NCBI GenBank assembly: GCA_950097015.1 | Contig: CATNEN010000010.1 | Span: 558,001 to 622,000, forward strand | Direction of reading: 5' to 3' | DNA length: 64,000 nt | Source: Macrostomum hystrix | Lineage: Eukaryota > Animalia > Platyhelminthes | Part shown: piece after piece, positions 1 to 64,000 of the stretch | How positions within the stretch are numbered: position 1 is the first letter of the stretch | How the letters are laid out: the number at the start of each line of letters is the position of its first letter | The notes under the pieces: generated by a model | What the model was told of the DNA's origin: nothing | The model's database searches: none | What the model saw: only the letters and a program-made list of their open reading frames with translations | Translations under genes and position numbers: made by a program

Positions 1-3000
1 TCCGGGACCTGGACCGGGGTCTCGCACCGGGGCCTCCTCATGGCGGAGCCTCATTTGCTCATGCTCAGCTGCTGCTTGGGCAGTCGGCCGTGGTTTCTGC
101 TGGAAGAAAATTTGAAACAACAATATTTAGCCTAAGCTCAAGTCAACATTACTTGACATTAAAAGAACATTATTATGTGGAGAAAAAAAACTTCTGGTGC
201 ATATATGCTACAAAAACATTACTGCTATACGATAGATGCGGAGGGGGGTTTACATTGCTAGTCTAACATACTAGACATCAGGCAAGTAAAGTTAAACAAG
301 ACATACCCTAAAAAGAGTCAGTGGCAGAGTGGTTAACGCGTTTGCCTCTCACACTAAGGTCCCTGAGCTCGATTCCGCGGAGAGGCCACGGAGAGAAGGC
401 TTGGGGGCTTGTCGTGCAATATACGCCCTTGAGGGCCAACCTCCAAGGAACAGTGAGAGTGTACACTGCCTGACGATGAGAAAGACAGGGCAGATGTACG
501 CACCTGTGTGAGCGTATGCCTGCGTACGGTGTGCTGCGTGTGTGCTCAGGAGTCAGCAAAATGGGGCTGAATTGCCTCCTCGCTTGCAGCGGGTCTAGTG
601 TCACCAAATCATGTCACATTACCGGCAGCCCTCTTGCTATTATTATTATTACCGTCAAGGCCGAGCTGTTTTCAATCCGCATCGGCGCAGCAGAAGTCTC
701 GGATAAGGCTGGAGCCAAGAAGTCCCAGACAAGGACGGCCTCCCCAACTGACATCAGCCTGCCACCGTCAGCGCTGAACGCCAGAGCACAGACTCGGCCG
801 CTGTGACCTAGAAAGCTGGCAAATTGAACCTGGCCTGCGGTGCAGTTCTGAAACAGCTTCAATTGGCGCCCAACGCCGGCTACGCAGTACCGGCCGTCTG
901 GGCTTAGGCACAGGCAGTCGCAACGGCCCAGACCGGACAGCTGGGAGGCCAAGCGACCGGACCGGCGCTCCAAGCGTAGGAGTCGGCCGCCCTCAGTGAC
1001 CACCAGAAGGTGCCCGGCGCCGAACTGGAGGGCGCGAGCTGAGTCGGTGATGCCCGCGCCGGCAACCATGGTGACGTCGACTCGAATCAGTTCGGCAAGG
1101 GTGGCGCCCTCGGCAACGACAACGGCTGCTCCAGTAGGTCCGATGTACGCAATGAGCGAGCCACCCGCATCGGAAGAGTCTACTGCCAGCGGGCTGGGTC
1201 GATCATCTGAACCGCCGGCGCCCACGCGGGCGACAACGTCTGGCACGGAGCGCAGCAGAGCGCAGGCGGCAGAGGCGTCGTGGACGGCGAGGCCTCCGTC
1301 GGCTCCACAGGAGTAGAGCCGGAGGCCGCAGGAGGAGAAGGCCAGACCGCTGACAGCACCGGCGTGGCTTCGCCGCTCGCCTAGCATGGCCGCCGCAGCC
1401 AAGTCGAACAAGCGGACATGTCCGGAGCGAAAGCCGCAGGCGGCCAGGCCGTCGCGGGGATGCACAGCCACCCGGCAGGGCGGCTCGGCTAGGCCGAAGC
1501 TTTGGCACTGGTCCAGACGGTCAGAACTCCACAGTCGGAGGGATTGGTCCCCCGCCGACACCGTGGCAAGGGTTTCCCGGCCAAGGTGGGCGGACGCGAC
1601 CGGTCCAGGGCCGGGCGAGCGGACGAGGGTCTTGTAGGCGCGGCGGGCTACGTCCAGGACGCCCAGACAGCCGGCGGAGGTGGCGGCCAACGCGCTGGCG
1701 CCGTCGCGGCTCAAAGCGGCAGCTACAACTGGACTTTCGTGTTCAGCCTCGAGCAGCACCTGATACAGATCAAATACCAGATTTTGATTAGAGGCTAGTT
1801 GGAAGAGGGGACAGCTAGGGTGGACAGAAGACAGTCTGGGTGGAAAGAAGACAGTCTAGGTGGAAAGAAGACAGTCTGGGTGGACAGAAGACAGTCTGGG
1901 TGGACAGAAGACAGTCGGGTGGAATGTGAAAGCCGAATGCTTCAATAAGTCCAGTTCTGACCTGCGAAAAATCCAGCGGCCAAACGCGCAGGTAGCCATC
2001 AGTGGACCCAGTAACGCAAAAAGACTCGTTCGCCGCAACAGCTAAGACTTCGATGCCGGCAGGGCGGGCGCGGCCTCGCCAGGCAGCCTTGTCGGAAGGC
2101 AGCAGACGGCGGGCTCGCCGCACGGCAAGATCGGCTGCTCCGAGCTCCAGCACGTGGCCGGAGCGCGCGCAGGCCAACACAATGGGATCGGCATCCGCTG
2201 GGCCGGGCAGCGGGCAGACGGCGGTGAAGTCTAGGGCGGCGTACTCGCCCAGAGCGGCCGGCGCAGAGCGGAGCAGCGCGGATGTTCCGGCGCCGGCACC
2301 CTTGACGCGCCAGAAGCGGACTGCGCCGCGGCCGCAGGTGACAACGCGAGCCTCGTCTAAAAAGTGCAGCGCCGCGGGGGTCTGGTCGCATGCAGACTTG
2401 GCCAGAAGGCGAACCACGGGACCATCGGTCTAAGGTGGATGGAGTTGAGGTACAGATTCTTACTACTTACAGTCATCTCTTATTGTCAACTGTGGGATCA
2501 TTGTCAACTGGGGGATCATTGTCAACTGGGGGATCATTGTCAACTGGGGGATCATTGTCAACTGGGGGATCATTTTCAACTGGGGGATCATTGTCAATGG
2601 GGAGTCATCATCAACTGGGGGATCATTGTCAATGGGGAGTCATCATCAACTGGGGGATCATTGTCAACTGGGTGATCATCATCAATTGGGGGATCATTGT
2701 CAACTGTGGAAACATTGTCGACTGGTGGATCATTGTGAACTGGGGGATCATTGTAGCTTTAAAAAGCTGTAAATTCAGCTGCTAAAAAGTATATACTAGT
2801 ATATACTTGCCCCCGAAGGGGGGCAAAACTTGCTAGTCTCTTATCCTATATGTAAGAGCTAGGCAAGCAAACCAGACCATTATCAAATGCATCGTCACCT
2901 GATTAGAGCAACAGTCAACACTAAAGGACTTAAGAGACTATTCACCTGCCAGACGGTCACCACCGAACGACCGTGCGTATCCCGTCCGGCACCTGCTAGC

Positions 3001-4214
3001 CGAAGGCCACCAGGCGAGAAGGCCAAATGCCCGGCGCCCTGCTGGAAGGCCGGACAATGGGCCAGGCAGCGCTGGCTGGCAAAGTCCCACAGGCGCAGCA
3101 GCCCCCGCTGGCCGCTAGCCATCCGGCCGCAGCTGGAGTCCACAGCCACGCAGCCGACCGAATCCGTGTGGCCAGCGAAGAACCTCTGCTGGCCGGTAGA
3201 CAGACACTGGGCCACCACCAGAGCGTGGCAGGCGAACACCAGCTCGTCCTGGGTCCAGCAGGCACTGTGCGGCTGGGTGCAGCCGAGGACGCGCGACAGG
3301 CGAAGCTCCGCCGAAGCTGTCGGTGGCGCAGAATTCGACGATAAATTTCTGGATGCTGCTGACGGCAAATGAGGCTGATGAGCTGGCGGGGGTGGCGGGG
3401 GCGGTGGAGGGGGTGGCGGAGCAGTCGGCAGCGCCGCAGGCAGCTGTGTGTGATTCGCAGCTGGGTCAGATTCGGCAGCTTCAAGCCGCTGCTCGGGCAG
3501 CTGAACAAAATCGTAGCGATCCTCAAAGCGCTCGCCGCGACCCATAAAGAAGGCCATGGGGCGCGGCAGGGCCTCCTGGGAGGTGGGCGGCGCGCTTGGC
3601 AGGTAGCGCCGGTTGGCGGCGAAGACCGCGCGGGCGCTCATGCAGGCGCAGAGACGGACGGCGCGGAGGCAGCCGAGCCGGGCGCCGCCGGCGAAGACGC
3701 GCATCGCCCAGTCCAGGTCCAGCCGCAGGACGGTCCATCGGGCCCGCTCTGGGCAGGGGGCGCCGGCGTCGGCTTGCTCGGCCGGTGCTGTGACCAGGCG
3801 GCCGCGGCCGTCGGAGTCAAAGGCGTAGGGGAGGCGAATGGCGGCGGCACCGCCGGCGGGCCGCTTGTAGAGGCTGCTGACGCTGAGCCGCACCGGGGCG
3901 CCGGTGTCGGCCGCGGCCAGGTCCACGTGCAGTACAAAGTGCCGACCAGGACTGGGGCGGAACTGCACGTAGAGATAGCGACAACACAACTGCAGGCAGC
4001 GGCCCGCAGACTTTGGCAGTTGAATGTAGTTGGAGGCGGGCACGGCGCCCTGGATGCTGAAGGCGGTGGACTTGATGGTCTGGTCCATGTAGGACGCCAC
4101 AACGCCCTGGTATTCGCATTTGGTCCATTGCCCGGCACCAAGCTCCTTGAACAGGTTCAGGTAGGGATGGGGCAGCTGCTCCAGCTGCTTCACCAGTGCT
4201 CCTCGAGGCGTCGA
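1..4214 (-). CDS. WDR90: WD repeat protein 90 (CFAP20/DUF667-like N-terminal domain + WD40 repeats), 3' part outside window
   Basis: Exons 4214-2946, 2429-1962, 1759-653, 99-<1, all GT-AG and phase 0. N-terminus (HPYLNLF...NYIQLPKS...RYLYVQFRP..GRHFVLHVD) matches the recalled WDR90 N-terminal domain, followed by WD40 repeats (FAGHTDSV, FLGHSGRV..VWDF). No in-frame ATG at the first acceptor; the 653 donor and the 99 exon are less certain. Confidence 0.88.
315..650 (+). mobile_element. tRNA-derived SINE, copy 1 (WDR90 intron)
   Basis: Pol III A box (TGGCAGAGTGG) and B box (GCTCGATTCC), ~340 bp body similar to copies at 45130, 53095 and 53502, (TAT)n tail. Confidence 0.85.
1818..1922. repeat. 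20-bp minisatellite, ~5 copies, WDR90 intron
   Basis: Unit GGTGGACAGAAGACAGTCTG read directly. Confidence 0.9.
2484..2755. repeat. 19-bp minisatellite, ~14 copies, WDR90 intron
   Basis: Unit GGGGGATCATTGTCAACTG read directly. Confidence 0.92.
2808..2836 (+). mobile_element. Helitron-type 3' terminus (GC hairpin + CTAG|T)
   Basis: GCCCCC-GAA-GGGGGGC hairpin, then AAAACTTG, then CTAG followed by T. Confidence 0.5.
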
Positions 4215-6859
4215 CTGGAAATGACAGGTGCAAGAACTTTCACAGTAGAGGTCTTGTAGACCATACTAAGACTGTAACCCTTAAATATTTTTGTAGCAAA
4301 CCTTTTGAAATGGAAATGGAAGTATTCTGACAAAATCTGACTAGCCCATTCTGTAAATGTTAACATAACTATTGTTGATTGATGCTTTGGTGTCTGTGCC
4401 ACATTAGCAATGCTATGATGATTAATATAACTTTTTATGGCCTACTAACACTAACACTAACACACATAGACTATATAATACAATACATGTTTATCAGACT
4501 TAATTATTTTACCCTATAAAGTAGTACAAAAAGAAACTGCCAAATTGATTACAAAGGCATTCTTAGAGCTGGCATTTACATGTACAATGTAGTGGCCTAT
4601 TCTAACAAGCTGCTGTGCAGATTAGGTGGATATTATTGGTGGGGATCTGAGCGGATAAAGTTGTTACTATTTGCATGGAAAGTGCCAATAAGCATTGTCA
4701 AAAAATAAGATACCAAAGAATATTGTCTTGGTCCCACTGTATTTCATTGAGGTCCTGTCCCATTGTGGTCTAACTGTCTAATTGTGGTCTATTGGCACAG
4801 TCTGTTTCAGTGTCTACACAGATCCCCTAAAAGTAATAACTATTAAAACATTTATTTTGATTTAATCCTACTTTGAGATGAATAGCACCATTTTTGGATT
4901 TCTTAATTCTGATTTTGGGGACACCTAATTTAATTTACTGGAGAAATAAGCAATAATCTAAGAACAGGACCAGATTAAGAAAAGAAACTGCCTCCTACAA
5001 ATTATATGCTAAAATCGTACTAGCTAAGCTAAGTTTAATAAGAAAAGTAACAACTTGGGACAAAAATGGTGAATAGTGGAATTAATTATAGAGATGTTTA
5101 GACATAATTGAGGCCCGCCCAAGAAATATTTTACCATAAGATACAGAAGTTAAATTTACGCCAAAATATCAAACATTATTTTGCGTACATTTTATTTGTT
5201 TAAATGCGCTTGTCAACCCCCGCTCAACTACTATATATATCGTGGAATTTTGCCATAGAGAGTTCAACGTTGGTTGTCCTAAATATAAAGTGTGGAGTTA
5301 GGAAGAAGTATAAGTTATCACCCACTTTTTATATTTTTTTTGGCCGGGAACGGCTGAGGACTTGTTTATTGGCCGAGGCAAAGCCGAAGACATTTTCGGC
5401 CATAGATAAGTCAAACAAGTGGGTGATAATGTATTTATTCCACAGTTGAAGCCAGATAATTGTCACCGGACCAGATAAATGTTTATCTGTTGCGGCCAGA
5501 TATATTTCAATGGCCAAATAAATAAATTTATCTGGTCTATGGGCCAATCCAACTGGGGAATAAATAGATCTGCAGAATAGTGAACTTAGTGAAATAAATT
5601 GAGGTTGTTCTTGTGTTGGTTACTGATTTAGAATAAAATAGTAATGCGTTCTGAATAGGAAAGGTTAACAATAAAAATAATATTTGTGTTGAATTAGACA
5701 AATTTAATCCATTGGATGCTCAATAGGATTGGTTAAAAATCAGTACATTTAGGGAATTATTATAAGGTGTCTTGCCGCTCGGAGACAAAATCGCTATCAT
5801 AGGTAGACAATATCGTTCTGAGTTAGATTGCTATATAGAGTAACCACATTACATAGTGAATGCAGAGATAAATAAATAGTATAAGAATAGCTAAATTTAT
5901 AATATATTGCAGTTTTTGCAGATAGGAAATAAAAAGTAAAGAGAGAGGGCCTACGACATAATTATAGTAATAGTTAGCCGGGTTAAAGTTGCATCCGACT
6001 TTGTTTGGGAATTTTCCATGAAGCATACCGATTCGAAAAGCAAGAAACCGTTACGGTGTTACCGTGTTTCGATTATCATTAACTTACGTTTATGATCGCA
6101 TTTTTTCCGAGCTATACAACTCTACCAGGGAATTGGAAATATATGACAAAATCAAGTATAGCGTCCACTCTATACTCTACACTCTATGTAAATGTGCTTA
6201 TACCTATCCGACGGCGGTTCCGTAAAATGTTTCAGATGACGAAGTCATGCCACAACCTCTGCATACCTTCAACTGTTTTATCTAACAGCGCACTTCATTA
6301 ATGTAATATAAAATCAATATTTTTATTGATTTCTTGATCCCATTGCTTTAACGAAGAGCAGGTGAATATAATAGTGTGAGCATATTTTGTTATTGGTCAG
6401 TATAGCGTGTGATTGCTCTACCCACTGTAACCTTGGATTCCGTGTTTCGAATATGTTGAACTGAGGGTGCTTTGAGATGAATTAAAGCTATATAGTGCAC
6501 ACGGCTTGGCCCTTGCTGACTCCCTCAGTATTATCAAGCCAGTCAGCATATGGCCATGGGAAAATCGAAGCTAAATTCTGAAATCAGCTCCTAAATCATA
6601 ACTAATTAGTTCTTCATAACTGGGGAAGGATTTTCGCTTAAAGAGGGTTCTGCAGACCTGGTTTATTTTTGCGTTTGATTAGTGATTGGCAGCTTTTCAA
6701 TCGAATGGAATGTGAGATGGAGCGCGATCAGCTTTGAGTATTGGGATAGAAGGCAGTTGAACAAACGGGAAATTGAGCCGAAAAGAACAATGGCTCAGAG
6801 TGGGTGAATGCTGAGACAGATATAGTTCAGGCAGAACAGGCAAGGACGATGCCGAAGCG

Positions 6860-8331
6860 TCAGAGCAGCCGCAGCCGCGCATAGGCCGTGTCCTCCTGGT
6901 CAGGCGCCCTGAACAGGCTAGCCCGGCAGCCCGAGCTCAGCCAAGCGCTGCCGATCTTCTCCGGGCTCATCAACGCCAGCTCCACCAGCTCTGAGTCTGT
7001 CAGCTGCAGCCGCAGTTCAACGTTCTCTAGTTGCTCCAGCTCCGACAGAAACTCCAGTGCTTCAGCACTGCTTCTGCGTATTTTCTCCGTCCTCTCGTTG
7101 CTGACATTGCTGTCATAGCAACCAATTGTGTTGTTATGTGAACTGCCGCCTGGCTGCTGTTGCATCTGCGATTGTTGATTCAGCCTCTGATCCAGCTCGA
7201 ATTGTTCGATTTGACCGCGACGCTGCATCTCCTCACAGACTTCGCGCACGTGGCACATCCATTCGCGCTGTAGGCGCAGGTGGAGGCGCCTCTCATGACG
7301 TGCTCGTGCTTTACGCCATTGCAAAAGCGCCATGAGGCAGATGGCAGACAGGAGAGATGCGTAGTTCAGGATCAAACTACTCACGGTCTGCAGTGACATT
7401 TTAGTTATTAACCTAAGCATAATGAATAGTTGGGAGAGCAACATCGACATTTGTAACTATCGAAGCCCAACTGACCTGCGCCATGCCCCATATGAGCATC
7501 TCCGGCACGGAGTGGCACAGTCTTGGCTGCGCAATCACGGTGCAGAAGAACAAGCACAGGGCCAGCATCAACCCCAGCATAAGCGAGCAAAACACTCCTC
7601 CTGTGTCCGTCGGGCTCAGACTGTTAAAAACGCCATGCCACACACTGGGACCGCTGGTTAGGGACGCATCGTCACCTCCCTCCAGAGCGGCGGCTTCAGC
7701 AGCCCGGCTGACGATATGGCTGCTGACAGCTTCATGGCTGCGTAGCATCGTGCGCAGCGCCTTCAGCCGCAGTCTGGAATGGATATGGAATGGGATATGG
7801 TTTAGCGGCTGAAGGAGAGTGATATCTACTAGGCTCTCGATCCTTCTGAACTCATCCGGAGCCTCATCCAGAGTATTCAATCAAATAAGACAGACCACAC
7901 ATGTCTTACCTTCCGTTGCTCTCATTGCTAGTTTTCCGATGCCGTGCAGTCTGCCTGGTATTGCTGACATTGCTTTTTCTGCCTTTGCTGCCAGCATTGT
8001 TGGAATTGCCTGGTTGTCTCCTCTGGCCGTGTAAACCCTGGCGTGTGAGCCAGAACCTCCTCGATAGTCGGCGATGGAGTCGGCGCAGCGACGATATCGC
8101 AGTCCTCATGAAGTTGGTTCTGACTCTCCTATGGTTCCTATTGGTTCCTATGCTGCTTCCGGTACTGTCACCCTCCATGCTGCTGCTTCTGCTGCTTCCT
8201 CTGTCCTCATTAACAGAACTGCAGTTGTCATCGCTAGCAACGGTATTCGACTCGTTCATTCTTTCTCGCGGTGACAGTAGCAAGGCATCAGAGGCACTTC
8301 GAGCGATTGGTTCGTCTATTGTTTGCGACAT
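6860..8331 (-). CDS. Uncharacterised membrane protein, ~439 aa, 3 exons
   Basis: Exons 8331-7910, 7845-7476, 7387-6860 join in frame through GT-AG introns (1320 nt). Ser/Arg-rich N-terminus, two hydrophobic segments (GGVFCSLMLGLMLALCLFFCTVIA; LILNYASLLSAICLMALL), Q/E-rich C-terminus. Family not recognised; the 7845 acceptor is inferred from phase. Confidence 0.6.
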
Positions 8332-9476
8332 GTGGGCTCAGATCAGCTTAGTAAAATGTATCAGATGCGATATCAGAACCTAATCCTATTCTATTTAGAT
8401 CTGAACACAGTTATACTCAACAAATTTGCGCTATTTATCACGTTTTCTAGATCTTTATTTTATATTTTAAGTACTTTTCACGATAAAATGACGTCTATGG
8501 TCTCACAAAACTTTTCAGGAGTTTTACGCTTGTGCAATGAAAAGCACAAATTTTTTCAAGTGCTTTGAGGCTATACATCTACACCGAAAAATAAAAACGT
8601 CCATAAGAATGTTATTACATTATATATATTCATCCCATGGTTTATGTAGCACTTTATTTATTACTGTAATAGTCTTTGTGTAGATTAAAATTATGGCTAG
8701 AGACTCGCAAAAGCTATATTGAGCTCTTGCGCACACGCGAAACAGACATGAGGGGCAGTTGGCTGTTGTCACAGCTGAGACACAGCGCCTGCTAGTCAAG
8801 CATGACAAAGCAGTCAGTCAGCGTCACAGTTCGCCCTTGGCCTCGGCGCTTCCGCTACGTAGGCTGTTGCAGGAGGACCAGGGCCAAAGGAACTTGGTCG
8901 CGCGGCCATGACTTTGCACACTGCAGGCAGTGCCGAGGCAGCATTCGGCGATGTACGTGCGATACAAATTGTTAATACATTTATAGTTGTCTGACTTAGG
9001 AATCCTGAACTGAATTATACGCTTGCAAATAGGATACAGGTGCAAAAAAAACTTTTTTCGGCATCGCGCCAGAATTTAGGAGCTCGGTGCGGTAGTCTGA
9101 ATCCTTCGTCGTCTCGGCGCCGCTGTGAAAGCGGGCAACACACGCACCTGTATTCACGCTGCGTAATCGCGCTCCTTAGTGGGCAGGCTGCTATATACTT
9201 TTATTATATAACATAGCTGTCGATTTTGAATCTCACGCCAGTCTCACATTGCTATTTATTAGTTAAATTAATGGTTTAATTGAAGTTCATTGAAGTTTTA
9301 AGTATATTTAAGTTTGAGAATTCCTGGAAAAAGTTAGAATTATTCCAAGTTACGTAAAAATATATATGGCACGATTATAATTGAGGAAAATATGTATAGT
9401 TTTTAAACGGTTATATTCAGGTTATGCAGCATTTCCGATTTTTGTGCAAATTTGTGCAGACTTTTCTTTAATGTGG

Positions 9477-9934
9477 TGTGACGTTGTCTCTCTAATTTAA
9501 TGTAATTTTAATATGCTACTTCTAATTAAGTGCATTATTTTCGTTAGCTATAATTGTTAGAGATATTTCTTTGGTTTTACATTAATATTTATAATGGTTT
9601 TGTTTTAGTGTACTACATAGTCGTAGTTCGTATTCAAATGTGCTAATTAGGCCTTTCCAGGAAGGCTCCCAACCCACACCCCCCGTGCCTGGTTCTGGTT
9701 CTACGACTGAGTGCTGGCTATTATTTAAGTGTGGCTAATTTCAACTGTAGCCGTAACTACTTTCAAGTGAATCTTGATTCATCTAACATATCTCTAAGTC
9801 ATATAGCCAGCATTCACCGTTAAGCGATCTCGTTATTTGAAGACCCAATTTACTGCCGAATAATAATTTACCTTACTGCTATTCAAATAGACCGAACCGC
9901 TACGCCTATACATTGGGACCGAAACTTCGTCATA
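9477..9934 (+). repeat. 5' LTR
   Basis: TGTGACG...CGTCATA; only one substitution seen by eye against 20546-21003 (gctacttc vs gctatttc). Confidence 0.97.
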
Positions 9935-9940
9935 TAAATT

Positions 9941-9954
9941 TGGAGGACCCACCG
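9941..9954 (+). promoter_or_regulatory. Primer-binding site
   Basis: TGGAGGACCCACCG 6 nt after the 5' LTR; TGG complements the tRNA CCA end. Cognate tRNA not assigned. Confidence 0.75.
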
Positions 9955-11037
9955 TCAATGACAATTCGAACTCGGTCATCGATCATCGTCATTCGTCAAA
10001 AAGCTAGCTCATGCTCATCATTAATTTGATCCCAAGTACCGTCTACTAAAGTCCAACAGTGATACAGTGATTCGGTTCACGGCACAGACTAGGCCTATTC
10101 AGTTCACGTGCACTATCGGTTCACGGCACAGCCTACCTACTACACAGTCGATCGAGAAAGTAAACAACAACTAACCTTATCAGCTTAAGCGTATCGGCAG
10201 TGTTTCTTCGCAGAGTGAGTCAGACGCTAAGCTTAAAGGAGGGTCAGACAACCAGCCAACCTCTGTGCTCTGCGCCTGTGTCCAATCACGTGACCACTAA
10301 ACACACCTGGTTAGGAGTATCAACTCTTAATTGCAAGCGCAACAACCCCAAAGCTTTAGCCCGCCGAGCGCCACCCCTCTCGTCTGTTGAACTGCGCCTA
10401 GCCATTGCAATCGATTGCCTAAGGGTTCTCTCGGCCTGCGCCCCGCTTGATTTTTGTGGACTAGGCGAGCCAGGCTAGCACTGCAAAGCATTTCCGCCGG
10501 GTCGTCACTTACAACATCAGCAATAGCAGTCAATTAGCCAAACGCCGGCAGCAGCGGCCCTACGCCAGCTGTTCACGACAACAGCTACTACGGCAGCCGG
10601 TGCCAGTCTGCAGTTGCAACAGCGGCCAACAACAATCGGTTAGCATCAGAGCATCGCCTCGCGGGTTGAACGGGCCTGCGACTGAAGGGCACCTGCCATC
10701 TGCGAACAAGCCAAAGCCAAGCTGAACCGAACCGAACCGAGCCGAGCGGTGTGCAGCAAGCCTGGTCGAGCCGAACCTTGCCGATTGCCGTGGCGAACTG
10801 AGCAGTGTGCCGAAGACAACGGCGGCCGAGATTCGGAACTGGTGGTTGCAGCTAAGGCTGAGTTCAATTATTTATTATTTTTATATTAGGATCTATTGTG
10901 GCAGTAACTTTAGACTTAGGACCACCATTAGTACTAGACTTGTTGCTCAATAATTTGTAAACTGCCACATTCTTTCTTGTGTAGGCCTAGCTCGTTCTTC
11001 GCTCCTCTTTTTCTAGTTGTGTGTCTGAGTTCTAGTC

Positions 11038-11511
11038 ATGTCAGGCGTAAATTCAGATACCGACCAAGTCAACCAGTCAGGGGCAGCATCGTCAGGCCAG
11101 GGACCAGAGGAGAGCATCGGTCATGGGCCTGGGACAGCAGGAGGTGCTGAGGTGGAGATGGAGGGAGGTGAGCAGCCGGAGCGCGAGACCTCCTTAGGTG
11201 ACCTCGCCAGAACCCTAGCCCAAATCCGTGACAACACCAGCACCAGTTCTAGAATACCGAAATCGAGCCCTCGGCTCAGACCCCCAGTGGCCTACACACC
11301 CAAAACCAAATTTGATATCTGGTGGACGCAATTCCGCCTGTTTCTTGAAGCCAATGAGATCATGCCTGAGCATCGGACAGCAGTGTTGCTTTCATCCCTG
11401 TCACCCGAGTGCCAAGAGTTCTTTTACAACTATCGTCTGCACGAGAAAAGCTTTGATGAAGCAGTGAAGAGTTTAAGAAGCCGGTATGGCGAGCCAACCC
11501 ACGTAGATAAA
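11038..11511 (+). CDS. Gag N-terminal 158 codons (cut by Helitron)
   Basis: ATG 11038; capsid-like PPVAYTPKTKFDIWWTQFRLFLEAN; ends GAT AAA at the Helitron junction and resumes in frame at 14118. Confidence 0.9.
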
Positions 11512-12070
11512 TCTATATATATAAAAGTGAAAACTCTGTCTGTCTGTCTGTCTGTCTGTGTGCAACCTTTTGTCTTTATAGACGCCGAAACCGCTCAACC
11601 AAATCGCACCAAACTTTGCACATACCTAAAACCACCTACGCTGAGTGCAATAGGCTACTCAAATTCCCGAAAAATCATTTCCTTCCTGCTCAAAAGTGCA
11701 AATAACTGCTCAAAAATCGTCAAAAAATCACTCAATTCGACATATCGTCGCCCCACTTTGTCAGATTTTCTCCAAATTTGATCCACTTACACTTTACATG
11801 TTTTCCAACAATGCTGTCAATTTTGAACATCTCTACTCAATCCAGAGCAAAGCTGCATCATCTCAAAGTGAGTCACTTTTTGTTTTCCGAGGACAGCCAC
11901 CCCAACTCCCCTCCGCCACTCTGCGGGCCAATTTTATTACAGCCACCCCCTCCCTTCCCCGGGCGCCGAAGCCCCAGACTGTACATTGTATTTCAAGCCG
12001 TGAATGTACACAGCCCAAACCCCTAGACTGTCTACTGGCCCCCAAGCAGCACTGAGACTGAGTGCGGTGA

Positions 12071-12772
12071 GTGCGGTGGCGTCCCAGTGCGCAGGGCTCT
12101 CCGGTCGATATTTCTCTCCAGCCAGCCTGGGATAGAAGAAAGAGAGAGGCTGGCGTTGACTGGCTGTCAGAGAGGGCAATTCTGCGTCCTAGAAATGATG
12201 CCGCCAACGAAATTAACTACCAACTGCTTCAGGAGTTGCCAGGTGCAGTTTTCACCTACAAGTCAATTGATACAACGTTGACTGATGACACCGCTGTGGA
12301 GTATCCTGTTGAGTTTCTGAACTCTCTAGATCCTCCTGGAACTCCATCGCACAACTTGCAGCTGAAAGTTGGGGCACCAATTATGCTCCTCCGCAACCTG
12401 AATGCGCCAAGGCTGTGTAACGGCACCAGACTGATAGTCAGGCGGCTCTTCCCACACGTGATTGAGGCCACGATAATGACTGGATCTGGCAGAGGAGAGT
12501 CTGTGTTCGTTCCCCGGATTCCAATTATCCCCACGGACCTGCCATTTCAGTTCAAGCGACTGCAGTTCCCTGTGAGAGTGTGCTTTGCGATGACTATTAA
12601 CAAGGCTCAGGGACAGTCGCTGAAGGTGGCTGGCATCAACCTGGAGACTCCTTGCTTCTCGCATGGGCAGCTTTATGTCGCCTGCTCCCGTGTTGGAACT
12701 CCAGCTGGCCTATTCATTTTCGCACCAAGGGGAAGAACGAAGAATGTGGTGTATCCCCAGGCCTTGAGGTGA
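12071..12772 (+). pseudogene. Helitron PIF1-like helicase, C-terminal fragment
   Basis: Motifs AILRPRN, LKVGAPIMLLRNL, RLCNGTRL, KRLQFPVRVCFAMTINKAQGQS, FSHGQLYVACSRV, TKNVVY; Rep domain and N-terminal helicase motifs absent. Confidence 0.93.
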
Positions 12773-12924
12773 CTCGCAAGCAATTAATAGAAAAGTAGTC
12801 ACGAATTGACCTTGACCTGTCTAACTCTAAACTCTGAAACAGTTTAATTTTGTTTCTTTGACATTGTTATTGTTATGCCATGGCTATTTTCCTTATGTAT
12901 ACGCGTGTACATGCATACTGTATA

Positions 12925-13184
12925 CAGAGGCAGATTTAGGGGGGGGTGGGCGGGGGGCAGTCGCCCCCCCCCCAAAATTTTAATCATGGGAATAAGATGC
13001 CCCCACCAGGGGCGCCAGTCGCAGCACTGGCGCCCCTTTTCGGCCGCTGGCGCCCCTTTTTCAGCCGCTGGCTCCCGTTTTTCAGCCGCTGGCGCCCTTT
13101 TTCGGCCGCTGGCACCCCCTCTGTGATTCTCATGGCGCTCCCCTGACAGACCGCCCCAAAACAAAATTCCTGGATCTGCCACTG
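12925..13184. mobile_element. hAT-type MITE, 260 bp, inside the Helitron
   Basis: TIRs CAGAGGCAGATTTAGG / reverse complement CAGTGGCAGATCCAGG; perfect 8-bp TSD ACTGTATA (12917-12924, 13185-13192); internal ~21-bp repeats. Confidence 0.9.
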
Positions 13185-13684
13185 ACTGTATAGAGGAGTG
13201 GCTAATAGACATGTTTCTAAAGAAGTAATCAAGAGGGGGCTGTTTGGACAAACTTTTCACTTATTTTTTACTTAAAACGCCCTTAAACAAACTCTTCACT
13301 TTTCATTAATGCAGTAAATAAATAAATGGTGACCTTCACTATAAAGTTATGTGGTGCCGGTGTCTCTGGCCTTGTGGTTTTGTTAGGCCTTCCTCACCCA
13401 ACGCCGTCTTGGCTGCCCGGTGCCCGGTGCCGCCATCTGATTGGCTGGGCGCGGGCCTTGTGTGCCTATCCTACCCCAGCCCTGCGTGGCTTTGCCCTCA
13501 CGCCAATCAGCTCTGCGTAGCTTTGCCCGTCCACCCGTCCAGCGCGTACAACCCAACCCCCCCAGCGCGCTGTAGGCTTTGTTTGTGCTCCGCCCATGTC
13601 TGCCCCCTTGTCAGCCCTTAAGGTATCGTTTTCTGCCCGGGCCAAGGCTACCTCTCTCTCCCCTTGCGAACTTTAAAAGATCGT

Positions 13685-13728
13685 GCCGTAAAGACGGTCT
13701 CTTACTGCGAAGGCTCAATTTATTGCAT
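13685..13728 (+). ncRNA. Flatworm spliced-leader exon-like sequence (non-canonical copy)
   Basis: GCCGTAAAGACGGTCTCTTACTGCGAAGGCTCAATTTATTGCAT: 5' stem CCGT/ACGG, TTACT and ATTT.TTGCAT as in flatworm SLs; near-identical to the Macrostomum SL as recalled. Lacks the terminal G of AUG and the adjacent GT donor. Confidence 0.75.
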
Positions 13729-14117
13729 AGCGAAGTGATTATTGAATAGTGATTCCGAGTGCATGGTTTATTAAAGTGCAAAAATTGCCGACAAATACAT
13801 TCAGCGTCATCCTGCCATCCTATCGTGCGTCCCGACCGGTAAGCACTGTATTTGTGTCTGTCCTTTCGGGGTGCCAGGTCCGCACGGAGTACTGTAATAA
13901 TCTTAGAAGTACTGTGTGAGCGTCCTAACGCCACCAGTCCCTGACTGCAACAGAGCGTCCTAACGCCTGGTTCAGTGATCGATAATATTTTACTTAATAG
14001 GGCTGTCGGCCGGGGATCTCAAACCGACCACTGTCACTACAGTTAATACAGAGACGTGAATTGCTTACTGCTTTGCTTTAAATTTCTGCCCCAAAAACAA
14101 CGGGCAAAAAAAGCTAG

Positions 14118-17100
14118 TACTATATAGAACTGACCTCAGCCCAACAGCTGTCATCGGAGAGTATCCAGGAGTATTTTGACCGCCTCATAGGCCTAGCAAA
14201 TGCCGCGGACATGAGCCGCTCTGAGTACGAGCCCCTAGTAAGGACGCGGTTTTGCTATGGCTTGGCTGACAAAACTATTGCCGAAAAACTTATCAATATG
14301 CTGCATGAAGCACCCAGGGCTTCACTGGAGAGACTCCTAGCTAGGGCTCGAGACACAGATCAAACTAGGCAGCTGCTCAAACTGACTGAGCAACCCAAGG
14401 TTAGAAGTGTTGAAGCAGACGAGATCCGAGCCCTGAAGGCGAGAATAGCAGAACTGGAGAAGAAACAGTCAGGGCCACAACAAAGCACACAGAAACCTAC
14501 TAATAGCAACAGTGGTGGCCATAGGCACAACTTTCATTCTCAGAAGTCCCCCCAGGACTACTCTAGTCATGCCCGAATGAGCGGCGCCCTACCTAAATGC
14601 TTCAGGTGTAGTGAGACTGGCCACCTCATTGCCGAATGCCCCTATCCTAGAGAGCCAGGTACTGGTGCGCCACCCTCGAAGTTCAGGACCCCGCAACCCT
14701 TTAGGGAACCAAAAAGTTTTAAGCCAAATGCGAGTTCGAGGCCACCCAGAGAGAAGGGGGTAGTGACTCATTGGAAAGACTCTTACGGGTTCATACAGTC
14801 CTCTCAGATAGGCGACTCTGTTTTTGCGCACCTGTCTCAGTTGGTCCAGCCCCTGTTGGACCTGGCCTTAAGCCACCAGCTAGTGGGTACCAGCGTGACA
14901 TTCAGCCGTGTCGCCGACGCTGGCAAGTCTAGAGACAAAGCTATTAGTGTGACAGCTACGTCGACGGACCCTAAGTGTGCTGAAGTGTCTTCAGACCTAC
15001 CCAGTTACAAGGCAGGATTCTATGTTCAGGTTGAGATTGGCGAGACCAAGACTGTTGCCCTTCTAGATCCCGGTGCCAATGCCTCTCTGATTTGCCCGAA
15101 GATGCGAGACAAGCTCCTAGAAGCTGATCCAATCAATAATGTCTTCACCCCTGCGCGCACCCAGCGCACAGCTACTGGTTTCAATGGGGCTAGTTCGCAA
15201 ATACTAGGCAAGCTCCAGTGCGAAGTGAGTTTAGGCAAATTAAAACAGCAGCACATATTCTTAGTGATTGAAGGCCAGTTATCCGAGATCCTGCTAGGGT
15301 TGGACTTCTGTGGTAATTTCCAAATCGTCATGGACATGGCCTGTGACCGTGTGACCTGCGCTGGAGAGTACGTCCCAATTTTTCGCGGCACCAATGCGAT
15401 CTGTAGCGTGAATCGCGTTGTGGCCGCTTGCGATACAGTCCTGCCACCCCGCTCAGAAACGCTGATCCCAGCTAGGGCTATAGACGCTGAGAGCAGTTCC
15501 TATGGCGTTGTTAGTGCCAGATTATTCGACCCCGACCCGTCTATCATAGTCGCCAATTCATTGGACCAGGTCAGCCCCACTAGTCACGTGTTAGTCAGAG
15601 TCCTAAACAGCGGCGAAGATGAGGTGAGGATTGCCAAGGGCGAGGAGGTAGCGTCTTTCAAGAAGCTAGGAGCTGATGAGAGCGTAGTGAGTACCAGACT
15701 TAGTGAGAGTGATTTCAGCATTGACAACGAGAGCGCGCTTAATGATAAGCTGTGCAAGCTGCCCTACCCAGATCCAGGGACAACCAAGTGGCTCTTAGAC
15801 CAATTTCACCTGCAGGAGCGTAACCTGACCCAGGAGCAGCTGGATACGACAGTAAAAATGCTGAACTATTTTCTTAGCCAGATCTCGAAATCGGAAGCAG
15901 GCATCGGTAGAACCCCTCTGCATGAACTGTCAATCGAGTTAAAGGACCCGAAGTGTCGCCCGATTTCTCAGCCATCGAGGCGAACAACCCCAGCGCAAAA
16001 GGAATTTCTGGATAAGTACATCGCCCAGCTCCTAAACCAGGGAGTTGTTGAAGAGTGCGACTCCGAGTGGGCCTCACCCATTGTGCTTGTGAAAAAGAAG
16101 GACGGTACATGGCGCCTTTGCGTAGATTACCGTGCGCTTAACAAGCACATAAAGCCGTGCTCTTTCCCGCTGCCCTTGATAGACGAATCTTTCGATAGCT
16201 TAGCGGGATCCGCCGTCTTTAGTAGTTTAGATCTGACGAGCGCCTACTGGCAGGTAGGGATCCGGGAAGCTGACCGAGACCTCACCGCGTTCTCATGTCC
16301 CCAGGGCACCTTTCGTTGGACCGTAGTCCCCTATGGGATCAAGACCGCGCCTGCAAGTTTCGCCAGGCTGATGCACCGCGTGTTTCGCCCTCTTTTGCTC
16401 AGGGTTAGCCTAATTTACCTAGACGATGTCATCATCAAGGCCAGAAACAACGACGAGATGATTTCCCATCTGGCGCTAGTTTTCTGGCAGCTTAGAAAAG
16501 CGAATCTGAAAATCAGACCCTCGAAGTGTGAGCTCTTCAAGGACAAACTGAAGTTTCTGGGATTCATAGTCTCCTCAAAAGGGATAGAGGCCGATCCGAC
16601 CAAAACTGAGGCCGTTCAACAGTGGTGTACACCTAGGGATAAGAAGCAGCTTCTCTCCTTCCTGGGATTTGCCAATTACTACAGAAAGTTTGTCCCTAGG
16701 TTCTCCATCATAGCCACGCCTCTGTATGCCCTAGCCAAGAGCTCTGAGAAATTTGTTTGGCGCCAAGTGCACGAGGCCGCTTTCCAAGAACTAAAGTCCA
16801 GCCTATGTAATCCACCAGTGCTGAGATACCCAGACCTGAGTCCCACAGCGGGCACCTTTGTTCTAGACTGCGACAGCTCCCTTGACGGTGTGGGAGCAGT
16901 CCTTTCCCAACTAGATGGGAACGACGTAGAACAAGTGATTGCCTACGCTTCTAAAAAATTCACCAGCGCGCAGCGAAACTATTGCGCCACCTTGAGGGAG
17001 CTCCTAGGTCTGGTTCTTATGTTAGAGCAGTTCAGAACTTACTTACTTGACCGGGAGTTCCTAGTGCGAACAGATGCGATTGCTCTGAAGTGGTTACACT

Positions 17101-19853
17101 CAAAAAAACACGCAACCGGAATGCTCGCCCAATGGTTGGTCACACTAGAGCCTTACACCTTCAAGGTAGACCAGACTCCACTGGAGAGAATAGCGGAGTA
17201 CGATTTTAAAATCTCCCACAGAGCCGGGGAATCCCACGTTAATGCGGATGTTTTGAGTCGCAACCCGAAGTTCAGAGCAGACCATTTCGACTGCCCAACC
17301 TGTAGCCTGATCCCAGAATTTATATCCAAGTTCCAGAAGGGAAAAAAACCAGCGCCATCGGATGTTAGTGAGGTCAAAATCAGCCGTATGTGTGTCAGTA
17401 CTCAGACTCTAGTCACAACTGGCTGTCAGACCACCGAGCTGATATTCGACTCAGCGATTCAGCTTCAAAATGAGCCGGTTACAGACTTAGCAGTTCAGAC
17501 TGACCTCCAACGGGTCCCTGAGATCCCTGAGCCTAATCAAGCTAGCAAGCGCCCAGTCATCCCAACCTCGTCTGCAGGTACTCAGGTAGACACCAAACCT
17601 AAACCGGAAACACCGCCATCAGCCGCAGCACATGCTGTGCAAGTCCAGGTCTCGGATAGGTCCACGATCGCAGACGAAGTTCTAGACCCAGGCAGTGATA
17701 ACGAAGATGAGGCGGGGGCTGAACAGAGAGAAAGAGAATGGGCCCGTAGTGCTCAGGATTCAAACATTGATCTTGTTTTCCTGAGAGATGCTGTAGCTGG
17801 AAAGGTAGAGAGGTTGTCTAAGCAGGAGCTCCAAGGTTGCAGTCGTGAGCTCAGAGCCTTATGGGCTATGTTTGACGAACTGTCTGTTGAGGACGATCTG
17901 CTGCTTCGGAACAAGCCAGCCAAGAAAAGGAAGCCCGCTGCCAAGCTTACGGTCATCCCTGAGTCTGCGAATGTAGATGAGCTAGTGACCAACTACCACA
18001 GAGCCGTTAATCACTCGGGGATAAACAAGACTTTAGGAGTGGTAAAAAAGAACTTTCAAATCTCGAACCTAGAAACTATAGTCAAGGGAGTCGTAGCTAG
18101 CTGTGAGATTTGCGCTAGGACTAAGAAATGCAAGCGAAAGAACAAAGCTCCGATGCAGCCAACCCTAGCCGGGTACCCGAACCAGGTCGTGCATGTAGAC
18201 CATTGCGGACCGTTCCCTGAACAGGAAGGCTACCGGTATCTGCTTGTAATGATTGACAGATTCACCGGATTTGTGGAAATTGTCCCTGTGAAAGACGTAA
18301 CTGCCGAGACAACCGCGGCAGCAATCCTGACAGAGTGGATTGTTCGCTACGGTGCTATGGAGCAAATGGTCTCGGACAATGGCACAGCATTCATAAATAA
18401 CATTGTTGCAGAGCTGACCCGCTTGCTAGAGATCGATACCGTTAGAATCACTGCTCGCCGCCCCCAGGCCAACGGGAAGGTGGAACGCAACATCCAGACT
18501 ATTAAGAGTCAAATTCGAGCAGTCTGTGCTGAGAGGCATGTGACTTGGCCCTTTGCCGCTAGGTGTGTAGGAATGAGCATCCGCTCTCTAGAATCCGAAT
18601 CGACAGGCATGACACCTGCTAAGCTTTTTCTGGGCCGTGAATTTCAAATGCCCCTAGACCTGATGTACAACCCACCAAGGCAAGATTGCTATGACCCGGA
18701 CAGTTACGCGCACCGACTCCACCGAACTCTTGTCGAAACCTCTGCCACCGCACGGGCTGTTAGGAAGAAGGCACAGGCTAGGCAGAAGCGTTACTATGAC
18801 AGATCGGTTTATAAGTCAAGCTACGAGGTTGGAGAGCTAGTGTGGGTTCTAAACCCCGACCACAAAGGCCTCGACCCAGCTGTTTGGTTTGGTCCGTACA
18901 AGGTTATTCAGAAGGTCTCTGAGAGAAACTATAGGTTGATTCCAGAGTTTTCGCGAGAGAATCCGTTCAGAGTACCGAATCCTAGTCACAACATCTATAA
19001 CGTAGACCGGATGAAGAGGTGCATCCGCCAGCCAAACTATCAGGATGTGGTTGATAGATTTAGATTAGACACCGTAGCAAGGATGCCACGCTCATCTAAG
19101 CTAGGACAAGGAGATCTGGATTCCAGCTCCAGACAGCTGAGCTTTAGTTCTGACTCGACTTCCGAACCAGACTTGGTCACTGTCCCACCTGCGGGTCAGA
19201 AGAGCCGCTCTTTTCCGAGAAGCCAATCGTCATCAATCACACAGCCAGTCGAACAGCCAATCACACAGCCAGTTCAACAGCCAATCACACAGCCAGTTCA
19301 ACAGCCAATCACACAGACAGTTCAACAGCCAATCACACAGCCAGTCGAACAGCCAATCACACAGCCAGTTCAACAGCCAATCACACAGCCAGTTCAACAG
19401 CCAATCACACAGACAGTTCAACAGCCAATCACACAGCCAGTTCAACAGCCAATCACACAGCCAGTTCAACAGCCAATCACACAGACAGTTCAACAGCCAA
19501 TCAAAACACTGCCAGTGGAACAGCCAAATGCTCAACCAGTCACTAAACCAGAGTCACCACCCGAGGTGCAACCTGAACAAGCACCACAAGCAGTAAACAT
19601 TGTCAATAATGAACAGGTGCCAGACATCGGTGCTGAAGTTGAAGTCACAGCAGAGCCAAATCCAGATCCTCAGGCAACAGCAATACCAAATCTGCCACCA
19701 GAACCACAACCACAAATAGAACACGAACACGATCAGACAGACCAGGCACAGAGACCAGCTTGCACTGTTACGAGGTCCGGCCGGCAAGTAAGGCCGCCGG
19801 TCAGATTCCTTTCCACGCTGGTCAATCTGTTCAGGAGAGGTAGCGAGAGCTAA
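14118..19853 (+). CDS. Gag C-terminus + Pol, single open frame (CCHC knuckle, cold-shock domain, protease, dUTPase-like, RT, RNase H, integrase)
   Basis: Knuckle CFRCSETGHLIAEC 14598-14639; CSD ~14748-14957; LLDPGA 15060-15077; YLDD 16416; RNase H DCDSS / RELLG / TDA; integrase HHCC, VDHCGP, SDNG, NGKVE; GPY motif; terminal TRSGR. No stop in 1911 codons. Confidence 0.96.
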   Translation, partial: YYIELTSAQQLSSESIQEYFDRLIGLANAADMSRSEYEPLVRTRFCYGLADKTIAEKLINMLHEAPRASLERLLARARDTDQTRQLLKLTEQPKVRSVEADEIRALKARIAELEKKQSGPQQSTQKPTNSNSGGHRHNFHSQKSPQDYSSHARMSGALPKCFRCSETGHLIAECPYPREPGTGAPPSKFRTPQPFREPKSFKPNASSRPPREKGVVTHWKDSYGFIQSSQIGDSVFAHLSQLVQPLLDLALSHQLVGTSVTFSRVADAGKSRDKAISVTATSTDPKCAEVSSDLPSYKAGFYVQVEIGETKTVALLDPGANASLICPKMRDKLLEADPINNVFTPARTQRTATGFNGASSQILGKLQCEVSLGKLKQQHIFLVIEGQLSEILLGLDFCGNFQIVMDMACDRVTCAGEYVPIFRGTNAICSVNRVVAACDTVLPPRSETLIPARAIDAESSSYGVVSARLFDPDPSIIVANSLDQVSPTSHVLVRVLNSGEDEVRIAKGEEVASFKKLGADESVVSTRLSESDFSIDNESALNDKLCKLPYPDPGTTKWLLDQFHLQERNLTQEQLDTTVKMLNYFLSQISKSEAGIGRTPLHELSIELKDPKCRPISQPSRRTTPAQKEFLDKYIAQLLNQGVVEECDSEWASPIVLVKKKDGTWRLCVDYRALNKHIKPCSFPLPLIDESFDSLAGSAVFSSLDLTSAYWQVGIREADRDLTAFSCPQGTFRWTVVPYGIKTAPASFARLMHRVFRPLLLRVSLIYLDDVIIKARNNDEMISHLALVFWQLRKANLKIRPSKCELFKDKLKFLGFIVSSKGIEADPTKTEAVQQWCTPRDKKQLLSFLGFANYYRKFVPRFSIIATPLYALAKSSEKFVWRQVHEAAFQELKSSLCNPPVLRYPDLSPTAGTFVLDCDSSLDGVGAVLSQLDGNDVEQVIAYASKKFTSAQRNYCATLRELLGLVLMLEQFRTYLLDREFLVRTDAIALKWLHSKKHATGMLAQWLVTLEPYTFKVDQTPLERIAEYDFKISHRAGESHVNADVLSRNPKFRADHFDCPTCSLIPEFISKFQKGKKPAPSDVSEVKISRMCVSTQTLVTTGCQTTELIFDSAIQLQNEPVTDLAVQTDLQRVPEIPEPNQASKRPVIPTSSAGTQVDTKPKPETPPSAAAHAVQVQVSDRSTIADEVLDPGSDNEDEAGAEQREREWARSAQDSNIDLVFLRDAVAGKVERLSKQELQGCSRELRALWAMFDELSVEDDLLLRNKPAKKRKPAAKLTVIPESANVDELVTNYHRAVNHSGINKTLGVVKKNFQISNLETIVKGVVASCEICARTKKCKRKNKAPMQPTLAGYPNQVVHVDHCGPFPEQEGYRYLLVMIDRFTGFVEIVPVKDVTAETTAAAILTEWIVRYGAMEQMVSDNGTAFINNIVAELTRLLEIDTVRITARRPQANGKVERNIQTIKSQIRAVCAERHVTWPFAARCVGMSIRSLESESTGMTPAKLFLGREFQMPLDLMYNPPRQDCYDPDSYAHRLHRTLVETSATARAVRKKAQARQKRYYDRSVYKSSYEVGELVWVLNPDHKGLDPAVWFGPYKVIQKVSERNYRLIPEFSRENPFRVPNPSHNIYNVDRMKRCIRQPNYQDVVDRFRLDTVARMPRSSKLGQGDLDSSSRQLSFSSDSTSEPDLVTVPPAGQKSRSFPRSQSSSITQPVEQPITQPVQQPITQPVQQPITQTVQQPITQPVEQPITQPVQQPITQPVQQPITQTVQQPITQPVQQPITQPVQQPITQTVQQPIKTLPVEQPNAQPVTKPESPPEVQPEQAPQAVNIVNNEQVPDIGAEVEVTAEPNPDPQATAIPNLPPEPQPQIEHEHDQTDQAQRPACTVTRSGRQVRPPVRFLSTLVNLFRRGSES
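19235..19503 (+). repeat. Coding 24-bp tandem repeat, 11 units (ITQPVQQP), in integrase tail
   Basis: Unit ATCACACAGCCAGTTCAACAGCCA with a recurring pattern of variants. Confidence 0.93.
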
Positions 19854-20530
19854 GGTGTAGTCGTGTCGTATGCTGCCTGTGTTCTGTGTGCCTGTTAGCT
19901 TTTCTTTAATAGCTTTCGCCAATCTTTTCATTTTGTCATTAGTTTAGTATCTCTGCGGTCGAGCCTTGAATCTTCGGATTAGGTTTTGGCCATAGAGTAG
20001 CCTTTGTCGTAGTCATTGTTTGTAGCCTGTAGTTAGGAGCTTAGCTTGGCTGCGGCCGCTGGTGCTGTAGTCGAGGCCGTCCAGGTTTTCGCTCCGCCGC
20101 CGATTCGCCGAAATTTTCGCCAGTCCTAGACAATTCTCGTGTTTGTCTATTTGTCAGTTTTGTTTAAAAAAAATAAAAAAACATTGCATTTGCTAAAACA
20201 AAAATATTTTCAATTCCTTTATTGCCTCTGCGGTTTGATGACGTTGTTCAATTTGCCAATATCTTGCTGAATTTTGCCTTTGGTTTTTGTTCGAATTTTT
20301 GCCATTCGTCGTTCAGTTTTGCCACTCGATATTCCGTTTTTGCCGTTCGTCTTTGAAATTTAATGCCTGTTTTTGTGTCACTTGAAACTGCCATTGTTAA
20401 CCTTATTTTCAAAATATTTCTAGACAGCTATTCTAATAACTCTAATAACGTAGCAACAATTTTGAAATCGTTTTTTTCGCTAGCCATTTCGATGTTCGTA
20501 GCCACTACTGTTAGTAGGCCATTAAGCTTC

Positions 20531-20545
20531 TGAGAGGGAGGCGAG
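20531..20545 (+). promoter_or_regulatory. Polypurine tract
   Basis: TGAGAGGGAGGCGAG immediately before the 3' LTR. Confidence 0.85.
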
Positions 20546-21003
20546 TGTGACGTTGTCTCTCTAATTTAATGTAATTTTAATATGCTATTTCTAATTAAGT
20601 GCATTATTTTCGTTAGCTATAATTGTTAGAGATATTTCTTTGGTTTTACATTAATATTTATAATGGTTTTGTTTTAGTGTACTACATAGTCGTAGTTCGT
20701 ATTCAAATGTGCTAATTAGGCCTTTCCAGGAAGGCTCCCAACCCACACCCCCCGTGCCTGGTTCTGGTTCTACGACTGAGTGCTGGCTATTATTTAAGTG
20801 TGGCTAATTTCAACTGTAGCCGTAACTACTTTCAAGTGAATCTTGATTCATCTAACATATCTCTAAGTCATATAGCCAGCATTCACCGTTAAGCGATCTC
20901 GTTATTTGAAGACCCAATTTACTGCCGAATAATAATTTACCTTACTGCTATTCAAATAGACCGAACCGCTACGCCTATACATTGGGACCGAAACTTCGTC
21001 ATA
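20546..21003 (+). repeat. 3' LTR
   Basis: 458-bp direct repeat of 9477-9934. Confidence 0.97.
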
Positions 21004-21475
21004 GTGGTGGCAGTTGTTTTGTCTGCCGCCAGTTTGTCTGCTCAGCAGACAAAATTTAAAATCAGTTTATCTGCCATCCAATAGTGGGTGAATTGGTGTT
21101 GGAGCAAAAAGCTAGTGATGAAAATGAAACCAGCTCCTCTGCCAACCAAAGTCCAAAATAGCATTCATAATTCCAGTGAATTTATGTTTAATTTGTTAAC
21201 TTGATTTGATCAACACCAAAACTTCTGACAACCTGGCACAACATATATATATTAGGCAGTTCCAAAGATCTTAAAAAACAATGATTGATAGGCCCCCCTT
21301 TTGCTGGTATCGTATCATTGATTAATTGTATATTGTATCATACATATCATTGCTGGTTGTATTTTGAATAATGATATATATCAAATGGACTTCCTGCCCA
21401 GGATAGACTATGTATGTCTAGACCAAACAATAAAATATCACTGACCAATTCAATGTCACAATTTCATTGTAGATA

Positions 21476-22238
21476 TCAAGGACCACTGTAGTATAACAGG
21501 ACAGGAAACTCAAAGATCATGTAAATTTTTAGAAGGCCGATTTCCTGGAAAAATACACTGCGGAGATAGGAAAAAGTCATTTTTCAGCACATAATCAACA
21601 ATTGCTTTTGATCTGGAGCAAGTACAAATCTGTTTATCTTAGTACAGCATGCCCAACATTAAGCTCCATTGTTTTTATATAGCTTTGTTTATAAAAGTCT
21701 TATTTTCATATGTAACTTCATATCATATCATATTTTCATACTAATAGCCAAAAAAACTTACTATAAGTATATCAGTAGCAACTATATAGCTATAAGGTAC
21801 AACAAATTTCAAAATGATTTAAATGCAACCAAGTAAGTTAATTAATTTTTTTGGCTGTTAGTTTTGCCAAACTATTTAGCTAATATGTTAATTCAAACAA
21901 TTTAGGCCAAATTGAGAATATTTAGCTATCATATTTTGAGCTATTAAATGTGCTAGTCTATAGTCTATATAGATTCAAGACACTATTATATTATATAAAT
22001 ATATGAAAATAAGACTTTTATAAACAAAGCTATATAAAAACAATGGAGCTTAATGTTGGGCATGCTGTACTAAGATAAACGGATTTTTACTTGCTCCAGA
22101 TCAAAAACTATAGTTGATTATGTGCTGAAAAAATGACTTTTTCCAATCTCCGCAGTGTATTTTTTCCAGGAAATCGGCCTTCTAAAAATTTACATGATCT
22201 TTGAGTTTCCCGTCCTGTTATACTACAGTGGTCCTTGG
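21476..22238. mobile_element. Non-autonomous DNA element with ~235-bp terminal inverted repeats
   Basis: 21477-21711 is the near-perfect reverse complement of 22001-22237 (end CAAGGACCACTGTAGTATAAC); TA on both flanks (21474-75, 22239-40); AT-rich ~290-bp spacer, no ORF. Confidence 0.85.
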
Positions 22239-23677
22239 TAGAGTCCTTGGCACCTCTATCCCTGACTAAACAAAGGCTCTGTCTCTGATTTTCCTCTGTT
22301 CTCAGAGGTAGGGGGCCTAATTCACATTCTCCTATAAATTAGGTGGTATGTTGCCACAAATGTATGGCATTGCAGCCTAAGTATCATAAGTCATCTTTGT
22401 AAAATGTAGGCTGATCTTTATGTTCACTTGCTTTAAAGCTGATCATACATTTGCAGGTTGGCACAATCAGACTTGTGGGCTTCAAGTCATCTAGCCATCT
22501 AGAGTAGACTTAGTGCACAGAATCAAAGTCAGAAAAATAAACAATATAGCTAGAGTTGAGTCATTGATTTGCACCTCCCATTAAAATTTCTCCAAGCTGT
22601 CATGGCTTTATCAGCAGTAGAAATATTTTAATGCTAGATCAGCTCACAAATTAACATTTTCATATTGTACTGTTGTATTGTGTATTTTAATAATGAGGAT
22701 AGCAAAAAGTTTAGCTGCCACTACATGTTAAACTACTGATTTCTTAGCATGTTTTGTACTTTAACATTCTAAATATATAATGAAGTTAAATTGTTAGAGA
22801 CAAAAAAGTTTAACAAATGGTTCTACTGTATAGCTAAGCCTAAATTAAACTTAGTGCTAAAAAGTAAGACACTTTCTTACGGTATGAAGTAAGCTTAAGC
22901 TATTCTTAATATTTTTATGCTACCTTTTAGGTATCACACCAAATGCTTAAATTTCAATGCTAAGTAGCTAAATCTTTATGAAACTTAAAAATATGAAACT
23001 AATATATTTTATTGCTTTGGCTATTTATGCATAACAGTAATCTACAAAAAGAATCACATCATTATTTGGGTTAGAAAATTAAGTACATTTTCCAGTGTAA
23101 GTGGGATCCTTATAAGGTTTTCAGGGGAATTTTTTTGGACATATTTCATCCATAGTGAAAAACTTTTGTAGTCTCACAGCAGAAAACAAAAGAATTTTCT
23201 TAATGGTAACTAGAAAATGTAGAGGTGACAGGAAAGCTAGCAAAGTACATAAAGAACTTAACAGAGATTGCAAGTCTGCAGCTGCCCTAAAAATAGTAAA
23301 GAAACATGTATTTTTAATATCCCAAACAATAGCAAATATGGCTAGATGTGGACCAAGCTTGTTTCTCTACATTAATTTTTTACCATTTATGCATTACCAA
23401 TATGATTAACTTAGATCCATCCGATTACAGTTCTTTTTATATAACCTTACTATTGATATATTGGTATAATATTTAACTTAGTCAAATAAATATCATGTTT
23501 AATGTTTGCCAAATATACATTAAAAAATCTGCACTTTTAAAGTGTGCACATAATAATAAACCTATCTACTAATGTATTCTAATATTTTTTAACAGCTTAC
23601 AACCCAAAATGTTTATTTTTGCACTTCAGAATTCGCCCAAAAATTAGTGAATTGATAAATTGTGCAACAGAGCAGAC

Positions 23678-25104
23678 ATGTCATCAAGCAGTGCTGAACT
23701 CAACATGTTGCTGGAGATGGGATTCACTGAGACCCGAGCGTAAGTTATGCTTCATCAGGATTGCAAACATAACTGTCATTCATGCTGGAGTAGAAACTCG
23801 AATAGAAGCCTGTAACTAGCTAAACTATACATTTTTCTTTTTAGAAAAAAAGCCTTAATGCAGTCTGGCCACCGTGGGATTGAAGCTGCAATGGACTGGT
23901 AAGTGAGGACCAACACCAATTATTGGCTGATGCCGTTTGCTGCAGTTCAAGTCAATTGTGAATTTCCATGCCATGTTTGCCTTGTTTTCGTGTCATTTCA
24001 AAAAAACTGACGTCACTTGCAGGCTGTCAAGCCACCAGGAGGACCCCGATATTGACGATCCGATTGTTGAAGCGGAGCCAACAGCAGCAGTAAGCGAGTC
24101 TGCGACTGCCGCTGCCGCTGTAGATCAGACGCAGTCGGATGAACCTTCAGATGCCGATGCGAAATCGCTCAAGTGCGACGACTGCGGCCGGCTGTTCCGC
24201 AGCCCGGCTGAGGCCGAGTTCCACGCGGCCAAGAGCGGCCACGCGAACTTCTCACAGTCCACCGAGGAGGTGAGTACCCTCTCTTCGATATTCGCTCACT
24301 AGTAGTTCAGAGATGACTAATTGGGTGTTAGAGATTGTAGCTGATTGTTGGTTACCGGCTGCAGCTGATTGGTGCAGTTGAGGCAGGCTGTTGCTGATTG
24401 GTGCAGTTGAGGCAGGCTGTTGCTGATTGGTGCAGTTGAGGCAGGCTGCAGCTGATTGGTGGGTTTCGCTCTCACCTTCTCAGGTGCGCGCCTTAACAGC
24501 CGAAGAGAAGGCGGAGCAGCTTCGACAGCTGGAGGCCAAGCTGGAGGCCAAGCGACAGGAGCGGGAGGCCGAGGAGCGGCTCGCGGAGCTTGAGCGGGAG
24601 CGGAAACGGCGCACAGACGGCAAGGGCCTGACGAAGTGGCGCGAGGAGGCATCCGAGCTGGAGCTGAAGCGCGAGGCGGAGGCGCGCCGGCGCGAGAAGG
24701 AGGAGCAGCGCGAGTACCTGGCGCGCATTCGCCAGCGCTACGCCCAGGATCGCGCCGACCTCGAGGCCCGCGAAGCCGAGGAGAAGCGCGCCGCAGTGGC
24801 GCCTGCCGCGCCCAGCCTGCCGAAGGCGCCTGCCACCGCCGCCTCCGAGAGCGACACGTGCCGTCTCCAGATCCGTCTGCCCGGCGGCGGCCAGCCGCTC
24901 ACCGCCCAGTTCAGCGCCAAGGAGAGCCTCGCCTCCGTCGCCTGCTACGTTCGAACGCATCGAGCAGATGGTAGAGCCGATGAAGACTTCGCCCTGATGA
25001 CGCTGTTCCCTAAGCGGGTGTTCACCGCCGATGACATGGAGAAGCCACTGTACACCCTGGACCTCTGCCCGTCTGCCGCGCTCATGGTCACCAAGCCGTC
25101 CTGA
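23678..25104 (+). CDS. UBXN1: UBX domain protein 1 (UBA - C2H2 - coiled coil - UBX)
   Basis: Exons 23678-23739, 23845-23898, 24023-24269, 24484-25104, GT-AG, in frame. UBA (LLEMGF..RA.KAL..SG..GIEAAMDWL), CDDCGRLF..AEFHAAKSGH.NFS.STEE, UBX (CRLQIRLP, FALMTLFPKRVF, LDLCPSAAL). Confidence 0.92.
24355..24462. repeat. 29-bp minisatellite, ~3.5 copies, UBXN1 intron 3
   Basis: Unit GCTGATTGGTGCAGTTGAGGCAGGCTGTT. Confidence 0.85.
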
Positions 25105-25906
25105 GCAGCCTCCAGCAGCTTGACCTCAGTTCCGCTGGTGGATGAGAGTTTGTTGGGTTAGTGGGGCCAGTCTGTAGTGTGAATTTCAAGTAAAGTCACA
25201 TCTAGGCCTCGCTACTGTGCCTAATTTAATTGCATCCGTTGCGCAATCGACTGAAAAATCTGAAGCAAACACTATTCAGTTTCTGCTCTTTTTGTTTACT
25301 TTAAAAAAAATATGTTCAATAGTTTGCTTGTATCTCTGACTTCACAAATATATCGATTCCGGTTTGCTAAGCTAAGTAAGCAGCCAGCACCGCTCCTCAA
25401 TGTTTTGTTTTCTATCTTTCTCACTGTGTTCGCCTCTTGCAGTTATTTCTTCCGTATTTATCTCAAGTTGATCGCCCAGTTTTTAAGTCGGTTAATGCAT
25501 AAGGAAAACTTATTCGGCAAAAAATCTTTTTCGAAGACGAATCATGAACTATTTTTAGCTCGAGTTTCTTAAGCAATTTCGCATTAGTCAAAGCTGTGCG
25601 TGTGCTCCCGTAGTTTCGGGGACTTGCTTTTTCAAGCCATTGCGACAGTCGCTCTGACTGATAAAGATTGGAGACAAGAGGGAGCGGCCTGCGCGTCACT
25701 TCGCCCCCTCCCCCGCCGCGGGCCCCCTGGGCGATAAAGCGGCGGGCCGGGCCCAAGGAAGCGGCAAGCGGCCTGGGTGCTCGCGACCCGCAACAGCAGA
25801 TCTGGGAATGCCCACCCGCCAGGCCTGCCGCTTCCCAGCTAGCCTGCGTGCATTTATTTGGCACAGTGAGCTTTGAGCTGCTTGTGACATGCACTGAGCA
25901 CGCGAA

Positions 25907-26626
25907 ATGTCCGACTTGCAGCAGCAGCCGCAGCACCCAGGGAACCAGTCCGAGGCGGAGCAGCGCCAGCCGCCGTCGGCGATGGCGGCCGCGGCTGAAG
26001 CCGAGCAGTTCAGCTGTCCGGACTGTCCGCGCCGCTTCCCGGAGCTGCGCCAGCTGTCCCGACACCGGCGCAGTCACGCCAGGCCGCACCGCTGCGGCGA
26101 CTGCGGCCGCGCCTTCGTCCAACGGAGCCACCTCAGCAGCCACATGCGAGTGCACAGCGGCGAGCGGCCGTTTAGCTGCGAGCAATGTCCCAGCAGCTTC
26201 GCCCGCCTCAGCAATCTGCGCAGCCACCTGCGCGCTCGGCACACCGACGAGAGGCCTTTCGCCTGCGATGAGTGCGGCCGGCAGTTTCCTAGAAACACGG
26301 ACCTGTCGCGGCATCTGCGCACCCACTCCGGCGAGCGACCCTTCGCCTGTGCCCAATGCGGCCGCAGCTTTGCCCAGAGCGGCTCCCTGCTGAGCCATCG
26401 CCGGCTTCACGCTGACGAGCGGCCATTCCAGTGCGACCTGTGCCAGCACCGCTTCGCTCGGCGAAGCCACCTGGACAGTCACCGGAGGGCGCACGAAGAT
26501 GCGGCTGCCGTGGCTGCCGGCCGGCGACTCGACTGCGTTCTCTGTCCGCGCGGCTTTCAACGGCCTGGCGACCTGGTGCGGCACCTGCGGGCACATGCGC
26601 GCCGCCTGGCCATGACAATGGCGTGA
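25907..26626 (+). CDS. Intronless C2H2 zinc-finger protein, 7 fingers, 239 aa
   Basis: Seven C-x2-C-x12-H-x3/4-H units with SGERPF/TDERPF linkers. Confidence 0.9.
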   Translation: MSDLQQQPQHPGNQSEAEQRQPPSAMAAAAEAEQFSCPDCPRRFPELRQLSRHRRSHARPHRCGDCGRAFVQRSHLSSHMRVHSGERPFSCEQCPSSFARLSNLRSHLRARHTDERPFACDECGRQFPRNTDLSRHLRTHSGERPFACAQCGRSFAQSGSLLSHRRLHADERPFQCDLCQHRFARRSHLDSHRRAHEDAAAVAAGRRLDCVLCPRGFQRPGDLVRHLRAHARRLAMTMA

Positions 26627-28217
26627 ACCCGGCCCGAGTCTCTTCCGAATGCCCTCCTTCTTGAGCTCAAGCTTGACCGAGATCATGGGCTGCAGTCCCT
26701 CATTCCCTGGCTCACCCCCTCAATGGATCTGAAGCATAGATCTCCTCTCTAAGACAGGGGATTAGTCCAACAATGGTTCAGAGTGTATCAAAGATGTTAG
26801 GCCATTTTAAAAAATTCTGAAAAGCACCTGTAAGTTACGCTGTTCCGCGCCAAATTTTGCTGTAAATTGCTGTCGTGCTCTCCAATTGACAAGTTTACCG
26901 AGAAGTACATGCCGTATTTTCATGAATTATTGCTTCCATATTTAGCCCCGTCTCGTAACATTCGCTCTTAGAGCAAGGTTTAGACTATTTTAACTTTACA
27001 CACTGCTGCAGATTACTTTATTGTCTTCCATCGGTCTAGTTTTTATGCTATTTTATGAATTTTACCACCTAAATCAAGCCCAATTGTTTGCTGACGCTGT
27101 AGAGTTACATTTAATGTCTACTAGAAGCATGGACACATGCAGATTCGATTTTATCTGTGCTCTATGAAATATACGATGGGACATTGTTCATATTTCATGG
27201 ACAGAGTGACTTGGATTTTCTAACAGAGGAGTTAATCGTGATTTTTTCAATAACATTTTAACATAAAAACATACAGATTTGCGTTTGAGTTTTTTTCTAC
27301 TTATTTATTGACTTTTTCCCTGGGCTTTGCCCGTGTTGCTACTCAATAGTAGTAATAGTAGGTGGTTTAGGACGTCCACCGAATTCCCTTATTGCCCGAA
27401 AACCCAAGGTCACTATGTGCATGCCCCCCACGCGCACGTTGATCGTAGCGGTGGCACGTTGAGAAAACGTTGAGACAACATAAATACAGTCTCGCCCTAC
27501 TTAGAGGGCTCACCTTTTCTTCGCACCACACACAGCGTGACTCTTGAGTCATTACAGTACCCAGGTTACAAACAGGAGCAAATGAAAGAAGACTGAGAAA
27601 GTTGCCGTCAACACGCTAGTTTTGCTACATTAAATATTATGACAGCCTTGGTAGTTTTACGTAAGATTGTACATTCAAAACTAAGTCCGTTGCAAATATG
27701 CCGTATGTTTGGTTCTGATTTCCTTGTTTGGTTTAGTTTTTTGTTTGGTAGTGCCATATGGTAGTACAGTATATACTTTAGTTTCTTTTGTTTGCTTCAT
27801 TTAATACCTGTAACACACCATACTGCAATCTGTGCGACGGATACTGCACAGAATTCGTAAAAATGTTCATTTAAATACACATTTTGACTCCTAAAATATT
27901 TGCCTGAAAGTTCCTACGAGCGTATTGAGCTACGTGCATATTTTAATAAAGCATATGCCATAGACTTTTAATATCATTGACATATAACCAAGTGTGCGTA
28001 AACGTCTCAAGCTCGTGTATAGTTTATGGCCCAAAGACCATCAAAGAAATAGATTGAAGTGTGCAGTAAATTCCGCAACTGTGCGGTAAATGATACTCCA
28101 CTTGATCTCCGTGCCATCCCTCTTCTGAGCTACTATGCAGTAAATCCCAGACGGGTATTGTCTATGGGCCGAAGGAGCTGGTCTTGCGCACACACACTTG
28201 GTCATAAATCAATGCAC

Positions 28218-28313
28218 TTATGCTAGGCTTCCTAGTGCGTAAATAGTCTATGGCACTCGTGCGCTGCGCGCACTCGTGCAAAGACTATCTACGCACTCGG
28301 AAGCCTAGCATAA
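28218..28313. repeat. 96-bp hairpin (32-bp arms, 2 mismatches)
   Basis: TTATGCTAGGCTTCCTAGTGCGTAAATAGTCT ... AGACTATCTACGCACTCGGAAGCCTAGCATAA. Confidence 0.8.
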
Positions 28314-28905
28314 ATCTACCATTTAGCCAGCCTTCTGAAAAATTTGCACAAAACGCGATTGCAACGTCCTGTGTTGTTTAGTAGTCCTTGCTAGTTACAT
28401 ATACTACTGACGAAGTCCTGTGACTCTGTCTAAAACACTCACTGTGAGTCGTTGACGATACCAATTGAAATTTTGCTAGAAAAGCAAAGAAAAAAATGCG
28501 TATACGTCTTATAGTTGTGCCTGCAAGGCCCCAATTTTTTAAGATTCTTTTTTTTTGGCTTCTGTACGTTTCTATCAAAATGACGTCTGCTCTCATGTCG
28601 TCATTCCCAGCATATTATTGTACATGTAAGTTGCATACATGTCTGAGATAAGCAAATCGGCATGTTTTACTGTACATTTACCAGATAGAGTACTAACGCA
28701 TTAGAAATTGAACTTAGGATTAGATTTCTATATACCAGGTATTGAGTTTTTATTGATTACCAAAGCTCTTTTTCATTTTTGCTTTTTCTGATATCATCAT
28801 GATGCTATTTTTAGCCCCTGCGTAATTTTTATTTGTCTATTTAAAATAGTTTCTCACAAAAATAAGTCCAATATGTTTCAATACTTTTTTACACTTCACT
28901 GGAAA

Positions 28906-30801
28906 ATGACGGATAGCTACCAACTGAGAGAGCTCAAAGATGTACAATGCCACTTCATGTGGGAGCCATGCAGCAAAGAAAGCGACGAAGGAAGCATCAA
29001 GAGACTTATCAGCAGCTTGCAAAGTAGAATGGACGCCGAGCTCGGACAGCGGGCGTTGCACATGGTCAGCCTGGCGTACATGTCACTGAGAGCCTCTGAT
29101 GAATCCAAGTGCCGAGAGTACCTTGAAAGTGCAAAGCAGGTCGAAAATGATCATCTAGCGATAGATGTAGCTTTCTTGATCAAAGCCATGGAGCTGCACG
29201 CACTGCGAGAATTCCACCCTCAGAAGGAGATGTCAGCGCTGCAGGAGCTGACAAAGCTTTGGCGAGATCCGAAGACTCAGGCCACGGTCTGGGGCTCCAA
29301 GGGCTGCACTCTGCTCAGCTTCGGAAAGGATAAGCTTGAGAAGGCCATCGAGGCTTTTCGAGAGGCGCTGAAACTAGAGGCAGACTACGGACTGGCAAGG
29401 AGCTTCCACTGGCGCTACGGTCTGGCGGCTGCCGTGGCTCAGCTGAGACGGCAGCACGACCTGAGTTCCGAGATAGGAGAAGAGCAAGTGGAACTGTGGC
29501 GTGAGGCCAAAGCGATTCTGGACGAAGCTCGAGTCCAGCACCCCGTGTTCCTGGCCGAATACGCAGAGGCGATCGCTTACTCCAAGTGCTATTTCAAGAC
29601 TTCGAACAGTTTGGCGGAGAAAGCTTTTATAGAGATGGAGAGAGACCAAAAACGCTGTACTACGCACTGGGCATACGCAGTTCTTCCAAAAGTGTACCGC
29701 AGCCTGAAGAAGATTGCCGAGTGGGAGGAAATGGATCCAAATGTGATAGTCGAGCTCGGTCAAAGAGAACTAAAAGTCTTGGAAAGTGGCAAAGATGCTT
29801 TAGAGTATTCTTCGAATTCATTTTTGAAGAGCGAGTTCGCTTTTCAATATGCCCTGTACTACATTAAGGTGAATAACAATAGAGAGGAAAGAATTCTAAA
29901 TGCTAGAAAATGGCTGGAGAGTGTTGACAAGAGCAATATCTGGGCCACCAAGAGGCTCCTGGAGCTGGATGAGGAAGATGACAACGCCGACTTGGAGTCT
30001 ATTCGTGAGAGATACGAAGACCTCATTCAGAGTGCTGAAGTCAGAGCTGGCCGAAAAGCGAAATGCCAAGTTGAGTTCGACTTTGGAAGATTTATTCTAG
30101 TGAAGCTGAAGGACACCGCCGGGATAGAGCTCATGAAAGAGGCAGTGAAGGATCTGCCGAATATTCGCTTCGTTTCCAAATTCAAGCATAGACAAATTGA
30201 AGAGGCTGCTAAAGTGAATCCCAGTGTCAGTAAGGACGCAAAAGATTGGATCGAAGCAATTAAGCCCAAAAACTTTGTAAGTGTCAAACTTCTAGAGTTA
30301 CTGCACTTCGTTTTCATACTTAAATGCTAATTTTTTTGCACTTTACAGAATCCTGTTTTGCAGGACCGGTTTCCACTGTCTGAGTGCCGTTGGCGGTTGG
30401 GCTGCAACGATTGCTGCACTGCCCTGGACAACATTCAGAGCCTGTATCAGCCTACACGGAGTGTCTACAGCCACCCCTGCAAGGAGTCTTGGCTGCTGGT
30501 TGCTAAGCTGCAGAGTGAGAATGCCTGGTCCCGCATTCGTGACTTCCATAACATAAACAGAACACACCAGCTAGCCAGGTGTGAGCGGCACACAGCCCTC
30601 ACCGCGGGACCGGCGGGACAAGAAGTGGAAAACTGCCGCAAAGCGCACAACGAGGAGGAGCTGCAGCTCTGGCAACTGGAGCAGAGCAGCGGCTTCTCTC
30701 TAGAAAGCTTCCTCAAGCAAGTTCAGCTGCCGGGCAAGAACACCAGGCAGACGGGGCAGACGGCGCGATACGCAGACCTGCTGAACGATCTTCAGGCCTA
30801 G
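28906..30801 (+). CDS. IFIT-like tetratricopeptide-repeat protein with Cys/His-rich C-terminal exon
   Basis: ATG 28906; exon 1 to 30276 (GTAAGT donor), exon 2 from 30349 or 30364 (both in frame) to TAG 30801. ELKDVQCHFMW, SLAYM..EYLESA, KGCTLLSFG..LEKAIEAFREALKLE.D and PKVYRS align by eye with recalled IFIT motifs (ELECHFTW, LLAYV..ECLEQA, KGWALLKFG..YQKAKAAFEKALEVEPD, AKFYRR). Confidence 0.75.
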
Positions 30802-31639
30802 AAGCAGTGACAGCCAGTAAAATAAATGGGCTTTACTAATTTTAAGTTTAAAGAACGAGAATTTGTACTAAGTTGTTTAGCTATCCGTGGCATTGTCAAG
30901 CTTTCTAATTGATTATAATCAGTTATAGTTGCGCAAATCAGTTAAGACTCGGTTGAGCATTAATCCCAGGTAAAAGTTTCCTCCCTGGTGCAACTCATGC
31001 CATTCATTTGTTATTCTATACAGAGCTACGGGGCTGTGTTTTAGTTTCACACTAAGAATGAGTAAATGGTTCACGCTTTTAATATTATTCTCTATGATTT
31101 TTATGAGTAATGATTTCGAGAAAAATAATTGTTGTTATCATTGGTGGGTTTCGATTTGATTATTGGTTACTTTTTTATTCTGCTCGCAAACTGCGCTAGG
31201 ATTTTTAAACAAAAAATAAATAGCGACATGTATATTCAGCGATATCTTACAGGATTTGCCTAGAATTAAGTTACTGTTACTGGCATTTGCATTTGTTGTA
31301 ACTGGGAAACGTCGCACACACAAACAGGCCTAAAATGATCAAGTCTGGTGATTCCAAGCAATACCAAGCACCTAGTCAACATTGCTGAATTGCTTCAGTG
31401 GGAATTACTATTTTAATTGAGCTTTCGCTACTTCAGGAAGCTGAACTTTCACTTGGACTTAAAAAAACTGATTTGCAAGCCCCGGACGAACGCGGACATA
31501 GACAGCTTTCGTTGCTTGATGCCAGAACCGGGTCGAATTTATTTTTATCAAAGTCAGCATCTTCTACAACATGTGTTCTGCAGCAATTGAAGGTCTACAT
31601 TACGACTACGACTCTTTCACATTGAAGTGTCAAGGCTCT

Positions 31640-32645
31640 TTGACCAGCTGCATGAGGTCACGTGCATCTCTACTGTCAGTCGCAGGAGGGCAGAACTATG
31701 CGCTTGCCGCAAGATGGTCGCCGCATCCGTAGTCGGCTACGGCGCGGATGGTCGCCAGGTAGGCAGTGCGGAGGACGTTCTGGGAGGCGCCAGCTTTCCT
31801 GCTCGCGAGGCCGGCCAGAGCACGGCGAGGTCGGCTCATGTGGTTGCAGATGTCAATGGCGTGGGCCATAAAGTTAAGCTGGCCGTCGAGAACCAGGCCA
31901 AGGAACCTGCGGTTCGGGTCGAAATTCAGGGTCTGAGTTCCGAGATGGAGTGGGACCCGAACTTTCCCGTTGACCTCGTTCGGAGCGAGGGTGAAGGTGC
32001 AGTAGCAGCATTTGTTGGTACTAAATAACTAAGCTAAATAGCTTGATTTAGCGGGAGCACCAGTCGATCACGGTATCCAGGGCTGTTTGCATGACTTCTG
32101 CGCATCCGGACAGTGATGGCTGTGTGGTCAGGAGCGTCTGTGTAAAGGCTGATTCCGCAGCTGGGCGGCGCATTGGCGACGTCAGTAGTGTGGTCTTTCG
32201 CAAAAATTGTCCAGAGGGTCGGGCTAGCACCGAGCTTTGTGGCTAGCCTTCGGGGAAGGTGCGTTGGCTGCTCAGTGTGTCGTTCCAGCGAACCATGGCC
32301 CTGCGGTCCTCGAGGGAGGAGGCGGTCTAGCTGATAGTGTGGGCTTCGAGGTCGAGCTAGGCGGACCATCTTGGAGGTCAGGCCGTCTTTCCAAGCATTC
32401 TCGTACGCGCCTTGGAAGTCCATGCTGCTGAGGATGCTCCGGAGAGGTGGGGCTCGTTCGAGACCATAGAATATGTCTTGGCACACTCGCCTTAATTGCT
32501 CCTGGGTACTGCGTCCCCGGCGGAATCCCGCTTGGGCCGGCGAGAGCAGCCAGGATTCGAGCTCGTGTTGGAGACGCTCAGCACACTTCGCTATGCGCGG
32601 CCTGTAATCGAATCTTTCCCCTTCTTGGCGATTGGGATAATCCCG
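31640..32645 (-). pseudogene. Decayed non-LTR retrotransposon (LINE, I-group-like) reverse transcriptase fragment
   Basis: Manual translation across frameshifts and stops: IPIAKKGKD, LSPAQAGFR, GRSTQEQL, MDFQGAYENAW, SLYTD, FLGLVLDGQLNF..H, LRTAYLATIRAVADYG. Confidence 0.85.
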
Positions 32646-34913
32646 TTTAATTAATGGGATTATTATACGAGTGTATTAATATGATTTTACTGACTAATGA
32701 TATAAAAGTATTTTATTGAGCAACTATTTTATCGAATTTTCAAACTTATATAATAATAAATACATCAGTTGAAAATTCCCTCTCACTGCATTTCGACCAT
32801 CACAGACCGTTTAAATATTATTAACTTGTTAGTGCCTTAAATGATAGTGCTTCCACCTGCTCGCTGATTGATGGCATTGCTGTCCAATTTACCTAATCTG
32901 CTAGTAAGGCAGGTGGGCTGTACAGCCTGTTCAGTCACCAGCGATCAGAATCGCAACTGCTGCTTCTCGTAGATATTGACGCATTTCTCACAGCGGATGG
33001 CAAGGAAGGTGAACTCAAGCTCAACTGCTTTTTGGCTGGAATACCACCGCGCAAGATTGGTCCTAAATTTGCGAAGAGGTACCAAATATTTTTTATCGGT
33101 GTTGCTAGGCATACAATCTCTACCCCCTCAGCCTGCTCCTGCTCTCCCTCGCCATCCAGTTGACAAATGGACTCATTTCCAGTTGAATTGGGCGCCGCTG
33201 CTGAGTCTCTGAGGCATAATTGCTGGCATGGCTGCACCCTCCGCAGCTGAACTGGAGTCTTGCCCACCGAGTCTTTGCTGGGGACAACTTAATTGCCCGC
33301 ATGCCGTGGCGCATTGGATGCAAAGCAACAGCATCCGACTGACTTCATTGAGTGGAATTTTTATTTTTAGGAGTGTTAATTCTAAAAAATATTAGCGCAT
33401 TATTACGAATAATGACAACTGTCTTTTTTGTCTCGCAGCATGATTCAGTTTTTATATATCCCCATGCATGTAGCCTATGCATACTACTCGGATATTGATT
33501 TAGCTGATGAACGACATTTAGCTAGAGTATCCCCACAGACAAAAGTCGTGTTTTCACATAGTTGCATTTCGCAAACATGCCTGATAATTCTAACTGCAAG
33601 TCTCAACCAGCGCAGAGCTCTTTAGAATTCCACTAAACACATCAGCGACTTGGCGAACTGTCAATGGAAAATTGAAAATGAGACTGGAGAGGATTGCACT
33701 CATTCTCGGAGCAATGCTCCTACTGTGTAAGTTTCAGTAAAAATTATTTGAGTCTATAGACCGCGTGTGAGGCATTGTGTATTGGATTAAACACTTTTAG
33801 ACGCGCAGACACAAGAAAGGCTCGTTCAAAGTGTTATCAAACAAGGCAAAAAATATGATTCTCAAGTCTGTTCATTTTATTTTCATTTTCATAACCATTG
33901 ATTTGAGCATCACACAAAATTGATGTCAACAAGCCAAAATTAGCTCAAATTAGCCTTTAAATATTCCTTAGCCAATCAAAGTTTGAGGTCACTACAAGGC
34001 CATTTTGCCGCCCGTTAATCCAAAGAGGGGAAATTGAGGCTTGATCAACGAAATGGTGCATCAGGGTGTCCATAGTCGGCTGGTGCCACTTGTTGAAGGT
34101 CCAGCAGCTCCGTCTAGATAATGATCGGTGACCAGCGAAGTCTGAGATAAAGCGGGCACATTCGGGTGACGTGCTGATAAAGTTTGAAGGCCTGGCAAGG
34201 AAGGCCTCTAATGGAAAACTCAGACCTTCGGGCAGAACCGTTGAATATCTCGACGATCTGAAGTACTGGCGACTTATTGATTATTGTTTCACAAGATGCG
34301 CAACAAAAAGTTCTTCTGTTAATTCCCGGCTTTTCATTGGCTGCAGCCTGCCTCATTGTTCCCGTCACCGGTGCCCGCAGGTCAACAGCAGCTGGTGACC
34401 GCCTGCTTCAGCCGATGCGTGATTTCTGGCGGCAGATGCTGGCAGAGCAGAGTCTGCTGCTCGGCCATTTGCAAACTGTCCCGGACCGGCCCGGGTATTG
34501 CAGTCACCCCCGGCTACTGCAGATGAGGCATTGCATGCATTCGCTAGAACTGCTCATCATATGTGGCTATTTTATTTTTTTAGCTGAAAATTTGCTGCTC
34601 ATCACAAGTCCATGTGTCGAAAGCACACGAGATTACTTGTAGCAGCTTTGATTTCTTAATTGGCTGTTCTCCAAAAAAGTGTTGTGTTATACTCGCACAC
34701 GCCTCTTGAACTGCAGCATATAAACTCACGCTTAACATATTTAAACTAATGTGTTTTATTTCACAATGCTTATCAATATCAGATGATGCATGTTTAAATT
34801 GGTGGACAGTTTGTAATTACAATAAACAACATGAATATTTAATTACGTTGAAGAATCAAGCCACAGACATAAGCCCAGCAGTTTGATGTTATACTGCATA
34901 TTGCAAGCTTAAT

Positions 34914-35598
34914 TTGCAACGATTTTTGGAAACGGAGGCCTTCCTAAAATCGTTTCTGACTGATCAGCTTTTCGAAGACCTCAGCAGATGGACAAATTCG
35001 ATGCTTGGCAGACCTTTCAAGAGGCCGAACACATTGGATGCCGTGCCAAAGCGATACGAGGCAGAGCGGCATCAAATCTGTGTTTACACCGCAAGCAAGG
35101 CGGAGTGCGTCCAAGTCCATCGCACCCGTGCTCGAGGAGGTGCCATACAGGTGGTGCCAAAGCCAGTGCGCCTGCTTGCGTATTTTGCTAGCATGGGTGG
35201 CGTCGACCACATGGACGCATTGCTGCACCCGGCCTACATTGGCCCATCGCAAGAACCTTCGCTGTTTCCACAAGCTTGGATTTCACCTGCTTGCAGTGGT
35301 GCTTGTTCGAAATGCCTGGGTCACCTACTATAGGTCTGGCGGCACCAAGAAATTTCTACAGACTGGCAGTTGTGCTGCACCTGGCAGAGCAGTTGCCGGT
35401 GTCGGTGCAGTTCCTGGAGCTGCTGCTCATTCGCCAAGCAAAGCCCAAAGACAGAGGGATCAGGTTCGTTCGGCCTCGCAAGCGATGCCGGGTGTTGCTA
35501 TGCAACTGGTCAAGCGAAAAAGACTGTCTGTGAGGCCTGCCCTGGTTCTCCAGGACTCGACGCTTGTTTCACACACGGGCACGCCCAGTAACCATTAA
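34914..35598 (+). pseudogene. piggyBac-like transposase relic, internally deleted
   Basis: FLTDQLF..LSRWTN, KPVRLLAYFASMGGVDHMD, HKLGFHLL..NAWVTY and a Cys-rich tail (CRV..KKTVCEACPG.PGLDACF) spread over shifted frames; most of the DDD core is missing. Confidence 0.75.
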
Positions 35599-37342
35599 GT
35601 TGCAGACTAAATTCTTCGTCTTATAGGATTCGTTATGCCATCAGCTCATGTTTGTACTCAAATTAATTCTTTTTCATCCTGTTCATATCCTACATTCGTG
35701 TTTTAGTTGTCTAAATTTATGTCTATGAAGGCGGACATGATTTTCTCTACGTGAAATGTAGATTGAAGCTTTCATGTAAAGGTAATTAATGTTAATTAAG
35801 GTTGGGGCGGGTGCATGGTGGTGGCTTCTAAACCAGCGTGTAGGCCGCTTGCCAACAGCTCTGAAGAAAGACAGAAGGGAATGCGGCCTAGGGAAGCGGC
35901 TATTAAGTATTGCATTTTTTCACTAATACGAGTACTTTAGCTGAAGGCAAAAAAGCGAGACACGGCAGTCGCATGAAGAAGTCAGCAATTCAGGCGAGCC
36001 ATATGCAGCCCAGAGGAATAAGTCCTCGTACAATTGGGGAGGATATTTCTCCCTTAGAGGTAAAATCAATGTCATGATTTAAGACAGACTGCGCTGATGA
36101 GCAAACCGGTTTGCATGCTTGCTGAGTGCCTTAAGTAAAGACACGACGATAGAAGTGGTCAATTGAGTCCATTGTAGCCATGTCAAAGAAGCAGACGGAT
36201 GAGTTTGGGACGAAAACTGGTCTTTCGCGTCTTTCCATTTACTTTGTCTTCTGGCAAGTCAGTTCGCAATAACCCGGTCTTAGGTGAATGCAGATTTCTA
36301 ATTTAAATGGAACTGTGCCGCTGCGGTATAGTACACGATTTTCTCCCACAAAGAGCTATACAATAGCCTATAGTCTATGGCTAAACCTTACCGACGTGCA
36401 ATAGCTGTACAATTGGCTGTACAAATGGGCCAACTTAGCTAGGTATTAATTCTACCTGTTATTCTGTACCTGTATACCTGTTACTCGAAATACTACAGCC
36501 TTTAGCAAATGAAAACACTGTCTGGAGAGCCGTCAGTTAGGACTTGCGGCAGGGTGAGCACACTGGAGCTGAGCAGCGAGCTGCTCAATCTCTAAGGTGT
36601 TTAAGGTATTTAATCTTTGAATATTTCTAGCTGAAGTCTATTAGCAAATGGTGCATTTCACAGCTCGCCTCTCGCTCAGCGCAATACCCCAGCAGGTTTA
36701 TTATTATTTATAAGGACATTTCGGATAATTCTGCACTTTTATCACTAATATAATAGCTATAACAATTGGCTACAAACAGAGCATTAAATGGCCGGCCGGA
36801 ACTACTATGAGTAGGCAGCAATCGCGGCGCAGATGAGCATACTGAGTGGGAGTGCGGCAGATTTGTAGGGAAAAAGGGGAAAGCGCGGAATCAACATCCA
36901 ATTCAGGCATTCGATGAAGAGGGAGGCGCAGTAAAAAAGGCTACTGCTCAAAACAATGGGATAGGAAATAAAATCTAACAATCAGCGGGATAATAATAGG
37001 AGCGAGGCCGGGGAAGACTTCAGATATGGCTAGTAGAAAAATGACAAGACAAAAAATCAATTGCACACCTTTGCTAGAAAAATATAGGAAAAATTCGGAA
37101 AAAACTAAACATATAAAAAAAGAATTATGCGGCGACGACCGAATCAGAGGTCGGGAATAAATCGAGCTGCACAAAACAGCAGCAAATCCAATGGAACTCA
37201 ATCAGTAAATCAGCAGAAGGGGAGGCGGGGGCCAAATCAATAAATAGGAATTTGTTGCATTCAGCGGGCAGTACTGTGAGCGAGTTTGTTCCAGTCAGTG
37301 AGTAGTATATTGGCAGTAGTATCATTGGCAGTGGTAGCGCTG

Positions 37343-40300
37343 TCAGAACTGGGGCGGCATGCCGGCGCCGTAGAAGGCGCCCGGGTAGCCCATGCCAGGC
37401 GGCACCGGAGGCGGCATCATGGACTGGGCCGGGCCGGTCAGCATCAGCATCGGATTGGCTGCAAGGGAGCCGGCGCTTTACTTACCATCTCTGATTAAAT
37501 TTGCTGAGCAATTCTAGCTCGCATTTCTACTGACAGCAGTCTGATGAGCATTTTAACTGTGGGCAAAGTCTTTATCCTGCCGGTGTTCGGATAATTCGGA
37601 CCGACAGGATTCGTTTCAGTGCCCCAGATCCCAAGGGATCAGCTACAATCTAGGCTGACAGAAATCCTTCAGATCGCATTCAGGTGCCTTCGATCAACAG
37701 GTGAATGTTGAAAGATGCAACACAGAAAATGGCGATAGAAGTTTGGATGACAGCCAGGCAATCAATGGAGACAGAGTTTGCAGATAGAATTAGGCACCTA
37801 GCTTAGATATGGGATCAGACTTTTACCTGGCATCACAATGGGATCAGACACTCACCTTGCATCACAATGGGATCAGACACTCACCTGGCATCACAATGGG
37901 ATCAGACACTCACCTGGCATCACAATGGGATCAGACACTCACCTGGCATCACAATGGGATCCGACACTCACCTGGCATCACAATGGGATCAGACACTCAC
38001 CTGGCATCACAATGGGATCAGACACTCACCTGGCATCACAATGGGATCAGACACTCACCTGGCATCACAATGGGATCAGACACTCACCTGGCATCACAAT
38101 GGGATCAGACACTCACCTGGCATCACAATGGGATCAGACACTCACCTGGCATCACAATGGGATCAGACACTCACCTGGCATCACAATGGGATCAGACACT
38201 CACTTGGCGTCACAATGGGATCAGACACTCACTTGGCGTCACAATGGGATCAGACACTCACTTGGCGTCACAATGGGATCCGACACTCACCTGGCATCAC
38301 AATGGGATCCGACACTCACCTGGCATCACAATGGGATCCGACACTCACTTGGCGTCACAATGGGATCCGACACTCACCTGGCATCACAATGGGATCACAC
38401 ACTCACCTGGCATCACAATGGGATCAGACACTCACCTGGCATCACAATGGGATCACACACTCACCTGGCATCACAATGGGATCAGACACTCACCTGGCAT
38501 CACAATGGGATCAGACACTCACCTGGCATCACAATGGGACTAGGCTCTGCCACGGCCTGCTCATCCTGCTCAGCGCGCACCGCCTCGGCCTGCTCAAGCT
38601 TGTCAAGGCGGTTCTGGGTCTCAGCCATGACCTGGATGAGGAATGGCATGGCGAAGTCGATGAGGCCGTAGCGCCAGGCCAGCTCCATGACGCGGTCGGG
38701 TTTGAGCAGGTCGTAGCACTGGTACAGACAGGCTGCGAAGCACTGCGGCAGGCGCTCATCAACAAACCACTGCAGCAAGGCGGAGGCCAGCTCGGGGTCC
38801 TTGGAGTCGGAGGCGAACTGCATGGCGTCCTTGTACAGGCGGTCGCGCTTGCACAGCTCCACGCTCTGGCCGAACCGGTTGTTGCTCTTGTACAGCAGCG
38901 CAGCGATGCGGCGGAACTCCAACAGCTCGTGCTTCTCGCACTTCTGCGCCAGGCCGATGTTATCAAAGTTGCTGAACGCATCGATTGAGGCGCGCAGACT
39001 CTGGAAGTCCTCCTCCTGGATGTACAGCGAGTTCAGGGCCTCATTCACCTGCTTGTTATTCACCTGCTGAACCTGCTTGAGGTAGGGCTTCACCATGGCC
39101 AGCTTGCCCTCCTTGGTGAAGTAGCTGACGGTGCGCGTGTGGTCCAGGCGGGGAATCATCACCTGCGGGATGGGATAATTTGGGATCTCCAACAAATTTT
39201 GTTCAGTGGGGCTTAAAGGACAAAGCTACAGTTCAGAGAACATGTTCAGCTCACCTGCAGCAGATCGTTAAGCAGCATAGGCTTGTACTCCAGGTAGAAC
39301 TTCACGGCCCGATAGTAGAGCTCTACATTGGCCACCTTGCCGATCATGTCCTTGAAGAATGCCTCTCGCCAGGCCTCTGTGGGGTGCTGCATCATGGCGA
39401 TGACGGCATTGTCAAACTCCTCGTACTTGTCATAGAGGAACACCAGCTCGGACCACAGGTGGGCCTGCTCAGCCGCCCGCAGCACTTTCGGTATGTTGAT
39501 GCGGGACCAGAACAGCTCCAGGTGCTCGCGCAGCCTGGCTGGCCGGTGCCTGCTGTACAGCACGGCCAGCTCCGTGAACAGCCCCATGTGAGCACGGTCC
39601 AGGCCCAGTCCAGCCTCCAGCAGCGACATCAGCTCATCAAACAGGCCACGGGTGGAGTAGAAGTTCAGCAGCTCCTCCAACTCATCGGCGTGGATGATGA
39701 TGTTCAGGCCGCACACCTGGGCTAAGCGACTCTCGCCAGCTTCCAGGCAGGAGAAGCACACCTGGGTGGGTTGAGGGCGGCGATGGCAGTCTAGATTCGG
39801 GATGTCTGTCAGGGGTGTCTGCAAACCTGTTTGTCAGGGGTGTCTGTTTACCTGTTGATATTGGGAGTCTGTCTACCTGTTGATATTGGGTGTCTGTCTA
39901 CCTGTTGATATTGGGTGTCTGTCTACCTGTTGATATTGGGAGTCTGTCTACCTGTTGATATTGGGAGTCTGTCTACCTGTTGATATTGGGAGTCTGTCTA
40001 CCTGTTTATATTGGGTGTCTGTCTACCTGTTTATATTGGGTGTCTGTCTACCTGTTTATATTGGGAGTCTGTCTACCTGTTTATATTGGGAGTCTGTCTA
40101 CCTGTTGATATTGGGTGTCTGTCTACCTGTTAATATTGGGTGTCTGTCTACCTGTTTATATTGGGTGTCTGTCTACCTGTTGATATTGGGTGTCTGTCTA
40201 CCTGTTGATATTGGGTGTCTGTCTACTGTTGATATTGGGTGTCTGTCTACCTGTTGATATTGGGTGTCTGTCTACCTGTTGATATTGGGTGTCTGTCTAC

Positions 40301-43300
40301 CTGTTGATATTGGGTGTCTGTCTACCTGTTGATATTGGGAGTCTGTCTACCTGTTTGTATTGGGAGTCTGTCTACCTGTTGACCCTAACAGGGTGCGTTT
40401 AAAGCGAAATGAATGCACAAAAAGTCTGTTGATGCCGATTTGATCCTGCCACTGTCAAGTTATTTAACCAGAGCGGCAGGTTTGATTTACGGCAGCTGCT
40501 TGACCTGCTCTGGGTTTCGAGAAATTCTTTAAGCCGCAATTTGAAGCCGAGTCAGTCAGTAGCCTGACTGCCAGCTAGCGGCTCAAGTTTGGATAGAAAC
40601 CCGACGGCATTAGTGACCTGAAATCTACAGCATCTATCTACTGAGGCTGTAATCTACCACATCTATCTACTGAGGCTGTGATCTACCACATCTATCTACT
40701 GAGGCTGTGATCTACCACATCTATCTACTGAGGCTGTAATCTACAACATCTATCTACTGATGCTGTAATCTACAACATCTATCTACTGAGGCTGTAATCT
40801 ACAACATCTATCTACTGATACTGTAATCTACAACATCTATCTACTGAGGCTGTGATCTACCACATCTATCTACTGAGGCTGTAATCTACCACATCTATCT
40901 ACTGAGGCTGTAATCTACAACATATATATACTGATACTGTAATCTACAACATCTATCTACTGAGGCTGTAATCTACCACATCTATCTACTGAGGCTGTAA
41001 TCTACAACATATATATAGTGATGCTGTAATCTACAACATCTATCTACTGAGGCTCACCTCCTTCCAGGTCCTGGTCGAGTTGGCCTTCCTGGCAGACTCC
41101 ACAGCGCTCTGGAACTCGCCCAGCTTGACCAGGGTGATGGCCAGACGGGCATAGTTGGACACATTGCTGTACAGCACTTTGGCCGCCTCGTACATCTGCT
41201 GGTCGAAGCAGCGGTCGGCCACATCGGCAATCTTGGCGTGGTTGGGAGAGTTTATGTACTCCTCCAAGTCGGCCAGGCGACCGGTCTTGGCGTAGGCGAA
41301 CACCAGCTCGGTCTCAACGAACGGCTCCTTGGCCTTCTTGCGGGCCATCTGCAGGAAGCGGACCAGGTCCTCCCAGTGCTGCGTCTCGCCGGCAACGCGA
41401 ACGACCTGCAAAGTCAAATCCGATCCCGAAGTTTTTGGAAAACAGGTGGCATATTTTCTGCTCATTTGTGACACAAAATTTCCTAAAGTCTTTCAGAGTC
41501 CCAGATATCCCAAGCCTTTGAGAGCCCCATTTATCCGGAGTGCTTGAAAGCCCTAATTATCCAAAAGTACTTCAGAGCCCCAGTTATCCCCAGTGCTTGA
41601 GACTCCAGTTATCCCCAGTGCTTGAAAGCCCTAATTATCCAAAAGTACTTCAGAGCGCCATTTATCCCCAGCTTTTTAGAGCCCCAGTTATCCCTAGTGC
41701 TTGAGAGCCCCCAGTTATCCCCAGCCCCTGAGAGTCCCAGTTATCCCCAGCCCCTGAGAGTCCCATTTATCCCCAGCCCCTGAGAGTCCCATTTATCCCC
41801 AGCCCCTGAGAGTTCCATTTATCTCCAGCCCCTGAGAGTTCCAGTTATCCCCAGCCCCTGAGAGTCCCATTTATCCCCAGCCCCTGAGAGTTCCATTTAT
41901 CTCCAGCCCCTGAGAGTTCCAGTTATCCCCAGCCCCTGAGAGCCTGATTTATCCGCAGCCCCTGAGAGCCTGAGTTATCCCCAGCCCCTGAGAGCCTGAG
42001 TTATCCCCAGCCCCTGAGAGCCTGAGTTATCCCCAGCCCCTGAGAGCCTGAGTTTTCCCCAGCCCCTAAGAGCCTGAGTTATCCCCAGCCCCTGAGAGCC
42101 TGAGTTATCCCCAGCCCTTGAGAGTTCCATTTATCCCCAGCCCCTGAGAGCCTGAGTTGTCCCCAGCCCTTGAGAGTTCCATTTATCCCCAGCCCCTGAG
42201 AGCCTGAGTTATCCCCAGCCCCTGAGAGCCTGAGTTATCCCCAGCCCCTGAGAGCCTGAGTTATCCCCACTTTAAAATCCAACAGCAGCCGCTCCCACCT
42301 CAACATAGCAGCTGGGATCGTTGGCCTTGATGAAGCTGTCGATGGCCTCCTTGACGAAGCTTTCGGCAAGCTGAGCGTTGGCCAGCAGGGACCAGACAGC
42401 GGGCTCGTTGCACTTCTCGGCGAATTCGTAGGCGCGGTCCAGGCTGCGCACATTTTCAATGAGCACCCGGATGGCATTCTCGTTGGCGTCGAATTTCTTG
42501 TACACGGTGAACGCCTCCTCGAATAGGCCGTTGGAGACGGCGATCTGGGCGATCTCTGGAGCGTCGAAGTTATCCAGCTTGGTAACGTAGTCCATCACGC
42601 GACTGCTGTCGGCCTTCACGGCCGTCAGGATGAGCAGGTTCTGCAGGTTGCGGTGATCTGAGAACACCGTGTTGTCCAGGACGATCTTCTCCAACAGCTC
42701 CAGCAGCTCACTGGGCAGGTCGGCAGCCATGAAGGCTTTGACGGCAGCGGAGATCTCGTCGGCGTCGCTGGTCTCCGAGAGGGCGGTCTGCACCACCTGC
42801 GAGTCATGGCGGGAGGGTTGGCACTGGTCACATTGGAGAGAGGGACTCAAGAGTGACGAAGGACAGGCTGGTTGGTATGGGGAAGTGGCATGCAATAGAG
42901 GTAGGAGACAGGTAGGATAGACACACAGGTAGGATAGACACACAGATAGGATAGACACACAGATAGGATAGACACACAGATAGGATAGACACACAGATAG
43001 GATAGACACACAGATAGGATAGACACACAGATAGGATAGACACACAGATAGGATAGACACAGGTAGGATAGACACACAGATAGGATAGACACACAGATAG
43101 GATAGACACACAGGTAGGATAGAGACACTAGAATAAAATATATTAGCGGGATAGGGAAACGAGAGATACCGATTGAGAAACCGGTGAAATTAAGAAACTG
43201 GTAGGATTGAGAAACCGGTGAGATTGAGAAACCGGTGAGATAGAGACACTGGTCGTGTGGAACAGTGTTACGTGTGTAAATGTGTCACAGGTGACAGAAG

Positions 43301-46300
43301 ATGCAATATTCAAATAAAAAATCATTTAAGCAAACAACACGAGGTCATGAGAGTAAGCCAGCTGGCCTCACCTGGTCAATGAGCTGTCGCCGGTAGGGAT
43401 TTTCCAGATCCAGCACCCTGGCCCACAGGGTCTCGTCTCGCCGGCGCACCAGGTACCTGGCCTGGGACTTAAACAGCGAGTTCTCGTTGCACACCAGGAT
43501 CAGCTCGTCGTCGCACTGGCCTCGCTCGTAGGCCACGCAGGCCAGGTGGGGATCCCGCTTCTCTGTGTACCTTGGGGGGCGAAGGCGGGAGACGTTTTTC
43601 AGTTAAGCTTCTAGATCACTACTAGAAAGCTACTTTAAGTAGTCACAATCGAATGTCCCCCTAGTCAACAACTAAAAATCATTCCTCACCTATTCGTTGC
43701 AACTCTTTCAAAAGCACTACACACTACTGATGAGTTTTCCAAAAAGTAGTATATGCCGAACTCACTTTCCGATGACCTTGGAGTCGTAGAACTTGTTCTC
43801 CCGCAGGAAGCGCTCCGGATTGTTGTTGGCATCGATGTAGATCTTGGCCAGGGCGTTGTGCGTGGCCGGCTCCTGCGAGCCGTCGTGCACGCGAGCCTCC
43901 AGCCAGGGCAGCAGCAGCTTCAGGCGGTTGCGCTTCTCAACCTCGGCCACCAGCTCGTCGGTGTCGAATTGGCCGCGGACCACCAGGATTAGCTGCTTCA
44001 CTACATCGTCGGCGCAGTCAACGTCCAGGAGGCCGCCGACAACAGCCGGCAGGCGGCTAGGGTTTACCTGAACATAATTGGCACATTTGTGGAATATTGA
44101 ACAAAATATATTTAGGAGCAGAACTCTAGCTACACTACTGAGACTGATTTCTCAGTAGGTAAATGCGAGTTTTTGCAGTTGTATAAACACTACAAATCAG
44201 GCAGTTAAACTCGGCTTTGGGGCAGTAAAGATTTTTTGGGTCTGAGATCTTGCACACATCCTTGAAGTAACAAGCGGTTCCAACACGTACAATCATGTGT
44301 TCCGCGCCGATTGCCTGTGAAGACAACTGTTCGAGCAATTCCGAGCTCGAGCACGCATGGTTCTAAACTCGGAACTGGTAGTGGCAGAATACGATCATTA
44401 AGCTGATGGATTCATTTCAGACCGAAAACTTTCCTTGTCTCTCGTTGATTCGGTAATTTAGCACAAAGGATGTGTAGCATAGCCTTAATTTTTTTGCTTT
44501 ACTTCTTCAGTAAAGAAAGCTTTGTAAAAAAGGTTTCTGTTAAAGAAAAAAACGAAACGAAAAATGGTGTCAAACTTAGTAAAGACCGAGCGGCCTGTGA
44601 GTTGCATTAGCTGTCTGCTCTATCTGACTGCCTGCATAACTGCGTAGCTGCCGCCACCCAGCACTGCATAATGCATGAACTGCACTCCACTGAGTGAGCG
44701 AGAGATCCGGGCCCGCAGATAAGGCTGGGCCAGGCCTGAGCCTTGGATTTCAAATTCGCTTTCGAATTTCACTTTTCTCTCTGGCCTGCCCGGTACCCCC
44801 TCCCTCCCTGCTGTCTCAATTTCACGGCTTAGCGGGGCCGCAGGGGGCCAATATCGCTGGCCTTATCAGCCGAGATCTCAGATTGCAGCAGCCTAGCCTG
44901 CGCTGTACGCGCAGTCACTCGCGCCGAATTCTTCTAGCAGCAGCAATTGCTGAATTGGCAAAGCCAGTAGCAACGGCACTGCGAATTCAGCCTGTGTCCA
45001 GTGACCCGGTGCCCGGCACATTTTTCTGTTGCTCACTCCCCGAGCCACAATTTTCCGTTGCAGTTTAAGAAATGAAATATAAATTTAACTCTGAACACTC
45101 ACGATAATAAAATTAAGGACAGCGATTTCTGGGGGTTTGTCGTGCAATTTACGTCCATTAGGTACAATCTCCAAGGCACAGTGAGAGTGTACACTGCCTG
45201 ATGATGGGAAAGTCAGGGTAGATGTAGATCCCCATGTGAGTATATGCCAGCATACGGTCTCTGTGTGCGTGTGCTTGCTTAGGAGTCAGCGGAATGGGCA
45301 GCATCTCGCTGGCTGCGGGTCTAGTGTCACCAAATGATGGCCAGTGCCCACAGCCCTCACACTAATATTAATAATGACTTAAGGCCAGCGCACCTTCTGC
45401 ACGTAGATCTCGATGTACTTCTGCAGGTTGTTGCGGTACAGATAGAGCACCAGGTCGTGCACAAAGTTGTGCCGATCGCAGACAATGATGAGAGGCAGCT
45501 GGTCAGTCAGCTTGGCCTCCTTCAGGAAGTTCTTCACCCGCTCCGGCTCGTAGACGCTGGACTCGCGCACAATGCGCTCGACCTCCTTGAACTGGGAGGT
45601 CTTGCAGGCGGCCTGGATGTACTTGAAGTGCACCTCCGGATCCTGGCTGAAGTTCACGATGCTGCCAAGGAAGTAGAACAGACCCTCGAAGCTCTTGAAC
45701 TGCTCGAAGATTTCTATCAGCGCGGTGGCGCCCAGCTGCTCATGGTACTTGGAGGCGATTTGAACGCACACCTGGAGTGCGTGGGCGGGTGGGGTTACAA
45801 TCTGAGGTTAAGGATCTGGGAGCATGGAGCTCCAGTCTGAGGATCTGGGAGCATGGAGTTCCAGTCTGAGGATCTGGGAGCATGGAGTTCCAGTCTGAGG
45901 ATCTGGGAGCATGGAGCTCCAGTCTGAGGATCTGGGAGCATGGAGCTCCAGTCTGAGGATCTGGGAGCATGGAGCTCCAGTCTGAGGATCTGGGAGCATG
46001 GAGCTCCAGTCTGAGGATCTGGGAGCATGGAGCTCCAGTCTGAGGATCTGGGAGCATGGAGTTCCAGTCTGAGGATCTGGGAGCATGGAGCTCCAGTCTG
46101 AGGATCTGGGAGCATGGAGCTCCAGTCTGAGGATCTTGGAGCATGGAACTCTAGACTGAGGATCTGGGAGCATGGAATTTCAGTATGATAATCTTGGAGC
46201 ATGGTACTTAAGTCTGGAGATCTGGGAGCATGGAATTCCAGTCTGAGGATCTGGGATAGAAATGGTAAAATGCTAGCTGTAACGCAGCAACGATGCGGAA

Positions 46301-49300
46301 TGCCACGCACCTGCAGGTTCTGTCTGATGTTGGCCTGCAGCATAGCCCGCAGGCACTCCAGCGAGTCTTCCACGCTGAGATTGCCAAAGTAGTTGACCAG
46401 CCACTCCGGGTTGAGCATGTGGGTGTGTACAACGGCCCGCTTGATGTCGTACAGGTCGGTGTAGTGCTCCAGGGCCCGCTGCAGCAGGCCGGCCTTCTCG
46501 CACAGGCTGGCAATATGCGCCTTGTCGTAGTGTGAGAACATCTGGTTGCCAAGGATTGCGTCAGCCACCTGCGGCGCCGACATCAGGTTCATCTCCAGCA
46601 GGCGGGTCTGCAGGTGGCCCTCACTCTCCCGATTGTTCTTCAACGCGTCCAACAGGAAGCTGGTGCACTGCTGCACCAGGTTTTGCTCCAGGAATACGTC
46701 CACGATCTGAGCGGATTCGGTTTATTCAGCCTTGATCACCTTACTCATGCGAAAACAATTGCATCTTAATCATTGTAACTAAATTTCTGTGAGGAGTCCC
46801 TAACTTGTCAGTTAATATTACACTTCTCTGTGAGTTGTGATCTTATGTCAGTCAGTTAGCTGTGATCCCATGTCAGTCAGCTGTGATCCCATGTCAGTCA
46901 GTTGTGATCCCATGTCAGTCAGTTGTGATCCCATGTCAGTCAGTTGTGATCCCATGTCAGTCAGCTGTGATCCCATGTCAGTCAGCTGTGATCCCATGTC
47001 AGTCAGTTGTGATCCAATGTCAGTCAGCTGTGATCCCATGTCAGTCAGCTGTGATCCCATGTCAGTCAGCTGTGATCCCATGTCAGTCAGCTGTGATCCC
47101 ATGTCAGTCAGTTGTGATCCCATGTCATTCAGTTGTGATCCAATGTCAGTCAGCTGTGATCCCATGTCAGTCAGCTGTGATCCCATGTCAGTCAGTTGTG
47201 ATCCCATGTCAGTCAGTTGTGATCCCATGTCAGTCAGTTGTGATCCCATGTCAGTCAGCTGTGATCCCATGTCAGTCAGTTGTGATCCCATGTCAGTCAG
47301 CTGTGATCCCATGTCAGTCAGCTGTGATCCCATGTCAGTCAGTTGTGATCCCATGTCAGTCAGCTGTGATCCCATATATGACAATCTGTAATCCCCTAAA
47401 CGTGCCCAGAAGCAGCCAATCCTGACCTGGTTGATATCGGCCAGTGGCTCGTCGTCCTGCACCAGCATCTGGGCGAACTGCAGCCCCTGGTCGTGACTGA
47501 TCCGCATGAGGTTCCTGAGCAGGAACACATAGTCAGGCGTGTAGCCGACCTTCTTGGCGTACAGCACAATCTTCTGGAACTGGCCGGTCTCGGCGAAGCA
47601 CTGGATGACCTTGTGCGGCGCGCTGGCCCTCAGGTAGACGCTGAGCGCCAGGGTGGGATCGTGAATCTTGACGAGATCGCCCAGCTCCTCGGAGCACTCC
47701 AGTTTGTCCTCCTTCAGCCACTTCTCCACCACCTGCTTGCGGCCCTGCTGCAGCACTGGGCGGCAGAGCTCCAGACTTTCGTAGCGATTCAGCTGGCCCT
47801 GGTCCAGCAGGGTGGTGAAGTACTGCAGCAGCGGTGCGGGGCTGCCAGGCTGCACGGGCACCTGCTGGAAGCGCTGAATTGTCTGCGGCGTGCGCAGGAT
47901 GCCCTTGGGCGCGTTGGCCGCCACCCTGGCCGCCTCGGTGTAGTTGCCCTGCTGGAACAGCGAGTTGAACTTGCGTAGAAACAGATCGTCGGCGCCGGGA
48001 AGGCCGACTCGGCTGGCCAGCTTGAGGGCCAGGTCCGGGTTCTGCAGGTTGCCGGTCACGTAGCCTGGGGGGGCGGTGCGCGATGGGGTAAAGATTCTGT
48101 TCTAATGAGCATGGCAAATGGACACGCGCAGTTGGAGATTGAACTCACCAACGACCGTGTCCTCATCCAGGCACACGCTGAGCACCTGGCCCTTCCTATT
48201 GACCCCCATGATGCCGCCTGTGGCATCGTGCGGCACGCTGACAAAGATGGTCTCGCTGCTGATGCGGTTCATGTACAGACAGGTGGCAGTGTCCAGGTCG
48301 TACAGGTGGATGTAGCCGTATTTGGTCACCAGGTAGGCGATGCCGTGCTTGGAGGAGGCCTGCAGAGCCACAGGGAAGTCTGAGGCGGCCTCGGGTGGGA
48401 AAAACAGATCCACCTGCTTTTTTGGATAAGGCTGGTTGCCTAGGGACGGAAACATAAGGAAAAATAGTTGTCATCGGATTTATGCTTCAAAAAGTACGAA
48501 AAGATTTAAATAACAGTGAGACAAATGCTGACCGAATATACGAAATACTGATAACTATTGTGAAATAAAGACTGGCGGAATAAAACTGATAAGTAGCGGG
48601 ATCAAGACTAGTCAAGTAGGTGGGATAAAGACTGATCAAACACTGGGACAAAGACTGGTAAAAACACAAACCAGACTGCGGCTGTCCCAGCTCGATGATG
48701 TGCAGCTTGGCTGCCTGGAGGCCCCTATTGGCGAAGCAGAACAGGCTGGAGGACTGCGAGTTGCCGTCCATGCGGAAGTCAACAAACACGCCGGCGTGGC
48801 CTTCGATTGGCTGGGAGACGCGGCGCTCGACAGAGTAGAGCTGCATGGCGCCGGCCACTCGGCCGCCCTGGGCGCTGATGCCAACCAGCAGGGACCACTT
48901 CTGAGAGCTGTCGCACCGGTAGTTGATCACCTGACAGCCGGTCATGGATGCATGCCTGGAAAGCCAGGTGTGAGTTTGGCTAATTAGTTTCTGTCGGCCT
49001 GATTGAGGAATCAACTGAGAATGCTACCTGTCCAGTATCTTCGTGGGTCCCTGGTCACCCTCTAGACTCCAGTGATAGACGGCGCCCTCAGTCACCATAC
49101 CGATGGTGTTGACGGTGATCCAGCGCCAGAATAGTACATCCTCCGGCATGTTGTGCGACTTCATCTTTGACTTCAGCTCCAGGTTGAATATCTGCAGATT
49201 GCGGCCGGCCTTCAGGGCGATGACCTTGCTCACAGGGTTCATGATGGCGCTGTCGGCTGAGATTGGCCGCCTGGTTGGGTTCTTGTGATCCTGCAAGTCC

Positions 49301-51077
49301 ACGATCACCACCTGGGCGGTTTCACCAACCTTCTCGCGCACACAGATGAACCGGTCAGACTCCATGGTGAGGGTGGAGAAGCCGATGCTGGCATTGTTGA
49401 TGCCAACATTTTGCAGCTGGGTGTGCAGGGCAGTGAGGAAATTGCGACAGGCATGCAGTATTTTTTTGTTTTCATAGTGATAAAATGCAACGAGACAATC
49501 TGAGTTTGAGTTTACCAACAGTCTGAGTTTACTTAATGTGATAGCTTTCTTTAAATCTCCACTTACATGTGCCATTAAAAGCTATGTGCCTATATTGATT
49601 TGTAGGCAGTGGTCTAAAATGTGTGACAAACCCCTCTAGTTTTACTAAGAAGTGCAACAAGCATTAACTAATAATTTTTCATAAAAAAAATTATAAATAA
49701 ATAAATATATGAAACAATTGGATGTGATTTTTAAAACATGACAAGTGTGACAAGTTTGTTAAAAAATGTGAAAAAAAAGCTAAAAATTAAATTTGTTTTT
49801 TAAGGCATAAAAACATATTTGAGAGCTTGTGGGCCATTACAAAGTGAAAATTCTAGAGCATTCTTCACTCAGAAGAGTTCCTATGGCAGCAGCTATACCC
49901 TAACAATGTGTTTGATACAATTCTTTTCTGGATTACACATTATTATCTACTGTCCATAGTCCGGATCATGTCATTTACGCCGGAGATCTCCGGCGTAAAT
50001 CTGGTTTGGGATCGGAGGCTGGCGTAAGTGCTTGGCGTAAGTATAGGCCAAAATGTGCCTTGGCGTAAGTGCTTGGCGTAAGTACATGGCATAAATCAAG
50101 TGGCGTAAATGTTAGCACAAATGAGATCATCCACGATCAAATGTATCACTATAGAACATAACAAATTTGCGTTAATTATGATGTTTGCGTTAATTAGGAG
50201 CAGCATTAAAACAAAGTTCATTAAAATATTGCAGTTCGTATAAATTAGATAGCAGAATATCTATTGTAGGATAGCAAAAGTTTTTTTAGCTTTAAGATGC
50301 TTACTTTGATACTTGATTCAGAATTTGCAACTTGTGAGATTTTTAAACAGTTGCAACTTCTGAATTTAATCACCGATTAACATGATTTGTGAAGGACCTT
50401 TTTTTGGGTGGCGTAAGTCAGAGGGACCTTTTTTGGTTGGCGTAAGTCTGGCGTAAGTGCCAAAAAATGTTGGATTTTTCCTCCGGCGTAAGTCCAGCAT
50501 GATCCGGACTATGGTCTACTGTGAATAAATTTAGTGCAATAACTGGCTAGAATGCCTAGCATAAGTGCTTTGTTTGTGCATGCTTGATGCTAGTTCATTT
50601 TCAATTTTTCAAATTTTTGCAAAATGAACTGCAACATTGCCACTATGTTATTCAATATGTACAGACCCACTAGTCATGTCAATACTGTAACTATAATAGT
50701 CTAGCTCAATACAAAATCTTGTTTGCTTACTCTCATTACCAAAGTGTATGTTAGGCCAAGTGCAAAATGTAAAGTAATATTGCAGAGAGCAAGGTTTACC
50801 CATAGAAAAACACTAAAGCTAACGTTGGTTGGTTGCTCAAGAATCAAGCAATTATTATTAAATCACATCACATTGTGATTAAGTACTACAAATTAGATTA
50901 CCTAACAGAAGCTTTGTATTCAAACAGTAGGTTTACATTAAATAACAATTTTAAATAATGATTGGCGCGCATTAATGTCAACAAGAACACGTGTGAAATT
51001 GTTTCGTTATGTATGGTAAATTTAACTGCTCTCACCTGAAAGTGTTCTTGAAATTTAATTGGAATGGACTGAGTCAT
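37343..51077 (-). CDS. CLTC: Clathrin heavy chain, complete, 14 exons, 1675 aa
   Basis: Exons 51077-51036, 49416-49028, 48955-48672, 48439-48149, 48064-47427, 46706-46311, 45771-45394, 44067-43766, 43570-43372, 42796-42299, 41405-41058, 39761-39255, 39162-38523, 37458-37343 sum to 5028 nt, all GT-AG. Hallmarks [53 protein letters not shown]. Confidence 0.98.
37808..38537. repeat. 29-bp minisatellite, ~25 copies, spanning the CLTC exon 13/intron 13 junction
   Basis: Sense unit ATTGTGATGCCAG|GTGAGTGTCTGATCCC = last 13 exon nt + first 16 intron nt. Confidence 0.95.
39855..40381. repeat. 25-bp minisatellite, ~21 copies, CLTC intron 11
   Basis: Unit TGGGTGTCTGTCTACCTGTTGATAT. Confidence 0.95.
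40621..41053. repeat. 29-bp minisatellite, ~15 copies, CLTC intron 11, abutting the donor
   Basis: Unit ATCTACCACATCTATCTACTGAGGCTGT(A/G). Confidence 0.95.
41560..42270. repeat. 26-bp minisatellite, CLTC intron 10, degenerate toward the left
   Basis: Unit GTTATCCCCAGCCCCTGAGAGCCTGA. Confidence 0.93.
42905..43245. repeat. 17-bp minisatellite (~13 copies) plus a short GATTGAGAAACCGGTGA repeat, CLTC intron 9
   Basis: Unit AGATAGGATAGACACAC (42905-43125); second motif ~43170-43245. Confidence 0.9.
45130..45375 (+). mobile_element. 5'-truncated copy of the tRNA-derived SINE, CLTC intron 7
   Basis: Matches the SINE body (CCAAGGCACAGTGAGAGTGTACACTGCCTGA...GGGTCTAGTGTCACCAAAT...CAGCCCTC) with an AT tail; tRNA head absent. 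Confidence 0.85.
45805..46256. repeat. 29-bp minisatellite, ~15 copies, CLTC intron 6
   Basis: Unit AGGATCTGGGAGCATGGAGCTCCAGTCTG. Confidence 0.95.
46850..47375. repeat. 21-bp minisatellite, ~25 copies, CLTC intron 5
   Basis: Unit TGTGATCCCATGTCAGTCAG(C/T). Confidence 0.95.
49954..50514. mobile_element. Non-autonomous TIR element with 8-bp TSD (hAT/P-type), CLTC intron 1
   Basis: Perfect 17-bp TIR CCATAGTCCGGATCATG (49954-49970 / 50498-50514); TSD TCTACTGT (49946-49953, 50515-50522); ~10 subterminal GGCGTAA motifs. Confidence 0.92.
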
Positions 51078-53094
51078 GATGGACTGTGATCTCTGTGACC
51101 ACAGCAATAAAAAATATTATTGGACTGCAAATTTAGTTTGAGTCCACGACCCTCCCGATGCTGTCCTTGTAATTCGGACGACCAATATATCAATCTCGTA
51201 CGTGCAGTGAAGAGAGTATAGGTGCACGGCTCATTCAGCGCGAATTGCGTTTGAATAAGTTCTCAATTTTACGTTATTGATAACGCAAATCCGGAAGAAC
51301 TTAATGGCCGCGTGCGTCGCGTGCACGCATTCCACCAATTAATTTTTGAGATGAGCTCAAAGGTAGTTAAACTACCGGTTAGTTTAAATAGTCCCTGCTC
51401 AAAGGTAAAAAGCTATCTAATAGCTTATTTACTGCTCGTTGATTGGTTCTCGCCCGGGCTTGCCTTCCCCCGCTGCGCTGTGATTGGCCAGTTGTGGCTT
51501 GGATAGGGTGGTGGGACGGATCACCGATGTGGGTGTGGTTTTGGGCACCTGCCTGGCTCCAGGCGAGCCGTGGCAAACAAAGTTTAAGCGGATTCTGGGA
51601 TCAGAACTTCGCGCGCTTTTTCTCTCTGCAAGCGCCCTAAGGAGCTCTTACTGCGATGACGAAGTAATTACTGCTTTGGCAAAGCAATTGACAAATACAT
51701 TGCCAGCGAGAAGCACACCCGCTGAAGCAGAGTTGCGCTCATATCTAATTAAGCCACTGCCTTGTCTTGCTTTATTCGGTATAGCCATATACATATCTGG
51801 TCGGACAGTAACAAGTCCTGACGCCGGCTGGGAGCTTGGCCATGGATCAGATGCTACATAGGGTACTCTGTACTCCCGCTGTACTCATACGACAGCATAT
51901 GTGTCCTGACGCCTACAATAACTGATGTTGACTAACATCACAGCATCCCTTCACCTGCATGGGATCAGAGTGTCATGACGCCCCCAGATTTGGGATCATT
52001 GCGGGCACTCGCGTCCTGACGACGTGTCCTATTTGTACACGAATACGTGAATCCAAAAGGATTCAAGTATCCTTGAATCTACTATTGAATCCACTAGGAA
52101 CTACTAGTGGTCCTGGCTTGACCGGTTTTTCAGGGCTAAAAGCACTATTTTACCGCTTTGTGTTGCTGTAGATCAAAATGCTCTGCAGAGTTTCATTGCG
52201 AGTTGTGCTATATGAGACAAATACTTTTTACTTTCCCCTGGTGGAAGCTGGAAGCGCAGCGAAGCTTACTGACAGCGAAGCCGACTGTCTGGTCCTCCTG
52301 GATTTAGTCGCGCTATACAGTGGTAAAATTAAACTTAAGTGTGAATTACATTCGATGGACTGAATGCGGTCCAGTCAGATTGGTTTTATCCAGACAAGCC
52401 TCGGGACACGTGTAGTTAATACCTAAAGTACACACGTATGACAGGTGATGTTCAGGACAGGTCAGGTAAAAAATTGAATTATGGAATGTGGTCGAATGAT
52501 AAAATTTATTCAAATAGAAATCAGTGTAAACTGCAGGCCTAATGAGTTAGCAGTGTTTTTTGCTTTCGAGTCCCCTGCATTCGCTTGCATTCCACTTCCT
52601 GTCCGCGCAGAGGCGGGCATGAAGTACGGCAGTTGCGGTCAGATCCGGTCATCAAAGGCGCGAAGGTCTGCCCTTAGGCCGAATAAATTAGCTTATCCCG
52701 TACATTCGAGTTGCACTTTTATAAAGGAGTTGGTGTCCTCGCAAATCGAAGCTCGAGGCAGAGGTGGATCAGCTTTCACACAGCAGTCTCCACGGGGACC
52801 CGGGCCCCTGCATGCCATTCGCAGAAAACTATTTAAAGCAATTAGAAATACTGGGGCTCACGCTGCCGTCACTTCATTGTGGGGAGGATAATAGATGAGC
52901 TGCCTTTTCACCTGTTTATGAACGTGTTAAGTGCATCAAAAGGAGAGTTCAAGGACTCACGTGCTCGTGATGGAGCAGATGACAAGCGAAGAGCAGATAC
53001 AGTAGACCGGAAATTACTCGAAATCCAGGCTGATAATCCAGGGTACCCAGGGTAAACCTTTTACATGTTGCCTTTCCTGCTAAGACTATAGTGT

Positions 53095-53458
53095 AATAAT
53101 AATAATAATAATTGCAGGAGGGCTGCGGGCAATGACACAGTTTGGTGACACTAGACCCGCAGCCAGCGAGGAGGCAATTCTGCCCATTTCGCTGACTCCT
53201 GAGCACACACGCACACAGATACCGTACGCAGGCATACGCTCACACAGGTGTGTACATCTGCCCTGACTTTCTCATCGTCAGGCAGTGTACACTCGAACTG
53301 TGCCTTGGAGGTTGGCCCTCAAGGGCGTAAATTGCACGACAAGCCCCAAAGCCTTCTCTCCGCGGCTGCGCCCCAAATAAATGTGGCCTCGCCGTGGAAT
53401 CGAACTTAGGGACTGTGGTGCGAGTGGCAAACGCGTTAACCGCTCTGCCACCGACCCC
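53095..53458 (-). mobile_element. tRNA-derived SINE, full-length copy with TSD
   Basis: A box TGGCAGAGCGG, B box GTTCGATTCC, (TTA)n tail; 15-bp TSD CTAAGACTATAGTGT (53080-53094, 53459-53473). Confidence 0.93.
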
Positions 53459-53501
53459 CTAAGACTATAGTGTGCATATGCTCATTAAAAGCAGTTGCTT
53501 G

Positions 53502-53862
53502 ATAATAATTAATATTTGCGCGAGGGCTGCGGGCAATGGCACATCATTCGGTGATTCTAGACCCGCAGCCAGCGAGGAGGCAATTCTGTCCATTTCGCTG
53601 ACTCCTGAGCACAAACGCACACAGATACCGTATGCAGGCACACGCTCACACAGGTGAGTACATCTGCCCTGACTTTCGCCTCATCAGGCAGTGTACACTT
53701 CACTGTGCCTTGGAGGTTGGCCCTCAAGGGCGTAAATTGCACGAAAAGCCCCCAAGCCTTCTCTCCGCGGCTGCGCCCCAATTTGATGTGGCCTCGCCGC
53801 GGAATCGAGCACAGGGACCTTGGTGCGCGAGGCAAACGCGTTAACCGCTCTACCTGACCCCC
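53502..53862 (-). mobile_element. tRNA-derived SINE, adjacent full-length copy
   Basis: Same family and orientation as 53095-53458, with scattered substitutions; no clean TSD seen. Confidence 0.9.
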
Positions 53863-56554
53863 TTGTGCAGCAGGTGCTTACTTGAATCCTAATTTTGATT
53901 TGTGATAGGCATTTTTGTACAGATACAATATTGACTTGGGTCAATATGAGTCAACGTCGATCGCGTAATATTATGTCGTATGAAATTTAAAACTGTTGAA
54001 TTCCTGAGAATCGAGATGGAGTCCCAATGTGTTTCTCGGCATGTCCGATCACGGATTGAATTCTACGAGGCTTTGCCTGCAAGTTTTTCACTTGAAGTTT
54101 TTAAACAGAGCTGAAAATGTAAATCTGATGCGTAGATCTGAAACTTTCCGAACCAACGTGAGCAACACATGCGATTGTCATAAACTCACTCGTCAATATA
54201 AGATAGGACAAAAGCAAATTGAGAAGTGCCTTTCGAAGCAAAGGTGCCATCCAGGTCCCAGCAGATAATTAGAGCGACACATTTGCACAGGGCTCACAGG
54301 AAAGTACAAGTGCTCGTAAGTTTAGCTTCGACTGCAATTAAACCAGGGAGGGCAAAATCAAGTCTGAGGAAAACATGAGGCTTACCGGGAAGCTGGACAG
54401 CGAGGACCTGTGGTCCCAGGACTCGGGATGCCGTGATCCAGGAGATTAACGAATGCGGATGAGCATGCTGTCATCCAGACAAGCAGGCTGCTCCAAGGAG
54501 GCTGTGGAATTTATTATTTCTCAATTCTCACGTTGGTTTGTTTGAGCTAGGATTAAAAGAGGGAATGCAGCAATTACACGCAGCTTGGATCTTCAGAAAT
54601 AGCTAGTCAGCCCTGATTTAAGGGGATTCAGGGCCCCTGAGCTGAAGCGAACCTGGATCGCTGTTAATGACGCTCAGAATTCTCATTAGTGACCACATCT
54701 TTTGTGACTGTCGTAAGAAGCTCGTGTTGCAGACACCTTGCTATTTCGGTCAAGTGAGAAGATTAGTTTAAGCATGCAGTAAGCAGCGATCACGTGACTG
54801 TCTAATGAGGCTCTGCGGCCCGGGTTTCCGCATTGTGCGGTGGCTGCCTTCACCATCTGCTGCTATTTTTAAGCTGCTTATAATTTTGGCCACTCGCCGT
54901 ATCGACAGGCGGTTTCTGTCCCCGTGACAAAGACTCGCAACAGAACAAGTGGCTGCGAGCTGTTGTTATTTTTCGTATCTAAAATTTTAGCTCGTCATAT
55001 TTTCTGAGCATTACCGGAGAAGCGAATAGCCAGCTGTTTGACTAATGTAGAGATTGCATGAGTAAAACTGTAGCCTTTTGTGCTATTGCCCTGCAGTTAA
55101 AATGCATGCTGGCGGGTTCTTCCGGCACCAAATTGGCACTAGAACTGTGAGAGCATAACTTTGAGCTAGCATAGGCTGCATCGTTCTAACTGCTGGCCGA
55201 GAACCTAAAACGTGCAGTTTCGCAATGAGGAGTAAAAAATGCAGCTCAAAACGCCGCAGCGAGAGAGACACAAAAATTGCTCGCTGCACTCAGCCATGTT
55301 GAGCAGTGTTTCATTTTTATGCGCTGGTCATTTTGTCTTAATTGTGACTAAGTAACACCTGAGCCAGCCGCTGCACAAATGCCAAAATGAGAACCAGTTA
55401 ACTCCGAGCCCGCAGGGTATAGAATGGCAGAAATCACTTTGACGTCAATTCATGCAAGACCATCTGCTAGACCAGAATCTGCAGCCTCCGCAGTTGAGCA
55501 CGCTGCCTTCATGGGCAGCCCCAGTGCAAGGGGATAATTTTAGCTGCGCAATGCTATTCCAGCAGTTTTATATAAATACATCTAAGATAAAATCTCAATC
55601 GGCAAGGAATTGGGCATGATGTAGTAGGTACCATGCTAGGTAGGCTCCAGCAGTCAATGCTGGCACGTGACCAACGAGTAACGTTATATACTGTACTGTC
55701 CTAATTCAGTGGATATAACTAATGATGTTGCACCTCCCCTACGGACGGAGCCTACAGTAGACAGGTGCTAAAGTAGCTCCCAACTGATTCCATAGCGGAG
55801 CGAGTAACCAGCTGAAAAACTCGACGAATTTCGCCAGATGTCTGCGCCAAGGCTGCACTCTTCACAGTGCAATTATTTTATTTGTACTTTTACACACGCG
55901 GGGGAGATAATCCCAGTGCAAGTGGTACGGGACAGACGGTCGCCAGATAGGCTTGCATTGCGGGAAATTCCAGGTGTGCGCGGCAAGTCGAGTAACGACG
56001 TCAACTGGGGCGCGCAGACAATCAGCTTGAACATAAAATGCTGTCAACAATGCGTGCACTTTTATAGGATTAGGTACAGATTAGAGATTTGCATCTGCTT
56101 CATTGCGCCATGGAAACCGCATCGACCAAATTAGCTTACTGTAGCACACAACTGGATTAACTGATTAATTCTGTCCGAAATGAGTTCCATGGCAACCCAC
56201 TAGATCCTCCTTGTCAGTTAATTACAGGGAGGTATCTAACAGCGCATCAAACATTATGAGAAGTAACTACAGTGGAAAGCTGTACACAGGCTGTTAGCAT
56301 CGGGGAAATCGCGAGTAACAAGAGCACAGTTCAATACAAAACAGACGACATTGGACAAGGAAAGCGTTTTCTGGACTCCTGCTATTATTTACAGTAATTA
56401 AACGCATTGTTATCGATTGAATATTGTTAAGAGATTCGAATTCGCGCCAAAAAGAATCAGTTCAAAACAAATGCACACTTCAGCTTCAACTCTAGCGCGA
56501 ATTTGAAATAGATAATTATAATTTGAAAAGCGTCACTTGATCGCGGCGCCGCAT

Positions 56555-56842
56555 TCACCGTCCGGCCTCTTCAGCAGCTGACTCGGCCCGATCGTCGGTC
56601 AGCAGCAGGTCAGCCACCCAGGCCCCGGCAGGCAGACCCAGCAGACGGTCCAGCTCAGGCGGTCGGCTGTAGACGGCGTTGCGTCGCTGGCGCAGCCGCG
56701 AACTGCTGGGCAGCGGCGAGTCTCCTATGCTTGGAGAGCGATCCGCCATGACGGGAGGGTCCGCCAGCTGCGGCTGCTCAGACGCAGCGGCGACTGGTAG
56801 GAATTGTGGCAGACTGGCCATGGCAACCCGGCGCTGTCGCAT
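56555..56842 (-). CDS. Possible small intronless protein (~95 aa)
   Basis: GC-rich ORF from ATG 56842 (MRQRRVAM...RQRRNAV...); TTTAAATAG TATA-like motif ~56950, CCAAT and TGACGT motifs further upstream. No family recognised. Confidence 0.35.
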   Translation of the reverse strand: MRQRRVAMASLPQFLPVAAASEQPQLADPPVMADRSPSIGDSPLPSSSRLRQRRNAVYSRPPELDRLLGLPAGAWVADLLLTDDRAESAAEEAGR

Positions 56843-58334
56843 ATTTCCTCGGTAGCTCAAGTCACTCGCCCTGTAGCTTTGAGTCTGGCACTTGGCCTGG
56901 CTAGTGCGGGTATTGAACAAGCTCGAACTGGCACTAAACCACGGACTGCTATTTAAACAAGCGCACACTCTGCGTCTCCTGATACAGCAGGGTGCTGGGC
57001 CAAAGTTAAATAGCCCATGAAAAGCTGGCCAGCCAAACGCGCCCTCTCACCCGGCCCTCTTAGAGCCAATGGCCCAAATTAAGCGCGAGACGCACACAAG
57101 GAGACGCGGGCAGAGCGAGAATGCCGCACGGCTACAGTACAGAGGGAGGGCAGCGCGCCCCGCCCCACCGCCGCGTGAGTCACGCACCATGCAGCCACAA
57201 AAACGTCAATGCAGAGGAGGGCCAGCACCGCGTTCCAAGCAGTGACGTATGTACACACACTCCACCCACCACTGCCGTTCCTTCACCTGCTGCGCCCCCG
57301 CATGTCAAACAACTTGTTTTAGAAAGAGAGGCCGCAACAGGCAAGTAGTGTTCTCGTGCTGCTTATCGCTCGAATAATTTAATCAAAGGTGCGAGGGGTG
57401 TGACCTCGCGATTCCTGCGCACACCTGCGACCCAAGCGGGTCATGCGGCAATCCTGCGGAGCAGAAGCGGCGAAAACAGAAAAACATATTTTTCCCAGTC
57501 TTGGAGAAACGGCAAAATCATAATTTTTAGTCAGCGCCCCAAAACGGACGTGCCAGTTACGGACCCGGATGTCCCACCGAATTTCTCTAGAAGGAAAAAT
57601 CAAACAGCCTCTCTCTTGGCCGAATTTTTAATTGCGTTTTCAGTCAAACTGGCACGAATTCGAATGATTTATTTTCATCGAAAACAATGAGGCTATCGAA
57701 TTATAGCTCGTACACCCCTGATACATACACTAATCTGCACAGAATAGTTTAACTACAGAATTAACAAATCCAACTAAAGATTAGAGCGATGGAAGCAATG
57801 TCCACTAAATATTTTTCGCGCAAAAAGCCGAAAACTGTGTAATCAAGAAAGGCTTCGCTCTACAGAGGCAGGGTTAGAGCGGCAGTTCTACCAGATTGAA
57901 GTTATTTTATGCGCAAATTCTTTTAGTAAAGGTAGAAAAAGGGGTAAAACATAATCAGCGCCAAAAAACCTAATACACTACTGACAAAGAGTAGCAAATC
58001 ATGTTCAATTCATTTGTTTATCAAACAAAAACTTCGAATAAACATATATCGGATAAAGGTAAAAAAGATGGTATTTTAAAAGCAAGCATTTAAAATTAAG
58101 CATTATAACAAAACAATAAAATGGGGAGAAAAAAAGCGATTTTACATGCGGCAAACAAATTTAAGGCCGGTTGGATAATTAAGTAGTAAAAATAGATGAC
58201 TCAAAGTAGCAGGCTGGATTGCACAATATCACAGCACAGGAACATATGACAGCAGGTAACAAATCTAACAGCATGTGTAACATTAAAACTGATTTACACA
58301 ATCTTCATCTTCTGCAGTGAAGTTCGCCACGCAG

Positions 58335-60603
58335 TCAGACGCGAATCCTGAACGAGCTGACAAAGTCTGGCGCCTTGGAGATGACGTGCTCGAACTCGGC
58401 GAATGACAGCTTGCGGTCCTCGTCCCGGTCCGACTCGGCCAGGATCTGCGAGCAGCGACGGGGTTGGGATAAGCGGAGATTCAGTCGGATTACAGGATCC
58501 CAATGCTGCTAGTTCCCGGTGCCGTATATGGGATATTGAATAGCGGTCTGGGATAATAGCAGCTCAACCTGAGGATCTGGGATGGGTTGGCAGCTCAACC
58601 TGAGGATCTGGGATGGGTTGGCAGCTCAACCTGAGGATCTGGGATGGGCTGGCAGCTCAACCTGAGGATCTGGGATGGGTTGGCAGCTCAACCTGAGGAT
58701 CTGGGATGGGCTGGCAGCTCAACATGAGGATCTGGGATGGGTTGGCAGCTCAACCTGAGGATCTGGGATGGGCTGGCAGCTCAACCTGAGGATCTGGGAT
58801 GGGTTGGCAGCTCAACCTGAGGATCTGGGATGGGCTGGCAGCTCAACCTGAGGATCTGGGATGGGCTGGCAGCTCAACATGAGGATCTGGGATGGGCTGG
58901 CAGCTCAACCTGAGGATCTGGGATGGGCTGGCAGCTCAACCTGAGGATCTGGGATGGGCTGGCAGCTCAACCTGAGGATCTGGGATGGGCTGGCAGCTCA
59001 ACCTGAGGATCTGGGATGGGCTGGCAGCTCAACCTGAGGATCTGGGATGGGCTGGCAGCTCAACCTGAGGATCTGGGATGGGCTGGCAGCTCAACCTGAG
59101 GATCTGGGATGGGTTGGCAGCTCAACCTGAGGATCTGGGATGGGCTGGCAGCTCAACCTGAGGATCTGGGATGGGCTGGCAGCTCAACATGAGGATCTGG
59201 GATGGGCTGGCAGCTCAACATGAGGATCTGGGATGGGCTGGCAGCTCAACATGAGGATCTGGGATGGGCTGGCAGCTCAACATGAGGATCTGGGATGGGC
59301 TGGCAGCTCAACATGAGGATCTGGGATGGGTTGGCAGCTCAACCTGAGGATCTGGGATGGGCTGGCAGCTCAACATGAGGATCTGGGATGGGCTGGCAGT
59401 TTCTGCTTTCAGTATCAGTTTAGAGAAAGGTGGATATACGTAGCCTTTTCTATTGCCAAGTAACCATTTAATAGCAAACCCAGCTAAATGCTAAAAGTTG
59501 GACTCGCCACTCTTAAGTCTCAGTAGATAAGAGATTTCAATTTCGCGATTGAAATTATGGGCCACACAAGTTGGTTATATGCTATCTGCACAATTCTGCG
59601 CCCGCACGGCTTACAAAAACTATTCAATAAGCAAAAGAAAAACAATTAATAAATCTCAGTCTCATTTGCTTAAATTAACTCTACAATTATACTGATTGAC
59701 ACGAGCACTCACATTGTTCACCAGCTTATCAATATCTTCGTCAGTCAGTTGCTGCTGCTGCTGCGGCCCGCCCTCTTCGTTGGCCGTCAGCGCCCGGATG
59801 ATGCAGCGCAGGTCGGCCTCGCCGATGTGCAAATCACCGTCGTAATCGTAGATTAGGAAGGCGTACTTCACCTTCGTGGCCTTGTCGGCCGCCTCGCTGA
59901 ATACTGACATCATGTCCAGGAAGTCCTCAAAGGACATTCGGTTGGGCTCGCTGCTGAACACACGCACAATGCGATCTTTAAATGGGTTCATCTGCGGTGA
60001 TGGGTGTGAGCAGGTGGAAGGCTGTCTTTGAGCAGGTGGAAGGCTGTCTGTGAGCAGGTGGAAGGCTGTCTGTGAGCAGGTGGAAGGCTGTCTGTGAGCA
60101 GGTGGAAGGCTGTCTGTGAGCAGGTGGAAGGCTGTCTGTGAGCAGGTGGAAGGCTGTCTGTGAGCAGGTGGAAGGCTGTCTGTGAGCAGGTGGAAGGCTG
60201 TCTGTGAGCAGGTGGAAGGCTGTCTGTGAGCAGGTGGAAGGCTGTCTGTGAGCAGGTGGAAGGCTGTCTGTGAGCAGGTGGAAGGCTGTCTGTTATTTGC
60301 AGTTGAAATGTTGCTGGGAACTCACCCTCAGCTCTGGGATGGCTAGAATTTTTTCCCAATCCACTCTGGGATTTTTGGCATCCTCTTTCAGTGCATTTGG
60401 GTCGATCTTGACAAATCGGTTGTACACCCTGGTGTGAGAGCAGGTGAGAAGCTGGATATAGATACCAATTTAAGCAGAACAAAAATAGCCACAGGTATAA
60501 TATTGTTCAAAACGTACTCAATGATTTCCCGCCTTGTCAAATAAGTGAGCTCCTGATACTCAGCCAGCTCCTCTTTGGAGAATGCACCCTGCAAGTTGCC
60601 CAT
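58335..60603 (-). CDS. CIB1: Calcium- and integrin-binding (CIB) family EF-hand protein, 192 aa
   Basis: Exons 60603-60518, 60428-60326, 59991-59713, 58445-58335 in frame. [45 protein letters not shown]-hands DYDGDLHI and [22 protein letters not shown]. Paralogue assignment within CIB is uncertain. Confidence 0.9.
58556..59400. repeat. 31-bp minisatellite, ~27 copies, CIB intron 3
   Basis: Unit CTGAGGATCTGGGATGGG(C/T)TGGCAGCTCAAC. Confidence 0.95.
60008..60292. repeat. 22-bp minisatellite, ~13 copies, CIB intron 2
   Basis: Unit GTGAGCAGGTGGAAGGCTGTCT. Confidence 0.95.
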
Positions 60604-63600
60604 GGATCACCAAATTGGATGCCCTGAATCTGCAACAAACAGCATAAAAGGCAATTTCTGGCACTGCTTACTAGATAGGTAATTACTTTAAAAAGAAAAA
60701 CGATTAGTACAAATTATTTATGAGACAGTTATTAAAGTTACAAAAGACAAAATTATTATTAAAATTAAAATTTAATTTAGTAAATTCTGTCAATATAGAT
60801 ATCCAAATATAGTTAATTTATTGCAAGTTTGTACAGAAAATAGCTTGTATTGGCTTTCATTGACAATGAAATATATTTTTTCTTGTATAATCTAATGAAA
60901 TCCTTTTTACAATGAATGGAAAGTTTTATCTAAGTGGCAATACTGGATTTTCTTGGATTATTAAGCTATAGAAACTTTGTTGAAAATATTAGAGATTTAG
61001 TATAGTTGGATATAGCTTAGTTTCTTTCGCCAAGCTGAATAATACATTTTCATATTTATTATATCTAGAATAAAAACCTGGCTATGTGCTAGCTGACTCT
61101 ATTAAAATAATAATGACTTACTGAACTGTATGCAAAATGCAATGTGATTTTTGTCAAATAAACGAGAGATGTGTAATGCTTATTTTTAAATAAATACAAC
61201 CGAATTGCTGAAGTTTTCTAATAGTTATTTTATTTAGAAAAGTTGTTATAAATAAAATAAATACTACCAACTAGTAAAACCATAGTATGCTCATGACCCA
61301 TAAGGGATGAAAAACAAAAAAAAATCACGTTGATAGCGTCGTATAGAAAAATCTAAGAACCAAAATCATATGTTTAGACACCTTAACGTTGTATGGCTAC
61401 TTAAAAAATTTAATGTTTTGCTTCCAATTTCAATAAAATAAAAAATGTACTTAATTAACACATACAAACTCAATTGAAAAGAAATCTCATAAATTCGAGG
61501 TCAACTTTCGCGTAGGTTTGAGGAATGTTAAGTTAGATTTTCCAAAAATTCAGGAGTTACTTACTCGGAGTAAGCTTTTTACAATTAAAGGCCGGCCAGG
61601 CCAGGCCTTTTAAAAAAGTTCTTTGAATTGCGAGCAATCAAATAAGCGCGTAAATATGATCAACTCGCGCGCGGCCCGGAGTTTCACACTCATACTTAAA
61701 CAAAGTTTAATTAAATTAGAGTACAGTATCAAGGGCAGTTAAATATTAGATATGGAAATGTATCTTTTATTTTTATAGTAATAACTGACTGTCCTAATTT
61801 AGTATTAAATTTATTTCAAAAATTTAATTTAATAACATTTCAAAAAATGTTAAATGAACAGTGCACATCCAAGGACCACTAGAAGAAGAAGGACGGGACA
61901 CTTCGTTTCTTAGAAAATTTATTAAAGGCTGATTTTTACGGAAAAATACACTAGCGAGATAGGAACTTTTCACTTTTTTCACTTTAAAACGTTGATAACT
62001 TTTTATTGGAAGCAGATACAAAGCTCTTCTTTTGATATAACTTACAAAATATGTTGCTTCGACGAATTTTATGAAGATTTTTTCATGAATAATTGATCTT
62101 CATATTATTTTAGTTACTATATCATGCAGCAATCATAGTATGAAGCTAACTAGTGACTAACTTGAATTTTACAATCCCTGTTTAATCGGATGCATCTATT
62201 TATTAGCAATATATGATTAAAAAATAGTTGGTTATAATTGTATGCCCAATTCACTGCTTCTTTATTTTAGTTTTATCCTGTCAATATAAAATAAATTTAA
62301 ATATATAGCTACCTATATTACATATAGACCTACTAGCTATGCCTAGACCTAGTTATATGTTTATCAATAATCAAGACAGTATCTATCTTGTTAAGAATTG
62401 ACAGTTTTTATACTTAATGAAATGTATGAATCTAAGCAAGTGATTTAATTTTAAACCAAGCTTGTTCTCTCTTGTAAATATTGACATTATCTTTACATTA
62501 GCTAGTTTTTCCAGTATTTATTAAACAATGATAGTTATTTGCTCTGATTTTATCAAGATGTTCTTATTTTTATTTTCTATTTTTTAATGTAAACAATGGC
62601 ATCGTTAACTGAAGGGTTTTTTAAATTTGTAGTGAAATTGTTTATTTCCTATTCATATTATTTTTTGGGTTCAGGGTTTGCACATGGCTAGCTATTATGT
62701 CATGAACTTATCGAATATTCTATTTTAGCCATCTATTTGCCTATCTACTGTAATTTTACTTTTCTTTTTTTAACAAGTATAGTATTTTTATGGCTAGGCC
62801 TAATATTAGCTTGACTTGGCTGTTGATTTTCATTAAATTAATCACTTTTATTTCCAATTGAAATTAACAGTCCAGAAGTTGTAAGTAGGCCTATTGAATT
62901 TTTCGTCTATTGGGGCAATATTATTGCCAATAAATATAAGTAATAGCACTTCCACAGTCTATGTTTTTAAGCTTTAAATTTTCAACATTGAAACATTTAA
63001 TTAAAAAAGATAAAACAAGAAGTGTTACTTGTTCCTTATCACATTTTAGCTATAATAAAGTTTTGCTTGCACTGACACTAGTACTCAGAGCTTTTGCTAT
63101 TATTGTTATGCCTATTAAGATCTTCAAGGTTGATATGGCCCAGGTAAGCTATCTGGCTCTCATTCAGTGGTAGACTAATTCTGCTATGTATTAGTGTGTA
63201 ATGTTAAAATATTTTTGGTAATATTATTTATTGTATTTACTATAGTAAGAAATTGTAAAATGTTCTTGCTATTGTGGCTCTAGTATGTGTTTTTACCTTT
63301 TTTGCCATTGCAGGGAAAGTCCATGCCTTTCTGCTTTGTGCCAACACCACTGCCCCAGTTCTACCTACCTGTGGTGGAGCCCCAGCCAGTCAGAGAACAA
63401 CCTGGTGGAGCTTCTGGGCTACCTTTTTGAGAGCCTAGCCTGGAGCCTAAGGACCTTGTTCATGTTTACTGCATTTTCAACCAAGTGCTGTAGTCACCAG
63501 CTAGACAACCCCATCCAGTCAGTCTAATCACCATGTGATTGATGCCCCTTGCAAGGTAGTAAGCTTCTGACTGTCCTCATGGACACACAAAGACATTATG

Positions 63601-64000
63601 TAGAGAAAGATATTACTTCATGTCTATATAATTTAAGATCATATAGATACTATTTTTGTGTCTCAATTGTGAAAATTGCCTTGAATTTGAAGAATAATTT
63701 GTTATAAAGTACAATTTAAATCCATTTATTCTACTTCAGTTGATTTTGAGATTTCTTTTATATTTTTCTGATTATTGTGTATTGAAATGAGTTTCTGTTC
63801 TCAATAGTGCATGTGCCATGAGATGTCAAATGGAGAACAATAAATGGAAGTAGTTGCAGCTTTTTATATATTTGAATATGAGCTCATAGTATACACGTTT
63901 TACTTATGACTTAGTGCAAAAATGTGTTCAAGTAGTGCTGACCTTTCATTTTTCATCGTCTTTTATTGTTAAGATGCCTATGCAATGTTGTGTGCCACAA

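What the first reader, a model, noticed from the sequence alone, without database searches (positions are those of the whole stretch)
13685..13728. Spliced-leader sequence captured inside a Helitron
Seen: a 44-nt sequence with flatworm SL architecture (CCGT/ACGG stem, TTACT, ATTTATTGCAT), ~400 bp from the Helitron 3' end. It resembles the Schistosoma SL and, from memory, differs from the Macrostomum SL at about one internal base. It lacks the final G, the adjacent GT donor and an obvious Sm site, so it is not a normal SL RNA gene. Inference: a rolling-circle element has picked up an SL gene fragment (possibly with its promoter, 13330-13680) or an SL-capped cDNA end. It could then spread ready-made leaders or promoters. 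I know of SL-associated retroelements but not of SL-carrying Helitrons; novelty unverified.
Basis: partly seen in the sequence, partly recalled or inferred. Interest (0 to 1): 0.78.

Follow-up and report, generated by a model that had tools for sequence, protein, structure and literature searches.

The report
Spliced-leader relic in a solo LTR
The 44-base block is a real copy of the flatworm's spliced leader, but the Helitron did not capture it: it belongs to a lone retrotransposon LTR that landed inside the Helitron, and it is most likely a scar of a trans-spliced retrotransposon RNA, a kind of relic already noted briefly in other flatworms.

Summary
Window 13685-13728 matches positions 1-44 of the host's 45-nt spliced-leader (SL) exon at 43 of 44 bases, with 0 matches expected by chance. 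The assembly statistics equal Macrostomum hystrix.

- **What is shared with SL RNA genes:** only the exon, not the promoter, the GT donor or the Sm part.
- **Where the block sits:** at positions 336-379 of a 692-bp solo LTR (13350-14041, TG..CA, 4-bp duplication GTTA). A sister Helitron copy shows the empty site.
- **The LTR family:** Ty3/gypsy, with five full-length copies, LTR pairs 99.1-100% identical and a tRNA-Lys-type primer-binding site (PBS). Every LTR carries the SL, including older subfamilies about 80% alike.
- **The Helitron:** it is real (11512-14117; TC...CTAG, hairpin, A^T insertion, empty sites in paralogues). Only 2 copies carry the LTR; at least 40 scored 3' ends lack it.
- **Genome-wide:** 192 SL-like hits against 0 in the control. 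About 18 are SL genes. The sampled rest lie in several LTR families (gypsy, BEL/Pao, TRIM-like). Where the 5' end is kept they start at SL base 1, and they end at the splice donor, 14-313 nt before the LTR end.

Best reading: retrotransposon RNAs were trans-spliced and then reverse-transcribed, which fixed the SL at the U3/R border. SL relics in flatworm retroelements were noted in two papers, and this scan found the same scar elsewhere in this genome. Moderate-to-low interest.

The parts
13685..13728 (+). DNA copy of host SL exon positions 1-44 (43/44 identical; mismatch at 13713). It is followed by a 1-nt A insertion at 13729 that displaces the exon's last G to 13730.
13350..14041 (+). Solo LTR (692 bp, TG...CA) of a Ty3/gypsy family ('family 1, subfamily A'). 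The SL occupies LTR positions 336-379.
13346..13349 (.). Left copy of the 4-bp target-site duplication GTTA. The right copy is at 14042-14045.
   Evidence: empty site TATAAAGTTAATACAG at about L033:6312
14042..14045 (.). Right copy of the target-site duplication GTTA.
13350..13684 (+). Putative U3 of the LTR (inferred). It carries a conserved GCGAACTTTAAAAG motif just upstream of the SL and is unrelated to the SL-gene promoter.
   Evidence: the U3 assignment is inference
13770..13775 (+). ATTAAA, a possible polyadenylation signal 41 nt after the SL (inferred R end). Subfamily C has AATAAA 3-9 nt after the SL.
   Evidence: function inferred
13833..13844 (+). CGACCG|GTAAGC, a 5'-splice-site-like motif kept in all 14 other subfamily A copies checked (and in the window), 6 of 7 subfamily B copies and 6 of 9 subfamily C copies.
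   Evidence: function inferred
11512..14117 (+). Non-autonomous Helitron: 5' TC, 3' CTAG, inserted between host A (11511) and T (14118) with no target duplication. It hosts the solo LTR.
   Evidence: five paralogous host copies show the empty site GATAAATACTATATAG
14087..14106 (+). Helitron 3' subterminal hairpin (TGCCC...GGGCA), ending 11 nt before the terminal CTAG.
   Evidence: DNA fold -7.4 kcal/mol, z = -2.1
12071..12772 (+). Helitron helicase remnant (ORF with a Pif1 2B domain).
   Evidence: PF21530, E = 2e-19; PIF1 pieces in the sister copy L033
9476..21003 (+). Outer Ty3/gypsy element whose gag region is split by the Helitron. Its LTRs are at 9476-9934 and 20545-21003 (99.8% identical), and its gag-pol ORF is at 14211-19853.

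Best explanation
The 44-nt block is a DNA-encoded relic of the host spliced leader, carried by a solo LTR of a Ty3/gypsy retrotransposon. That LTR happens to be nested in the 3' tail of a small Helitron, and the Helitron is itself nested in another gypsy element.

**Shown.**
- Every LTR of this family has the SL exon at the same place, including the ones in five full-length, recently inserted elements and in two older subfamilies.
- The similarity to real SL RNA genes starts at the first base of the SL RNA and stops at the splice donor.
- Several unrelated LTR families in the same genome carry the same block, 14 to 313 nt upstream of the LTR end and the tRNA-Lys-type primer-binding site (PBS).

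**Inferred.**
- An ancestral element RNA was SL trans-spliced at an acceptor in its short 5' leader.
- Minus-strand strong-stop DNA, primed at the PBS, ran to the capped SL end.
- A rare illegitimate (microhomology) first-strand transfer then fixed U3-SL-(rest of R)-U5 in both LTRs. The outron and its acceptor were removed in the process.
- Since then the SL has been inherited as ordinary LTR sequence, probably as the 5' end of R. It carries lineage-specific mutations, so it is not renewed by trans-splicing at each cycle.

In the window, the element was reduced to a solo LTR by LTR-LTR recombination. The Helitron copy that carried it was then copied once more, to contig C14.
For: **Match to the SL.** The match is exact in place and unique, with 0 expected by chance. 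Host SL genes sit in about 11.6-kb tandem arrays and share only 13684-13728 with the window. Flank identity to the gene is 25-35%, against 95.5% for the exon.

**Solo LTR.** It has TG..CA ends, a GTTA duplication and an empty site in L033.

**Full-length elements of the same family.**
- LTR pairs are 99.1-100% identical, with 4-bp duplications, the PBS TGGCGCCCGAACGGGGAC and a polypurine tract.
- They encode a gag with a CCHC zinc knuckle and a pol in the order PR-RT-RH-INT. Five gag copies are 99-100% identical and have open frames.

**The SL is old in the family and inherited.**
- It is kept in subfamilies B (complete ...GCATG|CGAAG) and C.
- It is more conserved than its 60-nt flanks: 80% against 59% and 34% between A and C.
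- The shared substitutions and the extra A in all subfamily A copies show descent through DNA.

**The downstream sequence is the element's own.** The 102 nt after the SL occur only in LTR copies, with no host parent gene.

**Other families.**
- There are 192 SL-like hits against 0 for the control.
- Family 2 is BEL/Pao, with the SL 40-48 nt from the LTR end and PBS.
- Family 3 is TRIM-like, with the SL 14 nt from the LTR end and PBS.
- The copies that keep the SL 5' end start at GCCGT, and those that keep the last base end at GCATG.

**Literature.** The same reading was offered for parasitic flatworms (PMC5832876; PMC12582326). SL1 trans-splicing of a gypsy RNA (Cer1) is documented (PMC3315495).
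Against: - No RNA data were available, so the transcription start, the R boundaries and past trans-splicing of this element are all inferred.
- A strong-stop cDNA that ends in an SL complement has no partner at the RNA's 3' end. The capture step therefore needs a rare illegitimate strand transfer, which I could not document: no SL-less sister LTR with an acceptor at the junction was found. The closest gag relatives are only 49% identical, and no SL-like block turned up within the 2.7 kb fetched upstream of their gag; whether those stretches contain the 5' LTRs was not checked.
- The TATA-like TTTAAAAG lies only 7-14 nt upstream of the SL. Transcription may therefore start inside the SL rather than at its first base.
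- So many independent families carrying an SL may mean more than rare accidents, either selection or a regular mechanism.
Confidence: 0.8

Rival explanations
1. The Helitron captured a fragment of an SL RNA gene at the DNA level, possibly with its promoter, as Helitrons capture host gene pieces.
For: The block does lie inside a bona fide Helitron. Helitrons are known from established knowledge to capture host gene fragments.
Against: - The block sits in a 692-bp insertion that has its own TG..CA ends and a 4-bp duplication, and the tandem sister Helitron shows the empty site.
- The same 692 bp form the LTRs of complete gypsy elements elsewhere.
- No SL-gene flank is shared: identity outside the exon is 25-35%.
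- At least 40 other Helitron 3' ends lack the insertion.
Confidence: 0.02
2. The LTR family gained the SL by transduction: recombination during reverse transcription with a co-packaged host trans-spliced mRNA, or with the SL RNA itself. Under this reading the element's own RNA was never trans-spliced.
For: The block has exact exon boundaries, as any trans-spliced mRNA 5' end would. Template switching onto co-packaged RNAs is an established retroviral mechanism.
Against: - The 102 nt after the SL are found only in LTR copies, and no host gene matches them.
- In families 2 and 3 the SL is only 14-48 nt from the LTR end and the PBS, which leaves little room for foreign mRNA sequence.
- The SL RNA itself is unlikely as the donor, because none of its intron part is present.
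Confidence: 0.1
3. The SL in the LTR is kept because it is useful, not as a neutral scar. It might restore terminal redundancy (R) to RNAs that the host trans-splices, give LTR transcripts a host-like leader for translation or for escape from silencing, or, together with the conserved GTAAGC motif, form a mobile promoter + leader + donor module.
For: - The SL is more conserved than its flanks across subfamilies.
- At least four or five separate LTR families, spanning Ty3/gypsy and BEL/Pao, carry it.
- A donor-like motif downstream is conserved.
- The SL's ATG is lost in subfamilies A and C.
- Solo-LTR donors splice onto trans-splice acceptors in Echinococcus (PMC4558846).
Against: - The 44-nt sample is too short for a real test of selection.
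- Only subfamily A has an AG at the SL/leader junction, so regular replacement by trans-splicing is unlikely.
- Lineage-specific mutations persist in the SL.
- An LTR-encoded SL would carry an m7G cap rather than a trimethylguanosine (TMG) cap.
- There are no expression data.
Confidence: 0.15

Closest known systems
SL sequences embedded in flatworm retrotransposons (S. mansoni, PMC5832876; 24 parasitic flatworm species, 597 discarded loci mostly in LTR and LINE elements, PMC12582326)
   Same: Genome-encoded leader sequences lie inside LTR and LINE elements and lack the donor and Sm features. Both papers attribute them to integration of retroelements whose transcripts had been trans-spliced.
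   Different: - Those reports are a few sentences long, describe mostly partial leaders and do not place the SL within the LTR.
- Here the host is a free-living macrostomid.
- The full exon is present from base 1 to the donor, and it is mapped to the putative U3/R border 14-313 nt before the LTR end.
- It is kept through diverged subfamilies and is present in elements with identical LTR pairs.
Relict spliced leaders in dinoflagellate retroposed genes (from my own knowledge: Slamovits and Keeling 2008)
   Same: A DNA-encoded SL serves as a scar of reverse transcription of a trans-spliced RNA.
   Different: In dinoflagellates the carriers are host mRNA retrocopies, often re-spliced to give tandem relics. 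Here the carrier is the retrotransposon's own LTR, so the relic is copied at every transposition.
SLACS / CZAR / CRE1 site-specific retroposons of trypanosomatid SL RNA genes (from my own knowledge)
   Same: A link between retroelements and the SL.
   Different: Those non-LTR elements insert into SL RNA genes. Here the LTR elements carry a copy of the SL exon and are dispersed; the SL gene arrays themselves were not examined beyond the SL and U1 genes.
Helitron gene capture
   Same: Foreign sequence lies inside a Helitron and was copied along with it (contigs C10 and C14).
   Different: The foreign piece is an ordinary nested transposon insertion with a target duplication and an empty site, not a capture by the Helitron.
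Echinococcus ta-TRIM solo LTRs (PMC4558846) and C. elegans Cer1 (PMC3315495)
   Same: Both show an interplay between LTR elements and SL trans-splicing. LTR-initiated RNAs use trans-splice acceptor sites, and a Cer1 subgenomic RNA is SL1 trans-spliced.
   Different: Neither has the SL encoded in the LTR DNA.

Membership tests
SL RNA gene | SL exon sequence | tested here: met
   43 of 44 bases identical to exon positions 1-44; the final G is displaced by a 1-nt insertion.
SL RNA gene | GT(AAG) splice donor directly after the exon | tested here: not met
   The window reads GCAT-A-GCGAAG, whereas real genes read GCATG|GTAAG.
SL RNA gene | Sm-type site and 3' hairpins downstream; own upstream promoter shared with other gene copies | tested here: not met
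   The 60-nt flanks are 25-35% identical to the gene, which is the random level. Rfam gave no meaningful match on L005; the one hit there was a sub-threshold match on the opposite strand outside the LTR.
SL RNA gene | Location in the tandem SL gene arrays | tested here: not met
   The real genes lie in about 11.6-kb arrays on contigs C15, C17 and C42, next to a U1 snRNA gene. The window copy is dispersed on C10.
Solo LTR of a Ty3/gypsy LTR retrotransposon | TG...CA termini, a short target-site duplication and an empty site | tested here: met
   13350 TGTGG...CTACA 14041, GTTA on both sides, and the empty site TATAAAGTTAATACAG in L033. Six other solo copies have 4-bp duplications.
Solo LTR of a Ty3/gypsy LTR retrotransposon | The same sequence flanks complete elements that have a PBS, a polypurine tract, gag and pol in the order PR-RT-RH-INT | tested here: met
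   L031 and L032 have LTR pairs, the PBS TGGCGCCCGAACGGGGAC and the polypurine tract AGGAGGGGAGGA. Pfam finds zf-CCHC, an aspartic protease, RVT_1, RNase H and rve.
Helitron | 5' TC, 3' CTRR, subterminal 3' hairpin, insertion between A and T without a duplication | tested here: met
   The junctions read GATAAA|TCTATATA...GGGCAAAAAAAGCTAG|TACTATA. Five paralogous host copies read GATAAATACTATATAG, and the hairpin folds.
Helitron | Rep/helicase protein (autonomous copies) | tested here: inconclusive
   Only helicase pieces were found: Pif1_2B in the window and PIF1 in L033. No Rep (HUH) domain was looked for beyond these ORFs, and the window copy is non-autonomous.
Processed retrocopy of a trans-spliced host mRNA | A parent host gene matching the sequence after the SL, and a poly(A) tail | tested here: not met
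   The 102 nt after the SL hit only LTR copies, 26 of 26, and no poly(A) tract is present.

The most novel reading that the evidence does not exclude
SL-bearing LTRs are an adaptation rather than a scar. Host trans-splicing would otherwise cut off the 5' R of the retrotransposon RNA and block strand transfer. Elements that fixed the SL at the start of R, and so lost the acceptor, escape this. They may also gain a host-like leader and, with the conserved GTAAGC, a mobile promoter + leader + donor module. Solo LTRs, including the one carried by this Helitron, could then plug that module into nearby genes.
Probability: 0.15. Interest if true: 0.7.

Novelty: new member of a known kind. Interest (0 to 1): 0.33.

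Why it matters
This finding corrects a tempting reading, that a Helitron captures and spreads spliced leaders, into an ordinary nested-transposon story. It also gives a clean, well-anchored example of how SL trans-splicing leaves heritable scars in LTR retrotransposons.

In this genome about nine in ten SL-like copies are not SL genes, and those sampled lie in transposable elements. That matters in practice for SL-gene annotation and for SL-read mapping in Macrostomum. The consistent position of the relic, just upstream of U5 and the PBS, in several unrelated families suggests that retroelement genomic RNAs are regular trans-splicing substrates. It also makes a question testable: does trans-splicing hinder or help retrotransposition?

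Tried and rejected
- **SL-gene fragment with promoter.** Rejected, because only the exon aligns.
- **Helitron capture.** Rejected on the target duplication, the empty site and the full-length LTR elements.
- **Host mRNA 5'-UTR transduction.** The 102 nt after the SL gave only LTR hits.
- **SL-less close relatives that might show the ancestral acceptor.** The nearest gag relatives are 49% identical, and the 2.7 kb fetched upstream of their gag holds no SL-like block. This was uninformative about the ancestral state, and I did not check that those stretches contain the 5' LTRs.
- **Renewal of the SL by trans-splicing at each cycle.** Rejected for subfamily A, because all its copies share non-host substitutions and an extra A. 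Only subfamily A has an AG at the junction.
- **Rfam scan of the locus and of a real SL gene.** There is no SL family match. It found only U1 next to the SL gene and a sub-threshold chance hit.
- **One script timed out** and was rerun in a lighter form.
- **Not done: the large protein search and searches in other Macrostomum species.** I left these out because they are costly and no claim here rests on them.
- **Not done: joining the two halves of the split gag.** I built no joined or consensus sequence of any retroelement.

Full report
**1. The observation.**

The 44-mer is present exactly at 13685-13728 (+). It is unique in the window at up to 3 mismatches, and none of 100 shuffles gave a match.

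The window is G000:C10:558001-622000 of a 220,453,370-bp, 42-contig assembly. These are the published statistics of the Macrostomum hystrix assembly (PMC10468722).

The published M. lignano 35-nt SL (PMC8629364) is identical to the SL of this genome's own SL RNA genes. Those genes sit in tandem arrays of about 11.6-kb period on contigs C15, C17 and C42. In L016 the gene reads ...TCTTT|GCCGTAAAGACGGTCTCTTACTGCGAAGACTCAATTTATTGCATG|GTAAGACACC..., followed by an ATTTTTAG Sm-like site and a terminal hairpin.

Against this 45-nt exon the window block has one substitution, A>G at 13713. It then has one extra A at 13729, before the G that would have ended the exon. Subfamily B copies read GCATG|CGAAG where the window reads GCAT-A-GCGAAG.

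**2. What is shared with SL genes.**

BLAST of 12001-15500 against 30 SL-bearing loci shows that the true SL genes share only 13684-13728 with the window. In a MAFFT alignment the exon columns are 95.5% identical to the gene. The 60 nt upstream are 27.8% identical and the 60 nt downstream are 35.5% identical, which is the random level.

No SL-gene promoter and no SL-RNA intron part is present. The similarity begins at the first base of the SL RNA and ends at the splice donor. That is the signature of a spliced RNA product, not of a piece of gene DNA.

**3. The block belongs to an LTR.**

Window 13350-14041 (692 bp, TGTGG...CTACA) recurs at 97-100% identity at about 21 places. In L031 (C8) and L032 (C1) two such copies, 99.1% and 99.7% identical, flank 6.5 kb of internal sequence. 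Directly after the 5' copy comes AA-TGGCGCCCGAACGGGGAC. From memory, this differs by one base from the classic tRNA-Lys3 primer-binding site. Before the 3' copy lies the polypurine tract AGGAGGGGAGGA, and 4-bp duplications (GAAT, TTAG) flank the elements.

The internal ORFs are a gag with a CCHC zinc knuckle and a pol with an aspartic protease, RVT_1, RNase H and integrase, in the Ty3/gypsy order. Five gag copies are 99-100% identical and have open frames. Two further LTR pairs are 100% identical. The family has therefore moved recently.

In the window the LTR is alone, flanked by GTTA (13346-13349 and 14042-14045). A neighbouring Helitron copy in L033 reads ...CACTATAAAGTTAATACAGAG... without the LTR, which is the empty site. 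Six other solo LTRs have their own 4-bp duplications. The SL occupies LTR positions 336-379.

**4. The Helitron is real but is only the landing site.**

The segment 11512-14117 starts TCTATATATA and ends ...TGCCCCAAAAACAACGGGCAAAAAAAGCTAG. It has a subterminal hairpin and lies between host A (11511) and T (14118). Five paralogous copies of the surrounding gypsy element read GATAAATACTATATAG uninterrupted. This is a precise A^T insertion with no duplication.

The Helitron holds a Pif1 2B-domain ORF at 12071-12772. A sister copy in L033 holds PIF1 helicase pieces.

A second Helitron copy on C14 (L033:6388-9014, 99.2% identical) carries the same solo LTR in different flanks. The Helitron was therefore copied once after the LTR landed. 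A 208-bp probe spanning the insertion site found 40 scored 3' ends out of 500 candidates. All were 98-100% identical and continuous across the site. The LTR is thus a one-off passenger in 2 copies.

The Helitron in turn splits the gag region of an outer Ty3/gypsy element (LTRs 9476-9934 and 20545-21003, 99.8% identical; gag-pol ORF 14211-19853).

**5. The SL is an old, inherited part of this LTR family.**

| Subfamily | LTR identity to the window | Sequence at the SL end |
|---|---|---|
| A (window and about 20 others) | 97-100% | ...TTGCAT-A-GCGAAG (exon's last G displaced) |
| B (L036-L042) | about 81-91% | complete exon ...TTGCATG, then CGAAGTG |
| C (L043-L053) | about 79-81% | SL, then ACAAATAAAC; the next ~90 nt differ; similarity resumes at CATCCTG...CGACCGGTAAGC |

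Between subfamilies the SL columns are more alike than the 60-nt flanks. For A against C the figures are 80% for the SL, 59% upstream and 34% downstream. For A against B they are 91%, 78% and 72%. This is a mild hint of constraint on a short stretch.

All subfamily A copies share non-host bases: G at exon position 29, the extra A, and in most copies G in place of T at exon position 22. The block is therefore copied as DNA and is not renewed from the host SL at each cycle.

The 102 nt after the SL occur only in LTR copies, 26 of 26 hits. They are the element's own leader, not a host mRNA.

Downstream features are:
- ATTAAA 41 nt after the SL in subfamily A.
- AATAAA 3-9 nt after the SL in subfamily C.
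- A conserved CGACCG|GTAAGC 5'-splice-site-like motif in nearly all copies.

**6. The same scar in other families.**

The SL 34-mer has 192 hits at up to 3 mismatches. The reversed control has 0. About 18 hits are SL genes or a truncated gene copy with the GTAAG donor.

| Family | Type and loci | LTR | SL position |
|---|---|---|---|
| 2 | BEL/Pao (Peptidase_A17 + RVT_1); L067, L088, L080, L021 | 245-390 bp, TG..CA, PBS TGGCGC(A/C)CGAACG | 40-48 nt before the LTR end |
| 3 | TRIM-like, about 1.8 kb; L086, L089, with L002, L078 and L085 related | PBS TGGCGCCCGAACGGGGAC | 14 nt before the LTR end |

Further variant pairs 3.6-12 kb apart look like more LTR families. I infer this from the spacing only.

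In the families that keep the 5' end, the block starts at GCCGT, whatever precedes it. Where the last base is kept it ends GCATG. A few copies are 5'-truncated (L082, L083).

**7. The mechanism.**

Shown: the exon-exact boundaries, the position just upstream of U5 and the PBS in several unrelated LTR families, and inheritance as DNA.

Inferred: element RNAs were trans-spliced at an acceptor in their short 5' leader. Minus-strand strong-stop DNA, primed at the PBS, copied the rest of the leader and the SL up to the cap. A rare illegitimate first-strand transfer then joined this to U3. Both LTRs of the progeny became U3-SL-leader-U5, and the acceptor, which lies in the discarded outron, was lost. 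From then on the SL is part of R, or straddles the U3/R border.

The weak point is the strand transfer. An SL-tailed strong-stop DNA has no complement at the RNA's 3' end, so the event must be rare. I found no SL-less sister LTR to show the junction. The TTTAAAAG motif lies only 7-14 nt upstream of the SL, so transcription may start inside the SL.

Whether the SL is now useful is open. Possibilities are restored terminal redundancy, a host-like leader, or a leader + donor module. Only subfamily A has an AG at the SL/leader junction, which argues against routine replacement by trans-splicing.

**8. Comparison with what is known.**

Boroni et al. 2018 found SL exons merged to transposable elements in S. 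mansoni. They suggested 'trans-spliced retro-transcribed elements' (PMC5832876). A 2025 survey of parasitic flatworms discarded 597 SL-like loci, mostly in LTR and LINE elements, and gave the same explanation (PMC12582326). Cer1 of C. elegans shows SL1 trans-splicing of a gypsy RNA. Echinococcus ta-TRIM solo LTRs splice onto trans-splice acceptors.

I found no description for Macrostomum, nor of the placement within the LTR.

This scan has already reported the same scar on other pieces of this genome (s1-306094, s1-291356, s1-258409). My results agree with those notes and were obtained independently on this window.

**9. Verdict.**

It was not captured by the Helitron, it carries no SL promoter, and it is absent from almost all Helitron copies.

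It is a new member of a known kind, with useful anatomical detail. I rate the interest at about 0.33. The adaptive reading, at probability about 0.15, would deserve about 0.7 if it were true.

Noticed in passing
L016:1036-1198 (G000:C17, about 290 bp upstream of the SL RNA gene at L016:1491-1600): A full-length U1 snRNA gene (Rfam RF00003, 151.7 bits) lies just upstream of an SL RNA gene of the ~11.6-kb arrays, so the U1 and SL genes are linked, at least in this unit.
   Followed up: partly
window 14211-19853, about residues 182-249 of the ORF: The outer gypsy element's gag-pol has a sub-threshold cold-shock-domain hit (PF00313, E = 1e-4) between the zinc knuckle and the protease. This scan has already reported it (s1-273989).
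   Followed up: no
window 19186-19551: A tandem repeat with a 12/24-bp period lies inside the 3' part of the gag-pol ORF. It encodes a QPITQPV-type repeat after the integrase.
   Followed up: no
window 13833-13844, and the same motif in LTR copies L036-L066: CGACCG|GTAAGC, a consensus-like 5' splice site, is kept 40-118 nt downstream of the SL in nearly all LTR copies of subfamilies A, B and C. It may be the element's major splice donor. An unnamed 211-aa ORF follows pol in L031 (7168-7803).
   Followed up: partly
window 13027-13118: A short G+C-rich tandem repeat of about 21 bp (GGCGCCCCTTTTTCAGCCGCT-like) lies inside the Helitron, next to a poly-G/poly-C palindrome at 12930-12975.
   Followed up: no
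window 21474-21711 and 22001-22240: An inverted repeat with arms of about 238 bp (96% identical) lies just downstream of the outer element's 3' LTR. It may be a foldback or a DNA transposon with terminal inverted repeats.
   Followed up: no
L033:3976-9014 (G000:C14): Two Helitron copies lie head to tail, ...GCTAG|TCTATATA..., with nothing between them. This fits tandem formation by rolling-circle read-through. They share about 640 bp at the 5' end and about 125 bp at the 3' end, but their interiors differ.
   Followed up: partly
G000:C8:3484827-3508340: Two full-length SL-bearing gypsy copies lie 8.5 kb apart with the same flanks (GGATGAAT...), embedded in a GGATTGGGGGCGGATGAATATA-type satellite. 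This is probably a segmental or tandem duplication, not two separate insertions.
   Followed up: no

What the first reader, a model, noticed from the sequence alone, without database searches (positions are those of the whole stretch)
14598..14957. LTR retrotransposon Gag carrying a cold-shock domain beside its zinc knuckle
Seen: between the CCHC knuckle and the protease lies REKGVVTHWKDSYGFIQSSQIGDSVFAHLSQL...LVGTSVTFSRVADAGKSRDKAISVT. By eye this aligns over its length with CspA-type domains (G.V.W, RNP1 YGFI, RNP2 VF.H.S, G..V.F, A..VT). Established: CSDs are single-stranded nucleic-acid chaperones; CSD + CCHC is the Lin28 / plant CSP pairing, there with the CSD first; standard Gypsy Gag has no CSD. 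Inference: a captured host or bacterial CSD acts as an extra nucleocapsid module (primer annealing, strand transfer, packaging) or binds host small-RNA precursors. It is in frame in a young, otherwise intact element, so it is probably a family trait. This is the best candidate for an undescribed system here; novelty unverified.
Basis: partly seen in the sequence, partly recalled or inferred. Interest (0 to 1): 0.88.

Follow-up and report, generated by a model that had tools for sequence, protein, structure and literature searches.

The report
Flatworm retrotransposon Gag with cold-shock domain
A Ty3/gypsy jumping gene of a Macrostomum-type flatworm carries a real cold-shock RNA-binding domain, of the host Unr/CSDE1 type, between its Gag zinc knuckle and its protease; related elements in Macrostomum lignano keep the same domain, and I found no published description of it.

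Summary
Residues 180-250 of the 1880-aa gag-pol ORF (window 14748-14960) are a cold-shock domain (CSD). Cut out alone, the segment scores 29.9-30.0 bits against Pfam CSD, where the cut-off is 27. A structure model built on an alignment has pLDDT 91 and shows a five-strand barrel. Its best structural match is the first CSD of human UNR (TM-score 0.81). The RNA-stacking residues W188, Y192, F194, F205 and H207 are present.

The domain is a family trait. Two other lineages, both Macrostomum lignano gypsy polyproteins 37-57% identical to this one, have the same knuckle-CSD-protease order. The CSD block aligns without gaps at 41-51% identity, while the flanking linkers have decayed to 8-38%. The five element CSDs group together in a tree. 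A profile built from four of them ranks Unr/CSDE1 domains above Y-box, Lin28 and bacterial cold-shock proteins.

The nearest gypsy relative outside Macrostomum has no CSD.

One correction: the copy is young (LTRs differ at 1 of 459 positions) but not intact. A 2,606-bp Helitron-like insertion splits gag at 11511/11512.

The function is inferred, not shown. Most likely the CSD is a second single-strand nucleic-acid chaperone or packaging module working with the single knuckle. It is a new variant of a known kind.

The parts
9473..9476 (+). Target-site duplication GTGG, 5' copy (3' copy at 21004-21007)
   Evidence: Read from the sequence.
9477..9934 (+). 5' LTR, 458 bp, starting TGTGACG
   Evidence: blastn against 20545-21003: 458/459 identical, no gaps; repeat family D12.
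9941..9954 (+). Candidate primer-binding site (TGG-initiated 14-mer, 6 nt after the LTR); inferred only
   Evidence: Read from the sequence. No tRNA gene lies in the window to match it against.
11038..11511 (+). gag, N-terminal piece (158 codons), cut at its 3' end by the insertion
   Evidence: 48% identical to residues 71-147 of the M. lignano sibling polyprotein P0151, E=4e-22; weak DUF1759 match.
11512..14117 (+). Helitron-like insertion (2,606 bp) that interrupts gag. It starts TC and ends CTAG, sits between an A and a T, and carries a helicase remnant at 12071-12772
   Evidence: Junctions read. Pif1_2B domain at 69 bits. Weak hairpin just before the CTAG. The gag pieces on either side abut on the sibling protein.
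14118..14597 (+). gag resumes in the same frame (capsid C-terminal part and coiled-coil/linker). The long ORF's first Met is at 14211
   Evidence: Translation. 53% identical to P0151 from residue 155 onward; full alignment.
14598..14639 (+). Single CCHC zinc knuckle (C130-X2-C-X4-H-X4-C143)
   Evidence: Pfam zf-CCHC, 19.7-22.8 bits depending on context, cut-off 20.8. The Cys and His residues are invariant in all lineages.
14640..14747 (+). Basic, proline-rich linker between the knuckle and the CSD
   Evidence: Translation. Poorly conserved, with indels: 8-38% identity.
14748..14960 (+). Cold-shock domain (aa 180-250), with W188, RNP1-like Y192-G-F194-I and RNP2-like V-F205-A-H207
   Evidence: Pfam CSD 29.9-30.0 bits when scanned alone. 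Model pLDDT 91.3. Best fold match human UNR CSD1, TM 0.81. Ungapped, 41-51% identical across three lineages.
15024..15308 (+). Aspartic protease
   Evidence: Pfam Asp_protease_2 and gag-asp_proteas, aa 272-366.
16089..17156 (+). Reverse transcriptase and RNase H
   Evidence: Pfam RVT_1 aa 627-787 (124.5 bits); RT_RNaseH and RT_RNaseH_2 aa 850-982.
17970..18464 (+). Integrase (H2C2 zinc domain and catalytic core)
   Evidence: Pfam Integrase_H2C2 aa 1254-1306 and rve aa 1323-1418.
20532..20545 (+). Polypurine tract immediately upstream of the 3' LTR
   Evidence: Read from the sequence.
20546..21003 (+). 3' LTR
   Evidence: blastn.

Best explanation
The window holds an 11.5-kb Ty3/gypsy (Metaviridae-type) LTR retrotransposon in the genome of a close relative of the flatworm Macrostomum lignano. 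Its single gag-pol ORF encodes, in order: capsid, one CCHC knuckle, a basic proline-rich linker, a cold-shock domain, protease, RT, RNase H and integrase. SHOWN: the CSD is a genuine five-strand OB barrel with the four aromatic/His base-stacking positions intact. It sits at the same place in three lineages of this element clade that are only 37-57% identical. It is conserved about as well as the protease, while its flanks have decayed. The five element CSDs form one group in a tree. They are closest to Unr/CSDE1-type eukaryotic CSDs, with the first CSD of Unr the best match. INFERRED: an ancestor of this clade captured one CSD once from a cellular Unr/CSDE1-like mRNA, probably by template switching during reverse transcription. 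The domain is kept because it works with the lone knuckle as a second single-strand RNA/DNA-binding module of the nucleocapsid region. Likely roles are selecting or coating the genomic RNA and melting structure during primer annealing and strand transfers. It may be released with the knuckle as one NC-CSD product, in the way betaretroviruses make an NC-dUTPase fusion. This copy is recently inserted but disabled by a later Helitron-like insertion in gag.
For: Domain: Pfam CSD 29.9-30.0 bits against a cut-off of 27 for the isolated segment. All four element CSDs match, best E=3.8e-9. Fold: pLDDT 91.3, strands at residues 4-13, 16-21, 27-31, 52-58 and 67-73 of the model. Foldseek top matches are 1wfq (human UNR CSD1, TM 0.81) and 4qqb_X (fly Unr CSD1). 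Family trait: an exhaustive phmmer search of 1.84 billion representatives found P0006 (1760 aa) and P0010 (1336 aa), each matching knuckle plus CSD in one stretch. Both show CCHC-CSD-protease in Pfam and both are M. lignano proteins. Overall identity to the window protein is 55% for P0151 and 37-57% for P0010. Constraint: the CSD block is ungapped at 41-51% identity, against 8-38% and 15-22% with indels in the linkers and 45-62% in the protease. W188, G193, F194, F205 and H207 are invariant. Nonsynonymous differences per site are 0.43 in the CSD, 0.52 and 0.65 in the linkers and 0.32 in the protease. Single origin: the element CSDs form one group with support 94/92. Donor type: a profile of the element CSDs ranks seven UNR/CSDE1 chains first (E 4.7e-6 to 2.8e-3). 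Y-box and bacterial Csp chains come at E>=0.05. Lineage-specific: the nearest non-Macrostomum gypsy relative (P0175) goes from knuckle to protease with no CSD. Element anatomy. Precedent for an accessory domain fused to NC: the M-PMV NC-dUTPase fusion (PMC1802613). Host CSD proteins (YBX1, CSDA) associate with retroelement RNPs (PMC3753637).
Against: No binding, chaperone or processing data exist, so the function is inferred from fold and position only. The Pfam score drops below the cut-off (22.3-25.9 bits) when the domain is scored inside longer sequence. The structure model was built on an alignment of CSDs, so it is not independent of the sequence call. The single-sequence model failed (pLDDT 45). 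No close cellular donor was found: the best single cellular domain scores about 27 bits. The sister group in the tree is unresolved. Only one genus is represented, so 'family trait' rests on three lineages. Formal dN/dS cannot be computed because synonymous sites are saturated.
Confidence: 0.6

Rival explanations
1. Unr mimicry for translation or RNA-fate control. The CSD binds the element's own long leader (about 1.1 kb between the 5' LTR and the gag ATG) or its poly(A)-proximal region. There it does what host Unr/CSDE1 does for some cellular and viral RNAs: promoting cap-independent translation, stabilising the RNA, or switching it from translation to packaging. On this reading it is not a reverse-transcription chaperone.
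For: The domain is closest to Unr/CSDE1, and best to its first CSD. The leader runs from 9935 to 11037, which is unusually long. From established knowledge, not tested here: Unr is a trans-acting factor for picornavirus IRES elements and partners with PABP.
Against: The element has only one CSD, whereas Unr works through five to nine, and no CSDE1-specific or SUZ-C parts are present. The position directly after the knuckle and before the protease is nucleocapsid territory. No leader motif or structure was tested.
Confidence: 0.2
2. Counter-defence or host-RNA decoy. The CSD binds host small-RNA precursors or other host RNAs, in the manner of Lin28, to blunt silencing of the element.
For: The CSD plus CCHC pairing is what Lin28 uses on pre-let-7 (established knowledge). 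Lin28 structures appear among the fold matches, at ranks 48-50.
Against: The domain order is reversed and there is one knuckle rather than two. Lin28 is absent from the profile hits up to E=1. There is no evidence of any host target.
Confidence: 0.07
3. Passenger. The captured domain now serves only as a folded spacer between nucleocapsid and protease, with no nucleic-acid role.
For: It evolves faster than the protease and RT (41-51% identity against 45-62% and 82%). The donor is no longer recognisable.
Against: All four base-stacking residues are invariant across lineages that are 37-57% identical. The block has no indels, while both flanks are riddled with them. A mere spacer would not keep the RNP1 and RNP2 motifs.
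Confidence: 0.1
4. Not a real feature: a chance CSD-like match, or a chimeric assembly or gene model.
For: The Pfam score is below the cut-off when the domain is scored in the full-length protein (22.3 bits).
Against: The ORF is continuous in the window. The same architecture occurs in independent M. lignano contigs. All four copies match Pfam CSD, and the fold model is confident.
Confidence: 0.02

Closest known systems
Unr / CSDE1 cold-shock domains (especially CSD1; PDB 1wfq, 4qqb chain X)
   Same: Best match by sequence and by fold: 33% identity, TM 0.81. They share the pattern R-E-x-G-[VI]-[VI] ... S-Y-G-F-I-Q ... F-x-H-x-S-Q.
   Different: Unr has five to nine CSDs plus CSDE1-type non-canonical domains and a SUZ-C motif. 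The element has a single CSD embedded in a Gag-Pol polyprotein, with a longer loop between strands 3 and 4.
Lin28 and plant cold-shock proteins (e.g. AtGRP2/CSP2): CSD combined with CCHC knuckles
   Same: The same two RNA-binding modules sit in one polypeptide. Plant CSP2 (8tg0) is the first non-Unr hit of the element profile, at E=4.4e-3.
   Different: The order is reversed here: knuckle first, then the CSD. There is one knuckle instead of two to seven. These are cellular proteins, not part of a mobile element. Lin28 is absent from the profile hits up to E=1 and ranks 48-50 in the fold search.
Ty3 and retroviral nucleocapsid proteins (CCHC-based nucleic-acid chaperones)
   Same: One CCHC knuckle flanked by basic residues, at the C-terminal end of Gag and upstream of the protease, as in Ty3 (PMC3258130 listed).
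   Different: No described nucleocapsid carries an OB or cold-shock fold. A structure search of predicted viral proteins (BFVD) returned only giant-virus and phage Csp-like proteins, and no retroelement Gag.
Betaretroviral NC-dUTPase fusion (Mason-Pfizer monkey virus)
   Same: A captured cellular domain sits between the nucleocapsid and the protease and is expressed fused to NC (PMC1802613).
   Different: That domain is an enzyme (dUTPase), not an RNA-binding domain, and it is reached by frameshifting. Here everything lies in one ORF.
LINE-1 ORF1p and other non-LTR ORF1 proteins with an RRM
   Same: A cellular-type RNA-binding fold recruited into a retroelement's Gag-like chaperone protein (established knowledge).
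   Different: A different fold (RRM, not CSD) in a different element class.
Macrostomum lignano Ty3/Mdg4 LTR retrotransposons (PMC12801592)
   Same: The sibling lineages P0006/P0151 and P0010 come from that genome. The L001 copy has LTRs identical over at least 300 nt.
   Different: That survey classifies elements by RT and does not mention a cold-shock domain. The window's host gene is only 79% identical to its M. lignano counterpart, so this is most likely another species.

Membership tests
Cold-shock domain (Pfam PF00313) | Profile score at or above the curated cut-off (27 bits) | tested here: met
   29.9-30.0 bits for the isolated 76-77-aa segment, and all four element CSDs match. Caveat: 22.3-25.9 bits when scored inside longer sequence.
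Cold-shock domain (Pfam PF00313) | RNP1-like and RNP2-like motifs with the aromatic/His stacking residues | tested here: met
   W188, Y192-G-F194-I and V-F205-A-H207 are present. W, G, F, F and H are invariant in all three lineages.
Cold-shock domain (Pfam PF00313) | Five-stranded antiparallel beta-barrel (OB fold) | tested here: met
   Predicted only: pLDDT 91.3 with five strands; TM 0.70-0.81 to solved CSDs.
Cold-shock domain (Pfam PF00313) | Binds single-stranded RNA/DNA | not testable with these tools
   Needs biochemistry.
Ty3/gypsy (Metaviridae-type) LTR retrotransposon | Paired LTRs with a target-site duplication and a polypurine tract | tested here: met
   458-bp LTRs, 458/459 identical. 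GTGG lies on both flanks, and a purine run precedes the 3' LTR.
Ty3/gypsy (Metaviridae-type) LTR retrotransposon | Domain order Gag(CCHC)-PR-RT-RNase H-IN | tested here: met
   Pfam order. The same order is seen in the sibling P0006.
Ty3/gypsy (Metaviridae-type) LTR retrotransposon | Placement in a named clade (Mag, CsRN1, Gmr1/Osvaldo, Mdg3...) by RT phylogeny | not tested
   No GyDB reference sequences were on hand. The canonical CCHC motif and the PR-RT-RH-IN order argue against CsRN1 and Gmr1 proper, from memory only.
Unr / CSDE1 protein family | Multiple tandem CSDs with CSDE1-type intervening domains and a SUZ-C motif | tested here: not met
   One CSD only, with no PF23456 or SUZ-C hit. 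Cellular hits such as P0005 have them. The element's CSD is Unr-like in sequence, but the protein is not a family member.
Lin28 family | N-terminal CSD followed by two CCHC knuckles | tested here: not met
   There is a single knuckle, and it precedes the CSD. Lin28 ranks low.
Helitron (the insertion in gag) | 5' TC, 3' CTRR, insertion between A and T with no duplication, 3' hairpin, Rep/helicase coding remnant | tested here: met
   TC at 11512 and CTAG at 14114-14117, with flanking A and T. Pif1_2B remnant. The hairpin is only weakly supported (z=-1.8), and no Rep domain was found.

The most novel reading that the evidence does not exclude
A clade of animal LTR retrotransposons has built a host Unr/CSDE1-type cold-shock domain into its nucleocapsid region as a working, selected part of the replication machinery. 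That would be a Gag architecture not described before. It would also be a natural experiment in which a retroelement encodes for itself a kind of host RNA chaperone that other retroelements recruit from the cell.
Probability: 0.55. Interest if true: 0.72.

Novelty: new variant of a known kind. Interest (0 to 1): 0.62.

Why it matters
Gag nucleocapsid regions are thought to rely on zinc knuckles and basic tails. This element adds a folded OB-type RNA-binding domain and keeps it under constraint, which widens the known range of retroelement nucleic-acid chaperones. It gives a clean case of host-domain capture into Gag that can be dated within one flatworm genus. It also sets up a direct test: what does a cold-shock domain add to a single knuckle in RNA selection, annealing and strand transfer? 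Macrostomum lignano is a transgenic model with active, heat-inducible LTR elements (PMC12801592), so the question is experimentally approachable. The convergence with Lin28 and the plant CSPs (CSD plus CCHC) suggests that this pairing is a generally useful RNA-remodelling unit.

Tried and rejected
- The single-sequence AlphaFold model of knuckle plus CSD was useless (pLDDT 45). It was replaced by the alignment-based model.
- A word-indexed search of the polyprotein limited to residues 120-262 found nothing. That blank reflects the tool's word requirement: the exhaustive search did find relatives.
- The alignment-seeded search recovered only the P0006 cluster, plus ordinary gypsy polyproteins that have no CSD among their precomputed domains. 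That list is not conclusive, since P0006's own list also omits the CSD. I checked two of these proteins directly, and neither has a CSD.
- No contig is on record for P0010, so no DNA was available for the third lineage.
- The window's exact 1880-aa protein is not in the collection.
- Donor hunt: the best single cellular CSD scores only about 27 bits (a Plasmodiophora-type multi-CSD protein). Named cluster members were protists or unnamed metagenome proteins, none a flatworm. The tree leaves the sister group unresolved. A bacterial origin is rejected, because bacterial Csps rank below all Unr domains.
- dN/dS between the window and L001: synonymous sites are saturated (pS about 0.8), so no ratio can be given. 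Only the ranking of nonsynonymous divergence is usable.
- Other long hits with knuckles (P0073, P0081, P0019, P0121, P0133) are SPT5, SPT6, DEAD-box or ARID proteins with CCHC arrays, not retroelements. P0139 is a knuckle-protease fragment without a CSD.
- The supplementary tables of the M. lignano LTR paper are not held.
- The tools printed consensus lines automatically. I did not use them.
Full report
1. What is at the coordinates

It lies inside a single 1880-aa ORF, 14211-19853. Pfam finds the following in that ORF, in order:
- a CCHC knuckle at aa 129-144;
- a cold-shock domain (PF00313) at aa 182-249, covering profile positions 2-65 of 66;
- an aspartic protease at aa 272-366;
- RVT_1 at aa 627-787;
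- RNase H at aa 850-982;
- integrase zinc and core domains at aa 1254-1418.

The CSD scores 29.9-30.0 bits (E about 5e-7) when the 76-77-aa segment is scanned alone, above the curated cut-off of 27. Inside longer sequence it scores only 22.3-25.9 bits. A phmmer search of the PDB with the segment returns only UNR/CSDE1 cold-shock domains.

2. Fold

A single-sequence model failed (pLDDT 45). I then aligned the segment with the element's relatives and the best-matching cellular CSDs (A2, 53 rows). The model built on that alignment has pLDDT 91.3 and pTM 0.80. It shows five strands plus a short helix in the long loop between strands 3 and 4.

Foldseek against the PDB puts the first CSD of human UNR on top (1wfq, TM 0.81, rmsd 1.9, 33% identity). 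Next come Drosophila Unr CSD1 (4qqb_X), CspA, YB-1, CRHSP-24 and, much lower, Lin28. The model depends on an alignment of CSDs, so it corroborates the sequence call but is not independent of it.

The residues that stack on bases in solved CSD-RNA complexes are all present: W188, Y192/F194 (RNP1-like YGFI) and F205/H207 (RNP2-like VFAH).

3. The element

LTRs of 458 bp lie at 9477-9934 and 20546-21003 and differ at one position in 459. Each is flanked by GTGG, and a purine run precedes the 3' LTR. A TGG-initiated candidate primer-binding site sits at 9941-9954; this is inferred only. gag starts at 11038, after a leader of about 1.1 kb.

The copy is not intact. At 11511/11512 gag is cut by a 2,606-bp insertion that begins TC, ends CTAG, sits between an A and a T, and carries a Pif1-type helicase remnant. 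These are the marks of a Helitron. gag resumes in the same frame at 14118. The N-terminal piece matches residues 71-147 of the M. lignano sibling P0151, and the resumed piece matches from residue 155. So the insertion appears to have removed little or nothing of gag.

The 1880-aa ORF therefore begins at an internal Met.

4. Is it a family trait?

An exhaustive phmmer search of 1.84 billion cluster representatives, using knuckle plus CSD as the query, gave 258 hits at E<=0.001. Two of them match in one continuous stretch that spans both modules: P0006 (1760 aa) and P0010 (1336 aa). The rest are multi-CSD Unr-like proteins and CCHC-array proteins.

P0006 has zf-CCHC 340-356, CSD 391-451, protease, RT, RNase H and integrase. 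P0010 has zf-CCHC 410-427, CSD 456-522 (29.2 bits) and protease, but its model lacks the RT. Both are Macrostomum lignano proteins. P0006's 90% cluster has seven members from different contigs, none named for a CSD. The P0006 locus has LTRs identical over at least 300 nt, 8,287 bp apart.

The window protein is 55% identical to P0151 overall, and 37-57% identical to P0010 in the aligned blocks. Identity by region:

| Region | Identity across the lineages compared | Indels |
|---|---|---|
| CSD (71 residues) | 41-51% | none |
| Linker before the CSD | 8-38% | yes |
| Linker after the CSD | 15-22% | yes |
| Protease | 45-62% | none |
| RT (window vs P0151 only) | 82% | none |

Invariant CSD positions include W, G-F-I-Q-S, F-x-H, G-T-x-V-x-F and A. 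Between the window and L001, synonymous sites are saturated. Nonsynonymous differences per site rank protease 0.32 < CSD 0.43 < linkers 0.52 and 0.65.

The nearest gypsy relative outside this group that the searches returned, P0175, goes from knuckle (943-959) to protease (from 1028) with no CSD.

5. Host and origin

The window is eukaryotic. It carries WDR90/POC16 exons, a UBX-domain gene and clathrin heavy-chain exons. The UBX ORF is 79% identical to its M. lignano counterpart, and the next hits are at 38%. The window therefore most likely comes from a congener or close relative of M. lignano, not from the Mlig_3_7 assembly. It is not human.

In a maximum-likelihood tree of 53 CSDs, the five element domains form one group (support 94/92). 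They sit inside the half of the tree that contains the CSDE1-type proteins, but the sister group is unresolved.

A profile of four element CSDs ranks seven UNR/CSDE1 chains first (E 4.7e-6 to 2.8e-3). Plant CSP2 follows at 4.4e-3. Bacterial Csps and Y-box proteins come at E>=0.05. The best single cellular domain scores only about 27 bits, so the donor gene cannot be named. A bacterial source is not supported.

6. How it most likely works

Shown: fold, motifs, position, conservation and single grouping. Inferred: one capture of a CSD from an Unr/CSDE1-like transcript in an ancestor of this clade, then retention as a second single-strand nucleic-acid-binding module beside the lone knuckle and its basic linker.

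The position, just after the knuckle and just before the protease, is where betaretroviruses carry a captured dUTPase, which is made as an NC-dUTPase fusion (PMC1802613). Cellular CSD proteins such as YBX1 and CSDA travel with retroelement RNPs (PMC3753637). Encoding such a module in cis is a plausible gain.

Rivals:
- Unr-like control of translation or RNA fate through the long leader.
- A Lin28-like decoy for host small RNAs.
- A mere spacer, which is disfavoured by the invariant stacking residues.
- An artefact, which is excluded.

7. Novelty

Full-text searches for cold-shock domain together with retrotransposon/Gag, Ty3/nucleocapsid or LTR retrotransposon/polyprotein found no description. 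The 2025 survey of M. lignano LTR elements and the DARTS paper never mention a CSD. A structure search of predicted viral proteins found no retroelement Gag with this fold.

Repbase, Dfam and GyDB could not be searched. The sibling proteins are already in public databases under generic names. I rate this as a new variant of a known kind: an ordinary Ty3/gypsy element with an undescribed Gag accessory domain.

8. Verdict

Interest is 0.62.

Noticed in passing
window 11512-14117: Helitron-like insertion (TC...CTAG, A^T site) inside gag of the young LTR element. It carries a Pif1_2B helicase remnant (12071-12772) and a 21-nt tandem repeat (13027-13118). Because the LTRs differ at only one position, the Helitron-type element must have been active even more recently.
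   Followed up: partly
window 19234-19527: A 24-nt tandem repeat, about 12 copies, 93% matches, lies in frame in the C-terminal tail after the integrase. It encodes repeated QPITQPVQ-like octapeptides. The tail is the least conserved part of the polyprotein (27-32% identity).
   Followed up: no
window 9935-11037: Unusually long leader (about 1.1 kb) between the 5' LTR and the gag start codon. It was not examined for structure or upstream ORFs.
   Followed up: no
window 37679-47501 and 58404-60359: Many long minisatellite arrays (periods 17-31 nt, 12-28 copies each) surround clathrin heavy-chain exons on the minus strand (42272-43111, 46848-48059). Several mechanical ORFs simply read through these arrays.
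   Followed up: partly
window 614-4193 (minus strand): GC-rich (about 60%) exons of a WDR90/POC16-like gene (CFA20 domain plus beta-propellers), a cilium/centriole protein.
   Followed up: partly
window 24427-25104: UBX-domain gene exon, 79% identical to the M. lignano protein P0202. This was used to infer that the window comes from a relative of M. lignano and not from the Mlig_3_7 assembly.
   Followed up: yes
window 25463-26686 (minus strand) and 28873-30330 (plus strand): ATG-initiated ORFs of 407 and 485 aa with no Pfam match at E<=0.01.
   Followed up: no
L001 13791-15674: A 176-bp satellite array, at least 10 copies, 99-100% identical, begins within a few hundred bases downstream of the 3' LTR match of the M. 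lignano sibling element.
   Followed up: no
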